Source: an uncultured Clostridia bacterium
Lineage (GTDB): Bacteria > Bacillota > Clostridia > Oscillospirales > QAKW01
Length of the DNA stretch: 64,000 nucleotides
NCBI GenBank assembly: GCA_944387895.1
Contig: CALXGQ010000021.1
Coordinates: forward strand, 15,199-79,198
Reading direction: 5' to 3'
The notes beneath the pieces were generated by a model. It did no database searches. It was not told the origin of the DNA and saw only the letters and a list, made by a program, of their open reading frames with translations. Both the position numbers and the translations under genes were made by a program. How positions within the stretch are numbered: position 1 is the first letter of the stretch; the number at the start of each line of letters is the position of its first letter. Below, piece by piece: positions 1-64,000 of this stretch.

Positions 1-139
1 TTATCGGCATAACACAGTTTTCATAAATATCCGCGCCCTGCTCCATGCCGCAGTCGACCAGGATCCGCTGCCCCGCCGCCTCCAGCAGCGTGCAGGAGCC
101 TGTTACCTCATGGGCGGCGCCCAAAAAACTAAGCTTCAT
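1..139 (-). CDS. MBL-fold (beta-CASP/RNase J-like) metallo-hydrolase, N-terminal 46 codons only; the gene runs off the window
   Basis: The reverse complement reads MKLSFLGAAHEVTGSCTLLEAAGQRILVDCGMEQGADIYENCVMPI, a typical N-terminus of MBL-fold beta-CASP hydrolases. The ATG is at 139-137, 20 nt after the glpP stop. Confidence 0.5.
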   Translation of the reverse strand, partial: MKLSFLGAAHEVTGSCTLLEAAGQRILVDCGMEQGADIYENCVMPI

Positions 140-159
140 CCTTTTTTCTCTCCTTCCGG

Positions 160-723
160 CTAATCAATGAACCAAACTCCGCTGTTGGTGGAGGAAATCG
201 CCACCGCCCCTGCGGAAAGGGCGGCCATCACGTCTTCTTTATCCCGGATCATCCCGCTGGCGATGATGGGTTTTCCGGTTGTTTTGGCCAGATGACGGAT
301 GATCTTCGGCATCACCCCCGGCAAAACCTCCACAAAATCCGCCGGGGACGTTGTTTTTGAGATATTTTCCAAAACGCGGGAATCCAGCAGAAAATAACGC
401 TGAATGGTGAGAAGCCCTTTCTGATGGGCATATCGTATCAGAGAGGTTTTGGTGGAAATGATCCCGTCGGCCTTCGTTTGTTCCGCCAGAAAATCCACGC
501 TGACGTCCTTCGGCGCCAGCCCGTCGATCAGATCCAGATGAACAATGGCGGCCTTATGGGCGGCCTTAACCTGCTCCACCAGCGATCCTACCGTGCAGAT
601 ATTGCCAAACAGCAAAAAAATCACCCGGCTTTCACTTTCCAGGCACCGCTGCAGCTCCCCTTCACTTTTTGCCGCCGCGACAACAGGTTTTTCCTCAAAC
701 CAGTCCAGCAGCTGCTTTTTCAT
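160..723 (-). CDS. glpP: Glycerol-3-phosphate-responsive antiterminator GlpP
   Basis: 187-aa ORF with a GlpP-like pattern along its whole length (VIFLLFGNI, HLDLIDGL, DGIISTK, IQRYFLLDS, LPGVMPK, ASGMI). The start overlaps the upstream stop (ATGA at 720-723). Confidence 0.75.
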   Translation of the reverse strand: MKKQLLDWFEEKPVVAAAKSEGELQRCLESESRVIFLLFGNICTVGSLVEQVKAAHKAAIVHLDLIDGLAPKDVSVDFLAEQTKADGIISTKTSLIRYAHQKGLLTIQRYFLLDSRVLENISKTTSPADFVEVLPGVMPKIIRHLAKTTGKPIIASGMIRDKEDVMAALSAGAVAISSTNSGVWFID

Positions 724-2243
724 GCCCCATCACGTCCCCTTTGCATTGTTGCATTTATCTTCTTTCTTTTTATTATAGAATCTTTTTCCGGAAGTGTCAA
801 CCAACAAAGCAGCAGATAAAGCCCGCACCAGACCGGGATCCCCACCAGCATTTCCGTCACCCGCGCCCGCAGAGGCAAAAGCGCCCAGACCGCCGTTGCC
901 AGCCCGCAGGCCGCCAGCGGGCAAAGCAGCCAGTCCTTCCATCGGAAGCTAAGCCGGCAGGCGCGCAGCAGCGTCCCCATATTCAGGGAGGCGACCAGAA
1001 TATTGCTGAATACCATCACGCCCAGAAACCCATAAATCCCGAAGGCGGGCACCGCTACTGCGATCAGCAGGATCCGCAGGATGGAATCAATGGTGTTGTT
1101 CCGCAGGGCCTTGCTTTGCTGATTCAGCCCTTTTAAAAGTCCGTCCGCAATGGTGTCCATATACATAAAGGGCGTAATGGGCGCCAGAACCCGCAGCATC
1201 ATGCTGACCGTATCGCTGCGGAACAGCACCTGACCCAGCAGGCCGCCGTAGATGAAAAAGATCCCGCCGATCATAACCGCCAGCACGATGGTGATCCCCA
1301 GAGCCCGCGCCACGATGGCGCGGGTAGCCTTCCAGTCGGATCGGGCGGACGTATCCGTCACCTCCGGGACCAGAAGCGAAGACAGCGCGTTCAAAAACGA
1401 CGCCGGGAAAAAAAGCAGGGGGATCGCCATCCCCTTCAGCGCGCCAAACTGCGCCAGGCCGAGGGAGTAATCGCCGGTATGCCGGGCGATGGCCGTTGGA
1501 ATCAGCATGTTTTCCGTTGTATGAAGCGCCGTGGAAAGATAGCGGGAAGCCGCAACCGGCAGGGCGATCCGGCGGATACTGCCGCGCTCGCCCTTCTCCC
1601 TTTCGCCGGGCAGCGGCCTGCGCCGGGCAGCCAGCGCGAGAAACAGGCAGGAAACGCCCTCCGAAATCGTATTCGCCAGCACCACCACCCCCAGCAAAAG
1701 GGAAAAATCCGCCTGCCGGAATCCGCCGACGACCATGCCGACCACCGCCAGCCGCACCGCCTGCTCCAGAAGCTGCGCCAGACAATTGGGGCGCACCTCC
1801 CGCCGCCCGACAAAATAGCCCGCAAAACAGCCGGAAACCGTCATAAAGGGCAACGAAAGCGCCAGCATCCGTAAAGCAAAGGCACATTCGGTCTTTCCGA
1901 TCCAGCGCCCGGCCAAAAAATCGCTCCCGCCATATAAAAGCAGGCAGGCGCCGACGCCCAGAACCGCCGACCAGAGCAGGCAGTCCCGCAGGGCGCCCCG
2001 GGCTTTCCCCGGCTGCTGCAAAGCCAGATGGCGGGCGACCAGCTGCGTGACCGCCGCCGCGATCCCGGACTGCGCCAGCGTGATAAAGAGATTATAGACC
2101 GTAAAAGTCAGGGAATAAAGACCCATCCCCTCTTCGCCCAGCAGGTTGGCCAGCAGCACCCGCAGCAGCAGACCGGCCGCCCGGAGCACCAGCCCCGTGG
2201 CAGTCAGCAAAACGGCATTTTTGAAGAAACTCCGACGATTCAT
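720..2243 (-). CDS. MOP-superfamily flippase-like polytopic membrane protein (SpoVB/MurJ type)
   Basis: 507-aa hydrophobic ORF. The N-terminus MNRRSFFKNAVLLTATGLVLRAAGLLLRV..GEEGMGLY is typical of SpoVB-like polysaccharide-biosynthesis proteins. Confidence 0.65.
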   Translation of the reverse strand: MNRRSFFKNAVLLTATGLVLRAAGLLLRVLLANLLGEEGMGLYSLTFTVYNLFITLAQSGIAAAVTQLVARHLALQQPGKARGALRDCLLWSAVLGVGACLLLYGGSDFLAGRWIGKTECAFALRMLALSLPFMTVSGCFAGYFVGRREVRPNCLAQLLEQAVRLAVVGMVVGGFRQADFSLLLGVVVLANTISEGVSCLFLALAARRRPLPGEREKGERGSIRRIALPVAASRYLSTALHTTENMLIPTAIARHTGDYSLGLAQFGALKGMAIPLLFFPASFLNALSSLLVPEVTDTSARSDWKATRAIVARALGITIVLAVMIGGIFFIYGGLLGQVLFRSDTVSMMLRVLAPITPFMYMDTIADGLLKGLNQQSKALRNNTIDSILRILLIAVAVPAFGIYGFLGVMVFSNILVASLNMGTLLRACRLSFRWKDWLLCPLAACGLATAVWALLPLRARVTEMLVGIPVWCGLYLLLCWLTLPEKDSIIKRKKINATMQRGRDGA

Positions 2244-2343
2244 TGCCTCACCCCGATTCTATTCACTTCCACTCTATGCCGGAATCGGCGAAAATATCCG
2301 GAAGCCCCGCCCCGCCTCCCGAAAAGATTTTCCAGCCTTGCCC

Positions 2344-2372
2344 TTGAAAAAAACCGGGAATTATGATAAGAT
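2344..2372 (+). promoter_or_regulatory. SigA-type promoter of metF (TTGAAA-17-TAAGAT)
   Basis: TTGAAA at 2344-2349, a 17-nt spacer and TAAGAT at 2367-2372, about 33 nt before the metF ATG. Confidence 0.45.
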
Positions 2373-2405
2373 ATTTATATTTTAATAGAGAAGTGAGTGT
2401 CTGCC

Positions 2406-3266
2406 ATGAAAATTTCTGAAATCATCCGCCGGGAAAAGCCCAGCCTTTCCTTTGAGGTTTTCCCGCCCAAAACCGGAGCCGCCTTCCAGGACGTTTCCGC
2501 AGCGGCAACCGCCATCGCCGATCTGCAGCCCAGCTATATCAGCGTGACCTACGGCGCCGGCGGCGGCACCTCCCGATATACCTTCGATCTTGCCGAAGCG
2601 CTGCTGAAAAAGGGAACGACGCCTCTGGTGCATCTCAGCTGCATCGCCGCTACGCCCCAGACCATCGCCGCCCAGCTTGCCACCCTGCGGGAGATGGGCG
2701 TGGAAAACATTCTGGCCCTGCGGGGCGACCTTCCGGAGGGAACAAAGGCCGACGCGCTTTCCTATCGCTACGCCAGCGATCTGACTGAGGAGATCCGAAA
2801 ATTCGGCGGATTCTGCATCGGCGGCGCCTGCTATCCGGAAACCCACCCCGAAAGCGCCTCCGGCGCGGCGGATATCGAAAGCCTGAAGATCAAGGTGGAA
2901 AAGGGCTGCGAATTTCTGACGACTCAGATGTTTTTCGACAACAATATTCTTTATAATTTTATCTACAGAATGTATAAAGCAGGCTTGGATATCCCCGTTG
3001 TAGCGGGGATCATGCCGGTAACCAACCCGGTTCAGATCAAGCGGATCTGCGCCATTTCCGGCACGTCGCTGCCTCAGCGGTTTATCCGGATCGTCGATCG
3101 CTACGGCGACAATCCCGCCGCCATGAAGCAGGCCGGAATCGCCTATGCCACCGAGCAGATCATCGATCTTTTCGCCAACGGCATCAACGCCGTTCACGTC
3201 TACTCGATGAACAAGCCGGACGTTGCAAAAGCGATCAAGGACAATCTATCGGAGATCCTGAAATGA
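2406..3266 (+). CDS. metF: 5,10-methylenetetrahydrofolate reductase
   Basis: The track ORF starts at GTG 2397. I prefer ATG 2406 (MKISEIIRREKPSLSFEVFPPKT), the canonical MetF N-terminus. The stop overlaps the next start (ATGA at 3263-3266). Confidence 0.9.
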   Translation: MKISEIIRREKPSLSFEVFPPKTGAAFQDVSAAATAIADLQPSYISVTYGAGGGTSRYTFDLAEALLKKGTTPLVHLSCIAATPQTIAAQLATLREMGVENILALRGDLPEGTKADALSYRYASDLTEEIRKFGGFCIGGACYPETHPESASGAADIESLKIKVEKGCEFLTTQMFFDNNILYNFIYRMYKAGLDIPVVAGIMPVTNPVQIKRICAISGTSLPQRFIRIVDRYGDNPAAMKQAGIAYATEQIIDLFANGINAVHVYSMNKPDVAKAIKDNLSEILK

Positions 3267-3859
3267 TTTCGGTGCAGGAAATACCGGCGGCAAAGCTGCA
3301 ACCGGAGCCCGGCGAGCTGGCCGCCCGGCTGCAGACCAAGCGGGACGTGACCGTCGCGGGCGTGCAGGAGGCGCAGGCAGCGCTGGAAAAAGCGATCTGC
3401 TGCCGGTTCTGCTGGATCAAGGCGCCCATTCTGAGGCCGGCGGAAAACACCCTGGACTTTGGATTCGGCGCCTTTTTCAGCAAAGACCTCACAAAGAATC
3501 TGGACGGATGCGCGGAAGCGTTTCTTTTTGCGGTCACCCTCGGGCTCGGCGTGGACCGGCTGCTGCTGCGGCTGGCGCAGGTTTCGCAGGCCCGGCATTT
3601 CATCACCGACGCGCTGGCCTCCGCGCTGGCGGAAGCGGCCTGCGATCAGGCGGAAGCCCGCATCAAAGGCGCCTTAAGCTGCAAGCCCCGATTCAGCCCG
3701 GGATACGGCGATCTTCCGCTGGAAATGCAGAAGCCGCTGCTCAATCGGCTGGAGGCCCGGCAGCGTTTGGGCATCACCCTCACCCAGAACCTCCTGATGG
3801 TGCCCACCAAATCCATAACAGCGATCATGGGGATTTATCATGAAAACAGACATTCGTAA
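3263..3859 (+). CDS. Stand-alone B12-dependent methionine synthase activation (AdoMet-binding) domain protein
   Basis: 198-aa ORF ending PRFSPGYGDLPLEMQKPLLNRLEARQRLGITLTQNLLMVPTKSITAIMGI, the conserved core of the MetH reactivation domain. It overlaps the metH start by 20 nt. Confidence 0.75.
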   Translation: MISVQEIPAAKLQPEPGELAARLQTKRDVTVAGVQEAQAALEKAICCRFCWIKAPILRPAENTLDFGFGAFFSKDLTKNLDGCAEAFLFAVTLGLGVDRLLLRLAQVSQARHFITDALASALAEAACDQAEARIKGALSCKPRFSPGYGDLPLEMQKPLLNRLEARQRLGITLTQNLLMVPTKSITAIMGIYHENRHS

Positions 3860-6209
3860 ACGCATCCAAACCGACCGTCTTTACTGCGACGGCGGAACCG
3901 GAACCCTTTTGCAGGCCATGGGACTGCCTGCCGGAACAGCTCCGGAGCTATGGAATCTGACCCATCCGGAAAAGATCACCGCGCTTCACGCCGCCTATCT
4001 GGACGCGGGCAGCAACATCATCAACACCAACACCTTCGGCGTAAACCGGGATAAATACGAAAATTATGAAGAGCTGATCCGAGCCGCATTTGCCTGCGCA
4101 AAAAAGGCCGCCGAAGGGCGGCGGGACGCTTATATCGCCTTTGACATCGGCCCCACCGGACGTTTGATGGAGCCGCTGGGCGACCTTGCCTTTGAGGAGG
4201 CGGTGGACATTTTTGCCGCCAATATGCGGCTGGCCGACGCCTGCGGCGCCGATCTGATCTTCATTGAAACGATGAACGACAGCTACGAAACCAAGGCGGC
4301 CGTGCTGGCGGCGAAGGAAAATACTGATCTGCCTGTTTTTGTCACCACCGTTTTCGACGGCAGCGGCAAGCTGATGACCGGCGCCGATCCGGCCGCCATG
4401 ATCGCCCTGCTGGAAGGGATGGGGGTCGATGCCATCGGCATGAACTGCTCCCTTGGCCCCGAGCAGATGCTGGGACTGGTGGAACAATTTGCGAAAAATA
4501 CCTCGCTGCCGATCATCGTGAACCCCAACGCCGGCCTGCCGGAGGTGATAAACGGCGAAACGGTCTTTACGGTGGAGCCGGAGGAATTTGCCCTCTGCAT
4601 GGAGGAGATCGCAAAGCGGGGCGGCTGTATTTTAGGCGGCTGCTGCGGCACCACGCCTGCCCATATCCGCCGGATGCGGGAAAAAACAGACCCCATTCCC
4701 TATGCTCCTCCTGCAAAAAAGAATAAAACCGTCGTTTCCTCCTATACCCATGCCGTTGCAATCAGCCGCGATCCCATCCTCATCGGCGAACGAATCAACC
4801 CCACCGGAAAGCCGCGGCTGAAAGAGGCGCTGCGCAGCGCCGATATGAGCTATCTCATCCATGAAGGCGTCCGGCAGGCCGATGCCGGCGTGCAGATTCT
4901 GGACGTCAACGTGGGTCTGCCGGAGATCGACGAGCGGGAAATGCTGCAAAAAGCCGTTGTGGAATTGCAGGCCGTTACCGATCTGCCGCTGCAGCTGGAT
5001 TCCTCCGACCCCGCCGCGCTGGCTGCCGCCATGCGGATCTACAACGGGAAACCGCTGATCAATTCCGTCAACGGCGAAGAGGAAAGCATGAACGCCGTCT
5101 TTCCGCTGGTGCAGAAATACGGCGGCACCCTGATCGCCCTGACCATGGATTCCGCCGGGATCCCCGCCACCGCCCCAGAGCGGCTGGAGATCGCAGAGCG
5201 GATCGCCCGCCGCGCTGCCGCGTTCGGGATCGAAAAAAAAGACCTTGTGGTGGATCCTCTGGCGCTGACCGTATCGGCGGATCAAAACAGCGCCCTGGTC
5301 ACGCTGGAATCCATCCGCCTGCTGCGGGAAAACGGTTTTTACACCAGTTTGGGCGTTTCCAACATCTCCTTCGGGCTCCCGGCGCGGGATAAAATCAATT
5401 CCACCTTTTTCTCCTGCGCCATGGAAAACGGCCTCAACTGCGCCATTATGAACCCCTTTTCAGCCGGAATGATGGACGCCTGGTTCGCCTACCGCGCCCT
5501 GCACGGGCTGGATCCCGCCTGCTCTGCCTATATCAATTATGCCGATCAGAACCACGCCCCCTCAGAGAAACCGGCGGATCCTCCATCCCTTACCCTGCAT
5601 TTTGCCGTAGTCAAGGGTATGAAGGAAGAAGCGGCGGCAGCGGCGGCAGCGGCGCTGAAAAGCGCCGCGCCTCTGGATGTGATCAACGGCGAGATCATCC
5701 CCGCCCTCAACGAGATCGGCGAGGCCTTTGAGCAGAAAAAAGCCTATCTGCCCCAGCTTCTGATGAGCGCTGAGGCGGCAGGCGCCGCCTTCGACGTCAT
5801 CAAGGCCGCCATGCCCGCCGCCGCAGAAACCGGGCGAACGGTGGTATTGGCCACGGTGCAGGGCGATATCCACGACATCGGAAAAAACATCGTTCGGGTT
5901 CTTTTGGAGAGCTACGGCTTCAAGGTTTACGATCTGGGGCGGGACGTTGCGCCGGAGCGGGTGGTGGACTGCGCTCTGCGCCGGGGCTGCAAGCTGGTAG
6001 GGCTCAGCGCGCTGATGACCACAACCGTTCCTGCCATGGCGGAAACCATCCGCCTGCTGCACAGCGCGGATCCCGGCATCCGGGTTCTGGTAGGGGGCGC
6101 CGTTCTCACGCCCGACTATGCCGAAACCATCCATGCGGATTACTACGCCAAAGACGCCATGGATTCCGTTCGGATCGCCGAACAGTTTTACCGGGAACAG
6201 CCGGAATAA
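3840..6209 (+). CDS. metH: Methionine synthase (homocysteine methyltransferase + pterin-binding + B12-binding domains; no activation domain)
   Basis: 789 aa. It has a Hcy S-methyltransferase domain (GGCCGTTPAHI), a pterin-binding region and a B12 Rossmann domain with DxHxxG (GDIHDIGKNIV). It ends directly after the B12 domain. Confidence 0.9.
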   Translation: MKTDIRKRIQTDRLYCDGGTGTLLQAMGLPAGTAPELWNLTHPEKITALHAAYLDAGSNIINTNTFGVNRDKYENYEELIRAAFACAKKAAEGRRDAYIAFDIGPTGRLMEPLGDLAFEEAVDIFAANMRLADACGADLIFIETMNDSYETKAAVLAAKENTDLPVFVTTVFDGSGKLMTGADPAAMIALLEGMGVDAIGMNCSLGPEQMLGLVEQFAKNTSLPIIVNPNAGLPEVINGETVFTVEPEEFALCMEEIAKRGGCILGGCCGTTPAHIRRMREKTDPIPYAPPAKKNKTVVSSYTHAVAISRDPILIGERINPTGKPRLKEALRSADMSYLIHEGVRQADAGVQILDVNVGLPEIDEREMLQKAVVELQAVTDLPLQLDSSDPAALAAAMRIYNGKPLINSVNGEEESMNAVFPLVQKYGGTLIALTMDSAGIPATAPERLEIAERIARRAAAFGIEKKDLVVDPLALTVSADQNSALVTLESIRLLRENGFYTSLGVSNISFGLPARDKINSTFFSCAMENGLNCAIMNPFSAGMMDAWFAYRALHGLDPACSAYINYADQNHAPSEKPADPPSLTLHFAVVKGMKEEAAAAAAAALKSAAPLDVINGEIIPALNEIGEAFEQKKAYLPQLLMSAEAAGAAFDVIKAAMPAAAETGRTVVLATVQGDIHDIGKNIVRVLLESYGFKVYDLGRDVAPERVVDCALRRGCKLVGLSALMTTTVPAMAETIRLLHSADPGIRVLVGGAVLTPDYAETIHADYYAKDAMDSVRIAEQFYREQPE

Positions 6210-6236
6210 CCCCCTCTTTCCGATCTGTAAAAAGTC

Positions 6237-6268
6237 AGCGGAGCTGCGCCTACCGGCGCAGCTCCGCT
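6237..6268. terminator. Hairpin between convergent metH and the lipase gene
   Basis: Perfect 14-bp stem AGCGGAGCTGCGCC/GGCGCAGCTCCGCT with a 4-nt loop. A T-run follows on the minus strand (GACTTTTTAC). The lipase stop codon lies in the loop. Confidence 0.55.
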
Positions 6269-6879
6269 TCATATTCCTGCAATTCCTTTAAAATATTCTC
6301 CGGACGGTGGGCGTCCACGCCTTCATAGCGCCCCCGGACGCCGATCTCCAGCATCCGGCCGACATGGGTATAGCCCAGCAGGCAGGGCGGCAGGCTGGTA
6401 ACAGGATCCCCCAGATTCCGCACGACGGTGAACCGCGCCCAGCGCCGCTTTACCTTCGGTGGCAGAATCCCCCATACCACCCGGGGGCAGCCGAACCCAT
6501 AGCCGGCCATCCGCGGGCGGAGGTCCGGCCGGTAATACCACGCATATTCATGGCAGAGCACCGCCAGCGCCGCGCCATGGGAATAGCCCGCGATCACCAG
6601 CTTCCGCACGCAGGGATCCCGCAGCTCCGGCGCCACCTGCTCCTCTGCGGACTTCCACACCCGCAGAAAGCCGCGATGGGCATACCACAGCGCGTCGTTC
6701 TCTCTTTGATACGGCTTTGCCGGAAAATCCAGATTATTGCGCCAATCCGTTGTGCCCCGGGACTGCTCAAAATACAGATAAAGCGCCGATCCAAGCCGCT
6801 CTGCGGCAAAGCTGGCTCCGTTCTCCACCGTTATATACGGCATACTGATACACTTCTTGAAAAGCTCGCTCCATCTCAT
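6250..6879 (-). CDS. Class-3 lipase-like alpha/beta hydrolase
   Basis: Nucleophile elbow GYSHG (GxSxG) in a lipase_3-like context (WYAHRGFLRVW..VIAGYSHGAALAV). The start is moved to ATG 6879 (AGGA 8 nt upstream). The 76 upstream codons of the track ORF look non-coding. Confidence 0.6.
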   Translation of the reverse strand: MRWSELFKKCISMPYITVENGASFAAERLGSALYLYFEQSRGTTDWRNNLDFPAKPYQRENDALWYAHRGFLRVWKSAEEQVAPELRDPCVRKLVIAGYSHGAALAVLCHEYAWYYRPDLRPRMAGYGFGCPRVVWGILPPKVKRRWARFTVVRNLGDPVTSLPPCLLGYTHVGRMLEIGVRGRYEGVDAHRPENILKELQEYEAELRR

Positions 6880-6945
6880 GCTTAATCCTATGCGAAATCT
6901 TTTTAAAGAAAACCAAATTCGCCAAAAAAAGGCGGCCGGGTTCCC

Positions 6946-6990
6946 CAAAAAAAGAAAAAGCAGGCCAAAAGCGCAAAACGCCCGCCTGCT
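6946..6990 (-). terminator. Intrinsic terminator after the Nif11-like gene
   Basis: On the minus strand, AAGCAGGC..(18-nt loop)..GCCTGCTT is followed by TTTTCTTTTTTT. Confidence 0.5.
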
Positions 6991-7022
6991 TCCCTCCCGG
7001 CGCGGAAAGACCCCCGCCGGCG

Positions 7023-7298
7023 CTATTTGATCGATTCCAGAAAATTTTCGTAGGTATCGTCGAAATACGCATAGGGGGAGGGATTTCCGCCGTTGGTGCT
7101 TTTGCACTGATTATCGGAATATTCCTGCCCGGCGGAAAACAGCTCCCCCGCCGTCAGATCAACGCCCGCCTCCTGCGCCAGCGCGCAGAATGCAAGCAGC
7201 GGCTCCTTTGCCTGCCGGGTTTCCAGCAGCTTTTGCCGCAGCCCCTGATCTGCCCGGGAAAGCTCTGTCAATCGATCCAGTTTCTGAAATGTCGTCAT
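7023..7298 (-). CDS. Nif11-like small protein (91 aa)
   Basis: ATG 7298 lies after GGGAGGGAAACC. The N-terminal helical pattern MTTFQKLDRLTELSRADQGLRQKLLETRQAKEPLLAFCALAQEAGVDLTAGEL resembles the Nif11 domain. The C-terminus is ..CKSTNGG then NPSPYAYFDDTYENFLESIK. Confidence 0.55.
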   Translation of the reverse strand: MTTFQKLDRLTELSRADQGLRQKLLETRQAKEPLLAFCALAQEAGVDLTAGELFSAGQEYSDNQCKSTNGGNPSPYAYFDDTYENFLESIK

Positions 7299-7322
7299 GG
7301 TTTCCCTCCCTTTTCCGCCTTT

Positions 7323-7355
7323 GAAAATGCGGCACAGCCAGAGGCTGTGCCGCAT
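7323..7355 (-). terminator. Intercistronic stem-loop/attenuating terminator between the GGGtGRT and Nif11-like genes
   Basis: On the minus strand, a perfect 13-bp stem ATGCGGCACAGCC-TCT-GGCTGTGCCGCAT is followed by TTTTC. Confidence 0.55.
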
Positions 7356-7367
7356 AGCAGCAATGGA

Positions 7368-8366
7368 TTATTTCAGCGCTTCGCTGACCGCGACGGCTAC
7401 CGCCACCGTCATGCCAACCATCGGGTTGTTGCCCGCGCCGATCAGACCCATCATTTCCACATGGGCCGGAACGGAAGAAGATCCGGCAAACTGCGCATCG
7501 CCGTGCATACGGCCCATCGTATCGGTCATACCATAGGAAGCAGGACCGGCGGCCATATTGTCCGGATGCAGGGTACGACCCGTACCGCCGCCGGAAGCCA
7601 CGGAGAAATACTTCTTGCCGTTTTCCCAGCACCACTTCTTATAGGTTCCGGCAACCGGATGCTGGAACCGGGTGGGGTTGGTGGAGTTCCCGGTGATGGA
7701 AACGTCCACATGCTCATGCTTCATGATCGCCACGCCTTCCGAAACGTCGTTGGCGCCGTAGCAGCGAACCTTGGCCTTATCCCCGTTGGAATAGGCGGTG
7801 GTATTGACAATCTTCAGCTCGTTGGTATAAAAATCGTAATCCGTTTCCACATAGGTAAAGCCGTTGATTCTTGAAATAATATAAGCGGCGTCCTTGCCCA
7901 GGCCGTTCAGAATGACCTGCAGCGGCTCCTTGCGCACCTTATTGGCAGTACGCGCAATGCCGATGGCGCCTTCCGCCGCGGCAAAGGACTCATGCCCGGC
8001 CAGGAAGCAGAAGCACTTGGTGTCCTCCTCCAGCAGCATCGCGGCCAGATTGCCGTGACCCAGACCTACGTTTCTGGTCTCCGCCACAGAGCCGGGGATA
8101 CAGAAGGCCTGAAGGCCAACGCCGATATCCCGGGCGGCATCGGAAGCGTTTTTGCAATTGTTCTTCAGCGCGATCGCGCAGCCCAGCGTATACGCCCAGC
8201 TGGCATTCTCAAAAGCGATCGGCTGCACGCCCTTCACGATCGAGGCAACATCAATGCCCTTGGACAGGCAATACTCGTTCGCTTCGTCCAGCGTAGCGAA
8301 TCCGTACTGATCCAGCACCGGCTGAATCTTGCCGATTCTTCTTTCGTAACTCTCAAAAGTAGCCAT
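7368..8366 (-). CDS. GGGtGRT family protein (function unknown)
   Basis: 332-aa ORF with the eponymous motif SGGGTGRT encoded at 7572-7592. Its length matches the described family (about 312-332 aa). Confidence 0.85.
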   Translation of the reverse strand: MATFESYERRIGKIQPVLDQYGFATLDEANEYCLSKGIDVASIVKGVQPIAFENASWAYTLGCAIALKNNCKNASDAARDIGVGLQAFCIPGSVAETRNVGLGHGNLAAMLLEEDTKCFCFLAGHESFAAAEGAIGIARTANKVRKEPLQVILNGLGKDAAYIISRINGFTYVETDYDFYTNELKIVNTTAYSNGDKAKVRCYGANDVSEGVAIMKHEHVDVSITGNSTNPTRFQHPVAGTYKKWCWENGKKYFSVASGGGTGRTLHPDNMAAGPASYGMTDTMGRMHGDAQFAGSSSVPAHVEMMGLIGAGNNPMVGMTVAVAVAVSEALK

Positions 8367-8382
8367 TGTTGTTCCCCCTTCC

Positions 8383-9075
8383 TTATTCTGCTCTCGGATC
8401 GATGTATTTTACAGCTTCATCGAACCGGCCGTAAGTACCGATATTTTTTTCAAAGGCGTCCTTGGGATCCGCGCCCTTGCGGATCATATCCATCATTTTG
8501 CCCAGATTGACAAACTGATAGCCGATGCACTCACTGTTGGCGTCCAGCGCGACCTTCAGGATATAGCCCTCCGCCATCTCCATATAGCGCACGCCCTTCA
8601 GCTTGGTGGCAAACATCGTGCCGACCTGGGAACGAAGCCCCTTGCCCAGATCCTCCAGAGAGGCGCCGATCGGCAGACCGTTCTCGGAAAAGGCGGTCTG
8701 GGTGCGGCCGTATGCCAGCTGCTTGAAGATCTCCCGCATCGCCACGTTGATGGCGTCGCAGACCAGATCGGTATTCAACGCTTCCAGCAGCGTTTTCCCC
8801 TGCAGAATCTCCGCTGCCATAGCGGCGGAATGGGTCATGCCGGAGCAGCCCAGCGTTTCTACCAGCGCTTCTTCGATAATGCCTTCCTTAACATTCAGAG
8901 TCAGCTTGCAGCAGCCCTGCTGGGGCGCGCACCAGCCGATCCCGTGGGAAAGACCGCTGATATCGCTGATCTGAGTAGCCTTCACCCATTTCCCTTCTTC
9001 GGGAATGGGGGCGGGGCCGTGATGGGGGCCCTTGGCTACTACGCACATACTTTCAACTTCATGTGAGTAGTTCAT
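8383..9075 (-). CDS. NifU/IscU-like Fe-S scaffold domain protein with a C-terminal extension
   Basis: 230 aa. It has an IscU-like Cys pattern (GWCAPQQGCCKL; LGCSGMTHSAAMAAEILQGK) followed by about 100 extra residues. It lies 16 nt upstream of the GGGtGRT gene. Confidence 0.65.
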   Translation of the reverse strand: MNYSHEVESMCVVAKGPHHGPAPIPEEGKWVKATQISDISGLSHGIGWCAPQQGCCKLTLNVKEGIIEEALVETLGCSGMTHSAAMAAEILQGKTLLEALNTDLVCDAINVAMREIFKQLAYGRTQTAFSENGLPIGASLEDLGKGLRSQVGTMFATKLKGVRYMEMAEGYILKVALDANSECIGYQFVNLGKMMDMIRKGADPKDAFEKNIGTYGRFDEAVKYIDPRAE

Positions 9076-9122
9076 GCTTTTATCTCCTTCTCAAAAATTG
9101 TGTTCTTTACACATACATATTT

Positions 9123-9150
9123 ATTATACCATATTTATTATGAATGTCAA
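9123..9150 (-). promoter_or_regulatory. Near-consensus SigA promoter of the NifU-like/GGGtGRT operon (TTGACA-16-TATAAT)
   Basis: The minus strand reads TTGACAttcataataaatatggTATAAT. The 47-nt leader contains the inverted repeat TGTGT-N5-ACACA (9099-9113). Confidence 0.6.
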
Positions 9151-9246
9151 CCACAAGGCCGCCTTCTGCGGCAAAAAACCCTCTTTTTCGCCGGGTGGAA
9201 ACAGAATAAAGAGAGCCGCGGCGATTGCGCCCCGGCTCCCGATAAA

Positions 9247-10116
9247 TCAGTCTTTGGCTTTAAAAACAACGCCCAGCACGCAGGGGCCCGCATGCGTGGC
9301 GATGATCGGGCCGATCTGATAATACTCCGCCGGCGGATAGCCCAGCGCTTCTTCCGCCGCCGCACGCATCTGCTCCCGATCCTCTTCGTTTTCCCCGTAT
9401 ACAATGATATAAGGCGCGCCTTCGGCGATCTCCGCCTTGACCTTTTTGGCGACAAAGGGCACGATCGCCTTTTCTCCCCGCACCTTATCCTTCGTGGTGA
9501 TTTTATGATCGCAGATCCGCATGATGGGCTTCATGCCGATCGCGTCCCCCACAAAGGCGGCCACGCTGGGGATCCGCCCGCTGCGGGCGGCATATTTCAG
9601 CGTATACAGCCCGGCGTATATGCGGCTGTGCTCCAGCCAGTCCTGCAAAAAGGCCAGGATCTCTTCCGGCTCCCGGCCGGCTTTGGCCATTTTGGCCGCC
9701 TCCACAACAGCATATCCATAGGCCGCCGTATAGGACCGCCCCTCCAGCGTATGGATCCGGATCTGCTCTCTGGCCTCCGGATGCTCCTGATAAAACTCCT
9801 CCAACGCCATGACCGAATTCTGATAAGTGGCCGAAGCCTCGGCGTTGATCAGAACCTGAATGACGTCGGTATATCCCTCTTCCCGGTACTCCTGATACAG
9901 GGCGGAGAACTGAAAGGGGGTGATCTGCGCGGTGGTCGGGACGCTCCCGCTTTCGGCCAGCAGCGCATAAAAGCTTTTATTGTCCAGCTCCCTGCGGCTG
10001 ACATATTCCTTTTCATCCAGCATCACTTTATAGCAAAGTACCCGGATCCCCAGCTCCCGCTCCGCAGTTTCGGGAATATCGCTGGCCGAATCGGTAACGA
10101 TCAGTATTTTTCTCAT
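9247..10116 (-). CDS. DegV family fatty-acid-binding protein
   Basis: 289 aa. MRKILIVTDSASDIPETAERELGIRVL and the overall pattern are typical of DegV. It starts 24 nt after the tetR stop. Confidence 0.85.
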   Translation of the reverse strand: MRKILIVTDSASDIPETAERELGIRVLCYKVMLDEKEYVSRRELDNKSFYALLAESGSVPTTAQITPFQFSALYQEYREEGYTDVIQVLINAEASATYQNSVMALEEFYQEHPEAREQIRIHTLEGRSYTAAYGYAVVEAAKMAKAGREPEEILAFLQDWLEHSRIYAGLYTLKYAARSGRIPSVAAFVGDAIGMKPIMRICDHKITTKDKVRGEKAIVPFVAKKVKAEIAEGAPYIIVYGENEEDREQMRAAAEEALGYPPAEYYQIGPIIATHAGPCVLGVVFKAKD

Positions 10117-10140
10117 GATAATATACTCCTTGTTATATAA

Positions 10141-10671
10141 TTATAAAGACAGATTGCCGCTGCTGTTCATGGAAATATAGATTTCCGCCATGCGATGAGG
10201 CGATTCCTTCTGGCCGTCCATGATCCAGTGCAGCAGCATATTATAGAAGGCGCCGGACGCGCAGCAAAGACGATAGTACGCCGATTCCGGGTACGACATC
10301 TTCATATACCGCTCGATATGCTCCAAAATCATCTCGCCCAGATTCGCCTTGACGGCGGATCGGATCAGCCGGGCGTATTGCCCCAGCTCCCTGAAAAGCA
10401 GCTCAAAGTAATCCACAGGCGAACGCAGGATATCGGCGGAAAGCAGGCTGTGGATCTGCTCTCCCACCGCCGCCATGAACCGGTTTATCACATCCTCCTT
10501 GGAGGAAAAGCTGCGGTAAAACGCCATGCGGGAAACGCCCGCCGCCTGGGTCAGGTCGGTCACAGTGATATCCGTATAATCCTTTTCCTGCATCAACGTC
10601 ATCAGCGCCTGGATCAGGCGGTTCCGGGAAAGACTGCTCCGCCCCGGCAGACGCTCAAACGGGTTGCTCAC
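10141..10671 (-). CDS. TetR/AcrR family transcriptional regulator
   Basis: GTG 10671 is preceded by AAAGGAGGGG. The HTH is ITVTDLTQAAGVSRMAFYRSFSSKEDV. The upstream part of the track ORF is R/G-rich and non-coding-like. Confidence 0.8.
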   Translation of the reverse strand: MSNPFERLPGRSSLSRNRLIQALMTLMQEKDYTDITVTDLTQAAGVSRMAFYRSFSSKEDVINRFMAAVGEQIHSLLSADILRSPVDYFELLFRELGQYARLIRSAVKANLGEMILEHIERYMKMSYPESAYYRLCCASGAFYNMLLHWIMDGQKESPHRMAEIYISMNSSGNLSL

Positions 10672-10690
10672 AGAACCCCTCCTTTCAAAC

Positions 10691-10725
10691 GTTACAAGTG
10701 TAACATCCTTTTGGTGGTTTGTCAA
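10691..10725 (-). promoter_or_regulatory. tetR-degV promoter (TTGACA-17-TACACT) with an overlapping 14-bp palindromic operator GTTACA-NN-TGTAAC
   Basis: -35 at 10720-10725 and -10 at 10697-10702. The perfect palindrome GTTACAAGTGTAAC at 10691-10704 covers the -10. Confidence 0.55.
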
Positions 10726-10785
10726 CAAAAAGATGGCGGTCGAAGAAAAAAAGCGCAGGCGGCGGGAAAAGGCGACCGTGCAGAG

Positions 10786-10834
10786 AAAAAGCAAAAAGCG
10801 CGGCCGGCTTCCCTTGCAGGGAGGCCGGCCGCGC
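10786..10834 (-). terminator. Intrinsic terminator after the DUF711 gene
   Basis: A 16-bp GC stem (GCGCGGCCGGCCTCCC/GGGAAGCCGGCCGCGC, 1 mismatch) is followed on the minus strand by TTTTTGCTTTTT. Confidence 0.75.
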
Positions 10835-10855
10835 GCAGCGAACCTTCGATTTAAT

Positions 10856-12214
10856 TTAATTGCGCAGAGAGTGGATCGGCGCCGGGATCCGGCCGCCGCG
10901 CCGGATGAACTTCTCGCTGCTCTCCCGGTGAACCGGCATGACCGGCGCTTCCCCCAGCAGGCCGCCGAAAGACACCCGATCCCCCACGCCCTTTCCAATC
11001 GCCGGGATCACCCGCACCGCCGTGGTCTTGTTGTTGATCACACCGATGCTGATCTCATCGGCAATAATGGCCGCGATGGTAGAGGCGGGGGTATCCCCCG
11101 GGATCGCGATCATATCCAGCCCGACGGAGCAAACAGCCGTCATGGCCTCCAGCTTATCCAGCGTCAGAACCCCTTCGCCGGCGGCGCGGATCATCCCCGC
11201 GTCCTCGGAAACCGGGATAAAGGCCCCGCTCAGCCCGCCAACATGGGCGGAAGCCATGGTTCCGCCTTTTTTCACCGCGTCGTTCAGCAGGGCAAGGCAG
11301 GCGGTGGTGCCGTGGGTCCCGCAGCGCTCCAGCCCCATCTCCTCCAGAATATGGGCGACAGAATCCCCCACCGCCGGGGTCGGCGCAAGAGAAAGATCAA
11401 CGATCCCGAAGGGGACGTTCAGCCGCCGGCAGGCCTCGCTGGCCACCATCTGCCCCATGCGGGTGATCTTAAAGGCTGTTTTTTTCACAATATCGGCGAT
11501 TTCCGTTATGTTGGCGTCGGGATGCTTGGCGATGGCGCTGCTCACAACGCCCGGCCCGGATACGCCCACGTTGATGACGCATTCCCCCTCGCCTACGCCG
11601 TGGAAGGCGCCCGCCATAAAGGGATTATCCTCCGGAACATTGGCAAATACCACCAGCTTGGCGCAGCCGATGGAATCCTCCTCCGCCGTGCATTCCGCGC
11701 AGGCGCGGATGATTTCCCCCATCAGGCCGACGGCGTCCAGATTGATGCCGGCCTTCGTTGTCGCCACGTTGATGGAGGAGCATACCCGGGAGGTTTCCTT
11801 CAGCGCCCGGGGCAGGGAGCGGATCAGGTTCAGATCGCTTTGGGTGGCGGCCTTATGCACCAGCGCGGAATAACCGCCGACAAAGTTGACGCCGCAGGCT
11901 ACGGCCGCCCGCTCCAGCGTCTTTGCCACCTGCACCATCTCCTCCTCCGTATAACCGGGCGTCACCAGCGCGACCGGCGTTACCGCCACCCGCTTATTGA
12001 TGATCGGGATCCCGTAGGAACGGGCAATGTCGTCGCAGGTTTGAACCAGCGTTCCTGCCAGACGGGTGATCTTTTCATAAACCCGCCCGCAAAAGGCATC
12101 CGGATCCCGATCCACGCAGTCGAACAGCGAGATCCCCATCGTCACGGTGCGGATGTCCAGATGCTCCTCATCGATCATTTTGATCGTTTCAATAATATCA
12201 CCGGGGTTCAGCAT
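10856..12214 (-). CDS. UPF0210/PFL-like DUF711 family protein
   Basis: 452 aa. [33 protein letters not shown] is the characteristic N-terminus. The RBS is AAGGAG. Confidence 0.85.
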
Positions 12215-12225
12215 GGCGCTTCTCC

Positions 12226-12495
12226 TTATATCCGATGCATGGCGTCAAAGACGTCCTCATGCATCACATGGACAATCAGACCCATCTCCCGGCCGGCGTC
12301 CTCCAGCAGCTTGGCAAGTGCGGGAAAATCCTTTTCCGTTTCCCGGATCTCCACCCACATAATCATCGTGAAGGTATCGTGCAGCACCTTCTGGGTGATG
12401 TCGTTGATATTGACGTTGTTCTCGGCGCAGATCCCGGAAAGCCTGGCGATGATGCCTACCTTGTCCCGCCCGATGACGGATATCACAGCGTTCAT
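12226..12495 (-). CDS. ACT-domain protein (UPF0237 type)
   Basis: 89 aa from ATG 12495 (GAGAGG RBS): [30 protein letters not shown]. It lies 11 nt upstream of the DUF711 gene, which is the conserved pairing. Confidence 0.85.
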
Positions 12496-12565
12496 AATGT
12501 ACCTCTCTTTTTTGCGAATAGTCATCTTTTATTTTATCACGTTCCGGCTAAAAAGCAATCTTTTC

Positions 12566-12593
12566 TTGTAAAATTTCCGTTTTATGTTAAAAT
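12566..12593 (+). promoter_or_regulatory. Promoter of ispE (TTGTAA-16-TAAAAT)
   Basis: Motifs lie at 12566-12571 and 12588-12593, 31 nt before the TTG start. Confidence 0.45.
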
Positions 12594-12624
12594 AAAAGAA
12601 AGAAATCTTGCGGGAGGGAGCTAC

Positions 12625-13506
12625 TTGAACACCGTATCTTTACGCGCCTATGCCAAAATCAATCTGAGCCTGGACGTCGTCGGCCGGCGGGAGGACGGCT
12701 ATCATCTGCTGGAATCGGTCTTTCAGGGGATCTCTCTTTATGACGAGGTGCGGGTTCGCCGGGAAACCGGAAGCGGCGGCATCCGCATCCGCTGCACACC
12801 CGCCTTTATCCCGACGGACGAGCGCAATATCGCCTACAAAGCGGCCGCCGCCTTCTTCCGCGCCGCCGGCATCGAGCGCTATCAAATTACCATCGACCTG
12901 CGCAAGAAAATCCCTTCCGGCGCCGGGCTGGGCGGAGGCAGCGCCGACGGCGCCGCGGTTTTCTCCGCGCTCTGCCGGCTATATCATCGCCCCTTCCCCA
13001 CCGAAGCGGCCGCCGCCGTTCTGCTCCCCTTAGGCGCCGATATCCCCTTTTTTCTCTACAGCGGAACCATGCTGGCGCAGGGCATCGGCGAAATCCTCAC
13101 CCCCGCGCCCCCGCTCCCGGATTGCTTCATCGTTGTGGCCAAGCCCCGGGCAGGCGCCAATACCAAAAAAATCTTCAGCCGGCTGGCGGAGGCGGGGATC
13201 CCGGCGCACCCGGACACCCAGGCTGTTCTGCGCGCCCTTCAAAACCGGGATCTCGCCCTTCTCGCCGCCGCGGCGGGAAATGTTCTGGAAAACGCAACCA
13301 TTCCGCTCTGCCCCAAAATCGCCCTCCTGAAGGACGTGCTGAAGCAGGAAGGCGCGGCGCTGGCGCTGATGACCGGCAGCGGAAGCGCCGTTTTCGGCAT
13401 CTTTGAAAAAGAGAAAACCGCCCGCAGAGCCATGAAGGCGCTCCTGCCCCATACCCGAACCGTTTTTCTCACCCGTCCGGTGTGCCGCCCGATGCGGACG
13501 GAATGA
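12625..13506 (+). CDS. ispE: 4-diphosphocytidyl-2-C-methyl-D-erythritol kinase
   Basis: TTG 12625 lies just after GGGAGGGAG. It has AYAKINLSLDVVGRREDGYHLLESVF and the GHMP motif PSGAGLGGGSADGAA. The 5' part of the track ORF is antisense to the ACT gene. Confidence 0.85.
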   Translation: MNTVSLRAYAKINLSLDVVGRREDGYHLLESVFQGISLYDEVRVRRETGSGGIRIRCTPAFIPTDERNIAYKAAAAFFRAAGIERYQITIDLRKKIPSGAGLGGGSADGAAVFSALCRLYHRPFPTEAAAAVLLPLGADIPFFLYSGTMLAQGIGEILTPAPPLPDCFIVVAKPRAGANTKKIFSRLAEAGIPAHPDTQAVLRALQNRDLALLAAAAGNVLENATIPLCPKIALLKDVLKQEGAALALMTGSGSAVFGIFEKEKTARRAMKALLPHTRTVFLTRPVCRPMRTE

Positions 13507-13573
13507 TCCACCCCGCCGCTTTGCACCGCCCGATGCGGACGGTATGATCCCCCCCACCGCTTTGCGCCGCCCG
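13485..13573. repeat. 41-bp tandem direct repeat, about 2.2 copies, spanning the ispE stop codon
   Basis: Units start at 13485, 13526 and 13567 (CCGCCCGATGCGGACGG[A/T]ATGATCC...CCGCTTTGC). Copy 1 encodes the IspE C-terminus. Confidence 0.8.
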
Positions 13574-13660
13574 TCCCGGCGCCGTTACAGAAAAACCGAC
13601 GGAAAAGAAAAAAATTCGGTTTTTTTAAAAGAAAAAAATTCAGGATTTTTTAAAAAACTC

Positions 13661-13689
13661 TTTACAAATTACTTCTTGTCCGCTATAAT
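13661..13689 (+). promoter_or_regulatory. Promoter of tRNA-Thr (TTTACA-17-TATAAT) with an AT-rich upstream element
   Basis: TTTACA at 13661-13666 and TATAAT at 13684-13689. An A/T-rich duplicated stretch lies upstream (13600-13660). Confidence 0.6.
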
Positions 13690-13714
13690 AGTAAAGTATC
13701 CTTTAAGCTATTAT

Positions 13715-13790
13715 GCTGATGTAGCTCAGTAGGTAGAGTGCATCCTTGGTAAGGATGAGGTCGTCAGTTCAACTCTGATCATCAGCTCCA
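13715..13790 (+). tRNA. tRNA-Thr (anticodon GGT)
   Basis: Cloverleaf read by eye. The acceptor stem is GCTGATG/CATCAGC, the D-arm AGCTCAGTAGGTAGAG, the anticodon stem-loop CATCC-TTGGTAA-GGATG and the T-arm GTCAG-TTCAACT-CTGAT. The CCA end is encoded. Confidence 0.9.
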
Positions 13791-13962
13791 CAGATCAATC
13801 GCTCCAATAGGGGCGGTTTTTCTTTTTGGGCGGTTTTCTTATTCGACGGTATATCTTTTCCGGCGGTTTTTCCGTAATCTTTTCCGGCAATTTTTCTTTT
13901 TTCCGGGGCGGTTTTTCCCGCCCTGCTCCATCTGGTATTATTAAATTATTGAAAACTGATTA

Positions 13963-13991
13963 TTTTGATAGAGTCAAATTTGCTTTATAAT
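13963..13991 (+). promoter_or_regulatory. Promoter of the small transporter gene (TTTTGA/TTGATA ... TATAAT)
   Basis: TATAAT at 13986-13991, with TTGATA at 13965-13970 (15-nt spacer) or TTTTGA at 13963-13968 (17-nt spacer). The leader is short, with an AAAGGAG RBS. Confidence 0.4.
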
Positions 13992-14017
13992 GGTGGAAAA
14001 ATCAAAGGAGAACCCCT

Positions 14018-14533
14018 ATGAAACGCGCACATCTTTCAAACATCGTTTTCACAGCCCTTTTTGCGGCGCTGATTCTGGCCGTCACCCGGCTTTCCGTGCC
14101 CATCGCGCTGGGCTATATCCATCTGGGCGACGCCATGATCTATCTCGCCGCGCTGATCCTCCCCGCGCCCTATGCGGCGGCGGCCGCCGCCATCGGGACA
14201 GGGCTGGCCGATTTCACAGCCGGATATGCAGTTTACGTTCTTCCCTCCGTCGTCATCAAAACCCTGCTGGTGCTGGCGGCGAAAGGGCTTTGCAGATTAT
14301 CCGGGAAGCCCGCGATACAGGACGGGCTGGTCTGCGCCGCCGGTATCATCACGGTGGTCGGCTATTACCTTGCGGACGCGGTGATCGCCCTTGCCGCCGG
14401 CAGCGATCCCGCCGCGGCGTTTACCGGCGCCCTTTCGGGGATTCCCTTCAACGCGATCCAGGCGGCCGCTTCCGGCGCCCTCTACTTTCTGCTGGCCGCG
14501 GCGGTGCGGAAAGGCTTTCAAAAATATCTTTGA
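14018..14533 (+). CDS. Small polytopic membrane protein, probable ECF-type S component/vitamin transporter (substrate unknown)
   Basis: 171 aa with 5-6 predicted TM helices, rich in A/G. The AAAGGAG RBS lies 8 nt upstream. No riboswitch-sized leader is present. Confidence 0.45.
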   Translation: MKRAHLSNIVFTALFAALILAVTRLSVPIALGYIHLGDAMIYLAALILPAPYAAAAAAIGTGLADFTAGYAVYVLPSVVIKTLLVLAAKGLCRLSGKPAIQDGLVCAAGIITVVGYYLADAVIALAAGSDPAAAFTGALSGIPFNAIQAAASGALYFLLAAAVRKGFQKYL

Positions 14534-14744
14534 GCCCAAAGGAGCTTCGCTCCAATCCCCTGGTTTTGCCGGAAAAAGCCCCGGTTTTGCTCCGCCAGGC
14601 GGCGGGCTTTCTCCCCCCAGCTCCAAAGAAGATAAAAGAAAGGGCGTTTTGTCTTTTATCGGAGAAAAAACACCGGAGAAGGCGTTTTTCTTTCAAAGGA
14701 AACTGCCGGGGAAGACGCTTTGCCTTTCAAAAAGAAGATAAAAA

Positions 14745-14787
14745 CCCCACCGGGGAAGGCGCTTTACCTTCCCCGGTGGGGTTTTCT
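14745..14787. terminator. Bidirectional intrinsic terminator between the transporter gene and icd
   Basis: Perfect 15-bp stem CCCCACCGGGGAAGG/CCTTCCCCGGTGGGG, flanked by AAAAA on the left and TTTTCTTTC on the right. Confidence 0.85.
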
Positions 14788-14804
14788 TTCGTTTAGTCAA
14801 ATGC

Positions 14805-15944
14805 TCAGAGCTTCGTCACCGTATCCATGACGTAATCGGCGAACTCCTTGCAGGTGGCGCCGGTATTACGGCCGGTAATAACCACCTTTTCATTGGCGAC
14901 AGCCAATGCCTTTTCCAGCTTTTCCGCCTCCTGCGTGCGGCAGATATGGCGCAGGAGCATCGCCGCCGCTTTCAGGATGCTGGCGGGATTGGCATATTCG
15001 CCGCGCCCCATTTCGATCATGCGGGGGGCGGAGCCGTGGATCGCTTCAAACATCGCATAGCGGTCGCCCACGTTGGCGCTGCCCGCCGTTCCGACGCCGC
15101 CCTGAATCTGCGCCGCCTCATCGGTGATGATGTCGCCGTAGAGATTGGGCAGGACAAACACCTGGAACTGGCTGCGCCGCGCTTCATTGACCAGATTGGC
15201 AGTCATGATGTCGATATACCAGTCCTCGGCGGTGATGCCGGGGTACTCGGCGGCGATCTCATGGCAGATGGCGGAGAAGGTGCCGTCGGTCTTTTTCATG
15301 ATGTTGGCCTTTGTTACGATCGCCACGTTGGTCTTGCCGTTGTTTTTGGCATATTCAAAAGCGGCGCGGGCGATCCGGCGGGTTCCCGCGTCGGTCGTCA
15401 CCTTGAAATCCATGGCAAGCTTGCCGGGAATTTCAACGCCGCGGCTGCCCAGCACATATTCCCCTTCGCTGTTTTCACGATAGAAGATCCAGTCGATCCC
15501 CAGCTCGGGAACGGCGACCGGGCGCACATTGGCATACAGATCCAGCTCCCGCCGCATGGCTACATTCGCGCTCTCCAGGCTTCCGCCGTGGGGCGTGGTG
15601 GTGGGGCCCTTCAGAATCACGTCGCAGGCCTTCAGCGCCTCCAGCGTATCGTCGGGGATCGCCTTGCCGACAGCCTGCCGCTTCTCGATGGTCAGGCCGT
15701 CGATGGTGCGGATCTCGATCTTTCCGGCTTCTATTTCCTTTTTCAGCAGAAATTCCAGAACCCGCTCCCCTTCCCGGGTAATGATCGGCCCGATGCCATC
15801 GCCGCCGCAGACGCCGATCACGATCTTTTCCATCCGGGAAAAGTCCTTGACCTCCGCGCCCGCTTCCATTCTGTTCTGACGCTCCAGCTGCTCGGTGATG
15901 AGGGTGCGGAAGCTTTCAACCGCCTGATCGATATACTGATTCAT
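14805..15944 (-). CDS. icd: Isocitrate dehydrogenase (isocitrate/isopropylmalate dehydrogenase family)
   Basis: 379 aa. It has the family motif LPNLYGDIITDEAAQIQGGVGTAGSAN and lies 4 nt downstream of the aconitase gene. Confidence 0.8.
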   Translation of the reverse strand: MNQYIDQAVESFRTLITEQLERQNRMEAGAEVKDFSRMEKIVIGVCGGDGIGPIITREGERVLEFLLKKEIEAGKIEIRTIDGLTIEKRQAVGKAIPDDTLEALKACDVILKGPTTTPHGGSLESANVAMRRELDLYANVRPVAVPELGIDWIFYRENSEGEYVLGSRGVEIPGKLAMDFKVTTDAGTRRIARAAFEYAKNNGKTNVAIVTKANIMKKTDGTFSAICHEIAAEYPGITAEDWYIDIMTANLVNEARRSQFQVFVLPNLYGDIITDEAAQIQGGVGTAGSANVGDRYAMFEAIHGSAPRMIEMGRGEYANPASILKAAAMLLRHICRTQEAEKLEKALAVANEKVVITGRNTGATCKEFADYVMDTVTKL

Positions 15945-15948
15945 TTTC

Positions 15949-17880
15949 TTACTCTCCTTGCTCTTTGGTATAAGCCAGCAGGCTGCCGGCCTTCAATATT
16001 GCCTTCTGCCGATCGGTGAACCCGCAGACCAGCGGGATCTCCAACCCTTTCGTTTCATCCAGCAGCGTCATTTTTCCGGCGTCCATGCCCGCATAAATAT
16101 TCCGGATCGTCAACCGGTCGCCCTGGTCGATCTTGTCGTAGTCCTCGGAATTCTCAAAGGTCAGCGGCATGATGCCCGCGTTGATCAGATTGGCGATATG
16201 GATCCGGGCAAAGCTCTTGGTGATAACGGCCCGCACCCCCAGATAAAGGGGCACCAGCGCCGCGTGCTCCCGCGAGGAGCCCTGACCGTAGTTCATGCCG
16301 CCCACAATGATGCTCTCTCCCGCTTCCCTGGCCCGCTCCGGGAAGGTTGGATCGCAAACGCCGAAGCAAAACTGGGAAAGATAGGGGATATTGGAGCGAT
16401 AGGGCAGGATCTTCGCCCCCGCCGGCATGATATGATCGGTGGTGATATGATCGCCGACCTTCAGCACCAGAGGCGCGGAAAGCGTATCCTGCTGAGGACG
16501 GGCGTCGGGGAATTTTTTGATATTGGGGCCGCGCAGGATCTCCAGCGTCTTCGCCTCCTCCGGCGAAGCGGGGGGGATGACCGCGCTGTCGTCGATCTTG
16601 AAGCGATCCGGCAGCTCCACCTTCGGGCAGGCACCCAGCAGAGTGGGATCGGTGATTTCTCCGGTCAGGGCGGCGGCGACCGCCGTTTCGGGAGAAACAA
16701 GATAGACCTTGCCGTCGGCCGTTCCGCTGCGGCCTTCAAAGTTCCGGTTGAAGGTACGCAGGCTCACGCCGCCGGAATTGGGAGAAAATCCCATCCCGAT
16801 GCAGGGGCCGCAGGCGCATTCCAGCACCCGGGCGCCGCTGGCCAGAATATCCGAAAGGGCGCCGCAGTCCGCCAGCATGGAAAGCACCTGCTTGGAGCCG
16901 GGAGAGATGGAAAGGCTGACCTCGGGAGAAATGGTCTTTCCCTTCAGCAGCGCCGCCACCTTCAGCATATCCAGCAGCGAGGAATTGGTGCAGGAGCCAA
17001 TGCAGACCTGATCCACTTTGGTGCCCTTCAGGGAAGAAACCTTCACCACGTTATCCGGGCTGTGGGGACAGGCGATCAGCGGTTCCAGCGTCGAAAGATC
17101 GATTTCGATCACCCGGTCGTATTCCGCGTCCGGATCGCTGGCCAGCGGACGGTAATCCTCGCCGCGGCCCTCCGCCTCCAGAAACGCCTTTGTTATCTCG
17201 TCGGAAGGGAAGATCGAGGTGGTGGCGCCCAGCTCGGTCCCCATATTGGTGATGGTGGCGCGCTCGGGCACGCTCAGGGTTTTCACCCCTTCGCCGCCCC
17301 ATTCGATGATATAGCCCACGCCGCCCTTGACCGACAGAAGCCTTAAAATTTCCAGGCTGACATCCTTGGCCGTGACAAAATCCCGCAGCCGCCCGGTCAG
17401 ATTGACCCGGATCATTTTCGGCATGGTGATATAGTAGGCGCCGCCGCCCATGGCTACCGCCACGTCCAGCCCGCCGGCGCCGAAGGCCAGCATCCCGATA
17501 CCGCCGCCGGTGGGGGTATGGCTATCGGAGCCGATCAGCGTTTTGCCCGGAATCCCGAAGCGCTCCAGATGCACCTGATGACAAATCCCGTTCCCCGGCC
17601 GGGAAAAATAGATCCCGTGCTTTTTGGCGATGGACTGGATAAACCGATGGTCGTCGGCATTCTCAAATCCCGACTGCAGCGTATTATGGTCGATATAGGC
17701 CACGCTCCGCTCGGTCCGAACCCGGTCGATCCCCATGGTTTCAAATTCCAGATAGGCCATGGTTCCGGTGGCGTCCTGCGTCAGCGTCTGATCGATGCGG
17801 AGCGCAATTTCCGTCCCGGGAACCATCTCGCCGCTGAGCAGATGATCCCTGATGATTTTCTGCGCAATTGTAAGTCCCAT
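15949..17880 (-). CDS. Aconitate hydratase
   Basis: 643 aa from ATG 17880 (GAAAGGAAGAG RBS): MGLTIAQKIIRDHL.. The Fe-S ligand motifs are IGSDSHT, GSCTNSS and CGPCIGMG. Confidence 0.9.
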   Translation of the reverse strand: MGLTIAQKIIRDHLLSGEMVPGTEIALRIDQTLTQDATGTMAYLEFETMGIDRVRTERSVAYIDHNTLQSGFENADDHRFIQSIAKKHGIYFSRPGNGICHQVHLERFGIPGKTLIGSDSHTPTGGGIGMLAFGAGGLDVAVAMGGGAYYITMPKMIRVNLTGRLRDFVTAKDVSLEILRLLSVKGGVGYIIEWGGEGVKTLSVPERATITNMGTELGATTSIFPSDEITKAFLEAEGRGEDYRPLASDPDAEYDRVIEIDLSTLEPLIACPHSPDNVVKVSSLKGTKVDQVCIGSCTNSSLLDMLKVAALLKGKTISPEVSLSISPGSKQVLSMLADCGALSDILASGARVLECACGPCIGMGFSPNSGGVSLRTFNRNFEGRSGTADGKVYLVSPETAVAAALTGEITDPTLLGACPKVELPDRFKIDDSAVIPPASPEEAKTLEILRGPNIKKFPDARPQQDTLSAPLVLKVGDHITTDHIMPAGAKILPYRSNIPYLSQFCFGVCDPTFPERAREAGESIIVGGMNYGQGSSREHAALVPLYLGVRAVITKSFARIHIANLINAGIMPLTFENSEDYDKIDQGDRLTIRNIYAGMDAGKMTLLDETKGLEIPLVCGFTDRQKAILKAGSLLAYTKEQGE

Positions 17881-17893
17881 TTTTCTCTTCCTT

Positions 17894-18532
17894 TCAGTTT
17901 TCCATAATATGCTTTTTCGCGTTCTCCGCGTGATGCAGCATCGCCGCCGAAGCCGCGGCTGGATCATGCGCGGCCAGCGCGTTATAGATCTTCCGGTGCT
18001 CCTCCACCGAAGCGGTGGCCCGGCTGTTGTTCTCCACCGACCGCTTGCGGTAACGCTGCGCCTTCTTATGCAGCGGGGTGAGCATATCATAAAATACCGC
18101 GCTGCCGGAGAACTTATAAATCAGCTCGTGGAACCGGCTGTCCATCCCCTTGATATGGTCGGAATCCTGCTTGCTGAGATAAAATTCCTGCAAGTCCAGC
18201 GTTTCCTTCAGCTCCGCAAGCTCTTCCTCCGTGATCCGCTCCGCCGTTCGGGCGGCTACCAGCCCCTCGGTTCGGATCCGAAGCTCCATGATGTCCTGCA
18301 AATCCTCCCGGGTAATGCCCAGAACCTTCAGCCCTTTCCCGGTTTCCTCCAGAATATGCTCCTGCTGCAACCGGCGCAGCGCTTCCCGCACCGGCGTCCG
18401 GCTGACGCCCAGCGCCTGGCAGAGCTTCATCTCCGTGAGGATTTCGCCGCGCTGGTACTGACCACCCAGGATCTCGTTTTCCAGCCGCTCAAACACCTGA
18501 TCGGCCAGCGAAAATGTTTTATGCTCGATCAT
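17894..18532 (-). CDS. GntR family (FadR/FCD-type) transcriptional regulator
   Basis: 212 aa. The winged HTH is LTEMKLCQALGVSRTPVREALRRLQQEH, followed by a helical C-terminal domain. The start overlaps the citrate synthase stop (ATGA). Confidence 0.85.
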   Translation of the reverse strand: MIEHKTFSLADQVFERLENEILGGQYQRGEILTEMKLCQALGVSRTPVREALRRLQQEHILEETGKGLKVLGITREDLQDIMELRIRTEGLVAARTAERITEEELAELKETLDLQEFYLSKQDSDHIKGMDSRFHELIYKFSGSAVFYDMLTPLHKKAQRYRKRSVENNSRATASVEEHRKIYNALAAHDPAAASAAMLHHAENAKKHIMEN

Positions 18533-19914
18533 CTTCTGGCTCCTTTATCAAATTTTCCGCCGGAAAGCTCCTCCAGCTTGGCCTCCAGCTCATGGTTGGA
18601 AAGCGCCGTCTGACGGCCGCCTTCATATTCCTGATCCACCCATTCCTTCATCGCCGTCACCAGAGGATCCTTTTTGCTTACCGCCTCCGGGCCGGCAAGG
18701 CCGTAGTGTTCGTTGATCCAGTATGCAACGCCCGCCAGGCCCGAGGTCTTGCTCACCAGAACGGCGGCGGGACGGTTCAGGATCTTCCGGGTATCGAAGA
18801 TATTGTAGATCTCTTCATCCTTGAGCATCCCGTCCGCATGGATCCCCGCCTTGGTCACGTTGAAATTCTCGCCAATGAAGGGCGTCATCACCGGGATTTC
18901 ATATCCGATCTCACGCTTGAAAAATTCCGCGATCTCCGTGATGACCGTGGGATCCATCCCGTCCATCGATCCCCGTAGAGCGCCATACTGCATCACCATC
19001 GCCTCCAGCGGCACGTTCCCCGTCCGCTCCCCGATCCCGAGGAGGGAACAGTTTACCGTCGAAGCGCCGTAAAGCCATGCAGTGCAGGCGTTAGCAACAG
19101 AAAGATAAAAATCATTATGGCCGTGCCATTCCAGCAGCTCGCTGGGCACCTCGGAATAATGCTGCAATCCGTAGATGATACCGGGCACGCTGCGGGGCAG
19201 GGAAACCTCGGGGAAGGGCACCCCATAGCCCATGGTATCGCAGGCGCGGATCCGCACCGGGATCTTCGCATCCCGCGACATCTTCATCAGCTCGTTCACA
19301 AAGGGAACCACAAATCCGAAGAAATCCGCCCGGGTGATGTCCTCCAGATGGCAGCGGGGCATGACCCCGGCCTCAAAGGCCTGCGCCACCGCGGAAAGAT
19401 ACTGATCCATCGCCTGCCGGCGCGTCATCTTCAGCTTTTTGAATATGTGATAATCGCTGCAGGATACCAGGATCCCGGTCTCCCGGATCCCCAGATCCTT
19501 CACCAGCTTGAAATCCTCTTTATTGGCGCGGATCCATGTTGTGATCTCCGGGAAGCGCAGCCCCAGCTCCTGGCAGCGGCGCAGCGCCGTTCTGTCCTTT
19601 TCGCTGTAAACAAAAAACTCCGTCTGCCGGATGATCCCGTAAGGCCCGCCCAGCCGGGACAAAAGCTGATAGATCTTTACAATCTGATCAACGGTATAAG
19701 GCTCTACCGACTGCATCCCGTCCCGCAGGGACGTATCGGTGATCCAGATCTCCTTCGGCATCCCCAACGGCACCCGGCGATGGTTGAAGGTGATCTTCGG
19801 AACCTCCGAATAGGTATATATGTCACGGTAAAGGTTTGGCTCCTTCACGTCCTGTAACTCATATTTATAGGTTTCGTCTTCCAACACATTGTAAACACCG
19901 GAGAGTTCTGGCAT
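18529..19914 (-). CDS. Re-face citrate synthase-like enzyme (homocitrate/isopropylmalate synthase family)
   Basis: 461 aa from ATG 19914 (AGGAGG 7 nt upstream). It has an HMGL-like domain (ITDTSLRDGMQS; HGHNDF). It is first in an operon with aconitase and IDH, the context described for Clostridium kluyveri Re-citrate synthase. Confidence 0.7.
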   Translation of the reverse strand: MPELSGVYNVLEDETYKYELQDVKEPNLYRDIYTYSEVPKITFNHRRVPLGMPKEIWITDTSLRDGMQSVEPYTVDQIVKIYQLLSRLGGPYGIIRQTEFFVYSEKDRTALRRCQELGLRFPEITTWIRANKEDFKLVKDLGIRETGILVSCSDYHIFKKLKMTRRQAMDQYLSAVAQAFEAGVMPRCHLEDITRADFFGFVVPFVNELMKMSRDAKIPVRIRACDTMGYGVPFPEVSLPRSVPGIIYGLQHYSEVPSELLEWHGHNDFYLSVANACTAWLYGASTVNCSLLGIGERTGNVPLEAMVMQYGALRGSMDGMDPTVITEIAEFFKREIGYEIPVMTPFIGENFNVTKAGIHADGMLKDEEIYNIFDTRKILNRPAAVLVSKTSGLAGVAYWINEHYGLAGPEAVSKKDPLVTAMKEWVDQEYEGGRQTALSNHELEAKLEELSGGKFDKGARR

Positions 19915-19936
19915 AAACATTCCTCCTTGCTGTATG

Positions 19937-19975
19937 ATTGTATACAATTATACTCCCGTTTTAACCCGTTGTCAA
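19937..19975 (-). promoter_or_regulatory. Consensus SigA promoter (TTGACA-17-TATAAT) plus the 12-bp palindrome ATTGTATACAAT, a candidate GntR operator
   Basis: -35 at 19970-19975 and -10 at 19947-19952. The perfect palindrome at 19937-19948 overlaps the -10/+1 region and fits the FadR-type GT-N-AC core. Confidence 0.6.
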
Positions 19976-20383
19976 CGTCGATCTTTCTATAAATTATGGC
20001 GAAACCGACGATAAAATTATATAATTTGACTATTTTCTGTGGATTCAGGCAGCGTGGGATGCAATAGGGGGTATGGCCTCCGTCGCTCTGCCGCACGGGC
20101 TTTGCCGTGGGATTCCCACAGGATACAACGGACGGGGTTGGCCACGGGGCTCTGCCGCAGGCTTCTGCCACGAGGTGCGGCGAAGCGCTCTACGACATGC
20201 ACTTGGCAGGGGCAGGGCGATAACATTGATTTGGTGCCGGACGCCCCGCGGGTTTGCGGCTGATAGGGGTCAATTTAGCGCCGGGGTTTCGGCCGCGAGG
20301 TGCAACTGTGAAACTCTGCCACACGGAGTGCCCATAGTGCGGCGGCGGGGGTTTGATCGGGGCGGAAAATCCGGCTTGGGCTT

Positions 20384-20929
20384 CTATTCGTTCAGAAACC
20401 GCGCCAGTTCCTCCACCTCCGCCAAAGCCTGGACGTCCTTTGCGGCGGGAAGGCGGTCGGTTTGGCGGCTGGCAGCCAGCGGAACCGGGCCCTCCGCGCC
20501 CATCTGGCGCAGCATGATCACCGCAGAAAAACAGGCGGTCTCCAGCCCGCCTGATCCACCGGCGGTAAGAATAACACCGCCTTTTTTACCGAAAAAAATC
20601 TGTTCGCCGCGAAACTGCCGGGCATGGAAGCAGCATTGCAGCCGGCTGGCCAACGTCAGCAACGGCCCGGGCAGCGCGCCGAACCAGACGGGCGCGGCGA
20701 CCAAAAGCCGGTCGCTCCGGGCAATGGCGGCATAAACCTCCTGCATTTCATCCTGAATATGGCAGCCCTCTTCCCGGCGGCAGCGGCGGCAATCGGTGCA
20801 GGGGCTGATCTTCGCCCCAAATACGTCGATCTGCCGGATCTCCCCCTTCAGCCGCTGCTTTGCCGCCGTCAGCAGAGCGGCGGTATCGCCGTTGCTGCGG
20901 GGGGAGCCGTTGAAAATCAGCGTTTCCAT
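20384..20929 (-). CDS. Iron-sulfur flavoprotein-like NAD(P)H-dependent FMN reductase
   Basis: 181 aa. It has a flavodoxin-like N-terminus LIFNGSPRSNGDT and the compact Cys motif CTDCRRCRREEGC (C-x2-C-x2-C-x5-C). Its ATG overlaps the rpoD stop (TGATG). Confidence 0.7.
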   Translation of the reverse strand: METLIFNGSPRSNGDTAALLTAAKQRLKGEIRQIDVFGAKISPCTDCRRCRREEGCHIQDEMQEVYAAIARSDRLLVAAPVWFGALPGPLLTLASRLQCCFHARQFRGEQIFFGKKGGVILTAGGSGGLETACFSAVIMLRQMGAEGPVPLAASRQTDRLPAAKDVQALAEVEELARFLNE

Positions 20930-22170
20930 CAGTTATCCAGAAAATCCTTCAGCTTGCGGCTGCGGCTGGGATGGCGCAGCTTGCGCAACGCCTTCGATTC
21001 GATCTGCCGGATCCGTTCACGGGTGACGTTAAATTCCTTGCCCACTTCCTCCAGCGTTCTCTGGCGGCCGTCGCGCAGGCCGAACCGCAGCTCCAGAACC
21101 TTCGCTTCCCGGGGGGTCAGCGTAGAGAGAACCTCCACCAGCTGTTCCCGCAGCATGATCTGGGAAGTGGCCTCCACCGGAGCGGGGATATCGTCGTCGG
21201 GAATAAAATCGCCCAAATGGCTGTCCTCTTCCTCGCCGATCGGGGTTTCCAGCGAAACCGGATCCAGCGCGATCCGCAGAATTTCCCGCACCTTTTCCTC
21301 CGGCTGATTGATCTCGCGGGCAATCTCCTCGCTGGTGGGATCCCGGCCCAGCTCCTGCACCAGCTGGCGGGAGACCCGCATGACCCGGTTGATGGTTTCG
21401 ACCATATGCACGGGGATCCGGATGGTTCGCGCCTGATCCGCAATGGCGCGGGTGATCGCCTGCCGGATCCACCAGGTGGCATAGGTGGAGAATTTATATC
21501 CTTTTTCATAATCGAACTTTTCGACCGCCTTGATCAGACCCAGATTGCCCTCCTGGATCAGATCCAGAAAATGCATCCCCCGGCCGACATACCGCTTGGC
21601 GATGGATACCACCAGCCGCAGATTGGCTTCCGAAAGACGCTGCTTGGCCTTTTCGCCGGAAGCGATCTCGCTGTTGTAAAATTCCAGTTCCTCCGGGGAA
21701 AAAGCGTCCGGAAGCGCTTCAAAGGCTTCCCGATCCTCTTCCTCCGGCGTGCCGCCGTTTTTCTTCAGCTCCATCAGCCGCAGCTGGCGCGCCGCTTCGC
21801 TGCCCCGGAGCATCCGCTTGGCCAGGTCGATCTCTTCTTCGCCGTTGAGCAGCGGAACCTTGCCGATCTCCTTCAGATAGACCTTAACAGGATCGTCCAC
21901 CAGCGTATGCTCGCCGGCGTCGGAAGCGCCGGATTCCTCGTCCTTCTGCTCCACGATATGCACGATGCTGGAAATATCCTCGATATCATCCACCGAATCC
22001 TCAATGATCTCGATCCCCTGTTCCTCGATCATATCGTAGAGCTTTTCGATCTGCTCCGGATCCAGCGCGACCTCGTCCAGGATATCCATGATTTCCCGGT
22101 TGGTCAGCGAGCCTTTGCTTTTCCCCAGCTCCAGCAGTTCTTTATAAAACGACTTCTTCTCAATGTTCAT
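20929..22170 (-). CDS. rpoD: Primary RNA polymerase sigma factor
   Basis: 413 aa with regions 1.1 to 4, including [30 protein letters not shown] and [20 protein letters not shown]. Confidence 0.95.
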
Positions 22171-23917
22171 CCTTAATCTCCTTTATTTTATCCATCAGTT
22201 CCTCCGGCGAAAGCTCCCCGGCGTTCACCTGCTTCATTCCTTCGTTTTTCAGGATCTCCACGCACTCCTTCAGCTGCTCCGCCGGATCGCCGCGCAGCAC
22301 CGGCGTATTGATAAAAAACGATATCCGGGCCATTTCCTTTTCATCGAACGCCCCGGTAAAAGCCGGCGCCGCCGCATCGGGGTTTTTTCGGTATTCCTCC
22401 AGCAAAAAGGAATAGACCCGGCGGTTGAAGCTTGTTAAAAACCGTTCCGGCGGCAGCAGCTTTTCCGCGCTCTGCCAAAGATCGGGGTGGCGCACCAGAA
22501 TGGAAAGGATCATCTCCTCCGCCCGGGCGGCACGGATCATGCCGGCCCGCTCGGGGTTGACGCGGTCGTAGCTCCCCTTCAGCTCCTGTTCCCCGCTGCG
22601 GATCTCCCGGCGCTGAGCGGCGGCTTTGTTCCGCCGGATCTTTTTATTGACCTCCGTGCGCACGGCCTCCGCGCTGATCTCCAGCTCCCGGCCGAGCTTC
22701 AGCACATAAACGTCCCGCTCTGCCGCGCTCTCGATCCCGGCCAGCAGCTCTACCGCCTGCCGCAGATATTCCACCTTCATGGCGGTATCGCTCAGATCCA
22801 GCCCGGCGCGCAGCTTTTCCAGTTGAAATTCCACCGGCGTTTTGGAGCTGTTGACCAGCTTGGCGAACCGCTCCCGGCCGAAATTTCTGATAAATTCGTC
22901 CGGATCCTTGGCGCCCTGCATCTGAAGGATCCGAACAGGAATCCCCTGCTCCTCCAGAAACCGGATCGCCTTATCCGTCGCCTTCAGGCCGGCCGAATCA
23001 TTATCGAAGGCCACCACAATCTTTTTGGCATATTTTGCCAGAATCCTGGCCTGCTCCTTGGTAAAGGCGGTGCCCAGCGGCGCCACCGCTCCGGTAAAGC
23101 CCGCCTGCGCAAGGGAAACGACATCCAGGTTCCCTTCGCAGAGGATCAGGGTTCCATCCGGCTCGTTTTTTGCCAGATGCAGACCAAAAACGCAGGAGCC
23201 TTTGGTAAAGATCTCTGTTTCGGGGGAGTTGAGATATTTGGGCTTCCCATCCCCCAGAATGCGCCCCGAAAAAGCCACGACATTGCCGCGCAGATCAAAA
23301 ACGGGAAACATCACGCGGTTGCGGAACTTATCATAGGTTCCGCCGCTCCGCTCGCTGCGCGCCAGAAGCCCTGCCGCCAGCATTTCATCGACGGTATAGC
23401 CCCTGCTCCGCAGCTCCTCTTTCAGCGCGGAAAAGGAATCCGGCGCATACCCCAGCCCGAAGCGGACGATCGCCTCCCGGCCGATCCCGCGGCCGGTCAG
23501 ATACTCCAGCCCCGCCCGGCCTTCGGCCCCGGTCAGCGTGTGGTAAAAGAACCGGGCGGCCAGCTTATGCATCTCATACATCCGCTCCCGCCGCCGGCGC
23601 TGAAAGGCGGCGTTGCGCCCTTCCGCCTCCGGCAGCTGCATCCCGCTGCGTTCCGCCAGATACCGCACCGCTTCCATGTAGTCCAGATTCTGATACTTCA
23701 TGACAAAGGTGATGACGTCGCCGCCGGCGCCGCATCCAAAGCAGTAAAAGGACTCGGTTTCCTCAAAGACCGTAAAGGAGGGCGTTTTTTCGCCGTGAAA
23801 GGGGCAAAGGCCGGTATGGCGGGTTCCGTTTCTTTTCAGCTGCACATAAGGCGCGATCACGTCGACGATATGATTGCGGGCCTTCAGCTCCGCCAGAAAA
23901 CGCGTATCCAGCGCCAT
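22160..23917 (-). CDS. dnaG: DNA primase
   Basis: It has the zinc finger [22 protein letters not shown] and a TOPRIM region. The start is set at ATG 23917 (GGATGGGAG RBS; TAATG overlap with the dgt stop) rather than 23929. Confidence 0.9.
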
Positions 23918-24924
23918 TAAAGCTCCCATCCTTTCGGCAAGTATATTTCCTTATATAAATTCACAACATAAGTATCGGTCATTCCCGCCAGATAATCCAA
24001 AACCGCCCGCTCCGTGCCTTCATTTTCCATCACGGAGCCGTATTCCGCCGGAATTTTCTCCGGCCGCTTCATGAAATAGCGGAAAAGCCGCTGCATCAGC
24101 CGCTCGGCCTTGGCTTCCTCCGTTTTGGCGCGGGAGCCGGTATAGACCCGCTCAAACATGAACGTCCGCAGGGTGTTCATGGCATTGCCGATCTCCGGCT
24201 CGATGGAGATGCCGGGACAAAGGGAAACCTGATCATGATTCAGGCTGTGCGCCACCACGCCCTGCACCAGCGTATTGATGCGGTCGCCGTGGCTTTTCCC
24301 CAAAACGGCGATCGCCTGCTCCGGCAGCTCCTCCTCGCGGATGATGCCGCCCCGCAGCGCGTCGTCGATATCATGATTGATATAGGCGATCCGGTCGGAA
24401 AGACGCACCACCTGCCCTTCATAGGTCGCGGGCAGCTTGTCCCCCGTGTGGCAGGCCATGCCGTCGAGCACCTCATGGGTCAGGTTCAGCCGTTCCAGAA
24501 TCGCCGCCACGCGAACGCTCTGCTCATTATGCCGGAAGGGGACGGAGGCCACCGCGTGCAGCGCCCGTTCACCGGCGTGGCCAAAGGGCGTATGACCCAG
24601 ATCATGCCCCAGCGCGATCGCTTCCGTGAGATCCTCATTGAGCCGCAGGCTGCGGGCAATGGTCCGGGAGATCTGCGAAACCTCCAGCGTATGGGTCAGG
24701 CGGGTGCGGTAATGATCGCCGGACGGACTTAAAAATACCTGCGTTTTATGTTTCAGCCGGCGAAAGGCTTTGGAATGGATGATCCGATCCCGATCCCGGC
24801 TGAAGCAGGTGCGCAGAGGGCATTGCTCCACCGCCTCCGCCCGGCCGCGGCTGGCACGGGAAAGGCAGGCGTAAGGAGAAAGGATCTGCGCTTCCAATTC
24901 TTCCTGCTGTTCTCGAAAATTCAT
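23917..24924 (-). CDS. dGTP triphosphohydrolase-like HD-domain protein
   Basis: 335 aa. The HD motifs are RLTHTLEVSQISR and GHDLGHTPFGHAGE. It is first in the dgt-dnaG-rpoD arrangement. Confidence 0.85.
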   Translation of the reverse strand: MNFREQQEELEAQILSPYACLSRASRGRAEAVEQCPLRTCFSRDRDRIIHSKAFRRLKHKTQVFLSPSGDHYRTRLTHTLEVSQISRTIARSLRLNEDLTEAIALGHDLGHTPFGHAGERALHAVASVPFRHNEQSVRVAAILERLNLTHEVLDGMACHTGDKLPATYEGQVVRLSDRIAYINHDIDDALRGGIIREEELPEQAIAVLGKSHGDRINTLVQGVVAHSLNHDQVSLCPGISIEPEIGNAMNTLRTFMFERVYTGSRAKTEEAKAERLMQRLFRYFMKRPEKIPAEYGSVMENEGTERAVLDYLAGMTDTYVVNLYKEIYLPKGWEL

Positions 24925-24995
24925 GATGAAAAATCCTCCTAATTATCTATACCGCGCAAAAGACAAAATACCTTTATTTTTTCATTATTTTTTTC

Positions 24996-25024
24996 TTGAC
25001 AAATAAAAAAACAGCCTGTATAAT
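24996..25024 (+). promoter_or_regulatory. Consensus promoter of tRNA-Lys (TTGACA-17-TATAAT)
   Basis: TTGACA at 24996-25001 and TATAAT at 25019-25024, with an AT-rich upstream region. Confidence 0.65.
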
Positions 25025-25053
25025 ATATTAGCGTTCAACGACCATATCCAAAC

Positions 25054-25129
25054 GATCCATTAGCTCAGCTGGCAGAGCATTTGACTTTTAATCAAAGGGT
25101 CCGGAGTTCGAATCTCCGATGGATCACCA
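25054..25129 (+). tRNA. tRNA-Lys (anticodon TTT)
   Basis: The acceptor stem is GATCCAT/ATGGATC, the D-arm AGCTCAGCTGGCAGAGC, the anticodon stem-loop TTTGA-CTTTTAA-TCAAA and the T-arm CGGAG-TTCGAAT-CTCCG. The CCA end is encoded. Confidence 0.9.
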
Positions 25130-25268
25130 CCAGGCAGGGCCTGGAGCCAATGCGCTCCGGGCCTTTTTCTGTATCTCCGCCTTTTGCCGGCGGCAAGGGC
25201 CGGGTCGATCCTGTTTCAATATTCCGGATCGAAGCGGCGGTTTTTGCTCCGGCGTCCCGGCCGGCGTC

Positions 25269-25297
25269 TTGCAATCCGGCGGAGAAGGTGCTATAAT
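25269..25297 (+). promoter_or_regulatory. Promoter of pdxK (TTGCAA-17-TATAAT)
   Basis: Motifs lie at 25269-25274 and 25292-25297. An AGAAGGAGG RBS follows. Confidence 0.55.
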
Positions 25298-25326
25298 CTT
25301 TTCAGTTTCAAGAAGGAGGCATAGCC

Positions 25327-26157
25327 ATGTCGTATCAAAGAATCCTGACGGTTCAGGACATCTCCTGCCTGGGGCAATGCTCCCTGACGGCGGCGCTGCC
25401 GATCCTCTCGGCCTGCGGTTTTGAAACGTGTATTCTGCCTTCCGCCCTGCTTTCCACCCATACCGGCGGCTTTTCCGGCTATACCTTCCGGGATCTGACC
25501 GACGATATCCCCAGGATCCGGCAGCACTGGCAGAAGGAGGGGATCCGGTTCGACGCCGTTTATACCGGGTATCTTGCCGGCGCCCGGCAGATCGATGAGG
25601 TGCTGGATCTGATCGGCGCCCTTCTCGCGCCCGGCGGGATGGTTGCGGTGGATCCCGCCATGGCGGATCACGGCCGGCTTTACGCCGGATTTGACGAAGC
25701 CTTTGCCGCCGCCATGAAAAAGCTCTGCGCCGCGGCGGATATCATCCTGCCGAACATCACCGAGGCCTGCTTCCTTACCGGCGTTCCCTACCGGGAAACC
25801 TATGATCCGGCCTATATCGACCGCATTTTGAAAAAGCTGACGGAAATCGGCGCCAAAACCGTGATTCTGACCGGCGTCAGCTATCATCCGTCCACCACCG
25901 GCGTGGCGGTATCGGAAAAGGGACGCCGCTTCTATTATGCCCACAAACGCATCGACCGAATCTGCCACGGAACCGGCGACATCTACGCCTCCGCCTTCAT
26001 CGGCGCCTATCTCAACGGAAAACCGGCGCCGGAGGCGGCAAAAATCGCGGCGGAATACACCGTCCGCTGCATTGAAAACACCCTGGACGATCCCGATCAC
26101 TGGTATGGCGTTAAATTTGAGCCCGCGCTGGGCGACCTGATCCGGGCCGTTCGGTAA
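25327..26157 (+). CDS. pdxK: Pyridoxamine/pyridoxal kinase
   Basis: 276 aa. The N-terminus is ILTVQDISCLGQCSLTAALPILSACG. It is a ribokinase-fold protein with GTGDIYASAF near the C-terminus. Confidence 0.8.
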   Translation: MSYQRILTVQDISCLGQCSLTAALPILSACGFETCILPSALLSTHTGGFSGYTFRDLTDDIPRIRQHWQKEGIRFDAVYTGYLAGARQIDEVLDLIGALLAPGGMVAVDPAMADHGRLYAGFDEAFAAAMKKLCAAADIILPNITEACFLTGVPYRETYDPAYIDRILKKLTEIGAKTVILTGVSYHPSTTGVAVSEKGRRFYYAHKRIDRICHGTGDIYASAFIGAYLNGKPAPEAAKIAAEYTVRCIENTLDDPDHWYGVKFEPALGDLIRAVR

Positions 26158-26162
26158 AGCAG

Positions 26163-26201
26163 GCAGGCGCGCCCCGCAAAAGAGGCGCGCCTGCTTTTTT
26201 T
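26163..26201 (+). terminator. Intrinsic terminator after pdxK
   Basis: The stem GCAGGCGCGCC/GGCGCGCCTGC is followed by TTTTTTT. Confidence 0.8.
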
Positions 26202-26211
26202 CTCTTTTTCT

Positions 26212-26673
26212 TTACGCTTTATACCGAAGCATCTCCGGCGTCCAGCCCCGCAGCGTTTCCCGCATTGCGGCGGCTTCTTTTTTTGCGCCGGCCAGATCGT
26301 GCTCCAGATAGTTGCCGCACTCGATTTTGTTGGTGCCGGGGATCTCCCCCTCATAGGCGGCGATAAACGCCATGGAATCCTGCGCCAGACGAATGGCCTC
26401 CTCAAAGGACACCCGGTCGCGCAGCAAAAGATAAAAACCCGTCCGGCAGCCCATCGGCCCCACATAGAGAATCTGATCCGCCCATTCCGTGTTCCGGGCG
26501 TAGGTGGCAAAGAGATGCTCGATGGTATGCATGGCGGCGTTGGCCAGATAGTCGCCGCCGTTGGGTTTTTTCATCCGGATATCATAGGTCACGGCGTCGC
26601 CGTCGATCCGGGAAAGATACATCCCCGGCTCCAGCAGATCGTGGTTGACCGTAAAACTATCGATTTTTTTCAT
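26212..26673 (-). CDS. luxS: S-ribosylhomocysteine lyase
   Basis: 153 aa. It has the metal-binding HTIEHL and GC(R)TGFY motifs, and the overall pattern is LuxS-like. Confidence 0.95.
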   Translation of the reverse strand: MKKIDSFTVNHDLLEPGMYLSRIDGDAVTYDIRMKKPNGGDYLANAAMHTIEHLFATYARNTEWADQILYVGPMGCRTGFYLLLRDRVSFEEAIRLAQDSMAFIAAYEGEIPGTNKIECGNYLEHDLAGAKKEAAAMRETLRGWTPEMLRYKA

Positions 26674-26682
26674 GGTTCCTCC

Positions 26683-27798
26683 TCAATCGGCGCTGTAAAC
26701 ACACCCGCCGCCCACAAATGTGGCGCGGATCCGGCAGGTTTCATCCAGCAGAATAAAATCCGCCAGCGTGCCGGGCAGCAGCGTGCCCATCTCCCGCTCC
26801 AGACCCAGAAGCCGCGCCGGGTTCTCCGTTGCCATCTGCAGCGCCTCGGCCAGGGAAATGCCGCCGTACTGCGCCATGTTCCGTACCCCCTCGTTCAGCT
26901 TCAGCACCGATCCCGCCAGCGTGCCGTCCAGCAGCTGCGCCCGGCGGTTCTGCACCACCACCGGCTGACCGCCCAGCGCATACCGCCCATCGGGCAGGCC
27001 GCCGGCCTCCATGCAGTCGGTGATCAGGCAGATCCGATCCTTTTTCAGCCGCGCCAGCATCGAAAAAAGATGCCGGCTCACATGGATCGTATCGGCGATA
27101 AGCTCAATATAAGCGTCCCCCTCCAGCGCTGCGCCGATCACGCCGGGATCCCGGTGATGCAGCGGCGGCATGGCGTTAAAGAAATGGGTCGTGCTCAGCG
27201 CCCCGGCCCGGTATGCGGCCGCCGCTTCCTCATAAGTGGCGTTGGTGTGCCCGATCGAGGGAACGATCCCGCGCTCCCGGAGCCCGCGGGCAAAGGCCTG
27301 GCCTTCGTCCCGCTCCGGCGCATAGGTCACGATTTTGATCACGTCCTTAAAAGGCTCCACCATCTCCATGGACGGGGCGACGATATAGGTGCCGTCCTGA
27401 GCGCCCTTTTTACCGGGATGGATAAAAGGCCCCTCCATATGACACCCCAGCACCCGGGCGCCCCGCGGGGCGCCCATGCAGCCGCGCACCCGTTCCATGG
27501 CGGCGGCGATGGTTTCCCGATCCATCGTCATGGTGGTGGGCAGAAAGGCCGTTACGCCGTTTTCCGGCAGGGCGGCGGCCATCTGCGCCGGAGAATGGGT
27601 CATGGTGTCCTCGCCCTTATATCCGTGGATATGGAGATCGATCAGTCCGGCAGAGAGAAAAAGCCCGCCGCCGTCCGTCACCTCCGCCTGCGCCGGCGCC
27701 TCCGCCGCAACCCCGATGATCCGCTCATCGAAAAGCAGAACCGATTCCGGCAGGATCCGCCCGCCCTGCACGATCTTTACATTTTTAATCGCCTTCAT
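26683..27798 (-). CDS. nagA: N-acetylglucosamine-6-phosphate deacetylase
   Basis: 371 aa amidohydrolase with GLIDLHIHGYKG and THFFNAMPPLHHRDPG. Confidence 0.9.
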   Translation of the reverse strand: MKAIKNVKIVQGGRILPESVLLFDERIIGVAAEAPAQAEVTDGGGLFLSAGLIDLHIHGYKGEDTMTHSPAQMAAALPENGVTAFLPTTMTMDRETIAAAMERVRGCMGAPRGARVLGCHMEGPFIHPGKKGAQDGTYIVAPSMEMVEPFKDVIKIVTYAPERDEGQAFARGLRERGIVPSIGHTNATYEEAAAAYRAGALSTTHFFNAMPPLHHRDPGVIGAALEGDAYIELIADTIHVSRHLFSMLARLKKDRICLITDCMEAGGLPDGRYALGGQPVVVQNRRAQLLDGTLAGSVLKLNEGVRNMAQYGGISLAEALQMATENPARLLGLEREMGTLLPGTLADFILLDETCRIRATFVGGGCVYSAD

Positions 27799-27812
27799 GC
27801 CGCGCCTCCTTT

Positions 27813-28415
27813 TTATTTTACGCCCCGCCTGATTATTTCAATCACCTGATTCAAAGCCGGCGAGACCAGAAGATTGACCAGAAATTCAACAACAAAATTG
27901 ATCCCGGCGCAGCCGATGATCAGGAAATACACCACCGTTTGCCCGTTCGGCACGAAATTGGAGGAAAGGGTATCGCTCATCAGCAGGCCGAAAAGAATGA
28001 AGATCCCCGTATTCAGAACCGGCGCTGCGGCAGCGCCGGCAAAGGCCGCCGCCAAACGGTTTTTCCGGGCAACCAGCTTATAGATCAGCCCGGCGCCGAG
28101 GCCCGCCGCCGTGCCCTTGACAAGGCAGGTCAGCGTTGTGAGAACCGGGTGATCCTGAAAGAGGATCTGGGTAAAATAATCGGTGCCGTTGATCCCGGCG
28201 ATCAGCGTGATCACGCCGAAGGCGAAGCCGAGAAAGGCTCCGGCCGCCGGGCCGAGCAGCATCCCCCCCAAAGCGATGGGGATCAGAACCAGGCTGAAGC
28301 TGGTCGGCCCGATCTTGATGCCGCTTCCGAAGGTCTGCAAAAGAAGCACCAGCGCCAGCAAAATCGCCAGCTCAACCAGATACAGCGTTTTCTCTTTTGT
28401 CGTTTTTCTTTCCAT
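27813..28415 (-). CDS. ECF transporter S component, PanT-like (putative pantothenate-specific)
   Basis: 200 aa with 6 TM helices (SFSLVLIPIALGGMLLGPAAGAFLGFAFG). It lies immediately downstream of coaX. Confidence 0.55.
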   Translation of the reverse strand: MERKTTKEKTLYLVELAILLALVLLLQTFGSGIKIGPTSFSLVLIPIALGGMLLGPAAGAFLGFAFGVITLIAGINGTDYFTQILFQDHPVLTTLTCLVKGTAAGLGAGLIYKLVARKNRLAAAFAGAAAAPVLNTGIFILFGLLMSDTLSSNFVPNGQTVVYFLIIGCAGINFVVEFLVNLLVSPALNQVIEIIRRGVK

Positions 28416-28512
28416 AACGAAAAATCTCCTTTCGGGGCTTTACCCGATGCTGACGCCCCGCCCCCGGACAGGTGCATCGCAGCTCTATTTTTATGTAAAC
28501 AGCAAAAAGCTG

Positions 28513-29298
28513 TCAACATCCGTGTTTGCCGCAGGTATTTTCATAAATGACCCGCAGCCCCTTGAGGGTCAAAAACGGCTCCGATACCATCGTATGGCTG
28601 CAAAGGGGCAGGATCAGATTGCTCAGCCCGCCGGTGGCGAATACCGTTGGTTCCTCCATGCCCGGCTCCGCCGCCATCCGGTCGATAAACCCGTCGACAG
28701 AGAAGGCGTGCCCCAGCAGAACGCCGGTGGAAATACAGGCCGCCGTATTCCGCCCGATGGGGCTCTTCGGCGGCTCCAGCGCCACGATCGGCAGCTGGGC
28801 GGTGGAGGCGCGCAGCCCCTCCAGCGACGGCCGGATCCCCGGCAGAATCGCGCCGCCGATCAGCTCCCGCCTGTTGTTTACCGCAAAAATCGTCGTGGCC
28901 GTCCCTGCGTCCACGATGATGGCCGCCCCCGGCGCCTTTCCTGCCGCGGCGGCGGCATTGGCAACGATATCCGCTCCCACCTCGCCGGGCGCGTCGGTGC
29001 GGATCGCTATGCCGGTTTTTACGCCGGCGCCCACCGTCAGGATCCGGCAGGCCTGCACCATCTGCACCGCCTGCCTGATCGTATGAGTCAGCACCGGAAC
29101 GACCGAAGCGATTGCGCAGCCGGTGATCTCCGCCGGTTCCGCCCCACGCAGACCCAGCGCCTGCCGGAGGGCGGCCGCATATTCATCGGCCGTCCGCTGC
29201 TCCCCTGATCCGAACCGGATGGAAAAAAACGGCTCCTCTTCCTCCCGGAAGCCGCCCACCGTTATACTTGAATTTCCGATGTCCACAGCCAGCAGCAT
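28513..29298 (-). CDS. coaX: Type III pantothenate kinase
   Basis: 261 aa. It has MLLAVDIGNSSITVGGF and an ASKHA-fold pattern (IIVDAGTATT; TGG). Confidence 0.9.
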   Translation of the reverse strand: MLLAVDIGNSSITVGGFREEEEPFFSIRFGSGEQRTADEYAAALRQALGLRGAEPAEITGCAIASVVPVLTHTIRQAVQMVQACRILTVGAGVKTGIAIRTDAPGEVGADIVANAAAAAGKAPGAAIIVDAGTATTIFAVNNRRELIGGAILPGIRPSLEGLRASTAQLPIVALEPPKSPIGRNTAACISTGVLLGHAFSVDGFIDRMAAEPGMEEPTVFATGGLSNLILPLCSHTMVSEPFLTLKGLRVIYENTCGKHGC

Positions 29299-29322
29299 AC
29301 GATCTCTCCTTCCTCATTTTTT

Positions 29323-29351
29323 ATTTTACTCCATTTTTCAAAATAAATCAA
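29323..29351 (-). promoter_or_regulatory. Promoter of coaX (TTGATT-17-TAAAAT)
   Basis: -35 at 29346-29351 and -10 at 29323-29328. A GAGGAAGGAG RBS follows. Confidence 0.5.
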
Positions 29352-29379
29352 GACCGCCAAACGCTCCGCGCCGGAAAAC

Positions 29380-29419
29380 AACGAATAAAGCGCGTCTTTA
29401 AGCTCTGCAAAGACGCGCT
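29380..29419 (-). terminator. Intrinsic terminator after the GH13 gene
   Basis: The 11-bp stem AGCGCGTCTTT/AAAGACGCGCT is followed on the minus strand by TTATTCGTTGTTTT. Confidence 0.55.
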
Positions 29420-29441
29420 AAAGAACCTTTCGCCCAGGTTT

Positions 29442-31253
29442 CTATCCATCCGGCTGCTCCGCCAGAAACCATCCGAACCCGCCGGGAAGCAGGCAGCCGT
29501 TTTCCCAGCCCTCGGCCAGGATCGGATCGCTCTCCATCGGCATGGGCAGATCGCTGAAATTCAGGGCTGTTCGGATCTCGCCCCGGTCAAAAACCAGCCG
29601 CCGCCCCTCATAGACGACAAACCGGCATCCGCCGGAAAAGGAGGCGCGATGCGCCTGCCGGACGGTGCTCAGGCTCTTATAATATTCCAGCAGGGCGCGG
29701 TCGCCCCCCTCCCAGGGATAGGTGCCGCGGCAGTAGGGATCGCCGTAGCCCTCCATGCCCAGCTCGTCGCCGTAAAAAATACAGGGGATCCCCGGAAGGG
29801 AAAATTGCAGCATCGCCGCCTTCTTCACCAGCGCCGTGCCGCGCTCCCGCTGCTCCCGGGAAAGGTAATTATCCGCCTGAAACGCCCGGGGCGGAATAAA
29901 ATCAGCCCCCAGACGGTTGAGGATCCGCGCCGTATCGTGGGTGGAAAGGATGTTCATCAGGCAGCGCAGCGCCGGCTGCGGATAGCTTTCCATCAGTTCC
30001 ATCACCGCCCGGTAAAAGGCTTCGGTATCCCCGCTCTTCAGCAGCGCCACAATCGCCTCCAGCCAGGGATAATTCATCACCGTATCGCATTGCCTGCCCA
30101 GCAGAAACCGGCGCCGGGCGCCGTAGCTCACCTTTTCCACCGCGTTTTCCCATACCTCGCCGATGATGACGCTATTCTGAGCGGCGGCTTTTACCCGCCG
30201 CCGGAAGGCCTCCAGAAATCCATCCGGCAGCTCATCCGCCACGTCCAGCCGCCAGCCGTAGGCGCCGCGATCCATCCACCGCCGGGCAATGCCCTCTTCA
30301 CCGTTGATATATTCCATAAAATCCGGCGCCAGCTCGTTGACGCAGGGCAGGGAATCAAAGCCCCACCAGCAATCGTATCGATCCGGATATTCCAGAAAAT
30401 GATACCAGTGATAATACGGCGATTCCGGGCTCTGATAGGCCCCAAGATCCGGATAAAGCCCTTCCCGGTTGAAATATCTGCTGTTTGCGCCGGTATGGGA
30501 AAAGACGCCGTCCAGAACAATGCGGATCCCCAGCTCCTCCGCCGCGCGGCAAAGGGCTGTAAAATCCTCGTTGCTGCCCAGCAGAGGATCCACCTGATCG
30601 TAATCGGCGGTGCTGTACCGATGGTTTTCCCCACTCTCGAAAATCGGATTGAGGTAGATCAGATCAACGCCCAGCTCCTTTAAATACGGCAGTTTTTCCC
30701 GGATCCCCGGCAGATTTCCGCCAAAAAAATCGTTGCCCTTAAAATCCGCCCGATCCTGAACGAAGAGCGGACGCTCCTCCCAGCGATCGTGATAGATCCG
30801 CTCCCCCCGCACCGGGCGGCGCTCCTTCAGCGCGCCCCTGCAAAACCGATCCGGGAAGATCTGATACCAGATCCCCCCGGCCAGCTCCGCCGGCGTTTCA
30901 AAATCCCGCTCATACACCGTCAGCCGCCATTCCGGCAGCCAGTCCCCGATGGTGGCCCGCACGCCGTCTGGCGTGCCGATGAACAGCAGGCCTCCGTCCT
31001 CCTTTTCCGCCTCGAACCGATAAAAACACAGCCCCGCCTTCTGCAGCCGGAGCACGCCGGAAAAGATCCCGGTTTCCCCTTCTTTTTCCAGATACCCGCT
31101 CTCGGTTTCCCCCGTTTCATAGCGGAAAACCGCCCGGATCCTGCGGCAATACGGCTCATCGCGCAATACCACCTTCAAAAAAAGCGGTTCCTCCGCCCGC
31201 AGGGCGCCGAAGGGCCGTTTATATTCTGTTTCTCTGCTGTTGAAAAATACCAT
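29442..31253 (-). CDS. GH13 alpha-amylase-family glycosidase (neopullulanase/alpha-glucosidase-like)
   Basis: 603 aa from ATG 31253. GH13 regions I-IV are present (IVLDGVFSHTG, GWRLDVADEL, IIGEVWE, LSTHDTAR). The TTG at 31289 coincides with a TTGACA box. Confidence 0.85.
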   Translation of the reverse strand: MVFFNSRETEYKRPFGALRAEEPLFLKVVLRDEPYCRRIRAVFRYETGETESGYLEKEGETGIFSGVLRLQKAGLCFYRFEAEKEDGGLLFIGTPDGVRATIGDWLPEWRLTVYERDFETPAELAGGIWYQIFPDRFCRGALKERRPVRGERIYHDRWEERPLFVQDRADFKGNDFFGGNLPGIREKLPYLKELGVDLIYLNPIFESGENHRYSTADYDQVDPLLGSNEDFTALCRAAEELGIRIVLDGVFSHTGANSRYFNREGLYPDLGAYQSPESPYYHWYHFLEYPDRYDCWWGFDSLPCVNELAPDFMEYINGEEGIARRWMDRGAYGWRLDVADELPDGFLEAFRRRVKAAAQNSVIIGEVWENAVEKVSYGARRRFLLGRQCDTVMNYPWLEAIVALLKSGDTEAFYRAVMELMESYPQPALRCLMNILSTHDTARILNRLGADFIPPRAFQADNYLSREQRERGTALVKKAAMLQFSLPGIPCIFYGDELGMEGYGDPYCRGTYPWEGGDRALLEYYKSLSTVRQAHRASFSGGCRFVVYEGRRLVFDRGEIRTALNFSDLPMPMESDPILAEGWENGCLLPGGFGWFLAEQPDG

Positions 31254-31259
31254 ACGTAT

Positions 31260-31289
31260 ATAATATGCTCTCTTCTGCGTTCTTGTCAA
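31260..31289 (-). promoter_or_regulatory. Promoter of the GH13 gene (TTGACA-18-TATTAT) ending 6 nt before the ATG
   Basis: The minus strand reads TTGACAagaacgcagaagagagcaTATTATatacgtATG. No SD sequence lies between the -10 and the ATG. Confidence 0.4.
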
Positions 31290-31500
31290 GAGATTTTCCG
31301 TTTTGTTTTGTCAATTATACTAATTTTGGTATGGTATGATTTTATTTTTTGTATATTTTTAACAAATACCACTCCTCTTTTTTATGCAATAAATGGATTT
31401 TTAGGAAATCGGCAAATTTTACTATCACTTCAGGGTTGAATGCGGTATAATTATTAATAAGAAAAACAGGCTTAAAAATATCAGGAGGTTTATAAAGGTT

Positions 31501-33380
<1,880 letters not shown>

Positions 33381-33384
<4 letters not shown>

Positions 33385-34598
33385 AAAGAAAAGAAATGCT
33401 GGCCATGCTGCTGGCAGGCGGTCAGGGAAGCCGTCTTTATGTACTTACTCAGGAGATGGCAAAGCCGGCTGTCCCCTTCGGCGGGAAATATCGCATTATT
33501 GATTTTCCTTTGTCCAACTGCACCAATTCCGGGATCGATACGGTCGGCGTTTTAACGCAATACCGCCCTCTGGAGCTTCACACCTATATCGGAAACGGCC
33601 AGCCCTGGGATCTGGATCGGATGCAGGGCGGCGTACATATCCTGCCCCCCTATGTGTCCGGCTCCACCGGCGAATGGTACGCCGGAACCGCCAACGCCAT
33701 CTACCAGAACATCCAGTTTATCGAAAAATATGATCCGGAATATGTTCTGATCCTTTCCGGGGACCATGTTTACAAAATGGACTACAGCCAGATGCTGGAC
33801 TTCCATAAAGCCAAAAAGGCCGACGCCACCATCGCCACCCTGCAGGTGCCCATCGAGGAGGCCAGCCGGTTCGGCATCATCAACGCCGATGCCGACGATC
33901 ATATCTATGAATTTGAAGAAAAGCCCGCCCATCCGAAAAGCGACCGCGCCTCCATGGGCATTTACATCTTCACCTGGGAAAAGCTGCGCAAGTATCTGAT
34001 CGAGGACGAAAACGATCCCCAAAGCTCCAAAGACTTCGGCAAGGACGTTCTGCCCCGGATGCTGGCGGCAGGGGAGCGGCTCTTCGCCTATTGCTTCGAC
34101 GGCTACTGGAAGGACGTGGGCACCATCGAAAGCCTCTGGGAGGCCAACATGGATCTTCTGAATCCCCATATCCCTCTGAATCTTTCCGATCCGGACTGGC
34201 GGATCTATGCGCGCCACGACCATAACCTGATGCCGCAGTATATCGGCCGCAACGTCCGGGTGGGCGAATCGATCGTCACCGAAAACTGCACCCTCGACGG
34301 ATGCAGCCTCTGGTACAGCGTCCTCTTTTCCGGCGTGACCATCGGCGCAGGGAGCGTTCTGAATTCCGCCGTTGTGATGCAGGACGTTAAAATCGGTAAA
34401 AACTGCACCATCAAATACGCCATCATTGCTTCCGACGCCGTGATTGAAGACGGCGCGGTGATCGGCGCGGAGCCGGAGCATTACCACGGCGGCGAATGGG
34501 GCATCGCGGTGGTGGGTTCCGGCGCGGTGGTCAAGGCCGGCCAGGTGGTGCGCCCCAAAGAAATGATCAAACCCAAAACGGTAAAGGAGGCTGATTAA
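33381..34598 (+). CDS. glgC: Glucose-1-phosphate adenylyltransferase
   Basis: 405 aa. It has [19 protein letters not shown] and a left-handed beta-helix C-terminus. ATGA overlap with glgB. Confidence 0.95.
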
Positions 34599-34600
34599 CC

Positions 34601-35716
34601 ATGAACGCTCTCGGATTGATTTTTTGCGACCATTACAGCTCCAATCTTCCCAATAACGAGCTGACCCGTTCCCGCACTCCCGCCTCCCTCCCCTTCGGCG
34701 GCCGTTTCCGGGCCATCGACTTTTCCCTTTCCTCCATGGTCAACGCCGGCATGAGCGATATCGGCGTAATCTGCAAGGAAAACTACGGCTCTCTGATCGA
34801 CCATCTGGGCAGCGGCGAGGACTGGGATCTCAACCGCCGCAACGGCGGCATCACGCTGCTGACCCCGCTGGCCCGGCCCGAAACAAAGATCTGGCCCATC
34901 CGCGGCCGGCTGGACGCGCTGCGCGCCTATAAACAATTTATTGCCGACGCCAGGCAGGAGCTGGTGGTTCTGGCCTTCGGCGGCACCATTGCCAATATCG
35001 ATCTGGAGGCCATGCTGGAAGAGCATGTCAAAAACGACGCTTTCGTCACCCTGGCCTACAGCAACATCCCCGCCTATACCGGGGAAATGATCCTGCATCT
35101 GCAGGAGGACGGGCGCATCGAAAACATTTCCTATCAGCGCGAAGAGGAAGCGGGAAGGCATTACTTTGCGCTGGGTACTTATATCGTCAACCGGCTGGAT
35201 CTCCTCGATTTTCTTGACAAAGCCGACAATAATGATTATACTAATCTGAACAGGGACTTCGTTCAGAGAAATCTTGCCTCCTGCCGGATCTACGGCTACC
35301 ATCATCAAGGCTACGCGCGCATCATCCGCACGATCGAGGATTATTTTGCCTCCAATATGGATATGCTAAATCCGGAGCTGAAAATGGAGCTTTTTGACGC
35401 CGAGCACCCTGTTTATACCAAGGTCAAGGACTCTGTCCCCACGCTGTATGACTATCATGCCATCGTGGAAAACAGCCTGATTGCAGACGGCTGCGTCATC
35501 AAGGGATCGGTCAAAAACTCCGTGATATTCCGCGGCGTTGTTGTCGAGGAAGGCGCGGTGGTGGAGGATTCCATCCTGATGCAGAAGAGCACGGTGGGCA
35601 AAAACGCGCAGGTTTGCCGGGTGATCACCGATAAAAACGTGGTCATCAACGAGGAAACCGAGGTGCGCGGCGCATCTTCCCTGCCCTTTGTGATCGGAAA
35701 AGGAAAAAAGGTGTAA
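34601..35716 (+). CDS. glgD: Glucose-1-phosphate adenylyltransferase regulatory subunit GlgD
   Basis: 371 aa GlgC paralogue lacking the GxGxRL loop (PFGGRFRAIDF is retained). Its position between glgC and glgA matches the Bacillus-type operon. Confidence 0.85.
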   Translation: MNALGLIFCDHYSSNLPNNELTRSRTPASLPFGGRFRAIDFSLSSMVNAGMSDIGVICKENYGSLIDHLGSGEDWDLNRRNGGITLLTPLARPETKIWPIRGRLDALRAYKQFIADARQELVVLAFGGTIANIDLEAMLEEHVKNDAFVTLAYSNIPAYTGEMILHLQEDGRIENISYQREEEAGRHYFALGTYIVNRLDLLDFLDKADNNDYTNLNRDFVQRNLASCRIYGYHHQGYARIIRTIEDYFASNMDMLNPELKMELFDAEHPVYTKVKDSVPTLYDYHAIVENSLIADGCVIKGSVKNSVIFRGVVVEEGAVVEDSILMQKSTVGKNAQVCRVITDKNVVINEETEVRGASSLPFVIGKGKKV

Positions 35717-35719
35717 TCG

Positions 35720-37138
35720 ATGAAAATACTTTATGCAGCAAGCGAAGCCGCTCCTTTCATCAAGGTCGGCGGATTGGGTGACGTTGCGGGCGCGCTGCCG
35801 AAAGCCCTTTGCCGGGCCGGCGACGACGTCAGGGTCATCCTCCCCTTCTATAGCGCCATTCCCCAGCACCTCAAGGAGCAGTGCACTTACCGCACCAACT
35901 TTTACTTCAATAACGCCTGGCGCAGCCAGTACTGCGGGATCTTTGAAGCGGAGATCGACGGCGTCACCTATTACCTGCTGGATAACCAGTACTATTTTGA
36001 CCGCCCGGAGATCTACGGCGCTTTCGACGATGGCGAACGGTTCGCCTTCTTCTCCCGCGGGGTGCTGGAATGCCTGCCGCTGATCGGTTTTTATCCCGAT
36101 ATCCTGCATTGCAACGACTGGCATACCGCCCTGATCCCCGTGCTGCTGGACACCCAGTTCCGCAACCGGCCGGGCTACGGCGGGATTCGCACCGTCTTCA
36201 CCATCCACAATATTGAATTTCAGGGCAAATTCGATCCCTACATTCTGGGCAACGTCTTTGGGCTGAGCGAGGATATCAAGCCGATCCTTTACTATGGCGA
36301 CTGCATCAACCTGATGAAAGGCGCCATCGAGTGCTCCAACCGGGTCACAACCGTTTCCCGCCGCTATGCGGAAGAAATCATGAGCCCGCCGAAATCCTGC
36401 GGGCTGGAGCATATCCTTCAGGCGCGGTACTGGAAGGTTTCCGGGATCCTGAACGGGATCGATACCGAGCTCTTTGATCCGGAAACAGACCGACGCATCG
36501 CGCAAAACTACAATGTAGACTCCCTTTCTCTGAAAATCAAAAACAAAAACGCCTTGCAGACAGAACTGGGGCTGCCGGTGACCAACAGCGTTCCCCTCTA
36601 CGGCATGGTGACCCGGCTGACCCACCAGAAAGGTCTGGATCTGATCACCGCCAAGCTGGACTGGCTGGCCAGCCAGGAGGTTCAGGTGATCATCCTGGGA
36701 ACCGGGGACGCCAAATATGAGCAGTTCCTGCGGGAGGCCGCCGGGCGACATCCCGGCAACCTGCGGGTCTGCCTGGCCTTCGACGGTGATCTGGCGCAGC
36801 GCATCTATGCCGGCTGCGACTTCTTTATCATGCCCAGCGAATTTGAGCCGTGCGGGCTGGCGCAGATGATCGCCATGCGCTACGGCACCCTGCCGATCGT
36901 GCATACCACCGGCGGGCTGGCGGATACCGTCATCCCCTATAATCCGGAAGACAAAACCGGGCGCGGCATCACCTTCCAGAGCTTTCACCCGGAGGATTTT
37001 TCCAACGCGCTCTGGCGCGCTTTGGAGCTCTTCCACAATAAGCCCCACTTTACCAAAGCGCGGAAAAACGCCATGGAGGGCGATTACAGCTGGGGACCCA
37101 GCGTGGCCGCCTATCAGGCCCTTTACCGCGAAATTTAA
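35720..37138 (+). CDS. glgA: Glycogen synthase (ADP-glucose)
   Basis: 472 aa. It has MKILYAASEAAPFIKVGGLGDV (KxGGL motif) and a GT5 fold. Confidence 0.95.
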   Translation: MKILYAASEAAPFIKVGGLGDVAGALPKALCRAGDDVRVILPFYSAIPQHLKEQCTYRTNFYFNNAWRSQYCGIFEAEIDGVTYYLLDNQYYFDRPEIYGAFDDGERFAFFSRGVLECLPLIGFYPDILHCNDWHTALIPVLLDTQFRNRPGYGGIRTVFTIHNIEFQGKFDPYILGNVFGLSEDIKPILYYGDCINLMKGAIECSNRVTTVSRRYAEEIMSPPKSCGLEHILQARYWKVSGILNGIDTELFDPETDRRIAQNYNVDSLSLKIKNKNALQTELGLPVTNSVPLYGMVTRLTHQKGLDLITAKLDWLASQEVQVIILGTGDAKYEQFLREAAGRHPGNLRVCLAFDGDLAQRIYAGCDFFIMPSEFEPCGLAQMIAMRYGTLPIVHTTGGLADTVIPYNPEDKTGRGITFQSFHPEDFSNALWRALELFHNKPHFTKARKNAMEGDYSWGPSVAAYQALYREI

Positions 37139-37218
37139 CCCAAACCGAAACAAGACGGAGCTTTTCAGCTTCGCCTTCTTTCACTTTATAAACCAAAGCA
37201 AGGAGAAATAATGAATTT

Positions 37219-39618
37219 ATGACGCAAAAAGAAATCAAAGAGAAAATCCGCAACGCCGTCACCGAAAAGTTTGCCTGCGAGGCGGAGGACGCCACCATCC
37301 GGCAGATCTACGAAAGCGTGATCAGCATGGTGGTGCAGGAGCTGAGCAAGCGTTCCAGCAGCGCGTCCAAGGAGATCGCCCATCAGGAATGTAAAAAGGT
37401 CTACTATATGTCCATGGAATTCCTGATCGGCCGTTCCCTCAAAAACAATCTCTATAATTTAGGGATCGAAGAAAAGGTGCGCGCCGTATTGCAGGATCTG
37501 AACGTGGATCTGGAGCAGCTCTATGAAATGGAGCCGGACGCCGGCCTCGGCAACGGCGGCCTCGGCCGTCTGGCGGCCTGCTACCTCGATTCTCTGACCG
37601 CCTGCAATTATCCTGCCACCGGCTTTTCCATCCGCTATGAGTTCGGCATTTTCCGGCAGGTGATCATCGACGGCTGGCAGATGGAATTTCCCGATAACTG
37701 GCTGGAGATGGGCGGCGGCTGGCTGATCCCCCGCCCCGATGAAGCCCAGGAGATCCATTTCGACGGCCAGGTCGAGGAGCTCTGGAGCAGCGAAGGACTC
37801 AAAACCATTCATAAAAACTACTATAAAGTCCTTGCCGTTCCCTACGATCTGATGATCTCGGGCTATGATTCCAAAATCGTCAATAAACTGCGTCTTTGGG
37901 GTGCAAAAAGCCTGGAAAACTTTGATATGTCGCTCTTTTCCCGGGGGGAATACCTCAAAAGCTGCGAAGGCGACGCCAAGGCCGAAGCCATCTCCCGAGT
38001 TCTCTATCCCGCCGACGATCATGAAGAGGGAAAAGTCCTCCGGCTGCGGCAGCAGTATTTCTTTGTCAGCGCCTCCTTGCAGAATATCCTGCAGGATCAT
38101 CTGAAAAAATACGGCACGCTGGATAACCTGGCCGAAAAGGTCGTGGTGCATATCAACGACACCCACCCGGCCCTCTGCGTGCCGGAGCTGATGCGGCTGC
38201 TGATGGACGACCACGGCTATTCCTGGGACGCGGCATGGAAAATCACCTGCGCCACCCTGGCCTATACCAATCATACCGTTATGAGCGAAGCGCTGGAAAA
38301 ATGGTCGATCGACCTCTTCTCCCGGCATCTGCCCCGAATCTATACCATCGTTCAGGAAATCAACCGCCGCTTCTGTGAGAACGTCTACAACAACCATCCG
38401 GAAAAACGCGGCGCCATTGATAAGATGGCGGTGATCGGCGAGGGCATGGTGCGGATGGCCAACCTCTGCGTGGCCTGCTGCTTCAGCGTAAACGGCGTTT
38501 CCGCTCTCCACAGCGAGATCCTCAAAGAGGATCTCTTCCGGGATTATCATGATATCTTCCCCGGCAAGCTGACCAACGTAACCAACGGCATCGTACACCG
38601 GCGCTGGCTCTGCGAATCCAATCCCCTGCTCTCCGACCTGATCACCGAGCTGATCGGGGATGGCTTTGTTACCAACGGCGCCGAGCTGGAAAAGCTGCTG
38701 AAATTCAAAAACGACGCCTCCGTTCTCAACCGGCTGGCTGAAATCAAGCATGAAAACAAGCTGCGGCTGAGCCGATATATCGAGCACTCCTGCGGCATCA
38801 AGGTCAACCCCCGCTCCATTTTCGATGTTCAGGCAAAGCGGCTGCATGAATATAAGCGCCAGCTGCTCTGCGCCCTGCATATTTACGATCTCTACCGCCG
38901 CATCAAAAATGAAGGTCTCCGCATCCATCCCCATACCTTTATTTTCGGCGCCAAAGCCTCCGCAGGCTACGTGATGGCCAAGGAGATCATCCGCTTTATC
39001 TGCGCCCTCGGCGATATGATCAACAACGATCCCGCCGTCAGCGATCAGCTGAAGATCGTTTTTCTGGCCGATTATAAGGTTTCTCTGGCTGAAATCCTGA
39101 TGCCTGCCGCCGAAGTCAGCGAGCAGATCTCTCTGGCCGGTAAGGAGGCCAGCGGAACCGGGAACATGAAGTTCATGATCAACGGCGCCCTTACCGTTGG
39201 CACCCTGGACGGCGCCAACGTGGAGATCCACGAACAGGTCGGCGGTGAAAACATGTTCCTCTTCGGCCTTACCACGCCGGAGGTCAACCGCTGGAAGGCC
39301 GACGGCTATCATCCCGATCAGCTCTACCGCAACGACCCCCATCTGCGGGATCTGCTGGATTCCATTCTGAAAAACGGCATCGGCGGCAAGAACTTTGAAT
39401 CCATCGTGCGTTACCTGATCGGCCCCGATCCCTATATGGTGCTGGCTGATTTCAACGCCTATAAAAACGCTCATACCAAGATCAACGACGTTTACGGCGA
39501 TCCCCTCAAATGGAATGAAATGTCGCTGGTCAATATCGCCAAAGCGGGCATCTTCGCGTCCGACCGTGCTGTCCGCGAATACGCCGAGAATATCTGGCAT
39601 CTGAGTACCGTTCAGTAA
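37219..39618 (+). CDS. glgP: Glycogen phosphorylase
   Basis: 799 aa GT35 enzyme with the PLP-lysine motif EASGTGNMKFMINGA. Confidence 0.95.
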   Translation: MTQKEIKEKIRNAVTEKFACEAEDATIRQIYESVISMVVQELSKRSSSASKEIAHQECKKVYYMSMEFLIGRSLKNNLYNLGIEEKVRAVLQDLNVDLEQLYEMEPDAGLGNGGLGRLAACYLDSLTACNYPATGFSIRYEFGIFRQVIIDGWQMEFPDNWLEMGGGWLIPRPDEAQEIHFDGQVEELWSSEGLKTIHKNYYKVLAVPYDLMISGYDSKIVNKLRLWGAKSLENFDMSLFSRGEYLKSCEGDAKAEAISRVLYPADDHEEGKVLRLRQQYFFVSASLQNILQDHLKKYGTLDNLAEKVVVHINDTHPALCVPELMRLLMDDHGYSWDAAWKITCATLAYTNHTVMSEALEKWSIDLFSRHLPRIYTIVQEINRRFCENVYNNHPEKRGAIDKMAVIGEGMVRMANLCVACCFSVNGVSALHSEILKEDLFRDYHDIFPGKLTNVTNGIVHRRWLCESNPLLSDLITELIGDGFVTNGAELEKLLKFKNDASVLNRLAEIKHENKLRLSRYIEHSCGIKVNPRSIFDVQAKRLHEYKRQLLCALHIYDLYRRIKNEGLRIHPHTFIFGAKASAGYVMAKEIIRFICALGDMINNDPAVSDQLKIVFLADYKVSLAEILMPAAEVSEQISLAGKEASGTGNMKFMINGALTVGTLDGANVEIHEQVGGENMFLFGLTTPEVNRWKADGYHPDQLYRNDPHLRDLLDSILKNGIGGKNFESIVRYLIGPDPYMVLADFNAYKNAHTKINDVYGDPLKWNEMSLVNIAKAGIFASDRAVREYAENIWHLSTVQ

Positions 39619-39664
39619 CCCCTAAATGGCGGGCGCGTTTTTTGCAAACGTCCCGCACACAGCA

Positions 39665-39712
39665 GGCGCGGCGCAGCTCCAAAAACAAAGCTGCGCCGCG
39701 CCTTTCCCTTTT
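39665..39712 (+). terminator. Intrinsic terminator of the glg operon
   Basis: The perfect 14-bp stem GGCGCGGCGCAGCT/AGCTGCGCCGCGCC is followed by TTTCCCTTTT. Confidence 0.8.
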
Positions 39713-39798
39713 ACCGCTGCAAAAGTCCCGGGGTCCCTCAAAGGCGGTTGCCGCAAGCAGGCTTTTTTAAACGGAATGTAAATTCCCTTCCCCACCGG

Positions 39799-39827
39799 TT
39801 GAAAATGCCGCGCGGTTGTGCTACAAT
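39799..39827 (+). promoter_or_regulatory. Promoter of the CPBP protease gene (TTGAAA-17-TACAAT)
   Basis: Motifs lie at 39799-39804 and 39822-39827. Confidence 0.5.
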
Positions 39828-39859
39828 GCAATGGTAAAATCATTCAACGGAGGCTTAAC

Positions 39860-40885
39860 ATGGAACAGACGCCATTCCCTGCCGGCCGGCAGCCCTGCCC
39901 GGATCCCGGCTACTCCCTTCCGCCGGAGCAAAACCCCTATTATAAAAAAAGAGAGCGCCGGAACCTGAGCCGGATCGGCGCCGCCCTTTCCGGCTATCTT
40001 CTTCTGGTATCTGTGGTTCAGCTCGCCATTTCCGCGGTGAGTGCACGGTTTTTCCTGCCTTTTTTTGAATCCGAGGGCTATTCCTGGATCGTCCTGCTCC
40101 TGCCCGCCTACCTGATCGGCTTTCCTCTTTTCTGGGGGTTCCTAAGCTCCATGCCCAAAAAAACGCCGGAACGGAAAAAGCTCGGCGCCGCCGGCTGGAT
40201 TTCCTTTCTGGCCGTTTCCTTCTTCCTGCTGCTCGCCGGAAATTATATCTCCTCCGGCCTGATGACCGTGATCGAAACGGTGCGGGGCACGGATATCAGC
40301 AACATCATCAACAACCAGATTGTCAGCTCTTCCTGGCTGATGAATCTGATCGTGGTTTCGATCATTACGCCGATCTTTGAGGAGCTGATGTTCCGCAAGC
40401 TGATTGTGGATCGTCTTTTGCCCTACAGCGAATGGCTTGCCCTGATCACCAGCGCCCTTTTCTTCGGCCTGATGCACGGGAACTTTTACCAGTTTTTCTA
40501 TGCGGCGTTTCTGGGGATGCTCTTCAGCTACGTCTATATCAAAACCGGCAACATCCTTCATACCATCGCCATGCATATGATCATCAACTTCACCGGATCG
40601 ATCATCGCCCTGCGGATCAACGAGCTGACGTCCGGCACCATCGGCGTTTCCTCCTCCATCAATCCATGGGCGATCATCAGCGGGCTCTATTTCTTGGGCG
40701 CGCTCGTCCTGGCAGGCTGCGGGCTGGTGTTCCTAATCAACCGGCTGAAAAAGCCGAACCTCAAAAAAACCGGCGGCCGCCTGCTGACCCTTCCTACCCA
40801 GTTCCGGCTCACCTGGCTGAACGCAGGCACGATCGTATTTTTATGCCTCTGCGCCTTTATGTTCCTGTCCAGCCTGTTTATCTGA
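39860..40885 (+). CDS. CPBP (CAAX) family intramembrane metalloprotease
   Basis: ATG 39860 follows GGAGG. The motifs are FEELMFRKLI, FFGLMHGN and HTIAMHMIINF. The protein is polytopic. Confidence 0.8.
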   Translation: MEQTPFPAGRQPCPDPGYSLPPEQNPYYKKRERRNLSRIGAALSGYLLLVSVVQLAISAVSARFFLPFFESEGYSWIVLLLPAYLIGFPLFWGFLSSMPKKTPERKKLGAAGWISFLAVSFFLLLAGNYISSGLMTVIETVRGTDISNIINNQIVSSSWLMNLIVVSIITPIFEELMFRKLIVDRLLPYSEWLALITSALFFGLMHGNFYQFFYAAFLGMLFSYVYIKTGNILHTIAMHMIINFTGSIIALRINELTSGTIGVSSSINPWAIISGLYFLGALVLAGCGLVFLINRLKKPNLKKTGGRLLTLPTQFRLTWLNAGTIVFLCLCAFMFLSSLFI

Positions 40886-40911
40886 ATCAAAATTAAGGAG
40901 AATTACAAAAT

Positions 40912-41382
40912 ATGGTAGAAATTAAAATCAAAAACGGTGGCGTCATCAAACTGGAGCTTTATCCGGAGCACGCGCCCCAAACGGTTGCAAACTTTGAAAA
41001 GCTGGCCCGGTCCGGGTTTTACGACGGCCTGACCTTCCATCGCGTGATCAGCGGCTTCATGATCCAGGGCGGGGATCCGCTGGGCAACGGCATGGGCGGC
41101 AGCGAAGAAACCATCCCCGGCGAATTTTCCGCCAACGGCTTCGATAATCCCATCCGCCACGAGCGCGGCGTCATCTCCATGGCCCGCGCCCAGGATCCCA
41201 ACTCCGCCAGCAGCCAGTTCTTTATCATGCACGCCGACGGCTTCTTTCTGGACGGAAACTACGCCGCCTTCGGCAAGGTGACGGAGGGGCTGGAAGAGGT
41301 GGATAAAATTGCCGCCGTGCGCACCAACATCATGGATATGCCGGAAGAACCGCAGGTCATCGAATCGATCAAAATCCTGTAA
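40912..41382 (+). CDS. ppiB: Cyclophilin-type peptidyl-prolyl cis-trans isomerase
   Basis: 156 aa with FHRVISGFMIQGGDP and SMARAQDPNSASSQFFI. Confidence 0.95.
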   Translation: MVEIKIKNGGVIKLELYPEHAPQTVANFEKLARSGFYDGLTFHRVISGFMIQGGDPLGNGMGGSEETIPGEFSANGFDNPIRHERGVISMARAQDPNSASSQFFIMHADGFFLDGNYAAFGKVTEGLEEVDKIAAVRTNIMDMPEEPQVIESIKIL

Positions 41383-41394
41383 AACGCGCCCCGG

Positions 41395-41438
41395 AGGAGA
41401 GGCTATGCTGAAAAGCAGCCTCTCCTTTTTGTCTTTTT
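41395..41438 (+). terminator. Intrinsic terminator after ppiB
   Basis: The 10-bp stem AGGAGAGGCT/AGCCTCTCCT is followed by TTTTGTCTTTTT. Confidence 0.75.
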
Positions 41439-41491
41439 CAGCCCTTTGCACGCCGCCCCAGGACATTTTGCCAAAGGATTCGCATTTTTTC

Positions 41492-41520
41492 TTGCATTTT
41501 TTCCAATTGCGTTTTATAAT
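41492..41520 (+). promoter_or_regulatory. Promoter of the CYTH gene (TTGCAT-17-TATAAT)
   Basis: Motifs lie at 41492-41497 and 41515-41520. Confidence 0.55.
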
Positions 41521-41536
41521 GAAAATGAGGTGAACT

Positions 41537-42037
41537 ATGATGCCCTCCTATGAGATTGAGCGAAAATTTCTGATCCTTCGTCCTGATCTTCTAAATCTGG
41601 GCACCCTTTGCCGCATCAAAGAAATTTCTCAGACCTATCTGATTACGGCGGAGGGGTCGCTTCGTGTGCGCCGAACGGAAGAGCGCGGCAAGGTTACTTA
41701 TATGGAAACCCTCAAGCGCCGGGTCAGCTCCATGCGCCGCATCGAGATCGAGCGGGAGCTTTCCGAAGCGGAATACAACCGCAGGCTGGCCGCGCGGGAT
41801 CCGCGCCGCCAGACCATCCACAAAACCCGCTACTGCCTGCCCTATGCCGGGCATATCTATGAAATCGACGTTTTCCCCTTCTGGAGCCGTCAGGCTGTTA
41901 TGGAGGTGGAACTGAAGGACGAGCAGGAGGAATTTACCCTTCCGTCCTTTATCCGGGTGATCCGGGAGGTCACCAATGACCCGCGCTATACCAACCACGC
42001 TCTGGCCCGGGAAATCCCCCCGGAGGACGCGCCATAA
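41537..42037 (+). CDS. CYTH-domain protein (triphosphate tunnel metalloenzyme)
   Basis: 166 aa with the N-terminal ExExK signature (YEIERKFLI) and later acidic/basic beta-strand pattern. Confidence 0.7.
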   Translation: MMPSYEIERKFLILRPDLLNLGTLCRIKEISQTYLITAEGSLRVRRTEERGKVTYMETLKRRVSSMRRIEIERELSEAEYNRRLAARDPRRQTIHKTRYCLPYAGHIYEIDVFPFWSRQAVMEVELKDEQEEFTLPSFIRVIREVTNDPRYTNHALAREIPPEDAP

Positions 42038-42133
42038 GCGCCGCAAAGGCAACCGCAAAACAGCATAGATTTAACCAGACGGCGCGGCTTTTGCCCCGTC
42101 GTTTTCTATTTTTCAAAGCAAAATATCAAGCCG

Positions 42134-42161
42134 ACCCCGGTTTTTGCGGCCGGGGATCGTA
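42134..42161 (+). promoter_or_regulatory. Candidate SigI-type promoter upstream of sigI (ACCCCG-N18-CGTA)
   Basis: ACCCCG at 42134-42139 and CGTA at 42158-42161, 25 nt before the sigI ATG. The same 28-bp architecture recurs at 43917-43944. Confidence 0.45.
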
Positions 42162-42186
42162 TTACTACCATAAGGAGGATCCCTGC

Positions 42187-42912
42187 ATGAACGACGAACA
42201 TCAAATCGTCCGGCAGGTCTACGCAGCGAAGGAGGACGTTCGGGCGGCAGATCAGCTGATCAACGCATACCTGCCCTTTATCCGCACCGAAACGGCAAAG
42301 TTTTTAAAACGTCCCCCCGCAGCGGAACACGACGATGAACTGAGCATCGCCATGATCGCCTTTCATGAGGCGATCAGCGGGTACCACCGCACCCGCGGCT
42401 CTTTTCTGAAATATGCCGCCCTGCTGATCCGCAGCCGGCTGATCGACTACAGCCGCTCCGAGCAGCGCCACGCCCGCGCCCTTTCCCTGGACGCGCCGGC
42501 AGGAGAAGAGGAAAAACCGCTGGGAGAAACGCTGGCGGTCAAAAAGGATCCCTATGAAGAAGCAGCCCTGCGGGACGCCACCCGGGCGGAAATCCGGGAG
42601 CTGACCAGGCAGCTGCTGGACTTTGGCGTCAGCCTCAGCGACGTGGCGGACAACTGCCCCAAGCAGCAGCGCACCCTGAACGCCTGCCGGAAGGCGCTCG
42701 CCTATGCCCAAAGCCATCCGGCGCTGATCGATGAGCTTTTGCAATCAAAACGCCTGCCCATCGGCCGGCTGACCGCCGCAAGCGGCGTAGAACGCAAAAC
42801 CCTGGAACGCCGCCGCAAATATCTGGTAGCACTACTCCTGATCCATACCAACGGGTATGAGATCATCCGTGGGCATTTAAAACAAGTGATGAAAGGAGTG
42901 GCCGAGCAATGA
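42187..42912 (+). CDS. sigI: Alternative sigma factor SigI
   Basis: ATG 42187 follows AAGGAGGA. Region 2 is LINAYLPFIRTETAKFL..ELSIAMIAFHEAI. The SigI-specific C-terminal domain is CPKQQRTLNACRKALAYA..LPIGRLTAASGVERKTLERRRKYLVALLLI. Confidence 0.8.
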   Translation: MNDEHQIVRQVYAAKEDVRAADQLINAYLPFIRTETAKFLKRPPAAEHDDELSIAMIAFHEAISGYHRTRGSFLKYAALLIRSRLIDYSRSEQRHARALSLDAPAGEEEKPLGETLAVKKDPYEEAALRDATRAEIRELTRQLLDFGVSLSDVADNCPKQQRTLNACRKALAYAQSHPALIDELLQSKRLPIGRLTAASGVERKTLERRRKYLVALLLIHTNGYEIIRGHLKQVMKGVAEQ

Positions 42913-43901
42913 ACTATCTGGTAATGGAATGCCACCCCGGCTATGCCGTCCTGCTGGACGAAGAAGGCCGCTTTTTGAAAGCCGCCAACCTTCGGTATGA
43001 AGTGGGGCAGACGGTGCAGAACCCCGTTCTGATGAAGGAGCCGGGCGAAAAGCGGCGCCCCGCGCTCCGGTGGATCGGCGGCGGGATCGCAGCTGTTGCA
43101 GCCTGCTTTCTGCTTTTCTTCGGCGTCGGCTACTATCGGAATTACATCCAGCCCTACTCTTCGATCTATCTGACCATCAACCCGGAGGTGCAGATGGATC
43201 TGAACCGGCGGGGCGGCGTGGTGAAGCTGACCGGGACAAATGAAGACGGCAAGCTGCTGCTGGAAGGCTACGACGGCAGAAATAAAGACAAAGAAACGGT
43301 AGCCGACGAGCTGATCGACAGAGCCATTGAAATGGGCTTCCTTTCAGAGGGCGGTCAGGTTTCCTTCTCCATCGATTCCCCGGACGAAGCGCTGTTCCAG
43401 GAGTACGGAACCGCCCTGCGCACCGAAATAACAACACATCTGGACGGCCGGATCTCCATCACCATCGAGATCGTCGATCATAAAAGCCAGAGCGGCTCCG
43501 GGGCGGCGGAGAAGGATCCCTCCTCCCCGCCTGCCTCCGCGCCGGGCAACGATACGCAGGAGGAAGAACCTTCTGCGGATACAGAGCCGTCCGAGGGGAG
43601 CGGTTCCTCCGGGAGCGGCAGCTCCTCTTCCGGAAGCAGCTCCTCCGGGAGCGGAACCACCGGGCAGGATCAGGAAAATGCCGGCATCCCGCCGGAAAAC
43701 AGCTCCGATGATGTGGATGATCCCGACGGCTCAGACGGTAGCGACGACGATGATGACGACGACGATGATGATGACGACGATGATGATGACGACGATGACA
43801 ACGATGTTGATAATGATGACGATGACAACGATGTTGATAATGATGACGATGACGACGATGATGACGATGATGACGACGGGGAGGATCAAAAAAAGATCTG
43901 A
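42909..43901 (+). CDS. rsgI: RsgI-like anti-sigma-I factor with an extracytoplasmic juxtamembrane domain, an S/G-rich linker and a poly-Asp tail
   Basis: ATGA overlap with sigI. The RsgI_N-like N-terminus is MNYLVMECHPGYAVLLDEEGRFLKAANLRYEVGQTV. It has one TM helix (IGGGIAAVAACFLLFFGVGYY), then INPEVQMDLNRRGGVVKLTGTNEDGKLLL, then low-complexity sequence. Confidence 0.75.
   Translation: MNYLVMECHPGYAVLLDEEGRFLKAANLRYEVGQTVQNPVLMKEPGEKRRPALRWIGGGIAAVAACFLLFFGVGYYRNYIQPYSSIYLTINPEVQMDLNRRGGVVKLTGTNEDGKLLLEGYDGRNKDKETVADELIDRAIEMGFLSEGGQVSFSIDSPDEALFQEYGTALRTEITTHLDGRISITIEIVDHKSQSGSGAAEKDPSSPPASAPGNDTQEEEPSADTEPSEGSGSSGSGSSSSGSSSSGSGTTGQDQENAGIPPENSSDDVDDPDGSDGSDDDDDDDDDDDDDDDDDDDNDVDNDDDDNDVDNDDDDDDDDDDDDGEDQKKI
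43707..43877 (+). repeat. GAY-codon microsatellite-like tract encoding the poly-Asp tail of the RsgI-like protein
   Basis: It encodes 19 consecutive Asp codons (mixed GAC/GAT), two copies of a 27-bp unit (GACAACGATGTTGATAATGATGACGAT = DNDVDNDDD), then 12 further Asp codons. Confidence 0.9.
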
Positions 43902-43916
43902 AAATGTATTCCTTTC

Positions 43917-43944
43917 ACCCCGTTTTTGAAACCGGGCTTCCGTA
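43917..43944 (+). promoter_or_regulatory. Candidate SigI-type promoter upstream of the lipoprotein gene (ACCCCG-N18-CGTA)
   Basis: ACCCCG at 43917-43922 and CGTA at 43941-43944. The spacer shares TTTTTG and CCGGG with the sigI-proximal copy. Confidence 0.45.
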
Positions 43945-44002
43945 GTCTATGAATGAAAGGCAAAGCAAAAGCCAAATGAAACACCCGAAAGGAGCAACGA
44001 CC

Positions 44003-45082
44003 ATGACCATGAAAAGAAAATTTTTTGCAGCAGCCCTCTCGATCATCGCGGCGGTTTCCATCCTTCTGACAGGCTGTAAATCCGCCTCCCCGGCAGGAAC
44101 GGCCCTGCGGGAGACCGGGATCCTGATCCTGAGCGTCAACCCGGAAATCCAGATCGAATACGATCAAAACAGCAAAGTGACCGCCCTGACCGGCCGCAAC
44201 GACGACGGCAAGCTCATTGTGGAAAACTATCCCGACTACATCGGGAAAGACTGCAACGAGGTTCTTGAAGATCTGATCATTGCGATCAATGAAGCGGGAT
44301 ACTTTGTGGACGATATCGACGGCAACAAGAAGAACATCATTTTGCAGCTGGAGCCGGGCTCCGTCCTCCCCAGCGATGATTTTCTCACGCTGGTCAGCTC
44401 CAGCACCCAGAACGCCGTCAAAAACCTGAGTCTTTCCTCCTCCATCGTGACCATCGACAACGATGACTACGACCCCACCTATGCCACCGAGAGCGAGCCC
44501 TCCCCCTATATCACGCTGGAAAAGGCGCAGGAAATCGCATTGACCCAGGCAAACGTCAGCGCGAAGGACGCCGTTTTTGAAGACAAGGAATTTGACCACG
44601 ACGACGGCACGCCGGTTTTTGAGCTGGAATTTTCCGCAAACGGCAACGAATATGAATACGATATCCACGCCGTCACCGGCAAGGTGATCAAGGCCGAGCA
44701 TGAAAGCGCCGCCGCCCAGAGCGGGAGCCAGACCACCGGCACCGAAAACTACAACGACACCGATTACGGCCCCAATAACGACGGCGTCACCGACTACAGC
44801 GACACCGACTACGGCCCCAACAACGATGGCGTCACCGACTACAGCGACACCGACTACGGCCCCAACAACGATGGCGTCACCGACTACAACGACACCGACT
44901 ACGGCCCCAACAACGATGGCGTCACCGACTACAACGACACCGACTACGGCCCCAACAACGACGGCGTTACCGACTATGACGACACCGATTATGGCCCCAA
45001 TAATGACGGCGTTACCGACTATGACGACACCGACGACGGCGCTACCGACTACGACGACGGAACCACCGATTATAACGGCTGA
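44003..45082 (+). CDS. Lipoprotein with an RsgI-juxtamembrane-like domain, a PepSY domain and acidic 15-aa tandem repeats
   Basis: ATG 44003 lies 8 nt after AAAGGAG. The signal peptide carries the lipobox LLTGC. VNPEIQIEYDQNSKVTALTGRNDDGKLIV parallels the RsgI domain. The PepSY-like region is ITLEKAQEIALTQ..YEYDIHAVTGKVI. Six copies of DTDYGPNNDGVTDYx follow. Confidence 0.7.
   Translation: MTMKRKFFAAALSIIAAVSILLTGCKSASPAGTALRETGILILSVNPEIQIEYDQNSKVTALTGRNDDGKLIVENYPDYIGKDCNEVLEDLIIAINEAGYFVDDIDGNKKNIILQLEPGSVLPSDDFLTLVSSSTQNAVKNLSLSSSIVTIDNDDYDPTYATESEPSPYITLEKAQEIALTQANVSAKDAVFEDKEFDHDDGTPVFELEFSANGNEYEYDIHAVTGKVIKAEHESAAAQSGSQTTGTENYNDTDYGPNNDGVTDYSDTDYGPNNDGVTDYSDTDYGPNNDGVTDYNDTDYGPNNDGVTDYNDTDYGPNNDGVTDYDDTDYGPNNDGVTDYDDTDDGATDYDDGTTDYNG
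44756..45082 (+). repeat. 45-bp in-frame tandem repeat, 6 full units plus a degenerate tail
   Basis: Units start at 44756, 44801, 44846, 44891, 44936 and 44981. The central units are identical apart from the last codon. The tail at 45026-45082 is degenerate. Confidence 0.95.
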
Positions 45083-45099
45083 GCCGGTTCCCCGGCATA

Positions 45100-45141
45100 A
45101 AGCGCCGGATCCCGCTCTGCGGATCGATCCGGCGCTTTTTT
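45100..45141 (+). terminator. Intrinsic terminator after the lipoprotein gene
   Basis: The 12-bp stem AAGCGCCGGATC/GATCCGGCGCTT is followed by TTTT. Confidence 0.75.
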
Positions 45142-45232
45142 CCGGCGCGGCGCGCTTTCAGAAGGCATCTTTTACCCGGCCTTCCATGCTCTGCGCCGAT
45201 TCAGGCGGGCAGCCGCATCTGGAGCGAGAAAA

Positions 45233-46669
45233 ATGAAACGACTGAAAAAAATCCTTCTGATCTGTACCGCAGCGGTGCTGATCCCGGCGATACTCGCCGG
45301 GCTGCTGTTCTTTGAGGGCTGGCTGAGCCTTTCCGGCGCCGGCGCGGCGCTGGGGTATGCAGACCGGCTTTTCGACAGCAGCCGCGTCCATACCATTGAT
45401 ATCCGTCTGGACGACTGGGAAGCCTTTATCGAAACGGCGGCGGAGGAAGCATACGTTTCCGCCGAAGTGGAGATCGACGGCGAAATCTTTCGCCACGTCG
45501 CCCTGCGCACCAAGGGCAACAACTCCCTGCGCCTGACCGAAGAATACGGCCTTTCCCGCTACAGCCTCAAGCTGGAATTCGATCGGTATCTGGACGGCAG
45601 AAGCTACTATGGCCTGGACAAATTTTCCCTGGACGCCTCCTTTCAGGACAACAGCTATCTGAAAACCTTTCTGGTTTACGACATGATGGCCTTTTCCGGC
45701 GTGCCCACGCCCTTATGCAGCTATGTCTGGGTAACGGTCAACGGCGAAGCCTGGGGTCTTTTTCTGGCGATCGAAGAACCGGAAGAAGCCTTTGCCCTCC
45801 GGAATTTCGGCGGCAGCTACGGCAACCTCTATAAGCCCGATTACCGCTCCCTGCAGGAGGAAAACGCCGATGTGGCGCTGCAATACATCGACGACAATCC
45901 GGAAAGCTATCCCGGTATTTTTGAGAACGCCAAATTTGATGTTTCGGCGGACGACCGGCAGCGGCTGATCCGGGCGCTGAAAACCCTTTCCGGTGGCGAG
46001 GATCTGGAACCCGCCGTCGACGTGGACGAGGTGCTGCGGTACTTCACCGTGCAGGTTTTTGTGATGAACTGGGACAGTTACATCGGTCATACCGGCCATA
46101 ATTATTTCCTCTATGAAGAAAAGGGAGTTATTCAGATTCTGCCCTGGGATTATAATCTGGCCTTTGGCACCTACGCCCTCGGCATGACCGATCCGATCCG
46201 GGATCCCTACGTTCTTATCAATTATCCCATCAACACCCCCGCGCCGGGCGAGATCATGCTGAACCGCCCCCTTTACCACAACCTGATGAAGCAGGACGAA
46301 TACCTTGCCCGGTATCGTTCCTATTTCGACGCTTTTATTGCGGACCATTTTGAAAGCGGCCGTTTTGCAGAAACGCTGGAGGCGGCGGCGGAGCTGATCG
46401 CCCCCTATGTTCAGAAGGATCCTTCCGCCTTCTGCTCCTATGAGGATCATCGACTGGCGGTGGAAACCCTCAAACAGGTATGCCTGCTGCGGGCCCAAAG
46501 CGTCCGTGGGCAGCTGGACGGCGAAATCCCCGACACCCTCCGGGAAATGCAGGAGCGGCCGGACGGCGGGATCGACGTATCGGGGATCCGGCTGGAGGAT
46601 CTCGGCGATTTTGCCGATCTGGAAAACGCCGGGGAGCGGCAAAGCGCCGCGCTGGCCGCGATCCCCTGA
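45233..46669 (+). CDS. cotH: Membrane-anchored CotH family kinase-like protein
   Basis: 478 aa. It has an N-terminal TM helix (ILLICTAAVLIPAILAGLLFF). The CotH pattern includes YSLKLEFDRY, FLVYDMM, GNLYKPD, NWDSYIGHTGHNYFLYEE and ILPWDYNLAFG. Confidence 0.8.
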   Translation: MKRLKKILLICTAAVLIPAILAGLLFFEGWLSLSGAGAALGYADRLFDSSRVHTIDIRLDDWEAFIETAAEEAYVSAEVEIDGEIFRHVALRTKGNNSLRLTEEYGLSRYSLKLEFDRYLDGRSYYGLDKFSLDASFQDNSYLKTFLVYDMMAFSGVPTPLCSYVWVTVNGEAWGLFLAIEEPEEAFALRNFGGSYGNLYKPDYRSLQEENADVALQYIDDNPESYPGIFENAKFDVSADDRQRLIRALKTLSGGEDLEPAVDVDEVLRYFTVQVFVMNWDSYIGHTGHNYFLYEEKGVIQILPWDYNLAFGTYALGMTDPIRDPYVLINYPINTPAPGEIMLNRPLYHNLMKQDEYLARYRSYFDAFIADHFESGRFAETLEAAAELIAPYVQKDPSAFCSYEDHRLAVETLKQVCLLRAQSVRGQLDGEIPDTLREMQERPDGGIDVSGIRLEDLGDFADLENAGERQSAALAAIP

Positions 46670-46747
46670 AGCCCGCAAAAAAAAGAGCCTTGGGGCAGCA
46701 CCAATAAAACAGCATAAGTTTGTTTTCGAGAAACGGCGTAGCTTCAG

Positions 46748-47301
46748 CTATGCCGTTTCTCCGTTTTGCAGATTGCTCAGCAAAGACGCGGGGAGTATTC
46801 CTGCAAGGTCATAGGAAATGTCAATCTGCTGTTCCCGATACCCCTTTGACTTGTCCGGCGCGTGAACATATACCGCCTTTACCATGTCATTGAGTATAGC
46901 GGGCGTCAGTTCGTCCAAGTTAAGATACTTCCGTACCTTGCCGATAAATAAGTCCATATTTTCTGCCTGTTCTTCCTGTTTTGTAATTTCTTCATTGAGT
47001 AGCAACAGCTTTTCCCGCAGTTCTTCCTGCTCCTGTTCGTAATCGTTAGAGAGCATTTGAAACCTGCTGTCAGATAATTTCCCGTTGGCACTGTCCTCGT
47101 AAATACGCTTGAATAGCCGGTCAAGTTCTTCTATCCGCCGTTCCGCCTGCGTCAGTTGCCGCCACTTCGCCGCAAGTTCTTTTTTCGCTTCAGCTTTCTG
47201 CTTTGCGCCCATGTATCAGCGTCAATGATCGCTTCATGGGTATTCTCAAACACAAGCCATTTTTCTTCTGGATTGTAACAGGTCTTTTTGCCATTATTCA
47301 T
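46748..47301 (-). pseudogene. Large serine recombinase remnant (a Recombinase-domain fragment fused out of frame to the DUF4368 coiled-coil C-terminus; catalytic domain absent)
   Basis: The frame from 47301 reads MNNGKKTCYNPEEKWLVFENTHEAIIDADTWAQ. A different frame from 47212 reads GAKQKAEAKKELA..FKRIYEDSANGKLSDSRFQMLSNDYEQEQEEL..VYVHAPDKSKGYREQQIDISYDL. Stop codons lie upstream of 47301. Confidence 0.7.
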
Positions 47302-47501
47302 TCACCCTATTACATTCTACTGTTCACCTTTCTTCTTGGATATGTCTATACAATTCCTGTAATTAGCTTAAATAATAATCCGAATCTGTTTGACAAATTC
47401 AAGATACGCTAAATGTTCATATGGAGTTTTAGATTACTAAAAAGAGAAATCAAGGTGCGGTCGAAACCGCGAAGCTAAAGAGATAAAACAGAGGTGGCGC
47501 A

Positions 47502-47690
47502 TTGGAAAAAGAAAAATGGGTGTTATGCCCGATCTGCAGCAACAAAACCCGAATTAAAGTGCGCCCCGATACAGTACTTGAAAACTTTCCCCTGTTCTGC
47601 CCCAAGTGCAAGCAGGAAACAATAATCAACGTAAAACAACTGAATACCACAGTTATCAAAGAGCCGGACGCACAGACGCAGAGCCGATAA
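47502..47690 (+). CDS. Cysteine-rich KTR-domain protein
   Basis: 62 aa from TTG 47502 (GAGGTGG RBS): MEKEKWVLCPICSNKTRIKVRPDTVLENFPLFCPKCKQETIINV. It has two CxxC pairs and belongs to a family typical of Clostridial ICEs. Confidence 0.75.
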   Translation: MEKEKWVLCPICSNKTRIKVRPDTVLENFPLFCPKCKQETIINVKQLNTTVIKEPDAQTQSR

Positions 47691-47728
47691 CACGCAAGAT
47701 GAAATGCGGTTATCGGCTCTGTTATTTT
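47679..47728 (+). terminator. Intrinsic terminator after the KTR gene
   Basis: The perfect 13-bp stem CAGAGCCGATAAC/GTTATCGGCTCTG is followed by TTATTTT. The 5' arm overlaps the stop codon. Confidence 0.75.
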
Positions 47729-47938
47729 GTTTGGAGGTATCAATATGTTGATTGCTATTTCTCATTATCTACAATCAAAAAAAGCCATTGCGCTTGCATA
47801 GGTTCGTGCGCCCATGAAGATGAACACACAAATCATATAGCTGTTTCTTTCCATTCATATCGTCAACGCTCATGCGGTTTGATACTGCGTGGGCGTTTTC
47901 TGTTTTGCCCCCTGTTTTGGCAGAAAGGGGGGTGAGAA

Positions 47939-48378
47939 ATGATGAATAGCAAGCAATACCGGGAGCATATCGAGCGTACTTTCAACGCCTTTTGCAAGAT
48001 CGTCCTTTATCATGCGGCGCTGGGCGCTTACAAGAAACTGCGGAAAAAGCAGCAATTTGAAGTGTCCCTCGACGATCTTCGGGAGTTTGATTTTGAGCCG
48101 GTTGCCACAGCAGATGAGTATTTTGTGAGATACGATGTGTCTACCGCCTTTACCGTTCGCGGGAAAACGGTCATCGTGGAAAACGAACAGTTAGCAGCCG
48201 CGCTTTTGCGCTTGCAGAGAAACGACGGGAAGTGCTGCTTTTGCGCTACTATCTCGGTTACAGCGACACAGAAATCGGAGAAATGTTTGGCGTTTGCAGA
48301 AGTACAATCTTCCGCAGACGGAAAAGGGCATTACGTTTCATGCGAAAAGAAATGGAGGCGTTAGAGAATGAAGAATAG
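47939..48378 (+). pseudogene. Tn916 orf7-like sigma-70-family factor, interrupted by a -1 frameshift near 48215
   Basis: Frame 1 gives MMNSKQYREHIERTFNAFCKIVL..LAAALLRLQ, then nonsense. The next frame reads EKRREVLLLRYYLGYSDTEIGEMFGVCRSTIFRRRKRALRFMRKEMEALENEE (region 4 HTH), ending at TAG 48376-48378. Confidence 0.7.
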
Positions 48379-48577
48379 GAAGTACAATTTGCTGCCCTAT
48401 GAAACGATTGTAAAGGCAGCCGCCGGGGAGCCGGAAGCGGTAAATGCGGTCATTCAAAACTATATTGGTTACATCAAGTATCTGTCCTACTTTCAAGGGT
48501 ATATCAACGACGATATTCAAGAGTATCTCAAAGCATCCTTGATGGAAGCCCTGCCCAAGTTCCGCTTTGACAGATGA
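48368..48577 (+). CDS. Tn916 orf8-like helix-turn-helix protein
   Basis: 69 aa: MKNRKYNLLPYETIVKAAAGEPEAVNAVIQNYIGYIKYLS.. It overlaps the end of the sigma pseudogene, as in the orf7/orf8 pairs of Tn916-family elements. Confidence 0.65.
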   Translation: MKNRKYNLLPYETIVKAAAGEPEAVNAVIQNYIGYIKYLSYFQGYINDDIQEYLKASLMEALPKFRFDR

Positions 48578-48734
48578 CAAGTAGCAAAGCCAGAAAAAGC
48601 GGGCAAGAAGTTTTTGATTTCTTACCCGCTTTCTGTCACAATCCGCATGGCAGCTACCCTGTTTCAGTTGATTGTTGATACCGTTTTATGAGTAGCTACC
48701 ATTATGGCTCCTTTTTTTGCGTCCAGGCGCCTTC

Positions 48735-49250
48735 TTAAAAGCGCAGGCGCCTGGTCTTTTGGATCAGCAGCGCTCCGGCAAGGCCGATAAACGCCCCGGC
48801 AACGGTTCCACTGATGGTCAGAAAGATCATATAATATCCGATCTCCGCCGTTTCCATTACCAGCATCGCGATCAGGATCTGGCCCAGATTATGCGCCACG
48901 CCGCCGGCGACGCTGACGCCGACAATCGAAAAAAGCTTCGTTTTTTTCATCAGCGCCATCAGCACAAGGCTGAGAGCTGCGCCTGCAAAGCTGAAGGCCA
49001 GCGTCAGGAGGTTGCCAAAGAGCAGGGCGGAAAGCCCCAGCCGCACCAGCGAAACCGCCGCCGCCTCTTTTACGCCGCAGCGATACAGCAGAAAAATAAT
49101 CACCATGTTTGGCAGACCCATTTTGATGCCGGGCACCGCCGACCAAAGGGGCGGCAGCAGGGACTCCACATAGGAGAGCACCAGCGCCGCGCCGGCCGCA
49201 AGACCCAGAAACACCAACTTTTTCGTTTGGGCTCCCATCGATTCCTTCAT
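48735..49250 (-). CDS. Gx transporter family membrane protein (formerly heptaprenyl diphosphate synthase component I-like)
   Basis: 171 aa with 5 TM helices: LSYVESLLPPLWSAVPGIKMGLPNMVIIFLLY.. ATGA-type overlap with the upstream NusG-II gene. Confidence 0.7.
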   Translation of the reverse strand: MKESMGAQTKKLVFLGLAAGAALVLSYVESLLPPLWSAVPGIKMGLPNMVIIFLLYRCGVKEAAAVSLVRLGLSALLFGNLLTLAFSFAGAALSLVLMALMKKTKLFSIVGVSVAGGVAHNLGQILIAMLVMETAEIGYYMIFLTISGTVAGAFIGLAGALLIQKTRRLRF

Positions 49251-49642
49251 CCGTTCCCTCCGACCTGCGTTCCGCCATCCACCGCGCCGGCGGAGCCGGA
49301 CGCCTGAATTTTCACCACCAGCTTATGCGGCAGGCAAACGATGGTTTCCCCAGCTTCCGCAATCGGGCGATGCGCCACGCAGATGCCGTCCGGACAATCC
49401 GCCTCGGCAATAGAGGCCGCTCCGTCCCGGATCACCAGCGTATTGCTGCCCTCTGCGCCGGAAACCACCGTTTCCAGATCCTCCGACAACGGATAACGCG
49501 CCGTTTCCACGCCGTCGATCAGCACCACCGCCCATTCGCCGGGCCGGCGGCTGAGCCGAAAAGCCAGCAGCCCCGCCAGCGCGATCAGGAGCAGCGCGGC
49601 GATCAGGATCAGATCGTTGCGCAGCCGCTTTTTCCGCGTCAT
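49247..49642 (-). CDS. NusG domain II-containing membrane-anchored protein (DUF1312-like)
   Basis: 131 aa from ATG 49642. It has a TM anchor, then VVLIDGVETARYPL..NTLVIRDGAASIAEADCPDGICVAHRPI..IVCLPHKLVVKI. It starts 4 nt after the rnfB stop. Confidence 0.7.
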   Translation of the reverse strand: MTRKKRLRNDLILIAALLLIALAGLLAFRLSRRPGEWAVVLIDGVETARYPLSEDLETVVSGAEGSNTLVIRDGAASIAEADCPDGICVAHRPIAEAGETIVCLPHKLVVKIQASGSAGAVDGGTQVGGNG

Positions 49643-49646
49643 GGCG

Positions 49647-50459
49647 TCACACCGCGCCGGCAAGAGAAAAATCCGCCGCTTTCAGGCACCCGGTGGGGCA
49701 GCCTTCTGCGCAGAGACCGCAGCCGCTGCACCGGGCGTAATCGATCACCGCCAGATTCCCGGCCACGGAAACGGCCCCCTCCGGACAGCTGCGCTCGCAT
49801 TTCCGGCAGCCGATGCAGGCGTTTGCGCAGGCCTTACGGGCGGCAGCACCCGGATCTCTGCTGCTGCACAGAACAACGCTCTTTCCGCTCCGCGGAACCA
49901 GAGAAATGATCTCTTTCGGGCAGGTTTCGACGCATTTTTTACAGCCGATGCAGATCCGGCTGTCGATCCGGGCTACACCGTCGGCCATGCAGATCGCGCC
50001 GGTCGGACAGACCGCCGCGCAGTCGCCGCAGCCCAGGCACCCGTACCGGCAGGCGCCCGGCCCGCCAAACAGCATGGCGACCGCCCGGCAGCTCTCCATT
50101 CCGTCGTATTGCGCTCTGGCAGGCGAAGCGGTGCAGGTGCCGTTGCAATGAACGACCGCTATTTTCGCTTCAACCGCCTCTACCTGAAGCCCCAGGATCT
50201 CCCCGATCTGCCGGGCGGTTTCGTTCCCGCCGGGGATGCAGAGGTTCGGCTCCGCTTTCCCCTCTCCCAGCGCCCGGGCATATCCATCGCAGCCGGTGAA
50301 GCCGCAGGCGCCGCAGTTGGCCCCGGGCAGGCATTCCCGCAGCCGGCCGACCGTTTCATCTTCCCGCACCATCATAAAGTGGGAAGCCAGCACCAGCAGG
50401 ATCCCGGCGATCAGCCCGATCAGACCCACCACAAGAAGACAAGTTAAAATCTCATTCAT
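49647..50459 (-). CDS. rnfB: Rnf complex subunit B (polyferredoxin)
   Basis: 270 aa. It has an N-terminal TM helix, the CGACGFTGC cluster motif and four CxxCxxCxxxCP motifs. Confidence 0.9.
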   Translation of the reverse strand: MNEILTCLLVVGLIGLIAGILLVLASHFMMVREDETVGRLRECLPGANCGACGFTGCDGYARALGEGKAEPNLCIPGGNETARQIGEILGLQVEAVEAKIAVVHCNGTCTASPARAQYDGMESCRAVAMLFGGPGACRYGCLGCGDCAAVCPTGAICMADGVARIDSRICIGCKKCVETCPKEIISLVPRSGKSVVLCSSRDPGAAARKACANACIGCRKCERSCPEGAVSVAGNLAVIDYARCSGCGLCAEGCPTGCLKAADFSLAGAV

Positions 50460-50492
50460 TCCAAACTCTCCTTCATCATGAAACGATCCCGC

Positions 50493-51092
50493 TCAGGCAA
50501 ATAAATGATCCACGACCCCGGCAAAGCCGAAAAACGCCAGCGAAACAAAGGAAGCGGCGATCAGGGTGACCGGCAGGCCTCTGAAAGGCGTTGGGATTTC
50601 CGATTCCTGGATCTTGCTGCGGATCCCGGAAAACAGCACCATCGCCAGCATGAATCCAAGCCCGCAGCCCAAAGAGCTGGCCATCGATTCAAAAAATCCG
50701 TAGCCGTCGGTCATGTTGTTGATGGTCACGCCCAGAACCGCGCAGTTGGTCGTGATCAGCGGCAGATAGACGCCCAGGCTTTTATGCAGCGCGGGCAGAA
50801 ATTTTTTCAGGGTGATCTCCGTGAACTGAACCAGCGCCGCGATCACCAGAATAAAAACGATCGTCTGCATATAGCCCAGCCCCGCCCGATCCAGAACGTA
50901 GATCTGGATCGGCCAGGTCACGGCCGTTGCCATCAGCATCACAAAGATAACGGCAACGCCCATCCCCGCCGCCTGATTGAGCTTTTTGGAAACCCCCAGA
51001 AAGGGGCAGATCCCGAGAAACCGGCTCAAAACGTAGTTATTGACCAAAACCGAGGACATAATGATCATGATGATATTCTTAAATCCGTCCAT
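50493..51092 (-). CDS. rnfA: Rnf complex subunit A
   Basis: 199 aa polytopic protein: VLVNNYVLSRFLGICPFLGVS. Confidence 0.9.
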   Translation of the reverse strand: MDGFKNIIMIIMSSVLVNNYVLSRFLGICPFLGVSKKLNQAAGMGVAVIFVMLMATAVTWPIQIYVLDRAGLGYMQTIVFILVIAALVQFTEITLKKFLPALHKSLGVYLPLITTNCAVLGVTINNMTDGYGFFESMASSLGCGLGFMLAMVLFSGIRSKIQESEIPTPFRGLPVTLIAASFVSLAFFGFAGVVDHLFA

Positions 51093-51093
51093 C

Positions 51094-51786
51094 TTATGCC
51101 TCCTCCTTTACCCCGGCGCCATCGCAGCTCCCGCTGCAATAGGCGGCGGAGGCGCAGCCCGCGCAGGAAAAGCTTTTTTTCCGGGGCGCTCTGCCATGGG
51201 TCAGCCAGCTGACCAACGCAATCATGACGCCATACACCAGCATCCCGCCGGGCGCCTTGACCAGAAAATCCACCGTATGATCCCGCAGGAAGGGGATTTC
51301 CATCCCCGCAAAGCTGCCGCTGCCAAAGACCTCCCGGATCACGGCGATGGAAAGCAGCGCCAGCGTGAAGCCCAGCCCCATGCCGATTCCGTCCAAAGCG
51401 GATTTTCCAACGGAATTTTTTCCGGCGAACATCTCCGCTCGGCCGAGGATGATGCAGTTGACCGTAATCAGCGCCAGGTATACGCCCAGCAGGTCATAAA
51501 GCTCCGGCAGAAACGCGTGCATGAACATCTGCACCAGCGTCACAAAACCGGCGATGATCACAATATAACAGGGGATCCGCACCGTTTCCGGGATCAGCTT
51601 GCGAAACAGGGAAATCACCACGTTGGAACAAATCAAAACCGCCGCGGCCGCCAGCCCCATCGCCAGCGCGCCGATCACAGTAGTGGTGGTCGCCAGCGTG
51701 GGGCAGGTGCCCAAAATCAGAACAAAAACCGGGTTTTCCAGCAGCAGACCCTTTATCAGGATCGCCATATTGCCGTTCTTTTTCAT
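51094..51786 (-). CDS. rnfE: Rnf complex subunit E (with a Cys-rich C-terminal tail)
   Basis: 230 aa with LLENPVFVLILGTCPTLATT. The C-terminal 34 aa contain C-x2-C-x5-C-x3-C. Confidence 0.9.
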   Translation of the reverse strand: MKKNGNMAILIKGLLLENPVFVLILGTCPTLATTTTVIGALAMGLAAAAVLICSNVVISLFRKLIPETVRIPCYIVIIAGFVTLVQMFMHAFLPELYDLLGVYLALITVNCIILGRAEMFAGKNSVGKSALDGIGMGLGFTLALLSIAVIREVFGSGSFAGMEIPFLRDHTVDFLVKAPGGMLVYGVMIALVSWLTHGRAPRKKSFSCAGCASAAYCSGSCDGAGVKEEA

Positions 51787-51788
51787 CT

Positions 51789-52382
51789 TCAGGCCACCCC
51801 CTTCAGCAATCCACAGATCCCCAAAGCGGCGGCCGCTCCGCTCAGCGCCGTTCCGGCGCCGCCGGAGGCTCCGGCTTCCTCGCTGCTGAGGATCAACGCC
51901 GTTTCCAGCGCGTCCTTGATGGCGTTTTTATAGGCTTCGGTGGTCATGGTGGCGCCGGAGATCACGTCCAGGCCGTCGACCGTTTCGGCCGTCGCCCCCA
52001 CCGCCGCCGCACCGTAGTCCGCCTCATAGCCCAGCGTTTCGCTGCTGGAAAGGCAGATCGCGCCGGTCACAACGCCGTTTTGATCCACCCCGCACAGGAT
52101 AACCATGCCCGTGGCATATCCGACCGTTTCCAGCGTAACCACATATCCGCCGCCGCCCGCGCGATAGACCTCCGTCACCGTTTCGGGAAGGGCATAGCGC
52201 CCGATCTCAACAGGCTGAAAATCCGCGCCCTCCGGCATGACCACCTTCAGCGCTTCCATGGCGGCGGCCGCCTCGTTCTCTTCGATGATCGGCGCCGTGA
52301 TCGCATTGGCGCCGGAAAGCAGAACCGCCACCGCCGCGCAGATCAACGTCAGCACCGCTATGCTTTTTATGTAGCTTTTCAT
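51789..52382 (-). CDS. rnfG: Rnf complex subunit G (FMN-binding)
   Basis: 197 aa from ATG 52382 (ATGA overlap with rnfD). It has a TM anchor and the FMN-attachment-type motif DVISGATMTT. Confidence 0.85.
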   Translation of the reverse strand: MKSYIKSIAVLTLICAAVAVLLSGANAITAPIIEENEAAAAMEALKVVMPEGADFQPVEIGRYALPETVTEVYRAGGGGYVVTLETVGYATGMVILCGVDQNGVVTGAICLSSSETLGYEADYGAAAVGATAETVDGLDVISGATMTTEAYKNAIKDALETALILSSEEAGASGGAGTALSGAAAALGICGLLKGVA

Positions 52383-53314
52383 GCTCGTTTCCCTCCAAAG
52401 GGCCGCGGCGCGGTCCAGGCTTCGATATATGGATTCAGGATATTCATCAGCAAAATCCCAAAGGATACGCCCTCCGGATAATTGCCCCAAAACCGGATCA
52501 GAACCGTGATCAGTCCGGCGCCTACACCAAAGAGGATCTTGCCCCAGGGCGTGGCCGGGGAGGTGACATAGTCTGTGGCCATAAAAATAGCGCCGATAAA
52601 CAGGCCGCCGGAAAAGATCCAGGCAAGCGCAAGGGAAAGATCAAAATCCGAAAGCACCCAGCTGAGCAGAAAAACCGTTCCGATAAAAGCGACCGGCAGG
52701 TGCCAGGTGATGACCCGGCGCGCAAGCAGATAAACGCCGCCGATCACCAGCGCCAGAACGCAGGTTTCGCCGATCGCGCCGCCGTGATTCCCGATAAAAA
52801 GATCCAGCAGCGCCGGCGCCTCCTCTCCGGCCGCCAGCTCTGCCAGCGGCGTTGCGCCGGTGGCGACGTCCGCCGAACGGGGAAAAGCAGCCTGGGTCAT
52901 GGTTCCGAAGGCTACCAGCATAAAGACCCGGGCGGTGATCGCGGGATTGACCAGATTGCAGCCGATCCCGCCAAACAGACCCTTGACCACCACAATGGCG
53001 AAAACGGCGCCCAGCACCGCCTGCCAGAGGGGGATATTGGCCGGCAGATTCAAAGCAAGCAGCAGCCCGGTGACTGCCGCGCTCCAATCGCCGACCGTCT
53101 GCTTTTTCCGCAGGATCAGATTGAACCCCGCTTCCGCCAAAACGGCAGCGGCAATGCAGGTGACGATCACCGCCGCCGCCCGGGCACCGAACCAGAGGAT
53201 CCCGGCCGCCGCCGCGGGCAGCAGGGAGAAGACGACGTCCCGCATAATGCTGCGCGTTGTTGTGGAACTATGGATATGCGGTGATGCGGAAAGATGCAGT
53301 TGTGCCTCCATCAT
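52379..53314 (-). CDS. rnfD: Rnf complex subunit D
   Basis: 311 aa polytopic protein: SPHIHSSTTTRSIMRDV..FMATDYVTSP. ATGA overlap with rnfC. Confidence 0.9.
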   Translation of the reverse strand: MMEAQLHLSASPHIHSSTTTRSIMRDVVFSLLPAAAAGILWFGARAAAVIVTCIAAAVLAEAGFNLILRKKQTVGDWSAAVTGLLLALNLPANIPLWQAVLGAVFAIVVVKGLFGGIGCNLVNPAITARVFMLVAFGTMTQAAFPRSADVATGATPLAELAAGEEAPALLDLFIGNHGGAIGETCVLALVIGGVYLLARRVITWHLPVAFIGTVFLLSWVLSDFDLSLALAWIFSGGLFIGAIFMATDYVTSPATPWGKILFGVGAGLITVLIRFWGNYPEGVSFGILLMNILNPYIEAWTAPRPFGGKRA

Positions 53315-54630
53315 TGAGCCGCCTCCTTTTCTTTTGCCCGGGCATCCCGCAGAACAGCCTTGGCCAGCTTATTGGTCTGAACCAGCGGCCGGCCGGCCGG
53401 GCAGATATATGCGCAGCAACCGCATTCCATGCAGAGCTCCGGCTGCAGCTTTTCCAGCTTTTTCACGTCCCCGTTCCGGTACGCCCTTGCGATCGCGGCG
53501 GGGCGCAGATGGAAGGGACAATGGTTCTGGCAGGCGCCGCAGCTGATGCAGGCAGTCGGCGCGGGAATCGCGGCGTCCTTTTCGCTGAAGGCCAGCAGGG
53601 CGTTGGTATTTTTAAGAACCGGCGCGGCCAGATCGGGAACGGAAACGCCCATCATCGGCCCTCCGTACAGCACCTTCCCGGGCGCGGCGGAAAACCCGCC
53701 GCAGGCTTCGAATACATCCCCGGCCGCCATGCCGATCGGAACGATCACATTGCCCGGCTCCCGGACTGCGCTGCCGTCTACCGTGATGCAGCGCTCCACC
53801 AGCGGCATCCCGGTGCGCAGATAGCGCCCGATGGCCGCAAGGGTGGAACAGTTGGAAACCACGCAGCCCACGTCGATCGGCAGCTTTCCGGCGGGAACGA
53901 CCTTCCCGGTGGTATGATAGATCAGCACCTTCTCCCCGCCCTGGGGATAAAGGGTGCGCAGCGGACGGACGGTGATACGCGGATCCTGCTCCGCCAGCCT
54001 GCGCATCTGAGCGATGGCCTCTTTTTTGTTGTTTTCAATACCGATCAGGATCCGGGGGATGCCCAGATGCTCCTCCAGCGCCCGGAAGGCCAGCGCCATA
54101 TCCGCCGATTCATCCAACATGGCGCGGGTATCGCTGGTGATATAGGGCTCGCATTCGGCGCCGTTGACAATCAGCTCCCGGATCCGGCCCGGATCCTCCG
54201 TAAGAAATTTCACATAGGTGGGAAACCCGGCGCCGCCAAGACCCACCACGCCGCTTTTTCGGATCGCTTCGATCAGATCCGCGCGGCTGCCGACCACCGG
54301 CGGGCAAAGGGCCGGATCCGGCGTCATGGCGCCATCGGATTCGATCAGGATCGCCGGCACGGCCGCGCCGCCGGAAAGAACGATCTCCGTGATCTTCTTC
54401 ACCGTTCCGGAAACGCTGGCGTAAACCGGCGAGGAGATCAGACCGTCCTGCTCCGCGACCAGCGTGCCCACGTCCACATGATCCCCGGCCTTGACCACCG
54501 GGACCGCCGGACGCCCGATATGCATCATCGTCGGCAACAGAACGCTTTTCGGCGCCGCCACACGCACCGCCGCCATCCGGGCAGTCGCCTTCCGGTGCGG
54601 CAGATGGACGCCATGAAGTGAAAAAGCCAT
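53311..54630 (-). CDS. rnfC: Rnf complex subunit C
   Basis: 439 aa from ATG 54630 (AAGGTAGG RBS). It has the NADH/FMN-binding GLGGAGFPT and two 4Fe-4S motifs (CISCGACQNHCP; CMECGCCAYICP). Confidence 0.9.
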   Translation of the reverse strand: MAFSLHGVHLPHRKATARMAAVRVAAPKSVLLPTMMHIGRPAVPVVKAGDHVDVGTLVAEQDGLISSPVYASVSGTVKKITEIVLSGGAAVPAILIESDGAMTPDPALCPPVVGSRADLIEAIRKSGVVGLGGAGFPTYVKFLTEDPGRIRELIVNGAECEPYITSDTRAMLDESADMALAFRALEEHLGIPRILIGIENNKKEAIAQMRRLAEQDPRITVRPLRTLYPQGGEKVLIYHTTGKVVPAGKLPIDVGCVVSNCSTLAAIGRYLRTGMPLVERCITVDGSAVREPGNVIVPIGMAAGDVFEACGGFSAAPGKVLYGGPMMGVSVPDLAAPVLKNTNALLAFSEKDAAIPAPTACISCGACQNHCPFHLRPAAIARAYRNGDVKKLEKLQPELCMECGCCAYICPAGRPLVQTNKLAKAVLRDARAKEKEAAQ

Positions 54631-54719
54631 TTTTGAACCTACCTTTCTGGTTTGCCTCCTGCGCAGGGCAGATCCCGGCTCTCTCCGGCTCTGCCTCTGC
54701 GGGGCGGGCATATGTCCTT

Positions 54720-54748
54720 ATTATAAGGCTCCGCCTGATTTCTGTCAA
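54720..54748 (-). promoter_or_regulatory. Consensus SigA promoter of the rnf operon (TTGACA-17-TATAAT)
   Basis: -35 at 54743-54748 and -10 at 54720-54725. The leader is about 85 nt, GC-rich and structured. Confidence 0.6.
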
Positions 54749-54845
54749 TGCTTTTTGCCGGGGAAAGCCTGCCCTGAAACCAAAAGAAACGGCCGGTTGC
54801 TGCTTCTTTCCCGGCGGCGGCGCCGACCGGGCGTATCCCCTTTTA

Positions 54846-56933
54846 TTAAAAATCAAATACCGCCCGGCCGTCCTCCAGCTTCAGCCGCGCCTCAAAGGGC
54901 TCCCCTTTTTTGGAAATGAATCCGGCAAGCTTGCGGGATCGCCCCTCCTCCAGCAGCTCCCGGGCGGCGGAGATGGGAACGGCCCGCCGGCAGATCACGC
55001 CGCTGATGCGGAATCTGCACCCCTCTTTATAAGATAGACATCCGTACCCGTAGCGCCCCTTCACCACCTGCCCGCCGCACAGGGGGCAGGTGCCTACCGC
55101 GTCGCCGTAAAATCCGGTGTCGGTATCCTGCTCCGGCGCCGTTTCCGCCGGATGAAACACCTTCTCGATCTCCCCGCGGGCGATCGCAACGCTATCCTCC
55201 ACGCGCAGCTCTCCGCGATAAACCTTTTTCAGCGCCTGACCCAGCGCGCTGGTTTTATATTTATCCATTTCGATCCCCATCCGCGCCAGCTCTTCGATCA
55301 GATAGGCGCCGCCGGGCAGAAGATAATAGGTGTCTTTTTTCAGCTCGATGTATCGGCTCTTGATCGCATTGCCGATAATCCCGGTACGGGTGGCCTCGGT
55401 GCCCAGCTCCAGCCCTTCAAAGATCGCCCGGTATTCCTCCCGGTCGTCCCCCGCGTCCGCCGCGGCCTTTTCGGATCGAAAGGGATTTTTCAGATAGTTG
55501 TTCAGCGTTTCGATGGTATAATGCCGGGGCGGCGTGGTTTCCTTCTCCTTCGGCTGAAAGCAGATCTCCACGGGATCCCCCACCGCAAGGGGCGGCAGCA
55601 GCTTGTTCTTCTGGCCGCCGTCGTCGTAGCGGGTCCAGCCGGGCTGCAAAATCATCGTGCCTTTCAGCCGGAACTCCTCCAAATCCCCTACCCGGATCAG
55701 CATCTCCGCTTTTTCAGCCAGACATTCCTCTGCGCAGAAAACAGCGGCAAACCGACGGAAAATCGTCTGATAAACCAGCATCTGCCGCTCGGTCAGCTGC
55801 TCTTTTTTCGGGATTTTATAGGTGGGGGTCAACGCGGAGTGGGATTCGATCTTGCTGTCGTCAAAAATGGTTTTTCCTTCCCGGAATTGTACCCGATATC
55901 CCAGCGCCTCCACCTGCGCCAGGATCTTTTTGATCTTGCCCTTCTCCTGCTCCGCAAGATATTCCGAGTTGGTGCGGGGATAGGTGATAAATCCCCCTTC
56001 ATAAAGCTCCTGCGCCAGCTTCAGGCTCTCCTCCATCGGCATCTTGTATTTTTTGCCCAACACATTTTGCAGCTTAGAAAGGGAATAGAGCTTCCCAGGC
56101 TGCAAAACGGTCTTTTTCTTTTTCTTTTCCGCCACAACCGCCTGGCAGGCGTTGAGCTGGGCGGCATATTCCTCCGCTCCGGCCCGGTTGCTTTGATCGA
56201 ATTTCTTTTTGGAGATCAGCTCGATCGGCGTGCCCTTTGTTTCGGCGTTGCTGACTACGGCGTAATACAGCTCCGGAACAAAGTTTTCAATAGCTTTATC
56301 CCGGTCGTAGACCGCCTTCACAATCGGGACGATGACCCGCCCCACCCGCAGCAGGACCCCGGTTTTCAGCGTGGCGTACCGGGTCAGATTGACGCCATAC
56401 AGCCAGTCCACATAGGTGCGGGCGAACCCCTCGTCGGCCAGATTCTGATACGCCTCTTCCTCCTTCATGGAGCCGAGCGCTTCCACCACCGTTTCCGGCG
56501 TCTGATCCGGGAGCCAGAGCCGGAAGAAGGGCTTTTTCACGCCGGTATGCTCCACGCAGAGCCGGATGATGATCTCGCCCTCCCGGTCGGCGTCCCCAGC
56601 GTTTACGATCCGCTCTACGTCCGGGCGGGCGCACAGGCTGCGGATCCGCTCAAACTGCTGCCGGATCCCTTCGTCGGGCTGTTTATCGGCGCCCTGCCGC
56701 AGACGAAACCGGAACTGCTCGGGAAAGCAGGGCAGGTTTTCCATCGACCAGCGGCCGGAAGCGGTGGGGCCGGTATATTCCTCGATATCGCAAAGGGAGA
56801 AAAGATGGCCAAAGGCCCAGGTAACAAGATATTCCTCTCCCTCATAATATCCGTTTCTTCGCGTGCATTTCCCGATCCCGGCCACGATATTGCGGGCCAG
56901 GCTGGGTTTTTCCGCGATGATCAGGGTGCTCAT
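54846..56933 (-). CDS. topB: DNA topoisomerase III
   Basis: 695 aa from ATG 56933 (GAGAGGAG RBS). It has the TOPRIM N-terminus MSTLIIAEKPSLARNI, a type IA core (ITYPRTNSEYL) and a C-terminal zinc ribbon CPLCGGQV..GCRF. Confidence 0.85.
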   Translation of the reverse strand: MSTLIIAEKPSLARNIVAGIGKCTRRNGYYEGEEYLVTWAFGHLFSLCDIEEYTGPTASGRWSMENLPCFPEQFRFRLRQGADKQPDEGIRQQFERIRSLCARPDVERIVNAGDADREGEIIIRLCVEHTGVKKPFFRLWLPDQTPETVVEALGSMKEEEAYQNLADEGFARTYVDWLYGVNLTRYATLKTGVLLRVGRVIVPIVKAVYDRDKAIENFVPELYYAVVSNAETKGTPIELISKKKFDQSNRAGAEEYAAQLNACQAVVAEKKKKKTVLQPGKLYSLSKLQNVLGKKYKMPMEESLKLAQELYEGGFITYPRTNSEYLAEQEKGKIKKILAQVEALGYRVQFREGKTIFDDSKIESHSALTPTYKIPKKEQLTERQMLVYQTIFRRFAAVFCAEECLAEKAEMLIRVGDLEEFRLKGTMILQPGWTRYDDGGQKNKLLPPLAVGDPVEICFQPKEKETTPPRHYTIETLNNYLKNPFRSEKAAADAGDDREEYRAIFEGLELGTEATRTGIIGNAIKSRYIELKKDTYYLLPGGAYLIEELARMGIEMDKYKTSALGQALKKVYRGELRVEDSVAIARGEIEKVFHPAETAPEQDTDTGFYGDAVGTCPLCGGQVVKGRYGYGCLSYKEGCRFRISGVICRRAVPISAARELLEEGRSRKLAGFISKKGEPFEARLKLEDGRAVFDF

Positions 56934-57205
56934 AAAGCCGCGCTCCTCTCCGCCCTTCGCCGCGCCGGGGTGGCGGGCAAAAGAATCAAAAAACATCCAC
57001 TCGATTCTGCCGCGGCAACACCGGACGTGAGCCCCAAAAGCTCCCGCCGGCCGCGGCGACAGCTACATTATAGCAGATCTTTTGAGAAAATAAAAGGGTC
57101 TTTCCGGAGCGATCCGGCTTTTTCTTCCATTTCAGACGAAAGAACACTTTATTTTTTTTAAAAATCATGATAAAATGTGATTAACTGTATAATAAGGAGA
57201 AGTTC

Positions 57206-58936
57206 ATGTTCAAGCTGCTGAAATATTTGAAACACTATACAGCCGAAAGCATTCTGGGGCCGCTTTTCAAGCTTCTGGAGGCGACGCTGGAGCTGCTGGT
57301 TCCGCTGGCGGTGGCGGCCATTGTGGATCAGGGCATCACCGGCGAGGACCAGTCCGCCATCTGGAAATACGGCGCCCTGCTGGGGATTTTCAGCCTGGTC
57401 GGGCTGATTTTCTCCGTTACCGCCCAGTTTTTTGCCGCCCGGGCGGCGGTGGGCTTTACCGCCCGGGTGCGCGCCGTGCTGTTCCGGCATATTCAGCGCT
57501 TCACCTACGAGCAGGCGGATCAGGCCGGCGCCTCCACCCTGATCACCCGCATGACCAGCGATATGAATCAGGTGCAGACCGCCGTCAACCTCACGCTGCG
57601 GCTCCTGCTGCGGTCGCCCTTCGTTGTGCTGGGCGCCATGGTCATGGCCTTTACCATCGACTGGAAGGCCGCCATGATCTTTCTGCTTGCGATCCCCACG
57701 CTCTCTGTTGTGATCTTCGGCATTATGCTGGCCTGTATCCCCCTTTATAAAAAGGTACAGGCGGCGCTGGATCTGGTTCTGGGCAAGACCCGGGAAAACC
57801 TTTCCGGCGTTCGGGTCATCCGGGCGTTCTGCAAGGAGGAGGAAGAGATCGCCGCCTTTGATCGGCGCAACGATGTGCTGACCGCCGCCCAGAAATTTGT
57901 GGGCAGGATCTCGGCGCTGATGAACCCCCTCACCTTCCTGCTCATCAATCTCTGCATCATTCTGCTGATCCACGTCGGCTCCGTTCGGGTGGAAAGCGGG
58001 ATCCTCTCCCAGGGGGAAGTGGTCGCGCTCTATAACTATATGTCCCAGATCCTGGTGGAGCTGGTCAAAATGGCCGGGCTGATCATCAGCATCACCAAGG
58101 GCGTCGCCTGCGGGAACCGGGTTCAGGCGGTGCTGGAGCTGCCCGCCGGCCGTCCGGCGCAGCAAGGCATGGAGCATCCCGACGCAGAAGGCTCGGCAGT
58201 AGCGTTCCGCGGCGTTTCCTTCCGCTACGCCGGGGCGCAGGAGGACGCCCTCTCCGACATCAGCCTGACGCTGATGCCCGGCGAAACTCTGGGGGTGATC
58301 GGCGGGACCGGCGCCGGAAAAACCACGCTGGTCAACCTGATCCCCCGCTTTTACGACGTCAGCAAAGGCAGCGTTCTCTTCGGGGGAAAGGACGTCCGGT
58401 CGCTGCCGGAGGACGCCCTCAGGAGCCGGATCGGCATCGTTCCGCAAAAGGCGGTGCTGTTTCAGGGCACCATCCGTGAGAATCTCTGCTGGGGCAGGGA
58501 GGACGCGACGGAGGAGGAGCTGATGGCCGCGCTGAAGGCCGCCCAGGCGGAAGACGTCATTCGGCAAAATCCCCAGGGACTGGACGCTCCGGTGCGGCAG
58601 AACGGCCGTAACTTTTCCGGCGGACAGCGCCAGCGGCTGACCATCGCCCGCGCGCTGGTTCGCAGGCCGGAGCTGCTGATTCTGGACGACAGCGCCTCGG
58701 CTCTGGACTACGCCACCGACGCCGCCCTGCGGCAGGCGATCCGCAGCCTGCCCTGGCGGCCGGCCACCGTCCTTGTTTCCCAGCGCGCCGCTTCCATCGC
58801 CCATGCGGATCACATCCTGGTGCTGGACGACGGCGCTGCGGCAGGCTACGGCACCCATGCCTCCCTGCTGCAATCCTGCCCCGTTTACCGGGAGATCTAC
58901 GAATCCCAATTTGAAAAGGAGGGTGCGGCGGAATGA
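57206..58936 (+). CDS. ABC exporter half-transporter (TMD-NBD) with degenerate ATPase motifs
   Basis: 576 aa. Walker A is GGTGAGKTT and the signature FSGGQRQ. Walker B is LLILDDSAS (Asp in place of the catalytic Glu). The H-loop is replaced (VSQRAAS). Confidence 0.85.
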   Translation: MFKLLKYLKHYTAESILGPLFKLLEATLELLVPLAVAAIVDQGITGEDQSAIWKYGALLGIFSLVGLIFSVTAQFFAARAAVGFTARVRAVLFRHIQRFTYEQADQAGASTLITRMTSDMNQVQTAVNLTLRLLLRSPFVVLGAMVMAFTIDWKAAMIFLLAIPTLSVVIFGIMLACIPLYKKVQAALDLVLGKTRENLSGVRVIRAFCKEEEEIAAFDRRNDVLTAAQKFVGRISALMNPLTFLLINLCIILLIHVGSVRVESGILSQGEVVALYNYMSQILVELVKMAGLIISITKGVACGNRVQAVLELPAGRPAQQGMEHPDAEGSAVAFRGVSFRYAGAQEDALSDISLTLMPGETLGVIGGTGAGKTTLVNLIPRFYDVSKGSVLFGGKDVRSLPEDALRSRIGIVPQKAVLFQGTIRENLCWGREDATEEELMAALKAAQAEDVIRQNPQGLDAPVRQNGRNFSGGQRQRLTIARALVRRPELLILDDSASALDYATDAALRQAIRSLPWRPATVLVSQRAASIAHADHILVLDDGAAAGYGTHASLLQSCPVYREIYESQFEKEGAAE

Positions 58937-60678
58937 ACCGGAATAAAAACGGCGTTTGGCGCAGCGTTCTGCGGCGCCTGAAAAAATATACCGGCTGGAT
59001 CGTCCTCTCGATCCTTTTATCCGCCGTCACCGTGGTGGGCTCCCTCTGGATCCCCATTCTGGTCGGCCGCGCCATCGACTGTATCATTGCGGCGGGAAGG
59101 GTGGATTTTGCGTCCCTCAAAACCCTCTTTCTCCAGATCGCCATCATCGCCGGCGCGACCGCCGCCCTGCAATGGGTGATGAACGCCATCAACAATAAAG
59201 TCGTTTATCAGGTGGTCGGGGATGTGCGCAGGGAAGCGATCCGAAAGCTGCAAAAGCTTCCCCTCTCCTATCTGGACGCCCATTCCTCCGGCGACACCAT
59301 CAGCCGCATCATCACCGATGTCGATCAGTTTGCCGACGGCCTCCTGCTGGGTTTCACGCAGCTTTTTTCCGGAGTGGTGACGATTCTTGCCACCCTGATC
59401 CTGATGCTGACCATTCATCCCGGCATCACCCTACTGGTGGTGGTTCTGACGCCCCTTTCCCTGCTTTCGGCCCGTTTCATCGCCGGGCGAACCTACCGGA
59501 TGTTCCACCGTCAGTCCAAAATCCGGGGGGAGCAGACCGCGTTTATCGACGAGATGATCGGCAATCAGAAGGTGGTGCAGGCCTTCGGCCGCGAAAAGAG
59601 CAACGCCGCCCAATTCGACGCGATCAATGAACGGCTGAAAAAAGCCTCCCTGAACGCCACCTTTTTCTCGTCGCTGACCAACCCCTGCACCCGATTCATC
59701 AACAACATCATCTACGCCGGCGTGGCTCTGACCGGCGCGCTGACGGCGCTGAGCGGCGGCCTGACCGTTGGCGGGCTAACCTGTTTTCTGAGCTATGCCA
59801 ATCAATACACCAAGCCCTTCAACGAAATTTCAGGCGTCATCACCGAGCTGCAAAACGCCCTGGCCTGCGCCGCGCAGATCTTTGCGCTGACCGACGACGC
59901 CCCGGAGCTGACCGAAACCGGCGATCAGGCGCTGCCCCCGGCCACCGGGCGCGTCAGCCTGGAGCAGGTTTCCTTTTCCTACCGCCCGGATCAGAAGCTG
60001 ATCGAAAACCTGAATCTTTCCGTAGCTCCCGGGCGGCGGATCGCCATCGTGGGGCCCACCGGCTGCGGAAAAACCACGCTGATCAACCTGCTGATGCGGT
60101 TCTACGACGTCCGCAGCGGCAGCATCGCCGTCGACGGCCGGGATATCCGTTCCGTTACCCGCCAGTCCCTGCGCCGCAACTTTGGCATGGTGCTTCAGGA
60201 CACCTGGATCAAGGCGGGCACCGTTGCGGAAAACATTGCCATCGGCAAGCCCGACGCCTCCCGGGAAGAGATCATCGCCGCCGCCAAAGCCGCCCATGCC
60301 CATGGCTTCATCAAGCGCCTGCCCCAGGGCTACGATACCCTTTTATCCGACGAAAGCGGCAGCCTTTCCCAGGGTCAGCGCCAGCTGCTCTGCATCGCCC
60401 GCGTGATGCTCCGGCTCCCGCCCATGCTGATTCTGGACGAAGCGACCTCCTCGATCGATACCCGCACCGAGCTGAAAATCCAGGACGCTTTTGCCGCCAT
60501 GATGAAGGGCCGCACCAGCTTCATTGTCGCCCACCGGCTCTCCACCATCCGGAATGCCGACGTCATCCTGGTGATGAAGGACGGCCAGATCATCGAGCAG
60601 GGCAATCATGCCCAGCTTCTGCAACAAAACGGTTTTTACTCTCAGTTATATCATAGCCAGTTTAACCCGACTGTATAA
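58933..60678 (+). CDS. ABC exporter half-transporter (TMD-NBD) with a canonical NBD and a deviant signature
   Basis: 581 aa. Walker A is GPTGCGKTT, Walker B LILDEATSS and the H-loop AHRLST. The signature is LSQGQRQ. ATGA overlap with the upstream gene. Confidence 0.85.
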   Translation: MNRNKNGVWRSVLRRLKKYTGWIVLSILLSAVTVVGSLWIPILVGRAIDCIIAAGRVDFASLKTLFLQIAIIAGATAALQWVMNAINNKVVYQVVGDVRREAIRKLQKLPLSYLDAHSSGDTISRIITDVDQFADGLLLGFTQLFSGVVTILATLILMLTIHPGITLLVVVLTPLSLLSARFIAGRTYRMFHRQSKIRGEQTAFIDEMIGNQKVVQAFGREKSNAAQFDAINERLKKASLNATFFSSLTNPCTRFINNIIYAGVALTGALTALSGGLTVGGLTCFLSYANQYTKPFNEISGVITELQNALACAAQIFALTDDAPELTETGDQALPPATGRVSLEQVSFSYRPDQKLIENLNLSVAPGRRIAIVGPTGCGKTTLINLLMRFYDVRSGSIAVDGRDIRSVTRQSLRRNFGMVLQDTWIKAGTVAENIAIGKPDASREEIIAAAKAAHAHGFIKRLPQGYDTLLSDESGSLSQGQRQLLCIARVMLRLPPMLILDEATSSIDTRTELKIQDAFAAMMKGRTSFIVAHRLSTIRNADVILVMKDGQIIEQGNHAQLLQQNGFYSQLYHSQFNPTV

Positions 60679-60688
60679 AATTCACCGC

Positions 60689-60717
60689 TTGCAAAATCTT
60701 TGAAACTATGTTAAGAT
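60689..60717 (+). promoter_or_regulatory. Promoter of the downstream TetR gene (TTGCAA-17-TAAGAT)
   Basis: Motifs lie at 60689-60694 and 60712-60717. The small inverted repeat GTTA-N3-TAAC overlaps the -10. Confidence 0.45.
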
Positions 60718-60739
60718 AACAGTCGGGGGGTGTAGAAAA

Positions 60740-61300
60740 ATGTCGCAACGGACCAGAACGGCCATTATGGAGGCCTTTACCCGCCAGATTGAGCAGAAAC
60801 CGTTGGATCGCATCACCGTCAAAGATATTGTTGAGGATTGCGATATCACCCGCAACACGTTTTATTATCATTTTGAGGACATTTACGGGCTGGCCAAAGA
60901 GGTTCTTGCCGAGCGGCTGCGGCAGATCAGCATGGAATTTGCGCCGAACGAGGACTGGGAGGAGCTGCTCCTGCTGCTGGCCCGGCAGATGACGCAGCAC
61001 ACCCGCTCCATCCGGCATCTCTTCCGCTCCACCAAAAGCGATGAGATCCGGCGCTTCATGGCGGAGATTTTTTCCATTCTTCTAAACCACCTTTTCGACC
61101 ATCTGGCGGAAGGGCGCCGGGTTTCGGCGGAGGATCGCCGCCTGATCATTGATTTTTACCGCTTTGCCATCACCGGTGTTGCGGAACGCTGGCTGAAGGA
61201 GCGCGACAGGCAAAACCCGGAAGAGCTGGCGCACCGCCTTTCTCTGCTTTTGCAGAGCGGAATGCGGCAGGCCATTCAGGATACCTGCAGTCCCTGCTGA
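60740..61300 (+). CDS. TetR/AcrR family transcriptional regulator
   Basis: 186 aa. The HTH is ITVKDIVEDCDITRNTFYYHFEDIYGL. Confidence 0.85.
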   Translation: MSQRTRTAIMEAFTRQIEQKPLDRITVKDIVEDCDITRNTFYYHFEDIYGLAKEVLAERLRQISMEFAPNEDWEELLLLLARQMTQHTRSIRHLFRSTKSDEIRRFMAEIFSILLNHLFDHLAEGRRVSAEDRRLIIDFYRFAITGVAERWLKERDRQNPEELAHRLSLLLQSGMRQAIQDTCSPC

Positions 61301-61318
61301 AAAATTTGGGCAAATTTT

Positions 61319-61354
61319 CTTCCGTGCGCAATTTTTGTGCACGGAAGTTTTTTT
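61319..61354 (+). terminator. Intrinsic terminator after the TetR gene
   Basis: The stem CTTCCGTGC/GCACGGAAG is followed by TTTTTTT. Confidence 0.75.
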
Positions 61355-61364
61355 ATCCATTTTA

Positions 61365-61393
61365 TTGCAAGGCGCCTTCGGTTAAAATATAAT
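61365..61393 (+). promoter_or_regulatory. Promoter of the DUF308 gene (TTGCAA-17-TATAAT)
   Basis: Motifs lie at 61365-61370 and 61388-61393. Confidence 0.55.
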
Positions 61394-61421
61394 TGTCATT
61401 TTCCATAAAGGAGTGTTCCCT

Positions 61422-61964
61422 ATGAATTTCGTCAAGCAGGCAAAAGCGCTTTATGTGATATCGGCGCTGCTGATCCTCCTGACCGGCCTGATCCTTTTTA
61501 TCTTTCCCGCCGCCTCGGCGGAGCTGATCTGCTATGCCGGCGGAGGCCTGCTGATTTTCTGCGGTATCGCCCGGATCATCGGATATTTTTCCGGCGATCC
61601 CTACCGGCTGGCCTTTCAGTTCGATCTGGCGCTGGGGATCCTTTTTTGCGCGCTGGGCGTTTTTCTGATTCTCCATCCCCTCGCCGCCGTTTCCGCGCTG
61701 TCCGTCGCCGCCGGGCTTTATATGCTGCTGGAGGGCGTTTTCAAGCTACAAACGGCGGTAGACGCCAAGCGGTTCGGGCTGACCAAATGGTGGGTGATTC
61801 TGGCCGGAGCGCTGATCTGCATCCTGATGGGTGTCCTGCTGGTGCTGCATCCCTTCCGGGGCGGATCGACCATGCTCATGCTGATCGGATTATCCCTCGC
61901 CATAAACGGGATCCAGCATCTTTTCAACGCCCTCTATACGGTTCGCCCTCGCAAAAGCCCCTGA
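61422..61964 (+). CDS. HdeD/DUF308-family membrane protein
   Basis: 180 aa from ATG 61422 (AAAGGAG RBS), with six short TM helices and repeated GxxxxxxG spacing. Confidence 0.6.
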   Translation: MNFVKQAKALYVISALLILLTGLILFIFPAASAELICYAGGGLLIFCGIARIIGYFSGDPYRLAFQFDLALGILFCALGVFLILHPLAAVSALSVAAGLYMLLEGVFKLQTAVDAKRFGLTKWWVILAGALICILMGVLLVLHPFRGGSTMLMLIGLSLAINGIQHLFNALYTVRPRKSP

Positions 61965-61980
61965 AAGGAGAGTAAAAACC

Positions 61981-62550
61981 ATGAAAGAAACCCGATTCCA
62001 CGGTCAATTCTTTACCATTCCCAATTTACTGAGCTATCTGCGGCTTGCCCTGATCCCTGCCATTGTCTGGCTCTACGTTGTGCAGGAATCCTATACGGCA
62101 GCGGCATGGATGATGGCTTTTTCCGCCGCCACCGACATTGTGGACGGCTTTATCGCCCGCCATTATCATCTGGTTACGGACTGGGGCAAGATCATTGATC
62201 CCATCGCCGATAAGCTGACCCAGATCACCATCTGCTTCTGCCTGGCGTGGCGCTTTGTTCCGGTGCGGTTCATGCTGATCCTGCTGATCTGCAAGGAGGT
62301 CTATATGGGGATCATCGGCCTGGTCTTTATTCATAAAACCGATTCGGTCGAAGGCGCCGTCTGGTACGGAAAAATGACTACAGTACTCTTTTTCCTCGTA
62401 GCGCTGCTGCTGATCCTCTTCCCCGGAATGCCCACTCCGGCGGTTTCGATTCTGGTGGCCGTGGAAAGCGCCTCCATCATCCTTTCCATGGTTCTTTACA
62501 CCGCCCGCTACCTGCGGCTGTACCACGCCCACAAAGCCGAAAACGCTTAA
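61981..62550 (+). CDS. CDP-alcohol phosphatidyltransferase family protein (PgsA-like)
   Basis: 189 aa. The signature D-x2-DG-x2-AR-x8-G-x3-D-x3-D is present (TDIVDGFIARHYHLVTDWGKIIDPIADK). Confidence 0.8.
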   Translation: MKETRFHGQFFTIPNLLSYLRLALIPAIVWLYVVQESYTAAAWMMAFSAATDIVDGFIARHYHLVTDWGKIIDPIADKLTQITICFCLAWRFVPVRFMLILLICKEVYMGIIGLVFIHKTDSVEGAVWYGKMTTVLFFLVALLLILFPGMPTPAVSILVAVESASIILSMVLYTARYLRLYHAHKAENA

Positions 62551-62568
62551 ATCTCTCCCCATAAAACG

Positions 62569-62608
62569 CCTCTCCGATCGGTTTTGAACCGACCGGAGAG
62601 GTATTTTT
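62569..62608. terminator. Hairpin terminator between the convergent PgsA-like and GNAT genes
   Basis: The 13-bp stem CCTCTCCGATCGG/CCGACCGGAGAGG (1 mismatch) is followed by TATTTTT. Confidence 0.6.
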
Positions 62609-63068
62609 ATCCCGTGATCCTTTTCATCATCACAAAATTTTTCAGCAAAATCCCCCTGCGCTCCACCCTTTGCTCCCGCAGCACCTGATACCCCCGGTTG
62701 GCAAAAAACGCCCGGGCGGTAAGGGAGGCGTGGGTGACGATGGTTTCCGTTTGCGCGGCGGCCTCCAGCCTGTCGCAAAGCGCCGAACCGATCCCGCGCC
62801 CCTGCATCGCGCAATGGACATACAGACGATCCAGATAGCCGGTTTGGGGATCAATATCGCCAAACCCGGCAAGAGCCCCCTCCTCTACCGCCACAAAAGC
62901 AACGTGCTCCAGCAGCGAGCGGTTCCATTTCTCCAGAGCGGGAACCTCCGGCGCCCAGACCTGGAGCTGCTCTGCGGTATAATCACGGGCGTTCACGGTA
63001 TGAACCGTCCGGTAAAACAGCAGCGCCGTTTCCGGCCCGTCCTTTGGGTCATATCTGCGTATCAGCAT
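62607..63068 (-). CDS. GNAT family N-acetyltransferase
   Basis: 153 aa. The acetyl-CoA-binding region is LYVHCAMQGRGIGSALCDRLE. It overlaps the LysR stop by 20 nt. Confidence 0.8.
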   Translation of the reverse strand: MLIRRYDPKDGPETALLFYRTVHTVNARDYTAEQLQVWAPEVPALEKWNRSLLEHVAFVAVEEGALAGFGDIDPQTGYLDRLYVHCAMQGRGIGSALCDRLEAAAQTETIVTHASLTARAFFANRGYQVLREQRVERRGILLKNFVMMKRITG

Positions 63069-63996
63069 AGTGCGCCTCCCTTTCTGCGTTCCCGCCGGCC
63101 GCTCCGCCGCTCCGGTCCAGCATTGCCTGCTCCAGTCTGCGGGCCGCCACGCTCATGGGGCGATCCGTTTTCCGGAAAAGACAAATCCCGCGGCGCGGAA
63201 TCTCCTGCCGGATCGACAGCGGAAATACCGCCCCCTGCTCCAGATCCGCCGCCGCCAGCTCCCGGGGCAGGAACCCGATCCCCAGATCGTTGCGGATCAT
63301 CGGCAGAATCTGATCCGCCGTCGCCACCTCGATCTCCGGCTCCAGCTTCAGCCCGTGCTCCATGAACCAGCCGGAATAAAGCTCATAGGTTTTGGTCTGC
63401 GGCCCCAGACAAATAAGAGGGAACCGCGCTAATTCCGCCAAATCAAGGGTTCTTCCGGCAAGCTGTGCAAGGGAAGGCCCGCATACGGCGATCTCGGAAA
63501 ATTCTTTTAAAACAGTCCTGCTCATCTGCTCCGGAATGTTATGGGGCGTAGTCGATACTGCCAGATCTACCAGCCCGTGATCCAGCGCAAGGATCGCCTG
63601 GGGGGTCGAATGATTGGTCACGCGGATCCGTATGGCGGGATACTGCCGGTGAAACTGCTTCAAAACCGGCAGCAGAAAGCAATGCAGCGCCAGCTCGCTG
63701 GCGCCGATGGAAACCATCCCGCTCTGCAGCTCCCGCTCCAGAGAAAGCTCTTCCTCCCCCAGGGTGATATGTTCCACCGCAACGGCCACGTGCCGGTAGA
63801 GCTTCTCCCCTTCCGGCGTCAGGCTCACCCCCCGATTGCTGCGGATAAACAACACGCACCCCAGCTCATTCTCCAGATTCCGGATGATCCGCGTGATGTT
63901 GGGCTGGTTATTCAGCAGATATGCCGCCGCCCGGGTAAAGCTGCGGAGCTTTGCAACATAATAAAATACCCGATAATACTCATAGTTGATATACAC
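63049..63996 (-). CDS. LysR family transcriptional regulator
   Basis: 315 aa. The N-terminal HTH is YYRVFYYVAKLRSFTRAAAYLLNNQPNITRIIRNLENELG, followed by a substrate-binding domain. Confidence 0.85.
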   Translation of the reverse strand: MYINYEYYRVFYYVAKLRSFTRAAAYLLNNQPNITRIIRNLENELGCVLFIRSNRGVSLTPEGEKLYRHVAVAVEHITLGEEELSLERELQSGMVSIGASELALHCFLLPVLKQFHRQYPAIRIRVTNHSTPQAILALDHGLVDLAVSTTPHNIPEQMSRTVLKEFSEIAVCGPSLAQLAGRTLDLAELARFPLICLGPQTKTYELYSGWFMEHGLKLEPEIEVATADQILPMIRNDLGIGFLPRELAAADLEQGAVFPLSIRQEIPRRGICLFRKTDRPMSVAARRLEQAMLDRSGGAAGGNAEREAHYADTQI

Positions 63997-64000
63997 CGAC

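Follow-up and report, generated by a model that had tools for sequence, protein, structure and literature searches.

Why should a lipoprotein that carries the sensor domain of an anti-sigma factor be encoded directly beside that anti-sigma factor, and what might it do there? The question arises from a set of genes, all on the + strand, in the window (the whole 64-kb stretch of DNA that was analyzed). A sigI-like sigma factor gene (42187–42912, 241 aa) overlaps an rsgI-like anti-sigma factor gene (42909–43901, 330 aa) through an ATGA at 42909–42912, and after a gap of 101 nt the lipoprotein gene begins with its ATG at 44003 and extends to 45082 (359 aa). This arrangement had been described in an earlier note on this DNA, and the re-derived coordinates agree with it. 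An intrinsic terminator (45099–45141) lies 3′ of the lipoprotein gene; the 68-nt stretch 45083–45150 has a minimum free energy of −38.4 kcal/mol (z = −3.6), most of which comes from a long G+C-rich hairpin that is followed by UUUUUU. Beyond it lies a cotH-family gene (45233–46669, 478 aa; CotH at 3.8e-56) whose product has an N-terminal signal anchor. Gene prediction on independent metagenome contigs returns coding sequences of the same lengths, 241, 330, 359 and 478 aa.

Family assignment places the sigma factor with SigI, the anti-sigma factor with RsgI and the lipoprotein with the SEAL/PepSY proteins. The sigma factor matches Sigma70_r2 in Pfam at 5.4e-8, and its ten best NCBIfam matches are all SigI models (down to 7.7e-51), under their curated cut-offs. 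It aligns over its full length with Clostridium thermocellum SigI6 (8i24_F, 8e-20) and also with the C-terminal domain of SigI1 (6ivu_B, 6e-9), the SigI-specific C-terminal domain being included, and the NCBIfam ranking and these alignments back the earlier designation as SigI-like. Its partner comprises an N-terminal RsgI_N-like region, a transmembrane segment at about residues 55–77, a SEAL (RsgI_M) domain at residues 83–199 (nt 43155–43505) and an acidic disordered tail at residues 200–330. RsgI_M is matched in Pfam at 7.8e-20 and RsgI_N at 7e-4, under the Pfam cut-off; RsgI_N is detected in 11 of 16 orthologues, and the family profile matches Bacillus subtilis RsgI 8t9n (3e-8) and the C. 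thermocellum RsgI chains 8hep_B and 8her_B. The weak RsgI_N match, the transmembrane segment and RsgI_M together sustain the claim that this protein is RsgI-like. Its predicted autoproteolytic site, Asn91-Pro92 (codons at 43179–43184), aligns with the N|P bond that is cleaved in RsgI of B. subtilis and of C. thermocellum, and the proline of this site is the first residue of chains 8hep_B and 8her_B. Cleavage of RsgI at N97|P98 has been shown experimentally (PMC10556640, PMC10328401), and INP is present in all 51 orthologues of the window protein.

The lipoprotein features a signal peptide (residues 1–24), a lipobox LTGC with Cys25 at nt 44075–44077, a SEAL domain at residues 39–155 (nt 44117–44467), a PepSY domain at residues 170–232 (nt 44510–44698) that the earlier note had overlooked, and a disordered, acidic tail rich in Asp and Tyr. 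Gly24 and Cys25 are invariant among 14 homologues, and the lipobox is found in 49 of 51 orthologues. RsgI_M (2e-12) and PepSY (4.7e-12) both pass the Pfam cut-offs. The homology of the two SEAL domains had been proposed from a gapless match of 36 residues, in which a recount again gives 16 identities, and it is supported by BLASTP, Pfam, hhalign and the predicted fold. With the whole proteins as input, BLASTP aligns 96 residues at E = 1e-11, and hhalign of the lipoprotein against the RsgI family gives a probability of 98.2% and E = 2.8e-14 over 124 columns. The AlphaFold model of the lipoprotein is confident at residues 39–140 and 170–235; its best Foldseek match is 8t9n, the SEAL domain of B. 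subtilis RsgI (probability 1.0, TM 0.57–0.63), followed by the PepSY proteins 4exr and 5boi. The RsgI SEAL domain and the N-terminal domain of the lipoprotein are truly homologous, and both retain the Asn-Pro cleavage motif. In the lipoprotein the predicted autoproteolytic site is Asn46-Pro47 (codons at 44138–44143), in a β1-β2 hairpin of the model in which strands 39–44 and 48–53 flank residues 45–47. Residues N46, P47, E48, N66, D68 and G69 are invariant in the 14 homologues, all 51 orthologues have VNPE[IV], and the N-x-D motif flanking the cleavage site is kept in 47–48 of 51 orthologues of RsgI and of the lipoprotein; by their spacing, N66 and D68 appear to correspond to Asn117 and Asp119 of RsgI2, at +20 and +22 after N46 and after Asn97, respectively.

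The tails of the two window proteins are both acidic but unlike in sequence. That of RsgI is Ser/Gly-rich and then poly-Asp, the latter encoded by a repeat of GACGATGAT (43746–43876, about 14.6 copies by Tandem Repeats Finder), whereas that of the lipoprotein consists of DTDYGP repeats, encoded by a 45-nt tandem repeat (44748–45040, about 6.5 copies, 93% matches) that yields 15-residue D/Y-rich units built on DTDYGPNNDGVTDY. The DYG[PSE] motif occurs 0 to 10 times in lipoprotein orthologues, and DYGP-type repeats are also present in the RsgI tail in about half of the related loci.

ACCCCG-N18-CGTA stands upstream of sigI and again upstream of the lipoprotein gene. An exact search of both strands finds this motif exactly twice in the 64 kb (42134–42161 and 43917–43944), in agreement with the claim that it stands nowhere else in the window; 0.06 occurrences are expected per window, and two were reached in 1 of 100 shuffles. 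The predicted sigma-I-type promoter of the lipoprotein gene (ACCCCGTTTTT-N13-CGTAGTCTATG, 43917–43951) scores 36.1 bits with an orthologue-derived matrix and is the top site in the window. That of sigI-rsgI (ACCCCG, T-tract and CGTA, 42134–42168) is weaker, at 17.9 bits with a matrix built from orthologous promoters only, and is degenerate 3′ of the −10 (TTACTAC versus the consensus wTCTAT). In relatives the motif is longer, ACCCCGgTTTT-N12/13-CGTAwTCTAT, and the 18-nt spacing is constant; of the additional spacer bases said to be shared, TTTTTG and CCGGG, the T-tract is conserved in relatives whereas the other block is not. Matrix matches in 80 related loci lie before the lipoprotein gene (65), sigI (53) or rsgI (3), with 5 elsewhere and none upstream of cotH. 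A weaker variant that had been suggested before cotH (45174–45200) is not supported, as it scores less than 8 bits with a matrix of about 100 orthologous promoters, under the shuffle maxima, and has no counterpart in the 80 loci. Among 185,579 species genomes, 105 of 118 evaluable exact sites lie directly 5′ of sigI, rsgI or the lipoprotein gene, the lipoprotein gene family alone being downstream of 61 of the 118, and several of the remaining exact sites precede PepSY-only lipoproteins with acidic tails. The motif stands before sigI and the lipoprotein gene in dozens of species, in about 50–65 related genomes, and almost nowhere else.

Published SigI promoters have the form ACCCCC--AA-N15-CGAA in Bacillales and C-----AAA-N13/14-CGWA in clostridia (PMC4711584), so that the consensus given in the earlier note, a C-rich −35 and a CG(A/T)A −10, was correct. 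The motif has the same geometry, a C-rich block and an A/T tract 12–13 nt 5′ of CGWA, although its tract is T-rich, not A-rich. The histidine of SigI6 that enters the minor groove (PKHRDS) is Gln in the window SigI (PKQQRT), and its replacement by Asn, Ser or Ala abolishes the activity of C. thermocellum SigI6; with Gln at this position and a T-rich rather than A-rich tract, DNA recognition may differ in detail. The lipoprotein gene and sigI are apparently driven by the same special type of promoter, which, judged only by the form, position and conservation of the motif, would be used by the window SigI.

The sigI-rsgI-lipoprotein set has been conserved, and exchanged, across many gut Clostridia. 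In a synteny survey every one of the 46 sigI orthologue loci that extend far enough downstream carried the triad. The lipoprotein gene is directly followed by vtc-DUF4956-cotH in 37 of the 46 (VTC and DUF4956 were identified in the related locus L001), a usual continuation that had escaped the earlier note. In the window, cotH, the last gene of the conserved cassette, comes next after the lipoprotein gene, vtc and DUF4956 being missing; of the 46 loci, 43 have cotH, and six of these share this lipoprotein-cotH layout.

On this basis we consider it likely that the locus is an envelope-sensing cassette of gut Clostridia, built on sigma-I and RsgI, with a lipid-anchored SEAL-PepSY surface protein as its dedicated sigma-I-dependent output. 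On the model of the B. subtilis and C. thermocellum systems, RsgI would cleave itself at N91|P92 while its pieces remain held together by a shared β-sheet; pulling on or unfolding of its acidic disordered tail would remove the ectodomain, and a site-2 protease would cut the stub and free sigma-I. Sigma-I would then transcribe sigI-rsgI, in positive autoregulation, and the lipoprotein gene, whose transcript in most relatives would run on into vtc-DUF4956-cotH. The lipoprotein, in turn, would cleave itself at N46|P47 to leave a lipidated peptide of about 22 residues (Cys25–Asn46, with strand β1) that binds the SEAL-PepSY-acidic-tail ectodomain non-covalently, and because of this non-covalent hold the ectodomain could be shed under force. 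There are precedents in cseP, a secreted CotH protein under sigma-I control in C. thermocellum, and in autoproteolytic MAIN-domain tethers, which release surface proteins (bioRxiv 10.64898/2026.05.12.724683). The lipoprotein is most likely the main sigma-I-dependent output, as a self-cleaved and force-releasable surface protein. More speculatively, since it has the same breakable domain and a similar acidic tail with no cytoplasmic part, it probably shares the sensor's extracellular partner, and by engaging that partner it would probably damp or tune the activation of RsgI. The decoy or feedback role put forward earlier is plausible in this sense, and such a role and that of an independent effector both fit the results; of the earlier reading as a whole, the sequence observation is confirmed, the interpretation is supported in part and the cotH variant is not supported.

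With somewhat less than an even chance of being right, the lipoprotein could belong to the sigma-I regulon yet leave RsgI signalling untouched, with a SEAL domain that serves only as a breakable tether. PepSY and the acidic repeats would then act at the surface, for example in protease inhibition or in cation or matrix binding, or in cooperation with the products of the downstream genes of most relatives, the polyphosphate-polymerase-like VTC, DUF4956 and the secreted CotH kinase. In the 37 loci where they directly follow the lipoprotein gene, the vtc-DUF4956-cotH genes lack a separate sigma-I site, which is suggestive of a single operon with a single function, and the CotH/polyphosphate-polymerase/DUF4956 triad affects Pel-dependent aggregation in S. 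intermedius. Faecalibacterium has the same motif before PepSY-plus-acidic-tail lipoproteins that lack SEAL, so PepSY and the tail seem to be what stays constant in the output, and MAIN-domain proteins provide a model for force-released surface proteins without signalling. However, this explanation leaves open why the output bears the very domain of the sensor and, at about half of the loci, the tail repeats of the sensor as well, and why the lipoprotein is kept in 46 of 46 loci while vtc-DUF4956 and cotH are dispensable. It is unlikely that the lipoprotein SEAL domain is a non-cleaving structural relic in an ordinary, permanently anchored PepSY lipoprotein placed beside sigI-rsgI by chance. 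C. thermocellum RsgI8, a natural RsgI, lacks the Asn-Pro motif, so that SEAL-like domains need not all cleave, but conservation in the lipoprotein family is highest at Asn-Pro and its neighboring polar residues, a pattern difficult to account for unless cleavage is under selection, and Brogan et al. (PMC10556640) report that SEAL domains of two further protein families cleave themselves in E. coli. Very improbable is an operator of another regulator, or an unusual SigA promoter, through which another factor would co-regulate the lipoprotein gene and sigI, for although the spacer holds an inverted repeat of the kind favored by dimeric regulators (CCCCGG...CCGGGG at the window sigI site, CCCCGGTTTT..AAAACAGGGG in relatives) and the window SigI lacks the SigI6 histidine, both blocks (ACCCC and CGWA) and the 12–13 nt from tract to CGWA fit the published SigI −35 and −10, the 18-nt spacing is fixed, the sites lie 25–100 nt 5′ of start codons in the correct orientation, the motif always precedes sigI, as fits the autoregulation known in SigI systems, and neither intergenic region (5′ of sigI or 5′ of the lipoprotein gene) contains SigA-type hexamers.

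The earlier note knew of no description of this architecture. SEAL-PepSY fusions are in fact mentioned in one sentence of the main text of Brogan et al. 2023 (PNAS, PMC10556640); they share the architecture and the conserved catalytic hairpin, and some lack an anti-sigma domain or even a transmembrane segment. That main text says nothing of lipidation, of an association with sigI-rsgI, of a sigma-I promoter, of the acidic repeats in the tail or of the continuation into vtc-DUF4956-cotH, and in the literature we found no account of the conserved cassette or of a sigma-I promoter on the lipoprotein gene. By its published gene list, on which the comparison is based, C. perfringens NELoc-2 (Lepp et al. 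2010, PMC2879425) likewise starts with a SigI-like factor and a 348-aa 'cell wall' hypothetical protein and continues with VTC-domain genes, membrane proteins annotated as tubulin/FtsZ-like, and CotH, but the SEAL-PepSY lipoprotein is absent from that list. Gram-positive Pel loci (PMC7112168, PMC12345266) contain the CotH/polyphosphate-polymerase/DUF4956 trio with a secreted CotH, whereas here the trio is joined to sigI-rsgI-lipoprotein and not to pel genes, and the window keeps only cotH. MAIN (microbial GAIN) proteins (Brogan and Rudner 2026 preprint) and eukaryotic SEA-domain mucins are also self-cleaved, with associated pieces and an ectodomain releasable by force or unfolding; the lipoprotein has another fold, another chemistry (Asn-Pro) and a lipidated anchor of about 22 residues, and its release is a prediction.

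The closest systems are B. subtilis SigI/RsgI (Brunet, Brogan, Rudner) and C. thermocellum SigI1-9/RsgI1-9 (Chen, Feng, Bayer, Shoham). In common with the window module they have a sigma factor made up of sigma2 and the C-terminal domain of SigI, and an anti-sigma factor, coupled to it in translation, in which an inhibitory domain at the N-terminus is followed by a single transmembrane segment and a juxtamembrane SEAL domain with Asn-Pro. The promoter is likewise autoregulated, and in it a C-rich −35 and an A/T tract precede a CGWA −10; B. subtilis RsgI also has a disordered tail. The regulon of the window-type SigI appears to be tiny and local. In B. subtilis the SigI regulon consists of cell-wall genes such as mreBH, lytE and bcrC. 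The published regulon genes of C. thermocellum SigI that were considered here are cellulosomal (PMC4711584). Compared with both, the module has no carbohydrate-binding module, its tails are strongly acidic (poly-Asp and DTDYGP repeats), its promoter tract is T-rich and its minor-groove His is Gln, and it adds, under the same type of promoter, an adjacent lipid-anchored SEAL protein with no transmembrane or cytoplasmic part.

The sigI gene (42187–42912, forward strand, 241 aa) is coupled to the rsgI-like gene (42909–43901, forward strand, 330 aa) by an ATGA stop/start overlap, and 101 nt farther on lies the gene for a lipoprotein (44003–45082, forward strand, 359 aa). In the window the lipoprotein gene is closed by a strong intrinsic terminator at 45099–45141, a G+C-rich hairpin with a U-tract (the surrounding 68 nt folds at −38 kcal/mol), and the cotH-family gene that follows (45233–46669) stands apart from it. 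The start of the lipoprotein was placed at ATG 44003, which is preceded by AAAGGAG and was also picked by an independent gene caller. The longest reading frame starts at ATG 43949, which was rejected because it falls in the promoter and transcription start region, has no ribosome-binding site and is out of frame in relatives such as the related locus L001. An identical SigI is encoded on three independent metagenome contigs, with gene-call lengths equal to those in the window. An Rfam scan of 41900–45400 (E ≤ 1) returned sub-threshold chance matches only; the 5′ UTRs matched no known riboswitch or leader.

The lipoprotein carries the signal peptide MTMKRKFFAAALSIIAAVSILLTGC, which ends in LTGC and, judged by eye from the sequence, fits the lipobox pattern [LVI][ASTG][GA]C. 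A lipobox is present in 49 of 51 orthologues, and residues G24 and C25 are invariant. Two Pfam domains were detected, RsgI_M at residues 43–155 (48.3 bits with a cut-off of 25.3, 2e-12) and PepSY (PF03413) at residues 170–232 (46.5 bits with a cut-off of 24, 4.7e-12). The PepSY domain was absent from the earlier note. Its tail contains a 15-residue D/Y-rich unit, built on DTDYGPNNDGVTDY and repeated about 6.5 times.

An alignment made by eye had led the earlier note to relate this lipoprotein to the extracytoplasmic domain of RsgI, and BLASTP, Pfam, profile-profile comparison and the predicted fold all agree that the two domains are homologous. The whole proteins match each other by BLASTP with E=1e-11, and each scores above the RsgI_M cut-off of Pfam. 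When a profile of 16 RsgI orthologues was compared with one of 14 lipoprotein homologues using hhalign, the alignment covered 124 columns, that is, the whole domain, with 98.2% probability and E=2.8e-14. AlphaFold gives confident predictions for residues 39–140 and 170–235 of the lipoprotein, with pLDDT mostly about 80–92 in the first of these regions and falling to about 50 at residues 104–108. In a Foldseek search of the PDB both chains of 8t9n, the B. subtilis RsgI SEAL domain, were the top matches to this model (8t9n_B, TM 0.63; 8t9n_A, TM 0.57; probability 1.0, E=1e-4), and the next neighbors were the PepSY proteins 4exr and 5boi.

RsgI_M corresponds to the SEAL domain of Brogan et al. 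2023 (PMC10556640) and to the periplasmic domain of Chen et al. 2023 (PMC10328401). Both studies showed that in RsgI this domain self-cleaves at a conserved Asn-Pro pair of the β1–β2 hairpin and that the resulting fragments remain associated. In the lipoprotein model the turn between strands 39–44 and 48–53 holds N46-P47, and residues N46, P47, E48, N66, D68 and G69 are invariant among the 14 homologues. The sequence VNPE[IV] was found in all 51 lipoprotein orthologues (VNPEI in 50, VNPEV in one), and N-x-D in 47 of the 51. On the RsgI side, all 51 orthologues from related loci have INP. Since the Asn-Pro pair and its neighboring residues are conserved in both proteins, both RsgI and the lipoprotein are predicted from sequence to self-cleave.

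RsgI_M (PF23750) matches residues 83–199 of the window RsgI at 7.8e-20, and the RsgI family profile matches 8t9n as well as 8hep_B and 8her_B, two PDB chains that start exactly at the Pro aligned to Pro92 of the window protein. The N-terminal domain gave a weak match to RsgI_N (PF12791; 19.8 bits, under the cut-off of 25); the same model matches 11 of 16 RsgI orthologues, the best at 5e-6, and a PDB search with this domain, including one with the family profile, returned no match. A single candidate transmembrane segment, the hydrophobic stretch WIGGGIAAVAACFLLFFGVGYY at residues 55–77, was noted by eye from the translation between the N-terminal domain and the ectodomain. The C-terminal third of RsgI is Ser/Gly-rich and then nearly pure Asp, and the extracellular tails of both proteins are extremely acidic, with poly-Asp in RsgI (43746–43876) and the D/Y-rich repeat in the lipoprotein (44748–45040). 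The DYGP repeats of the lipoprotein also occur in the RsgI tail in about half of the loci, including L001, and the repeat-motif counts range from 0 to 10 across genomes. By eye, the D/Y-rich repeat resembles DxDGxxDxxD calcium-binding motifs.

The sigma factor contains a sigma-70 region 2 (PF04542, 5.4e-8, 33 bits with a cut-off of 24). Each of the ten best NCBIfam matches is to a SigI model (down to 7.7e-51), although the best of them, NF006178, scores 172.9 bits, under its cut-off of 306, and TIGR02895 scores 152.7 bits, under its cut-off of 185. The next family reaches only 42 bits, which marks this as a divergent SigI subfamily and not a different family. The full-length protein aligns to C. 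thermocellum SigI6 (8i24_F, 8e-20), and residues 132–231 align to the C-terminal domain of SigI1 (6ivu_B, 5.9e-9), a SigI-specific domain that replaces sigma4. The K-H-R residues of helix α9 that bind the minor groove in SigI6 (K170/H171/R172) are not kept; the PKHRDS of SigI6 reads PKQQRT here, with Gln in place of the His at about residues 158–163. In SigI6 the mutants H171N, H171S and H171A are inactive. The sigI gene is coupled to rsgI, and a promoter motif shared with the lipoprotein gene lies ahead of it both in the window and in 53 relatives. Within the SigI/RsgI family, the sigma/anti-sigma pair is a divergent member.

The motif, ACCCCG-N18-CGTA, had been described as confined to two sites in the window, and exactly two were found where 0.06 would be expected, one directly upstream of each of the two transcription units, at 42134 for sigI and 43917 for the lipoprotein gene. 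For comparison, the 80 best-listed loci were collected from species-representative genomes with a lipoprotein probe and another 80 with a SigI probe. In the relatives the same motif precedes both sigI and the lipoprotein gene with a constant spacing of 18 nt, and it is longer, ACCCCG-g-TTTT ... c-CGTA-w-TCTAT, extending well past the bases in the earlier note and showing 75–100% conservation at its unforced positions. A weight matrix built from the other genomes only, without the window, gave 36.1 bits for the lipoprotein promoter at 43917 and 17.9 bits for the sigI promoter at 42134. The next best site in the window scored 10.7 bits, and the highest maximum in 20 shuffled windows was 11.6 bits. 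This third site (55019–55053, forward strand) was rejected as chance, as its score is in the shuffled range and it lies antisense within the topoisomerase III gene. A weaker variant proposed to precede cotH (45174–45200) had to be dropped; it scores below 8 bits with the orthologue matrix and has no counterpart in 80 loci.

Of the matrix sites in the 80 loci found with the lipoprotein probe, 65 precede the lipoprotein gene, 53 sigI and three rsgI; five lie elsewhere and none precedes cotH. The matrix is partly circular for its source loci and not independent of these 80, so it is the specificity that counts. A genome-wide search for the exact pattern in 185,579 species genomes provides a more independent test. 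It returned at least 120 stretches, and among the matches listed, where 118 sites had enough downstream sequence, 105 lay immediately ahead of sigI, rsgI or the lipoprotein gene. About nine chance matches would be expected over all 185,579 genomes, by a uniform-composition estimate. Several of the other 13 sites listed precede small lipoproteins with PepSY and an acidic tail in Faecalibacterium. Short lipoproteins or secreted proteins of this kind, which have PepSY and an acidic tail without a SEAL domain, follow the motif both in Faecalibacterium and in other genomes (related loci L166 1007-, L178 1736-, L248 6384- and L268, minus strand), and in one genome the motif precedes a gene for a class A penicillin-binding protein. 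These PepSY-only and penicillin-binding protein sites may mark additional regulon members or have arisen by chance.

The published consensus of SigI promoters is ACCCCC--AA-N15-CGAA----T in Bacillales and C-----AAA-N13/14-CGWA in cellulolytic clostridia (PMC4711584), and the window sites read ACCCCG-gTTTTT-N12/13-CGTA. The ACCCC block is thus common to the Bacillales promoters, the A/T tract ending 12–13 nt ahead of the −10 element is common to the clostridial ones, CGTA is a CGWA, and the motif precedes sigI itself, as expected from SigI autoregulation in known systems. The likeness to the C-rich −35 and CG(A/T)A −10 of SigI promoters that the earlier note pointed out is borne out. The tract differs in being T-rich on the coding strand, whereas that of published SigI promoters is A-rich; together with the Gln-for-His replacement in SigI this may reflect a co-varying change in sigma-I/DNA recognition. 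A scan for SigA-type promoters gave no match in either intergenic region, and its three matches all fall inside coding repeats. By form, position and conservation, the identification of the motif as a sigma-I-type promoter is strongly supported. That it is instead an operator for another regulator is a minor alternative, favored by an inverted repeat in the spacer and set against the resemblance to SigI promoters just described. The repeat reads CCCCGG...CCGGGG at 42134–42161 and CCCCGGTTTT..AAAACAGGGG in the sigI promoters of many relatives, and it could be the site of a second regulator or a feature recognized by SigI.

The survey of gene order used the 46 SigI-seeded loci in which 3.5 kb or more follows sigI, and all 46 have the series sigI-rsgI-lipoprotein. 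The genes after sigI-rsgI are lipoprotein-vtc-DUF4956-cotH in 34 loci, cotH-lipoprotein-vtc-DUF4956 in three, lipoprotein-cotH, as in the window, in six, and the lipoprotein only in three. The vtc and DUF4956 genes were confirmed by Pfam in L001 (7570–8946), and neither is found between the lipoprotein gene and cotH in the window (45083–45232) or in six other genomes. In the relatives, vtc, DUF4956 and cotH are probably co-transcribed with the lipoprotein gene, since they lie close behind it and lack a separate sigma-I site.

The flanks of the cassette vary, and the upstream CYTH, PPIase and Rce1-like genes of the window are not linked to it in other genomes. The CYTH-domain gene (41537–42037) lies immediately upstream of the sigI promoter; CYTH is distantly related in structure to the VTC domain missing from the window's cassette, which is probably coincidence. 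L001 (1918–10427) shares 92–95% DNA identity over more than 8 kb with L006, L008, L004 and L011, a stretch that includes the whole cassette and about 2.6 kb upstream, in Owariibacterium, Intestinimonas, Gemmiger and two uncultured Clostridia. Such identity across genera indicates that the cassette moves horizontally and that the island was transferred recently. Among the hosts are members of the Oscillospiraceae, Lachnospiraceae, Erysipelotrichaceae, Carnobacteriaceae and Christensenellales, with chicken-gut MAGs or isolates making up many of the genomes; the samples of 80–120 best-listed loci are skewed to chicken-gut MAGs and to close relatives. Searching a plasmid collection with the lipoprotein gave two distant PepSY matches only, and no plasmid of that collection carries the cassette. 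Right after cotH in the window, 46748–48364 holds a DUF4368-only C-terminal recombinase fragment (minus strand), a Cys_rich_KTR gene and a small gene, and resembles a leftover part or the border of an integrated mobile element. By eye, the minus strand of 49647–56996 appears to carry an Rnf-type electron-transport operon (about 49647–54711) and a topoisomerase III-like gene (54846–56996), which are ordinary and unrelated to the cassette.

By analogy with the B. subtilis and C. thermocellum systems, RsgI would be self-cleaved at N91|P92 with its ectodomain held by the shared sheet, and force or unfolding transmitted through the acidic disordered tail would strip the ectodomain off. SigI would then be freed by intramembrane proteolysis and would transcribe its own operon and the lipoprotein gene. 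On the same analogy, cleavage of the lipoprotein at N46|P47 would leave a lipidated peptide, about 22 residues long, that holds a sheddable ectodomain of SEAL, PepSY and acidic tail. We consider it likely that the lipoprotein is a sigma-I regulon member and a SEAL homologue that probably cleaves itself.

We argue, without regarding the point as proven, that the lipoprotein acts on the same input as the sensor and is not an unrelated effector, because it is the sole invariant companion of sigI-rsgI, carries the sensor's breakable domain and has its DYGP tail repeats in common with RsgI in about half of the loci. The alternative, in which it is a releasable surface effector cooperating with VTC, DUF4956 and secreted CotH, also has support; it agrees with the operon structure and with the SEAL-less PepSY lipoproteins that the same motif would drive. 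Within the same-input reading, a feedback or decoy role of the lipoprotein is put forward only tentatively. An account with the lipoprotein as a sigma-I-induced sensor mimic exerting negative feedback and VTC, DUF4956 and CotH modifying or loading the tails seems to us improbable as a whole. Such a mimic, as a lipid-anchored self-cleaved SEAL with an acidic tail, would compete for the pulling partner of RsgI or, alternatively, shed lipoprotein would swap β1 strands with the RsgI stub. The negative feedback would set the threshold of the mechanotransduction pathway, and in most relatives the co-transcribed VTC, DUF4956 and CotH proteins would act on the acidic tails extracellularly.

SigI/RsgI is the first bacterial signaling pathway proposed to use mechanical separation of a self-cleaved domain. 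Here the breakable domain of the sensor recurs in a second, non-signaling protein that adjoins the sensor and is apparently induced by it, in an arrangement kept in every orthologous locus examined and exchanged among gut genera. With two promoters and three to six genes the system is compact and testable, and it bears on SEAL domains as releasable tethers, on the tuning of a force-sensing pathway by a sensor-like decoy, and on the cell-surface role of the widespread VTC-DUF4956-CotH set. A further gain is a well-defined promoter motif for a SigI subfamily whose minor-groove residue differs.

The earlier note's statement that no description of this architecture was known to it needs some qualification. 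In the searchable literature (SigI with CotH, RsgI with PepSY, SEAL with PepSY) we found no account of a sigI-rsgI-SEAL/PepSY-lipoprotein cassette or of its dedicated two-site promoter motif, and no proposal that a sigma-I system induces a non-signaling copy of its own sensor domain. The combination of SEAL and PepSY domains is not new, as one sentence in Brogan et al. 2023 (PMC10556640) notes it, including members without an anti-sigma domain or transmembrane segment. For the C. perfringens locus NELoc-2 (PMC2879425), a SigI-like sigma factor, a hypothetical protein, VTC proteins and CotH are listed one after another and left uninterpreted. In C. thermocellum, cseP, which encodes a CotH-dockerin protein, depends on sigma-I6, and self-cleaving MAIN domains have recently been proposed to release surface proteins under shear (bioRxiv 10.64898/2026.05.12.724683). 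The trio of CotH, polyphosphate polymerase and DUF4956 is known as an accessory set of Gram-positive Pel loci (PMC7112168, PMC12345266), and one 2025 paper reported that it was not found outside Pel polysaccharide loci; here the same three genes are attached to a sigI cassette.
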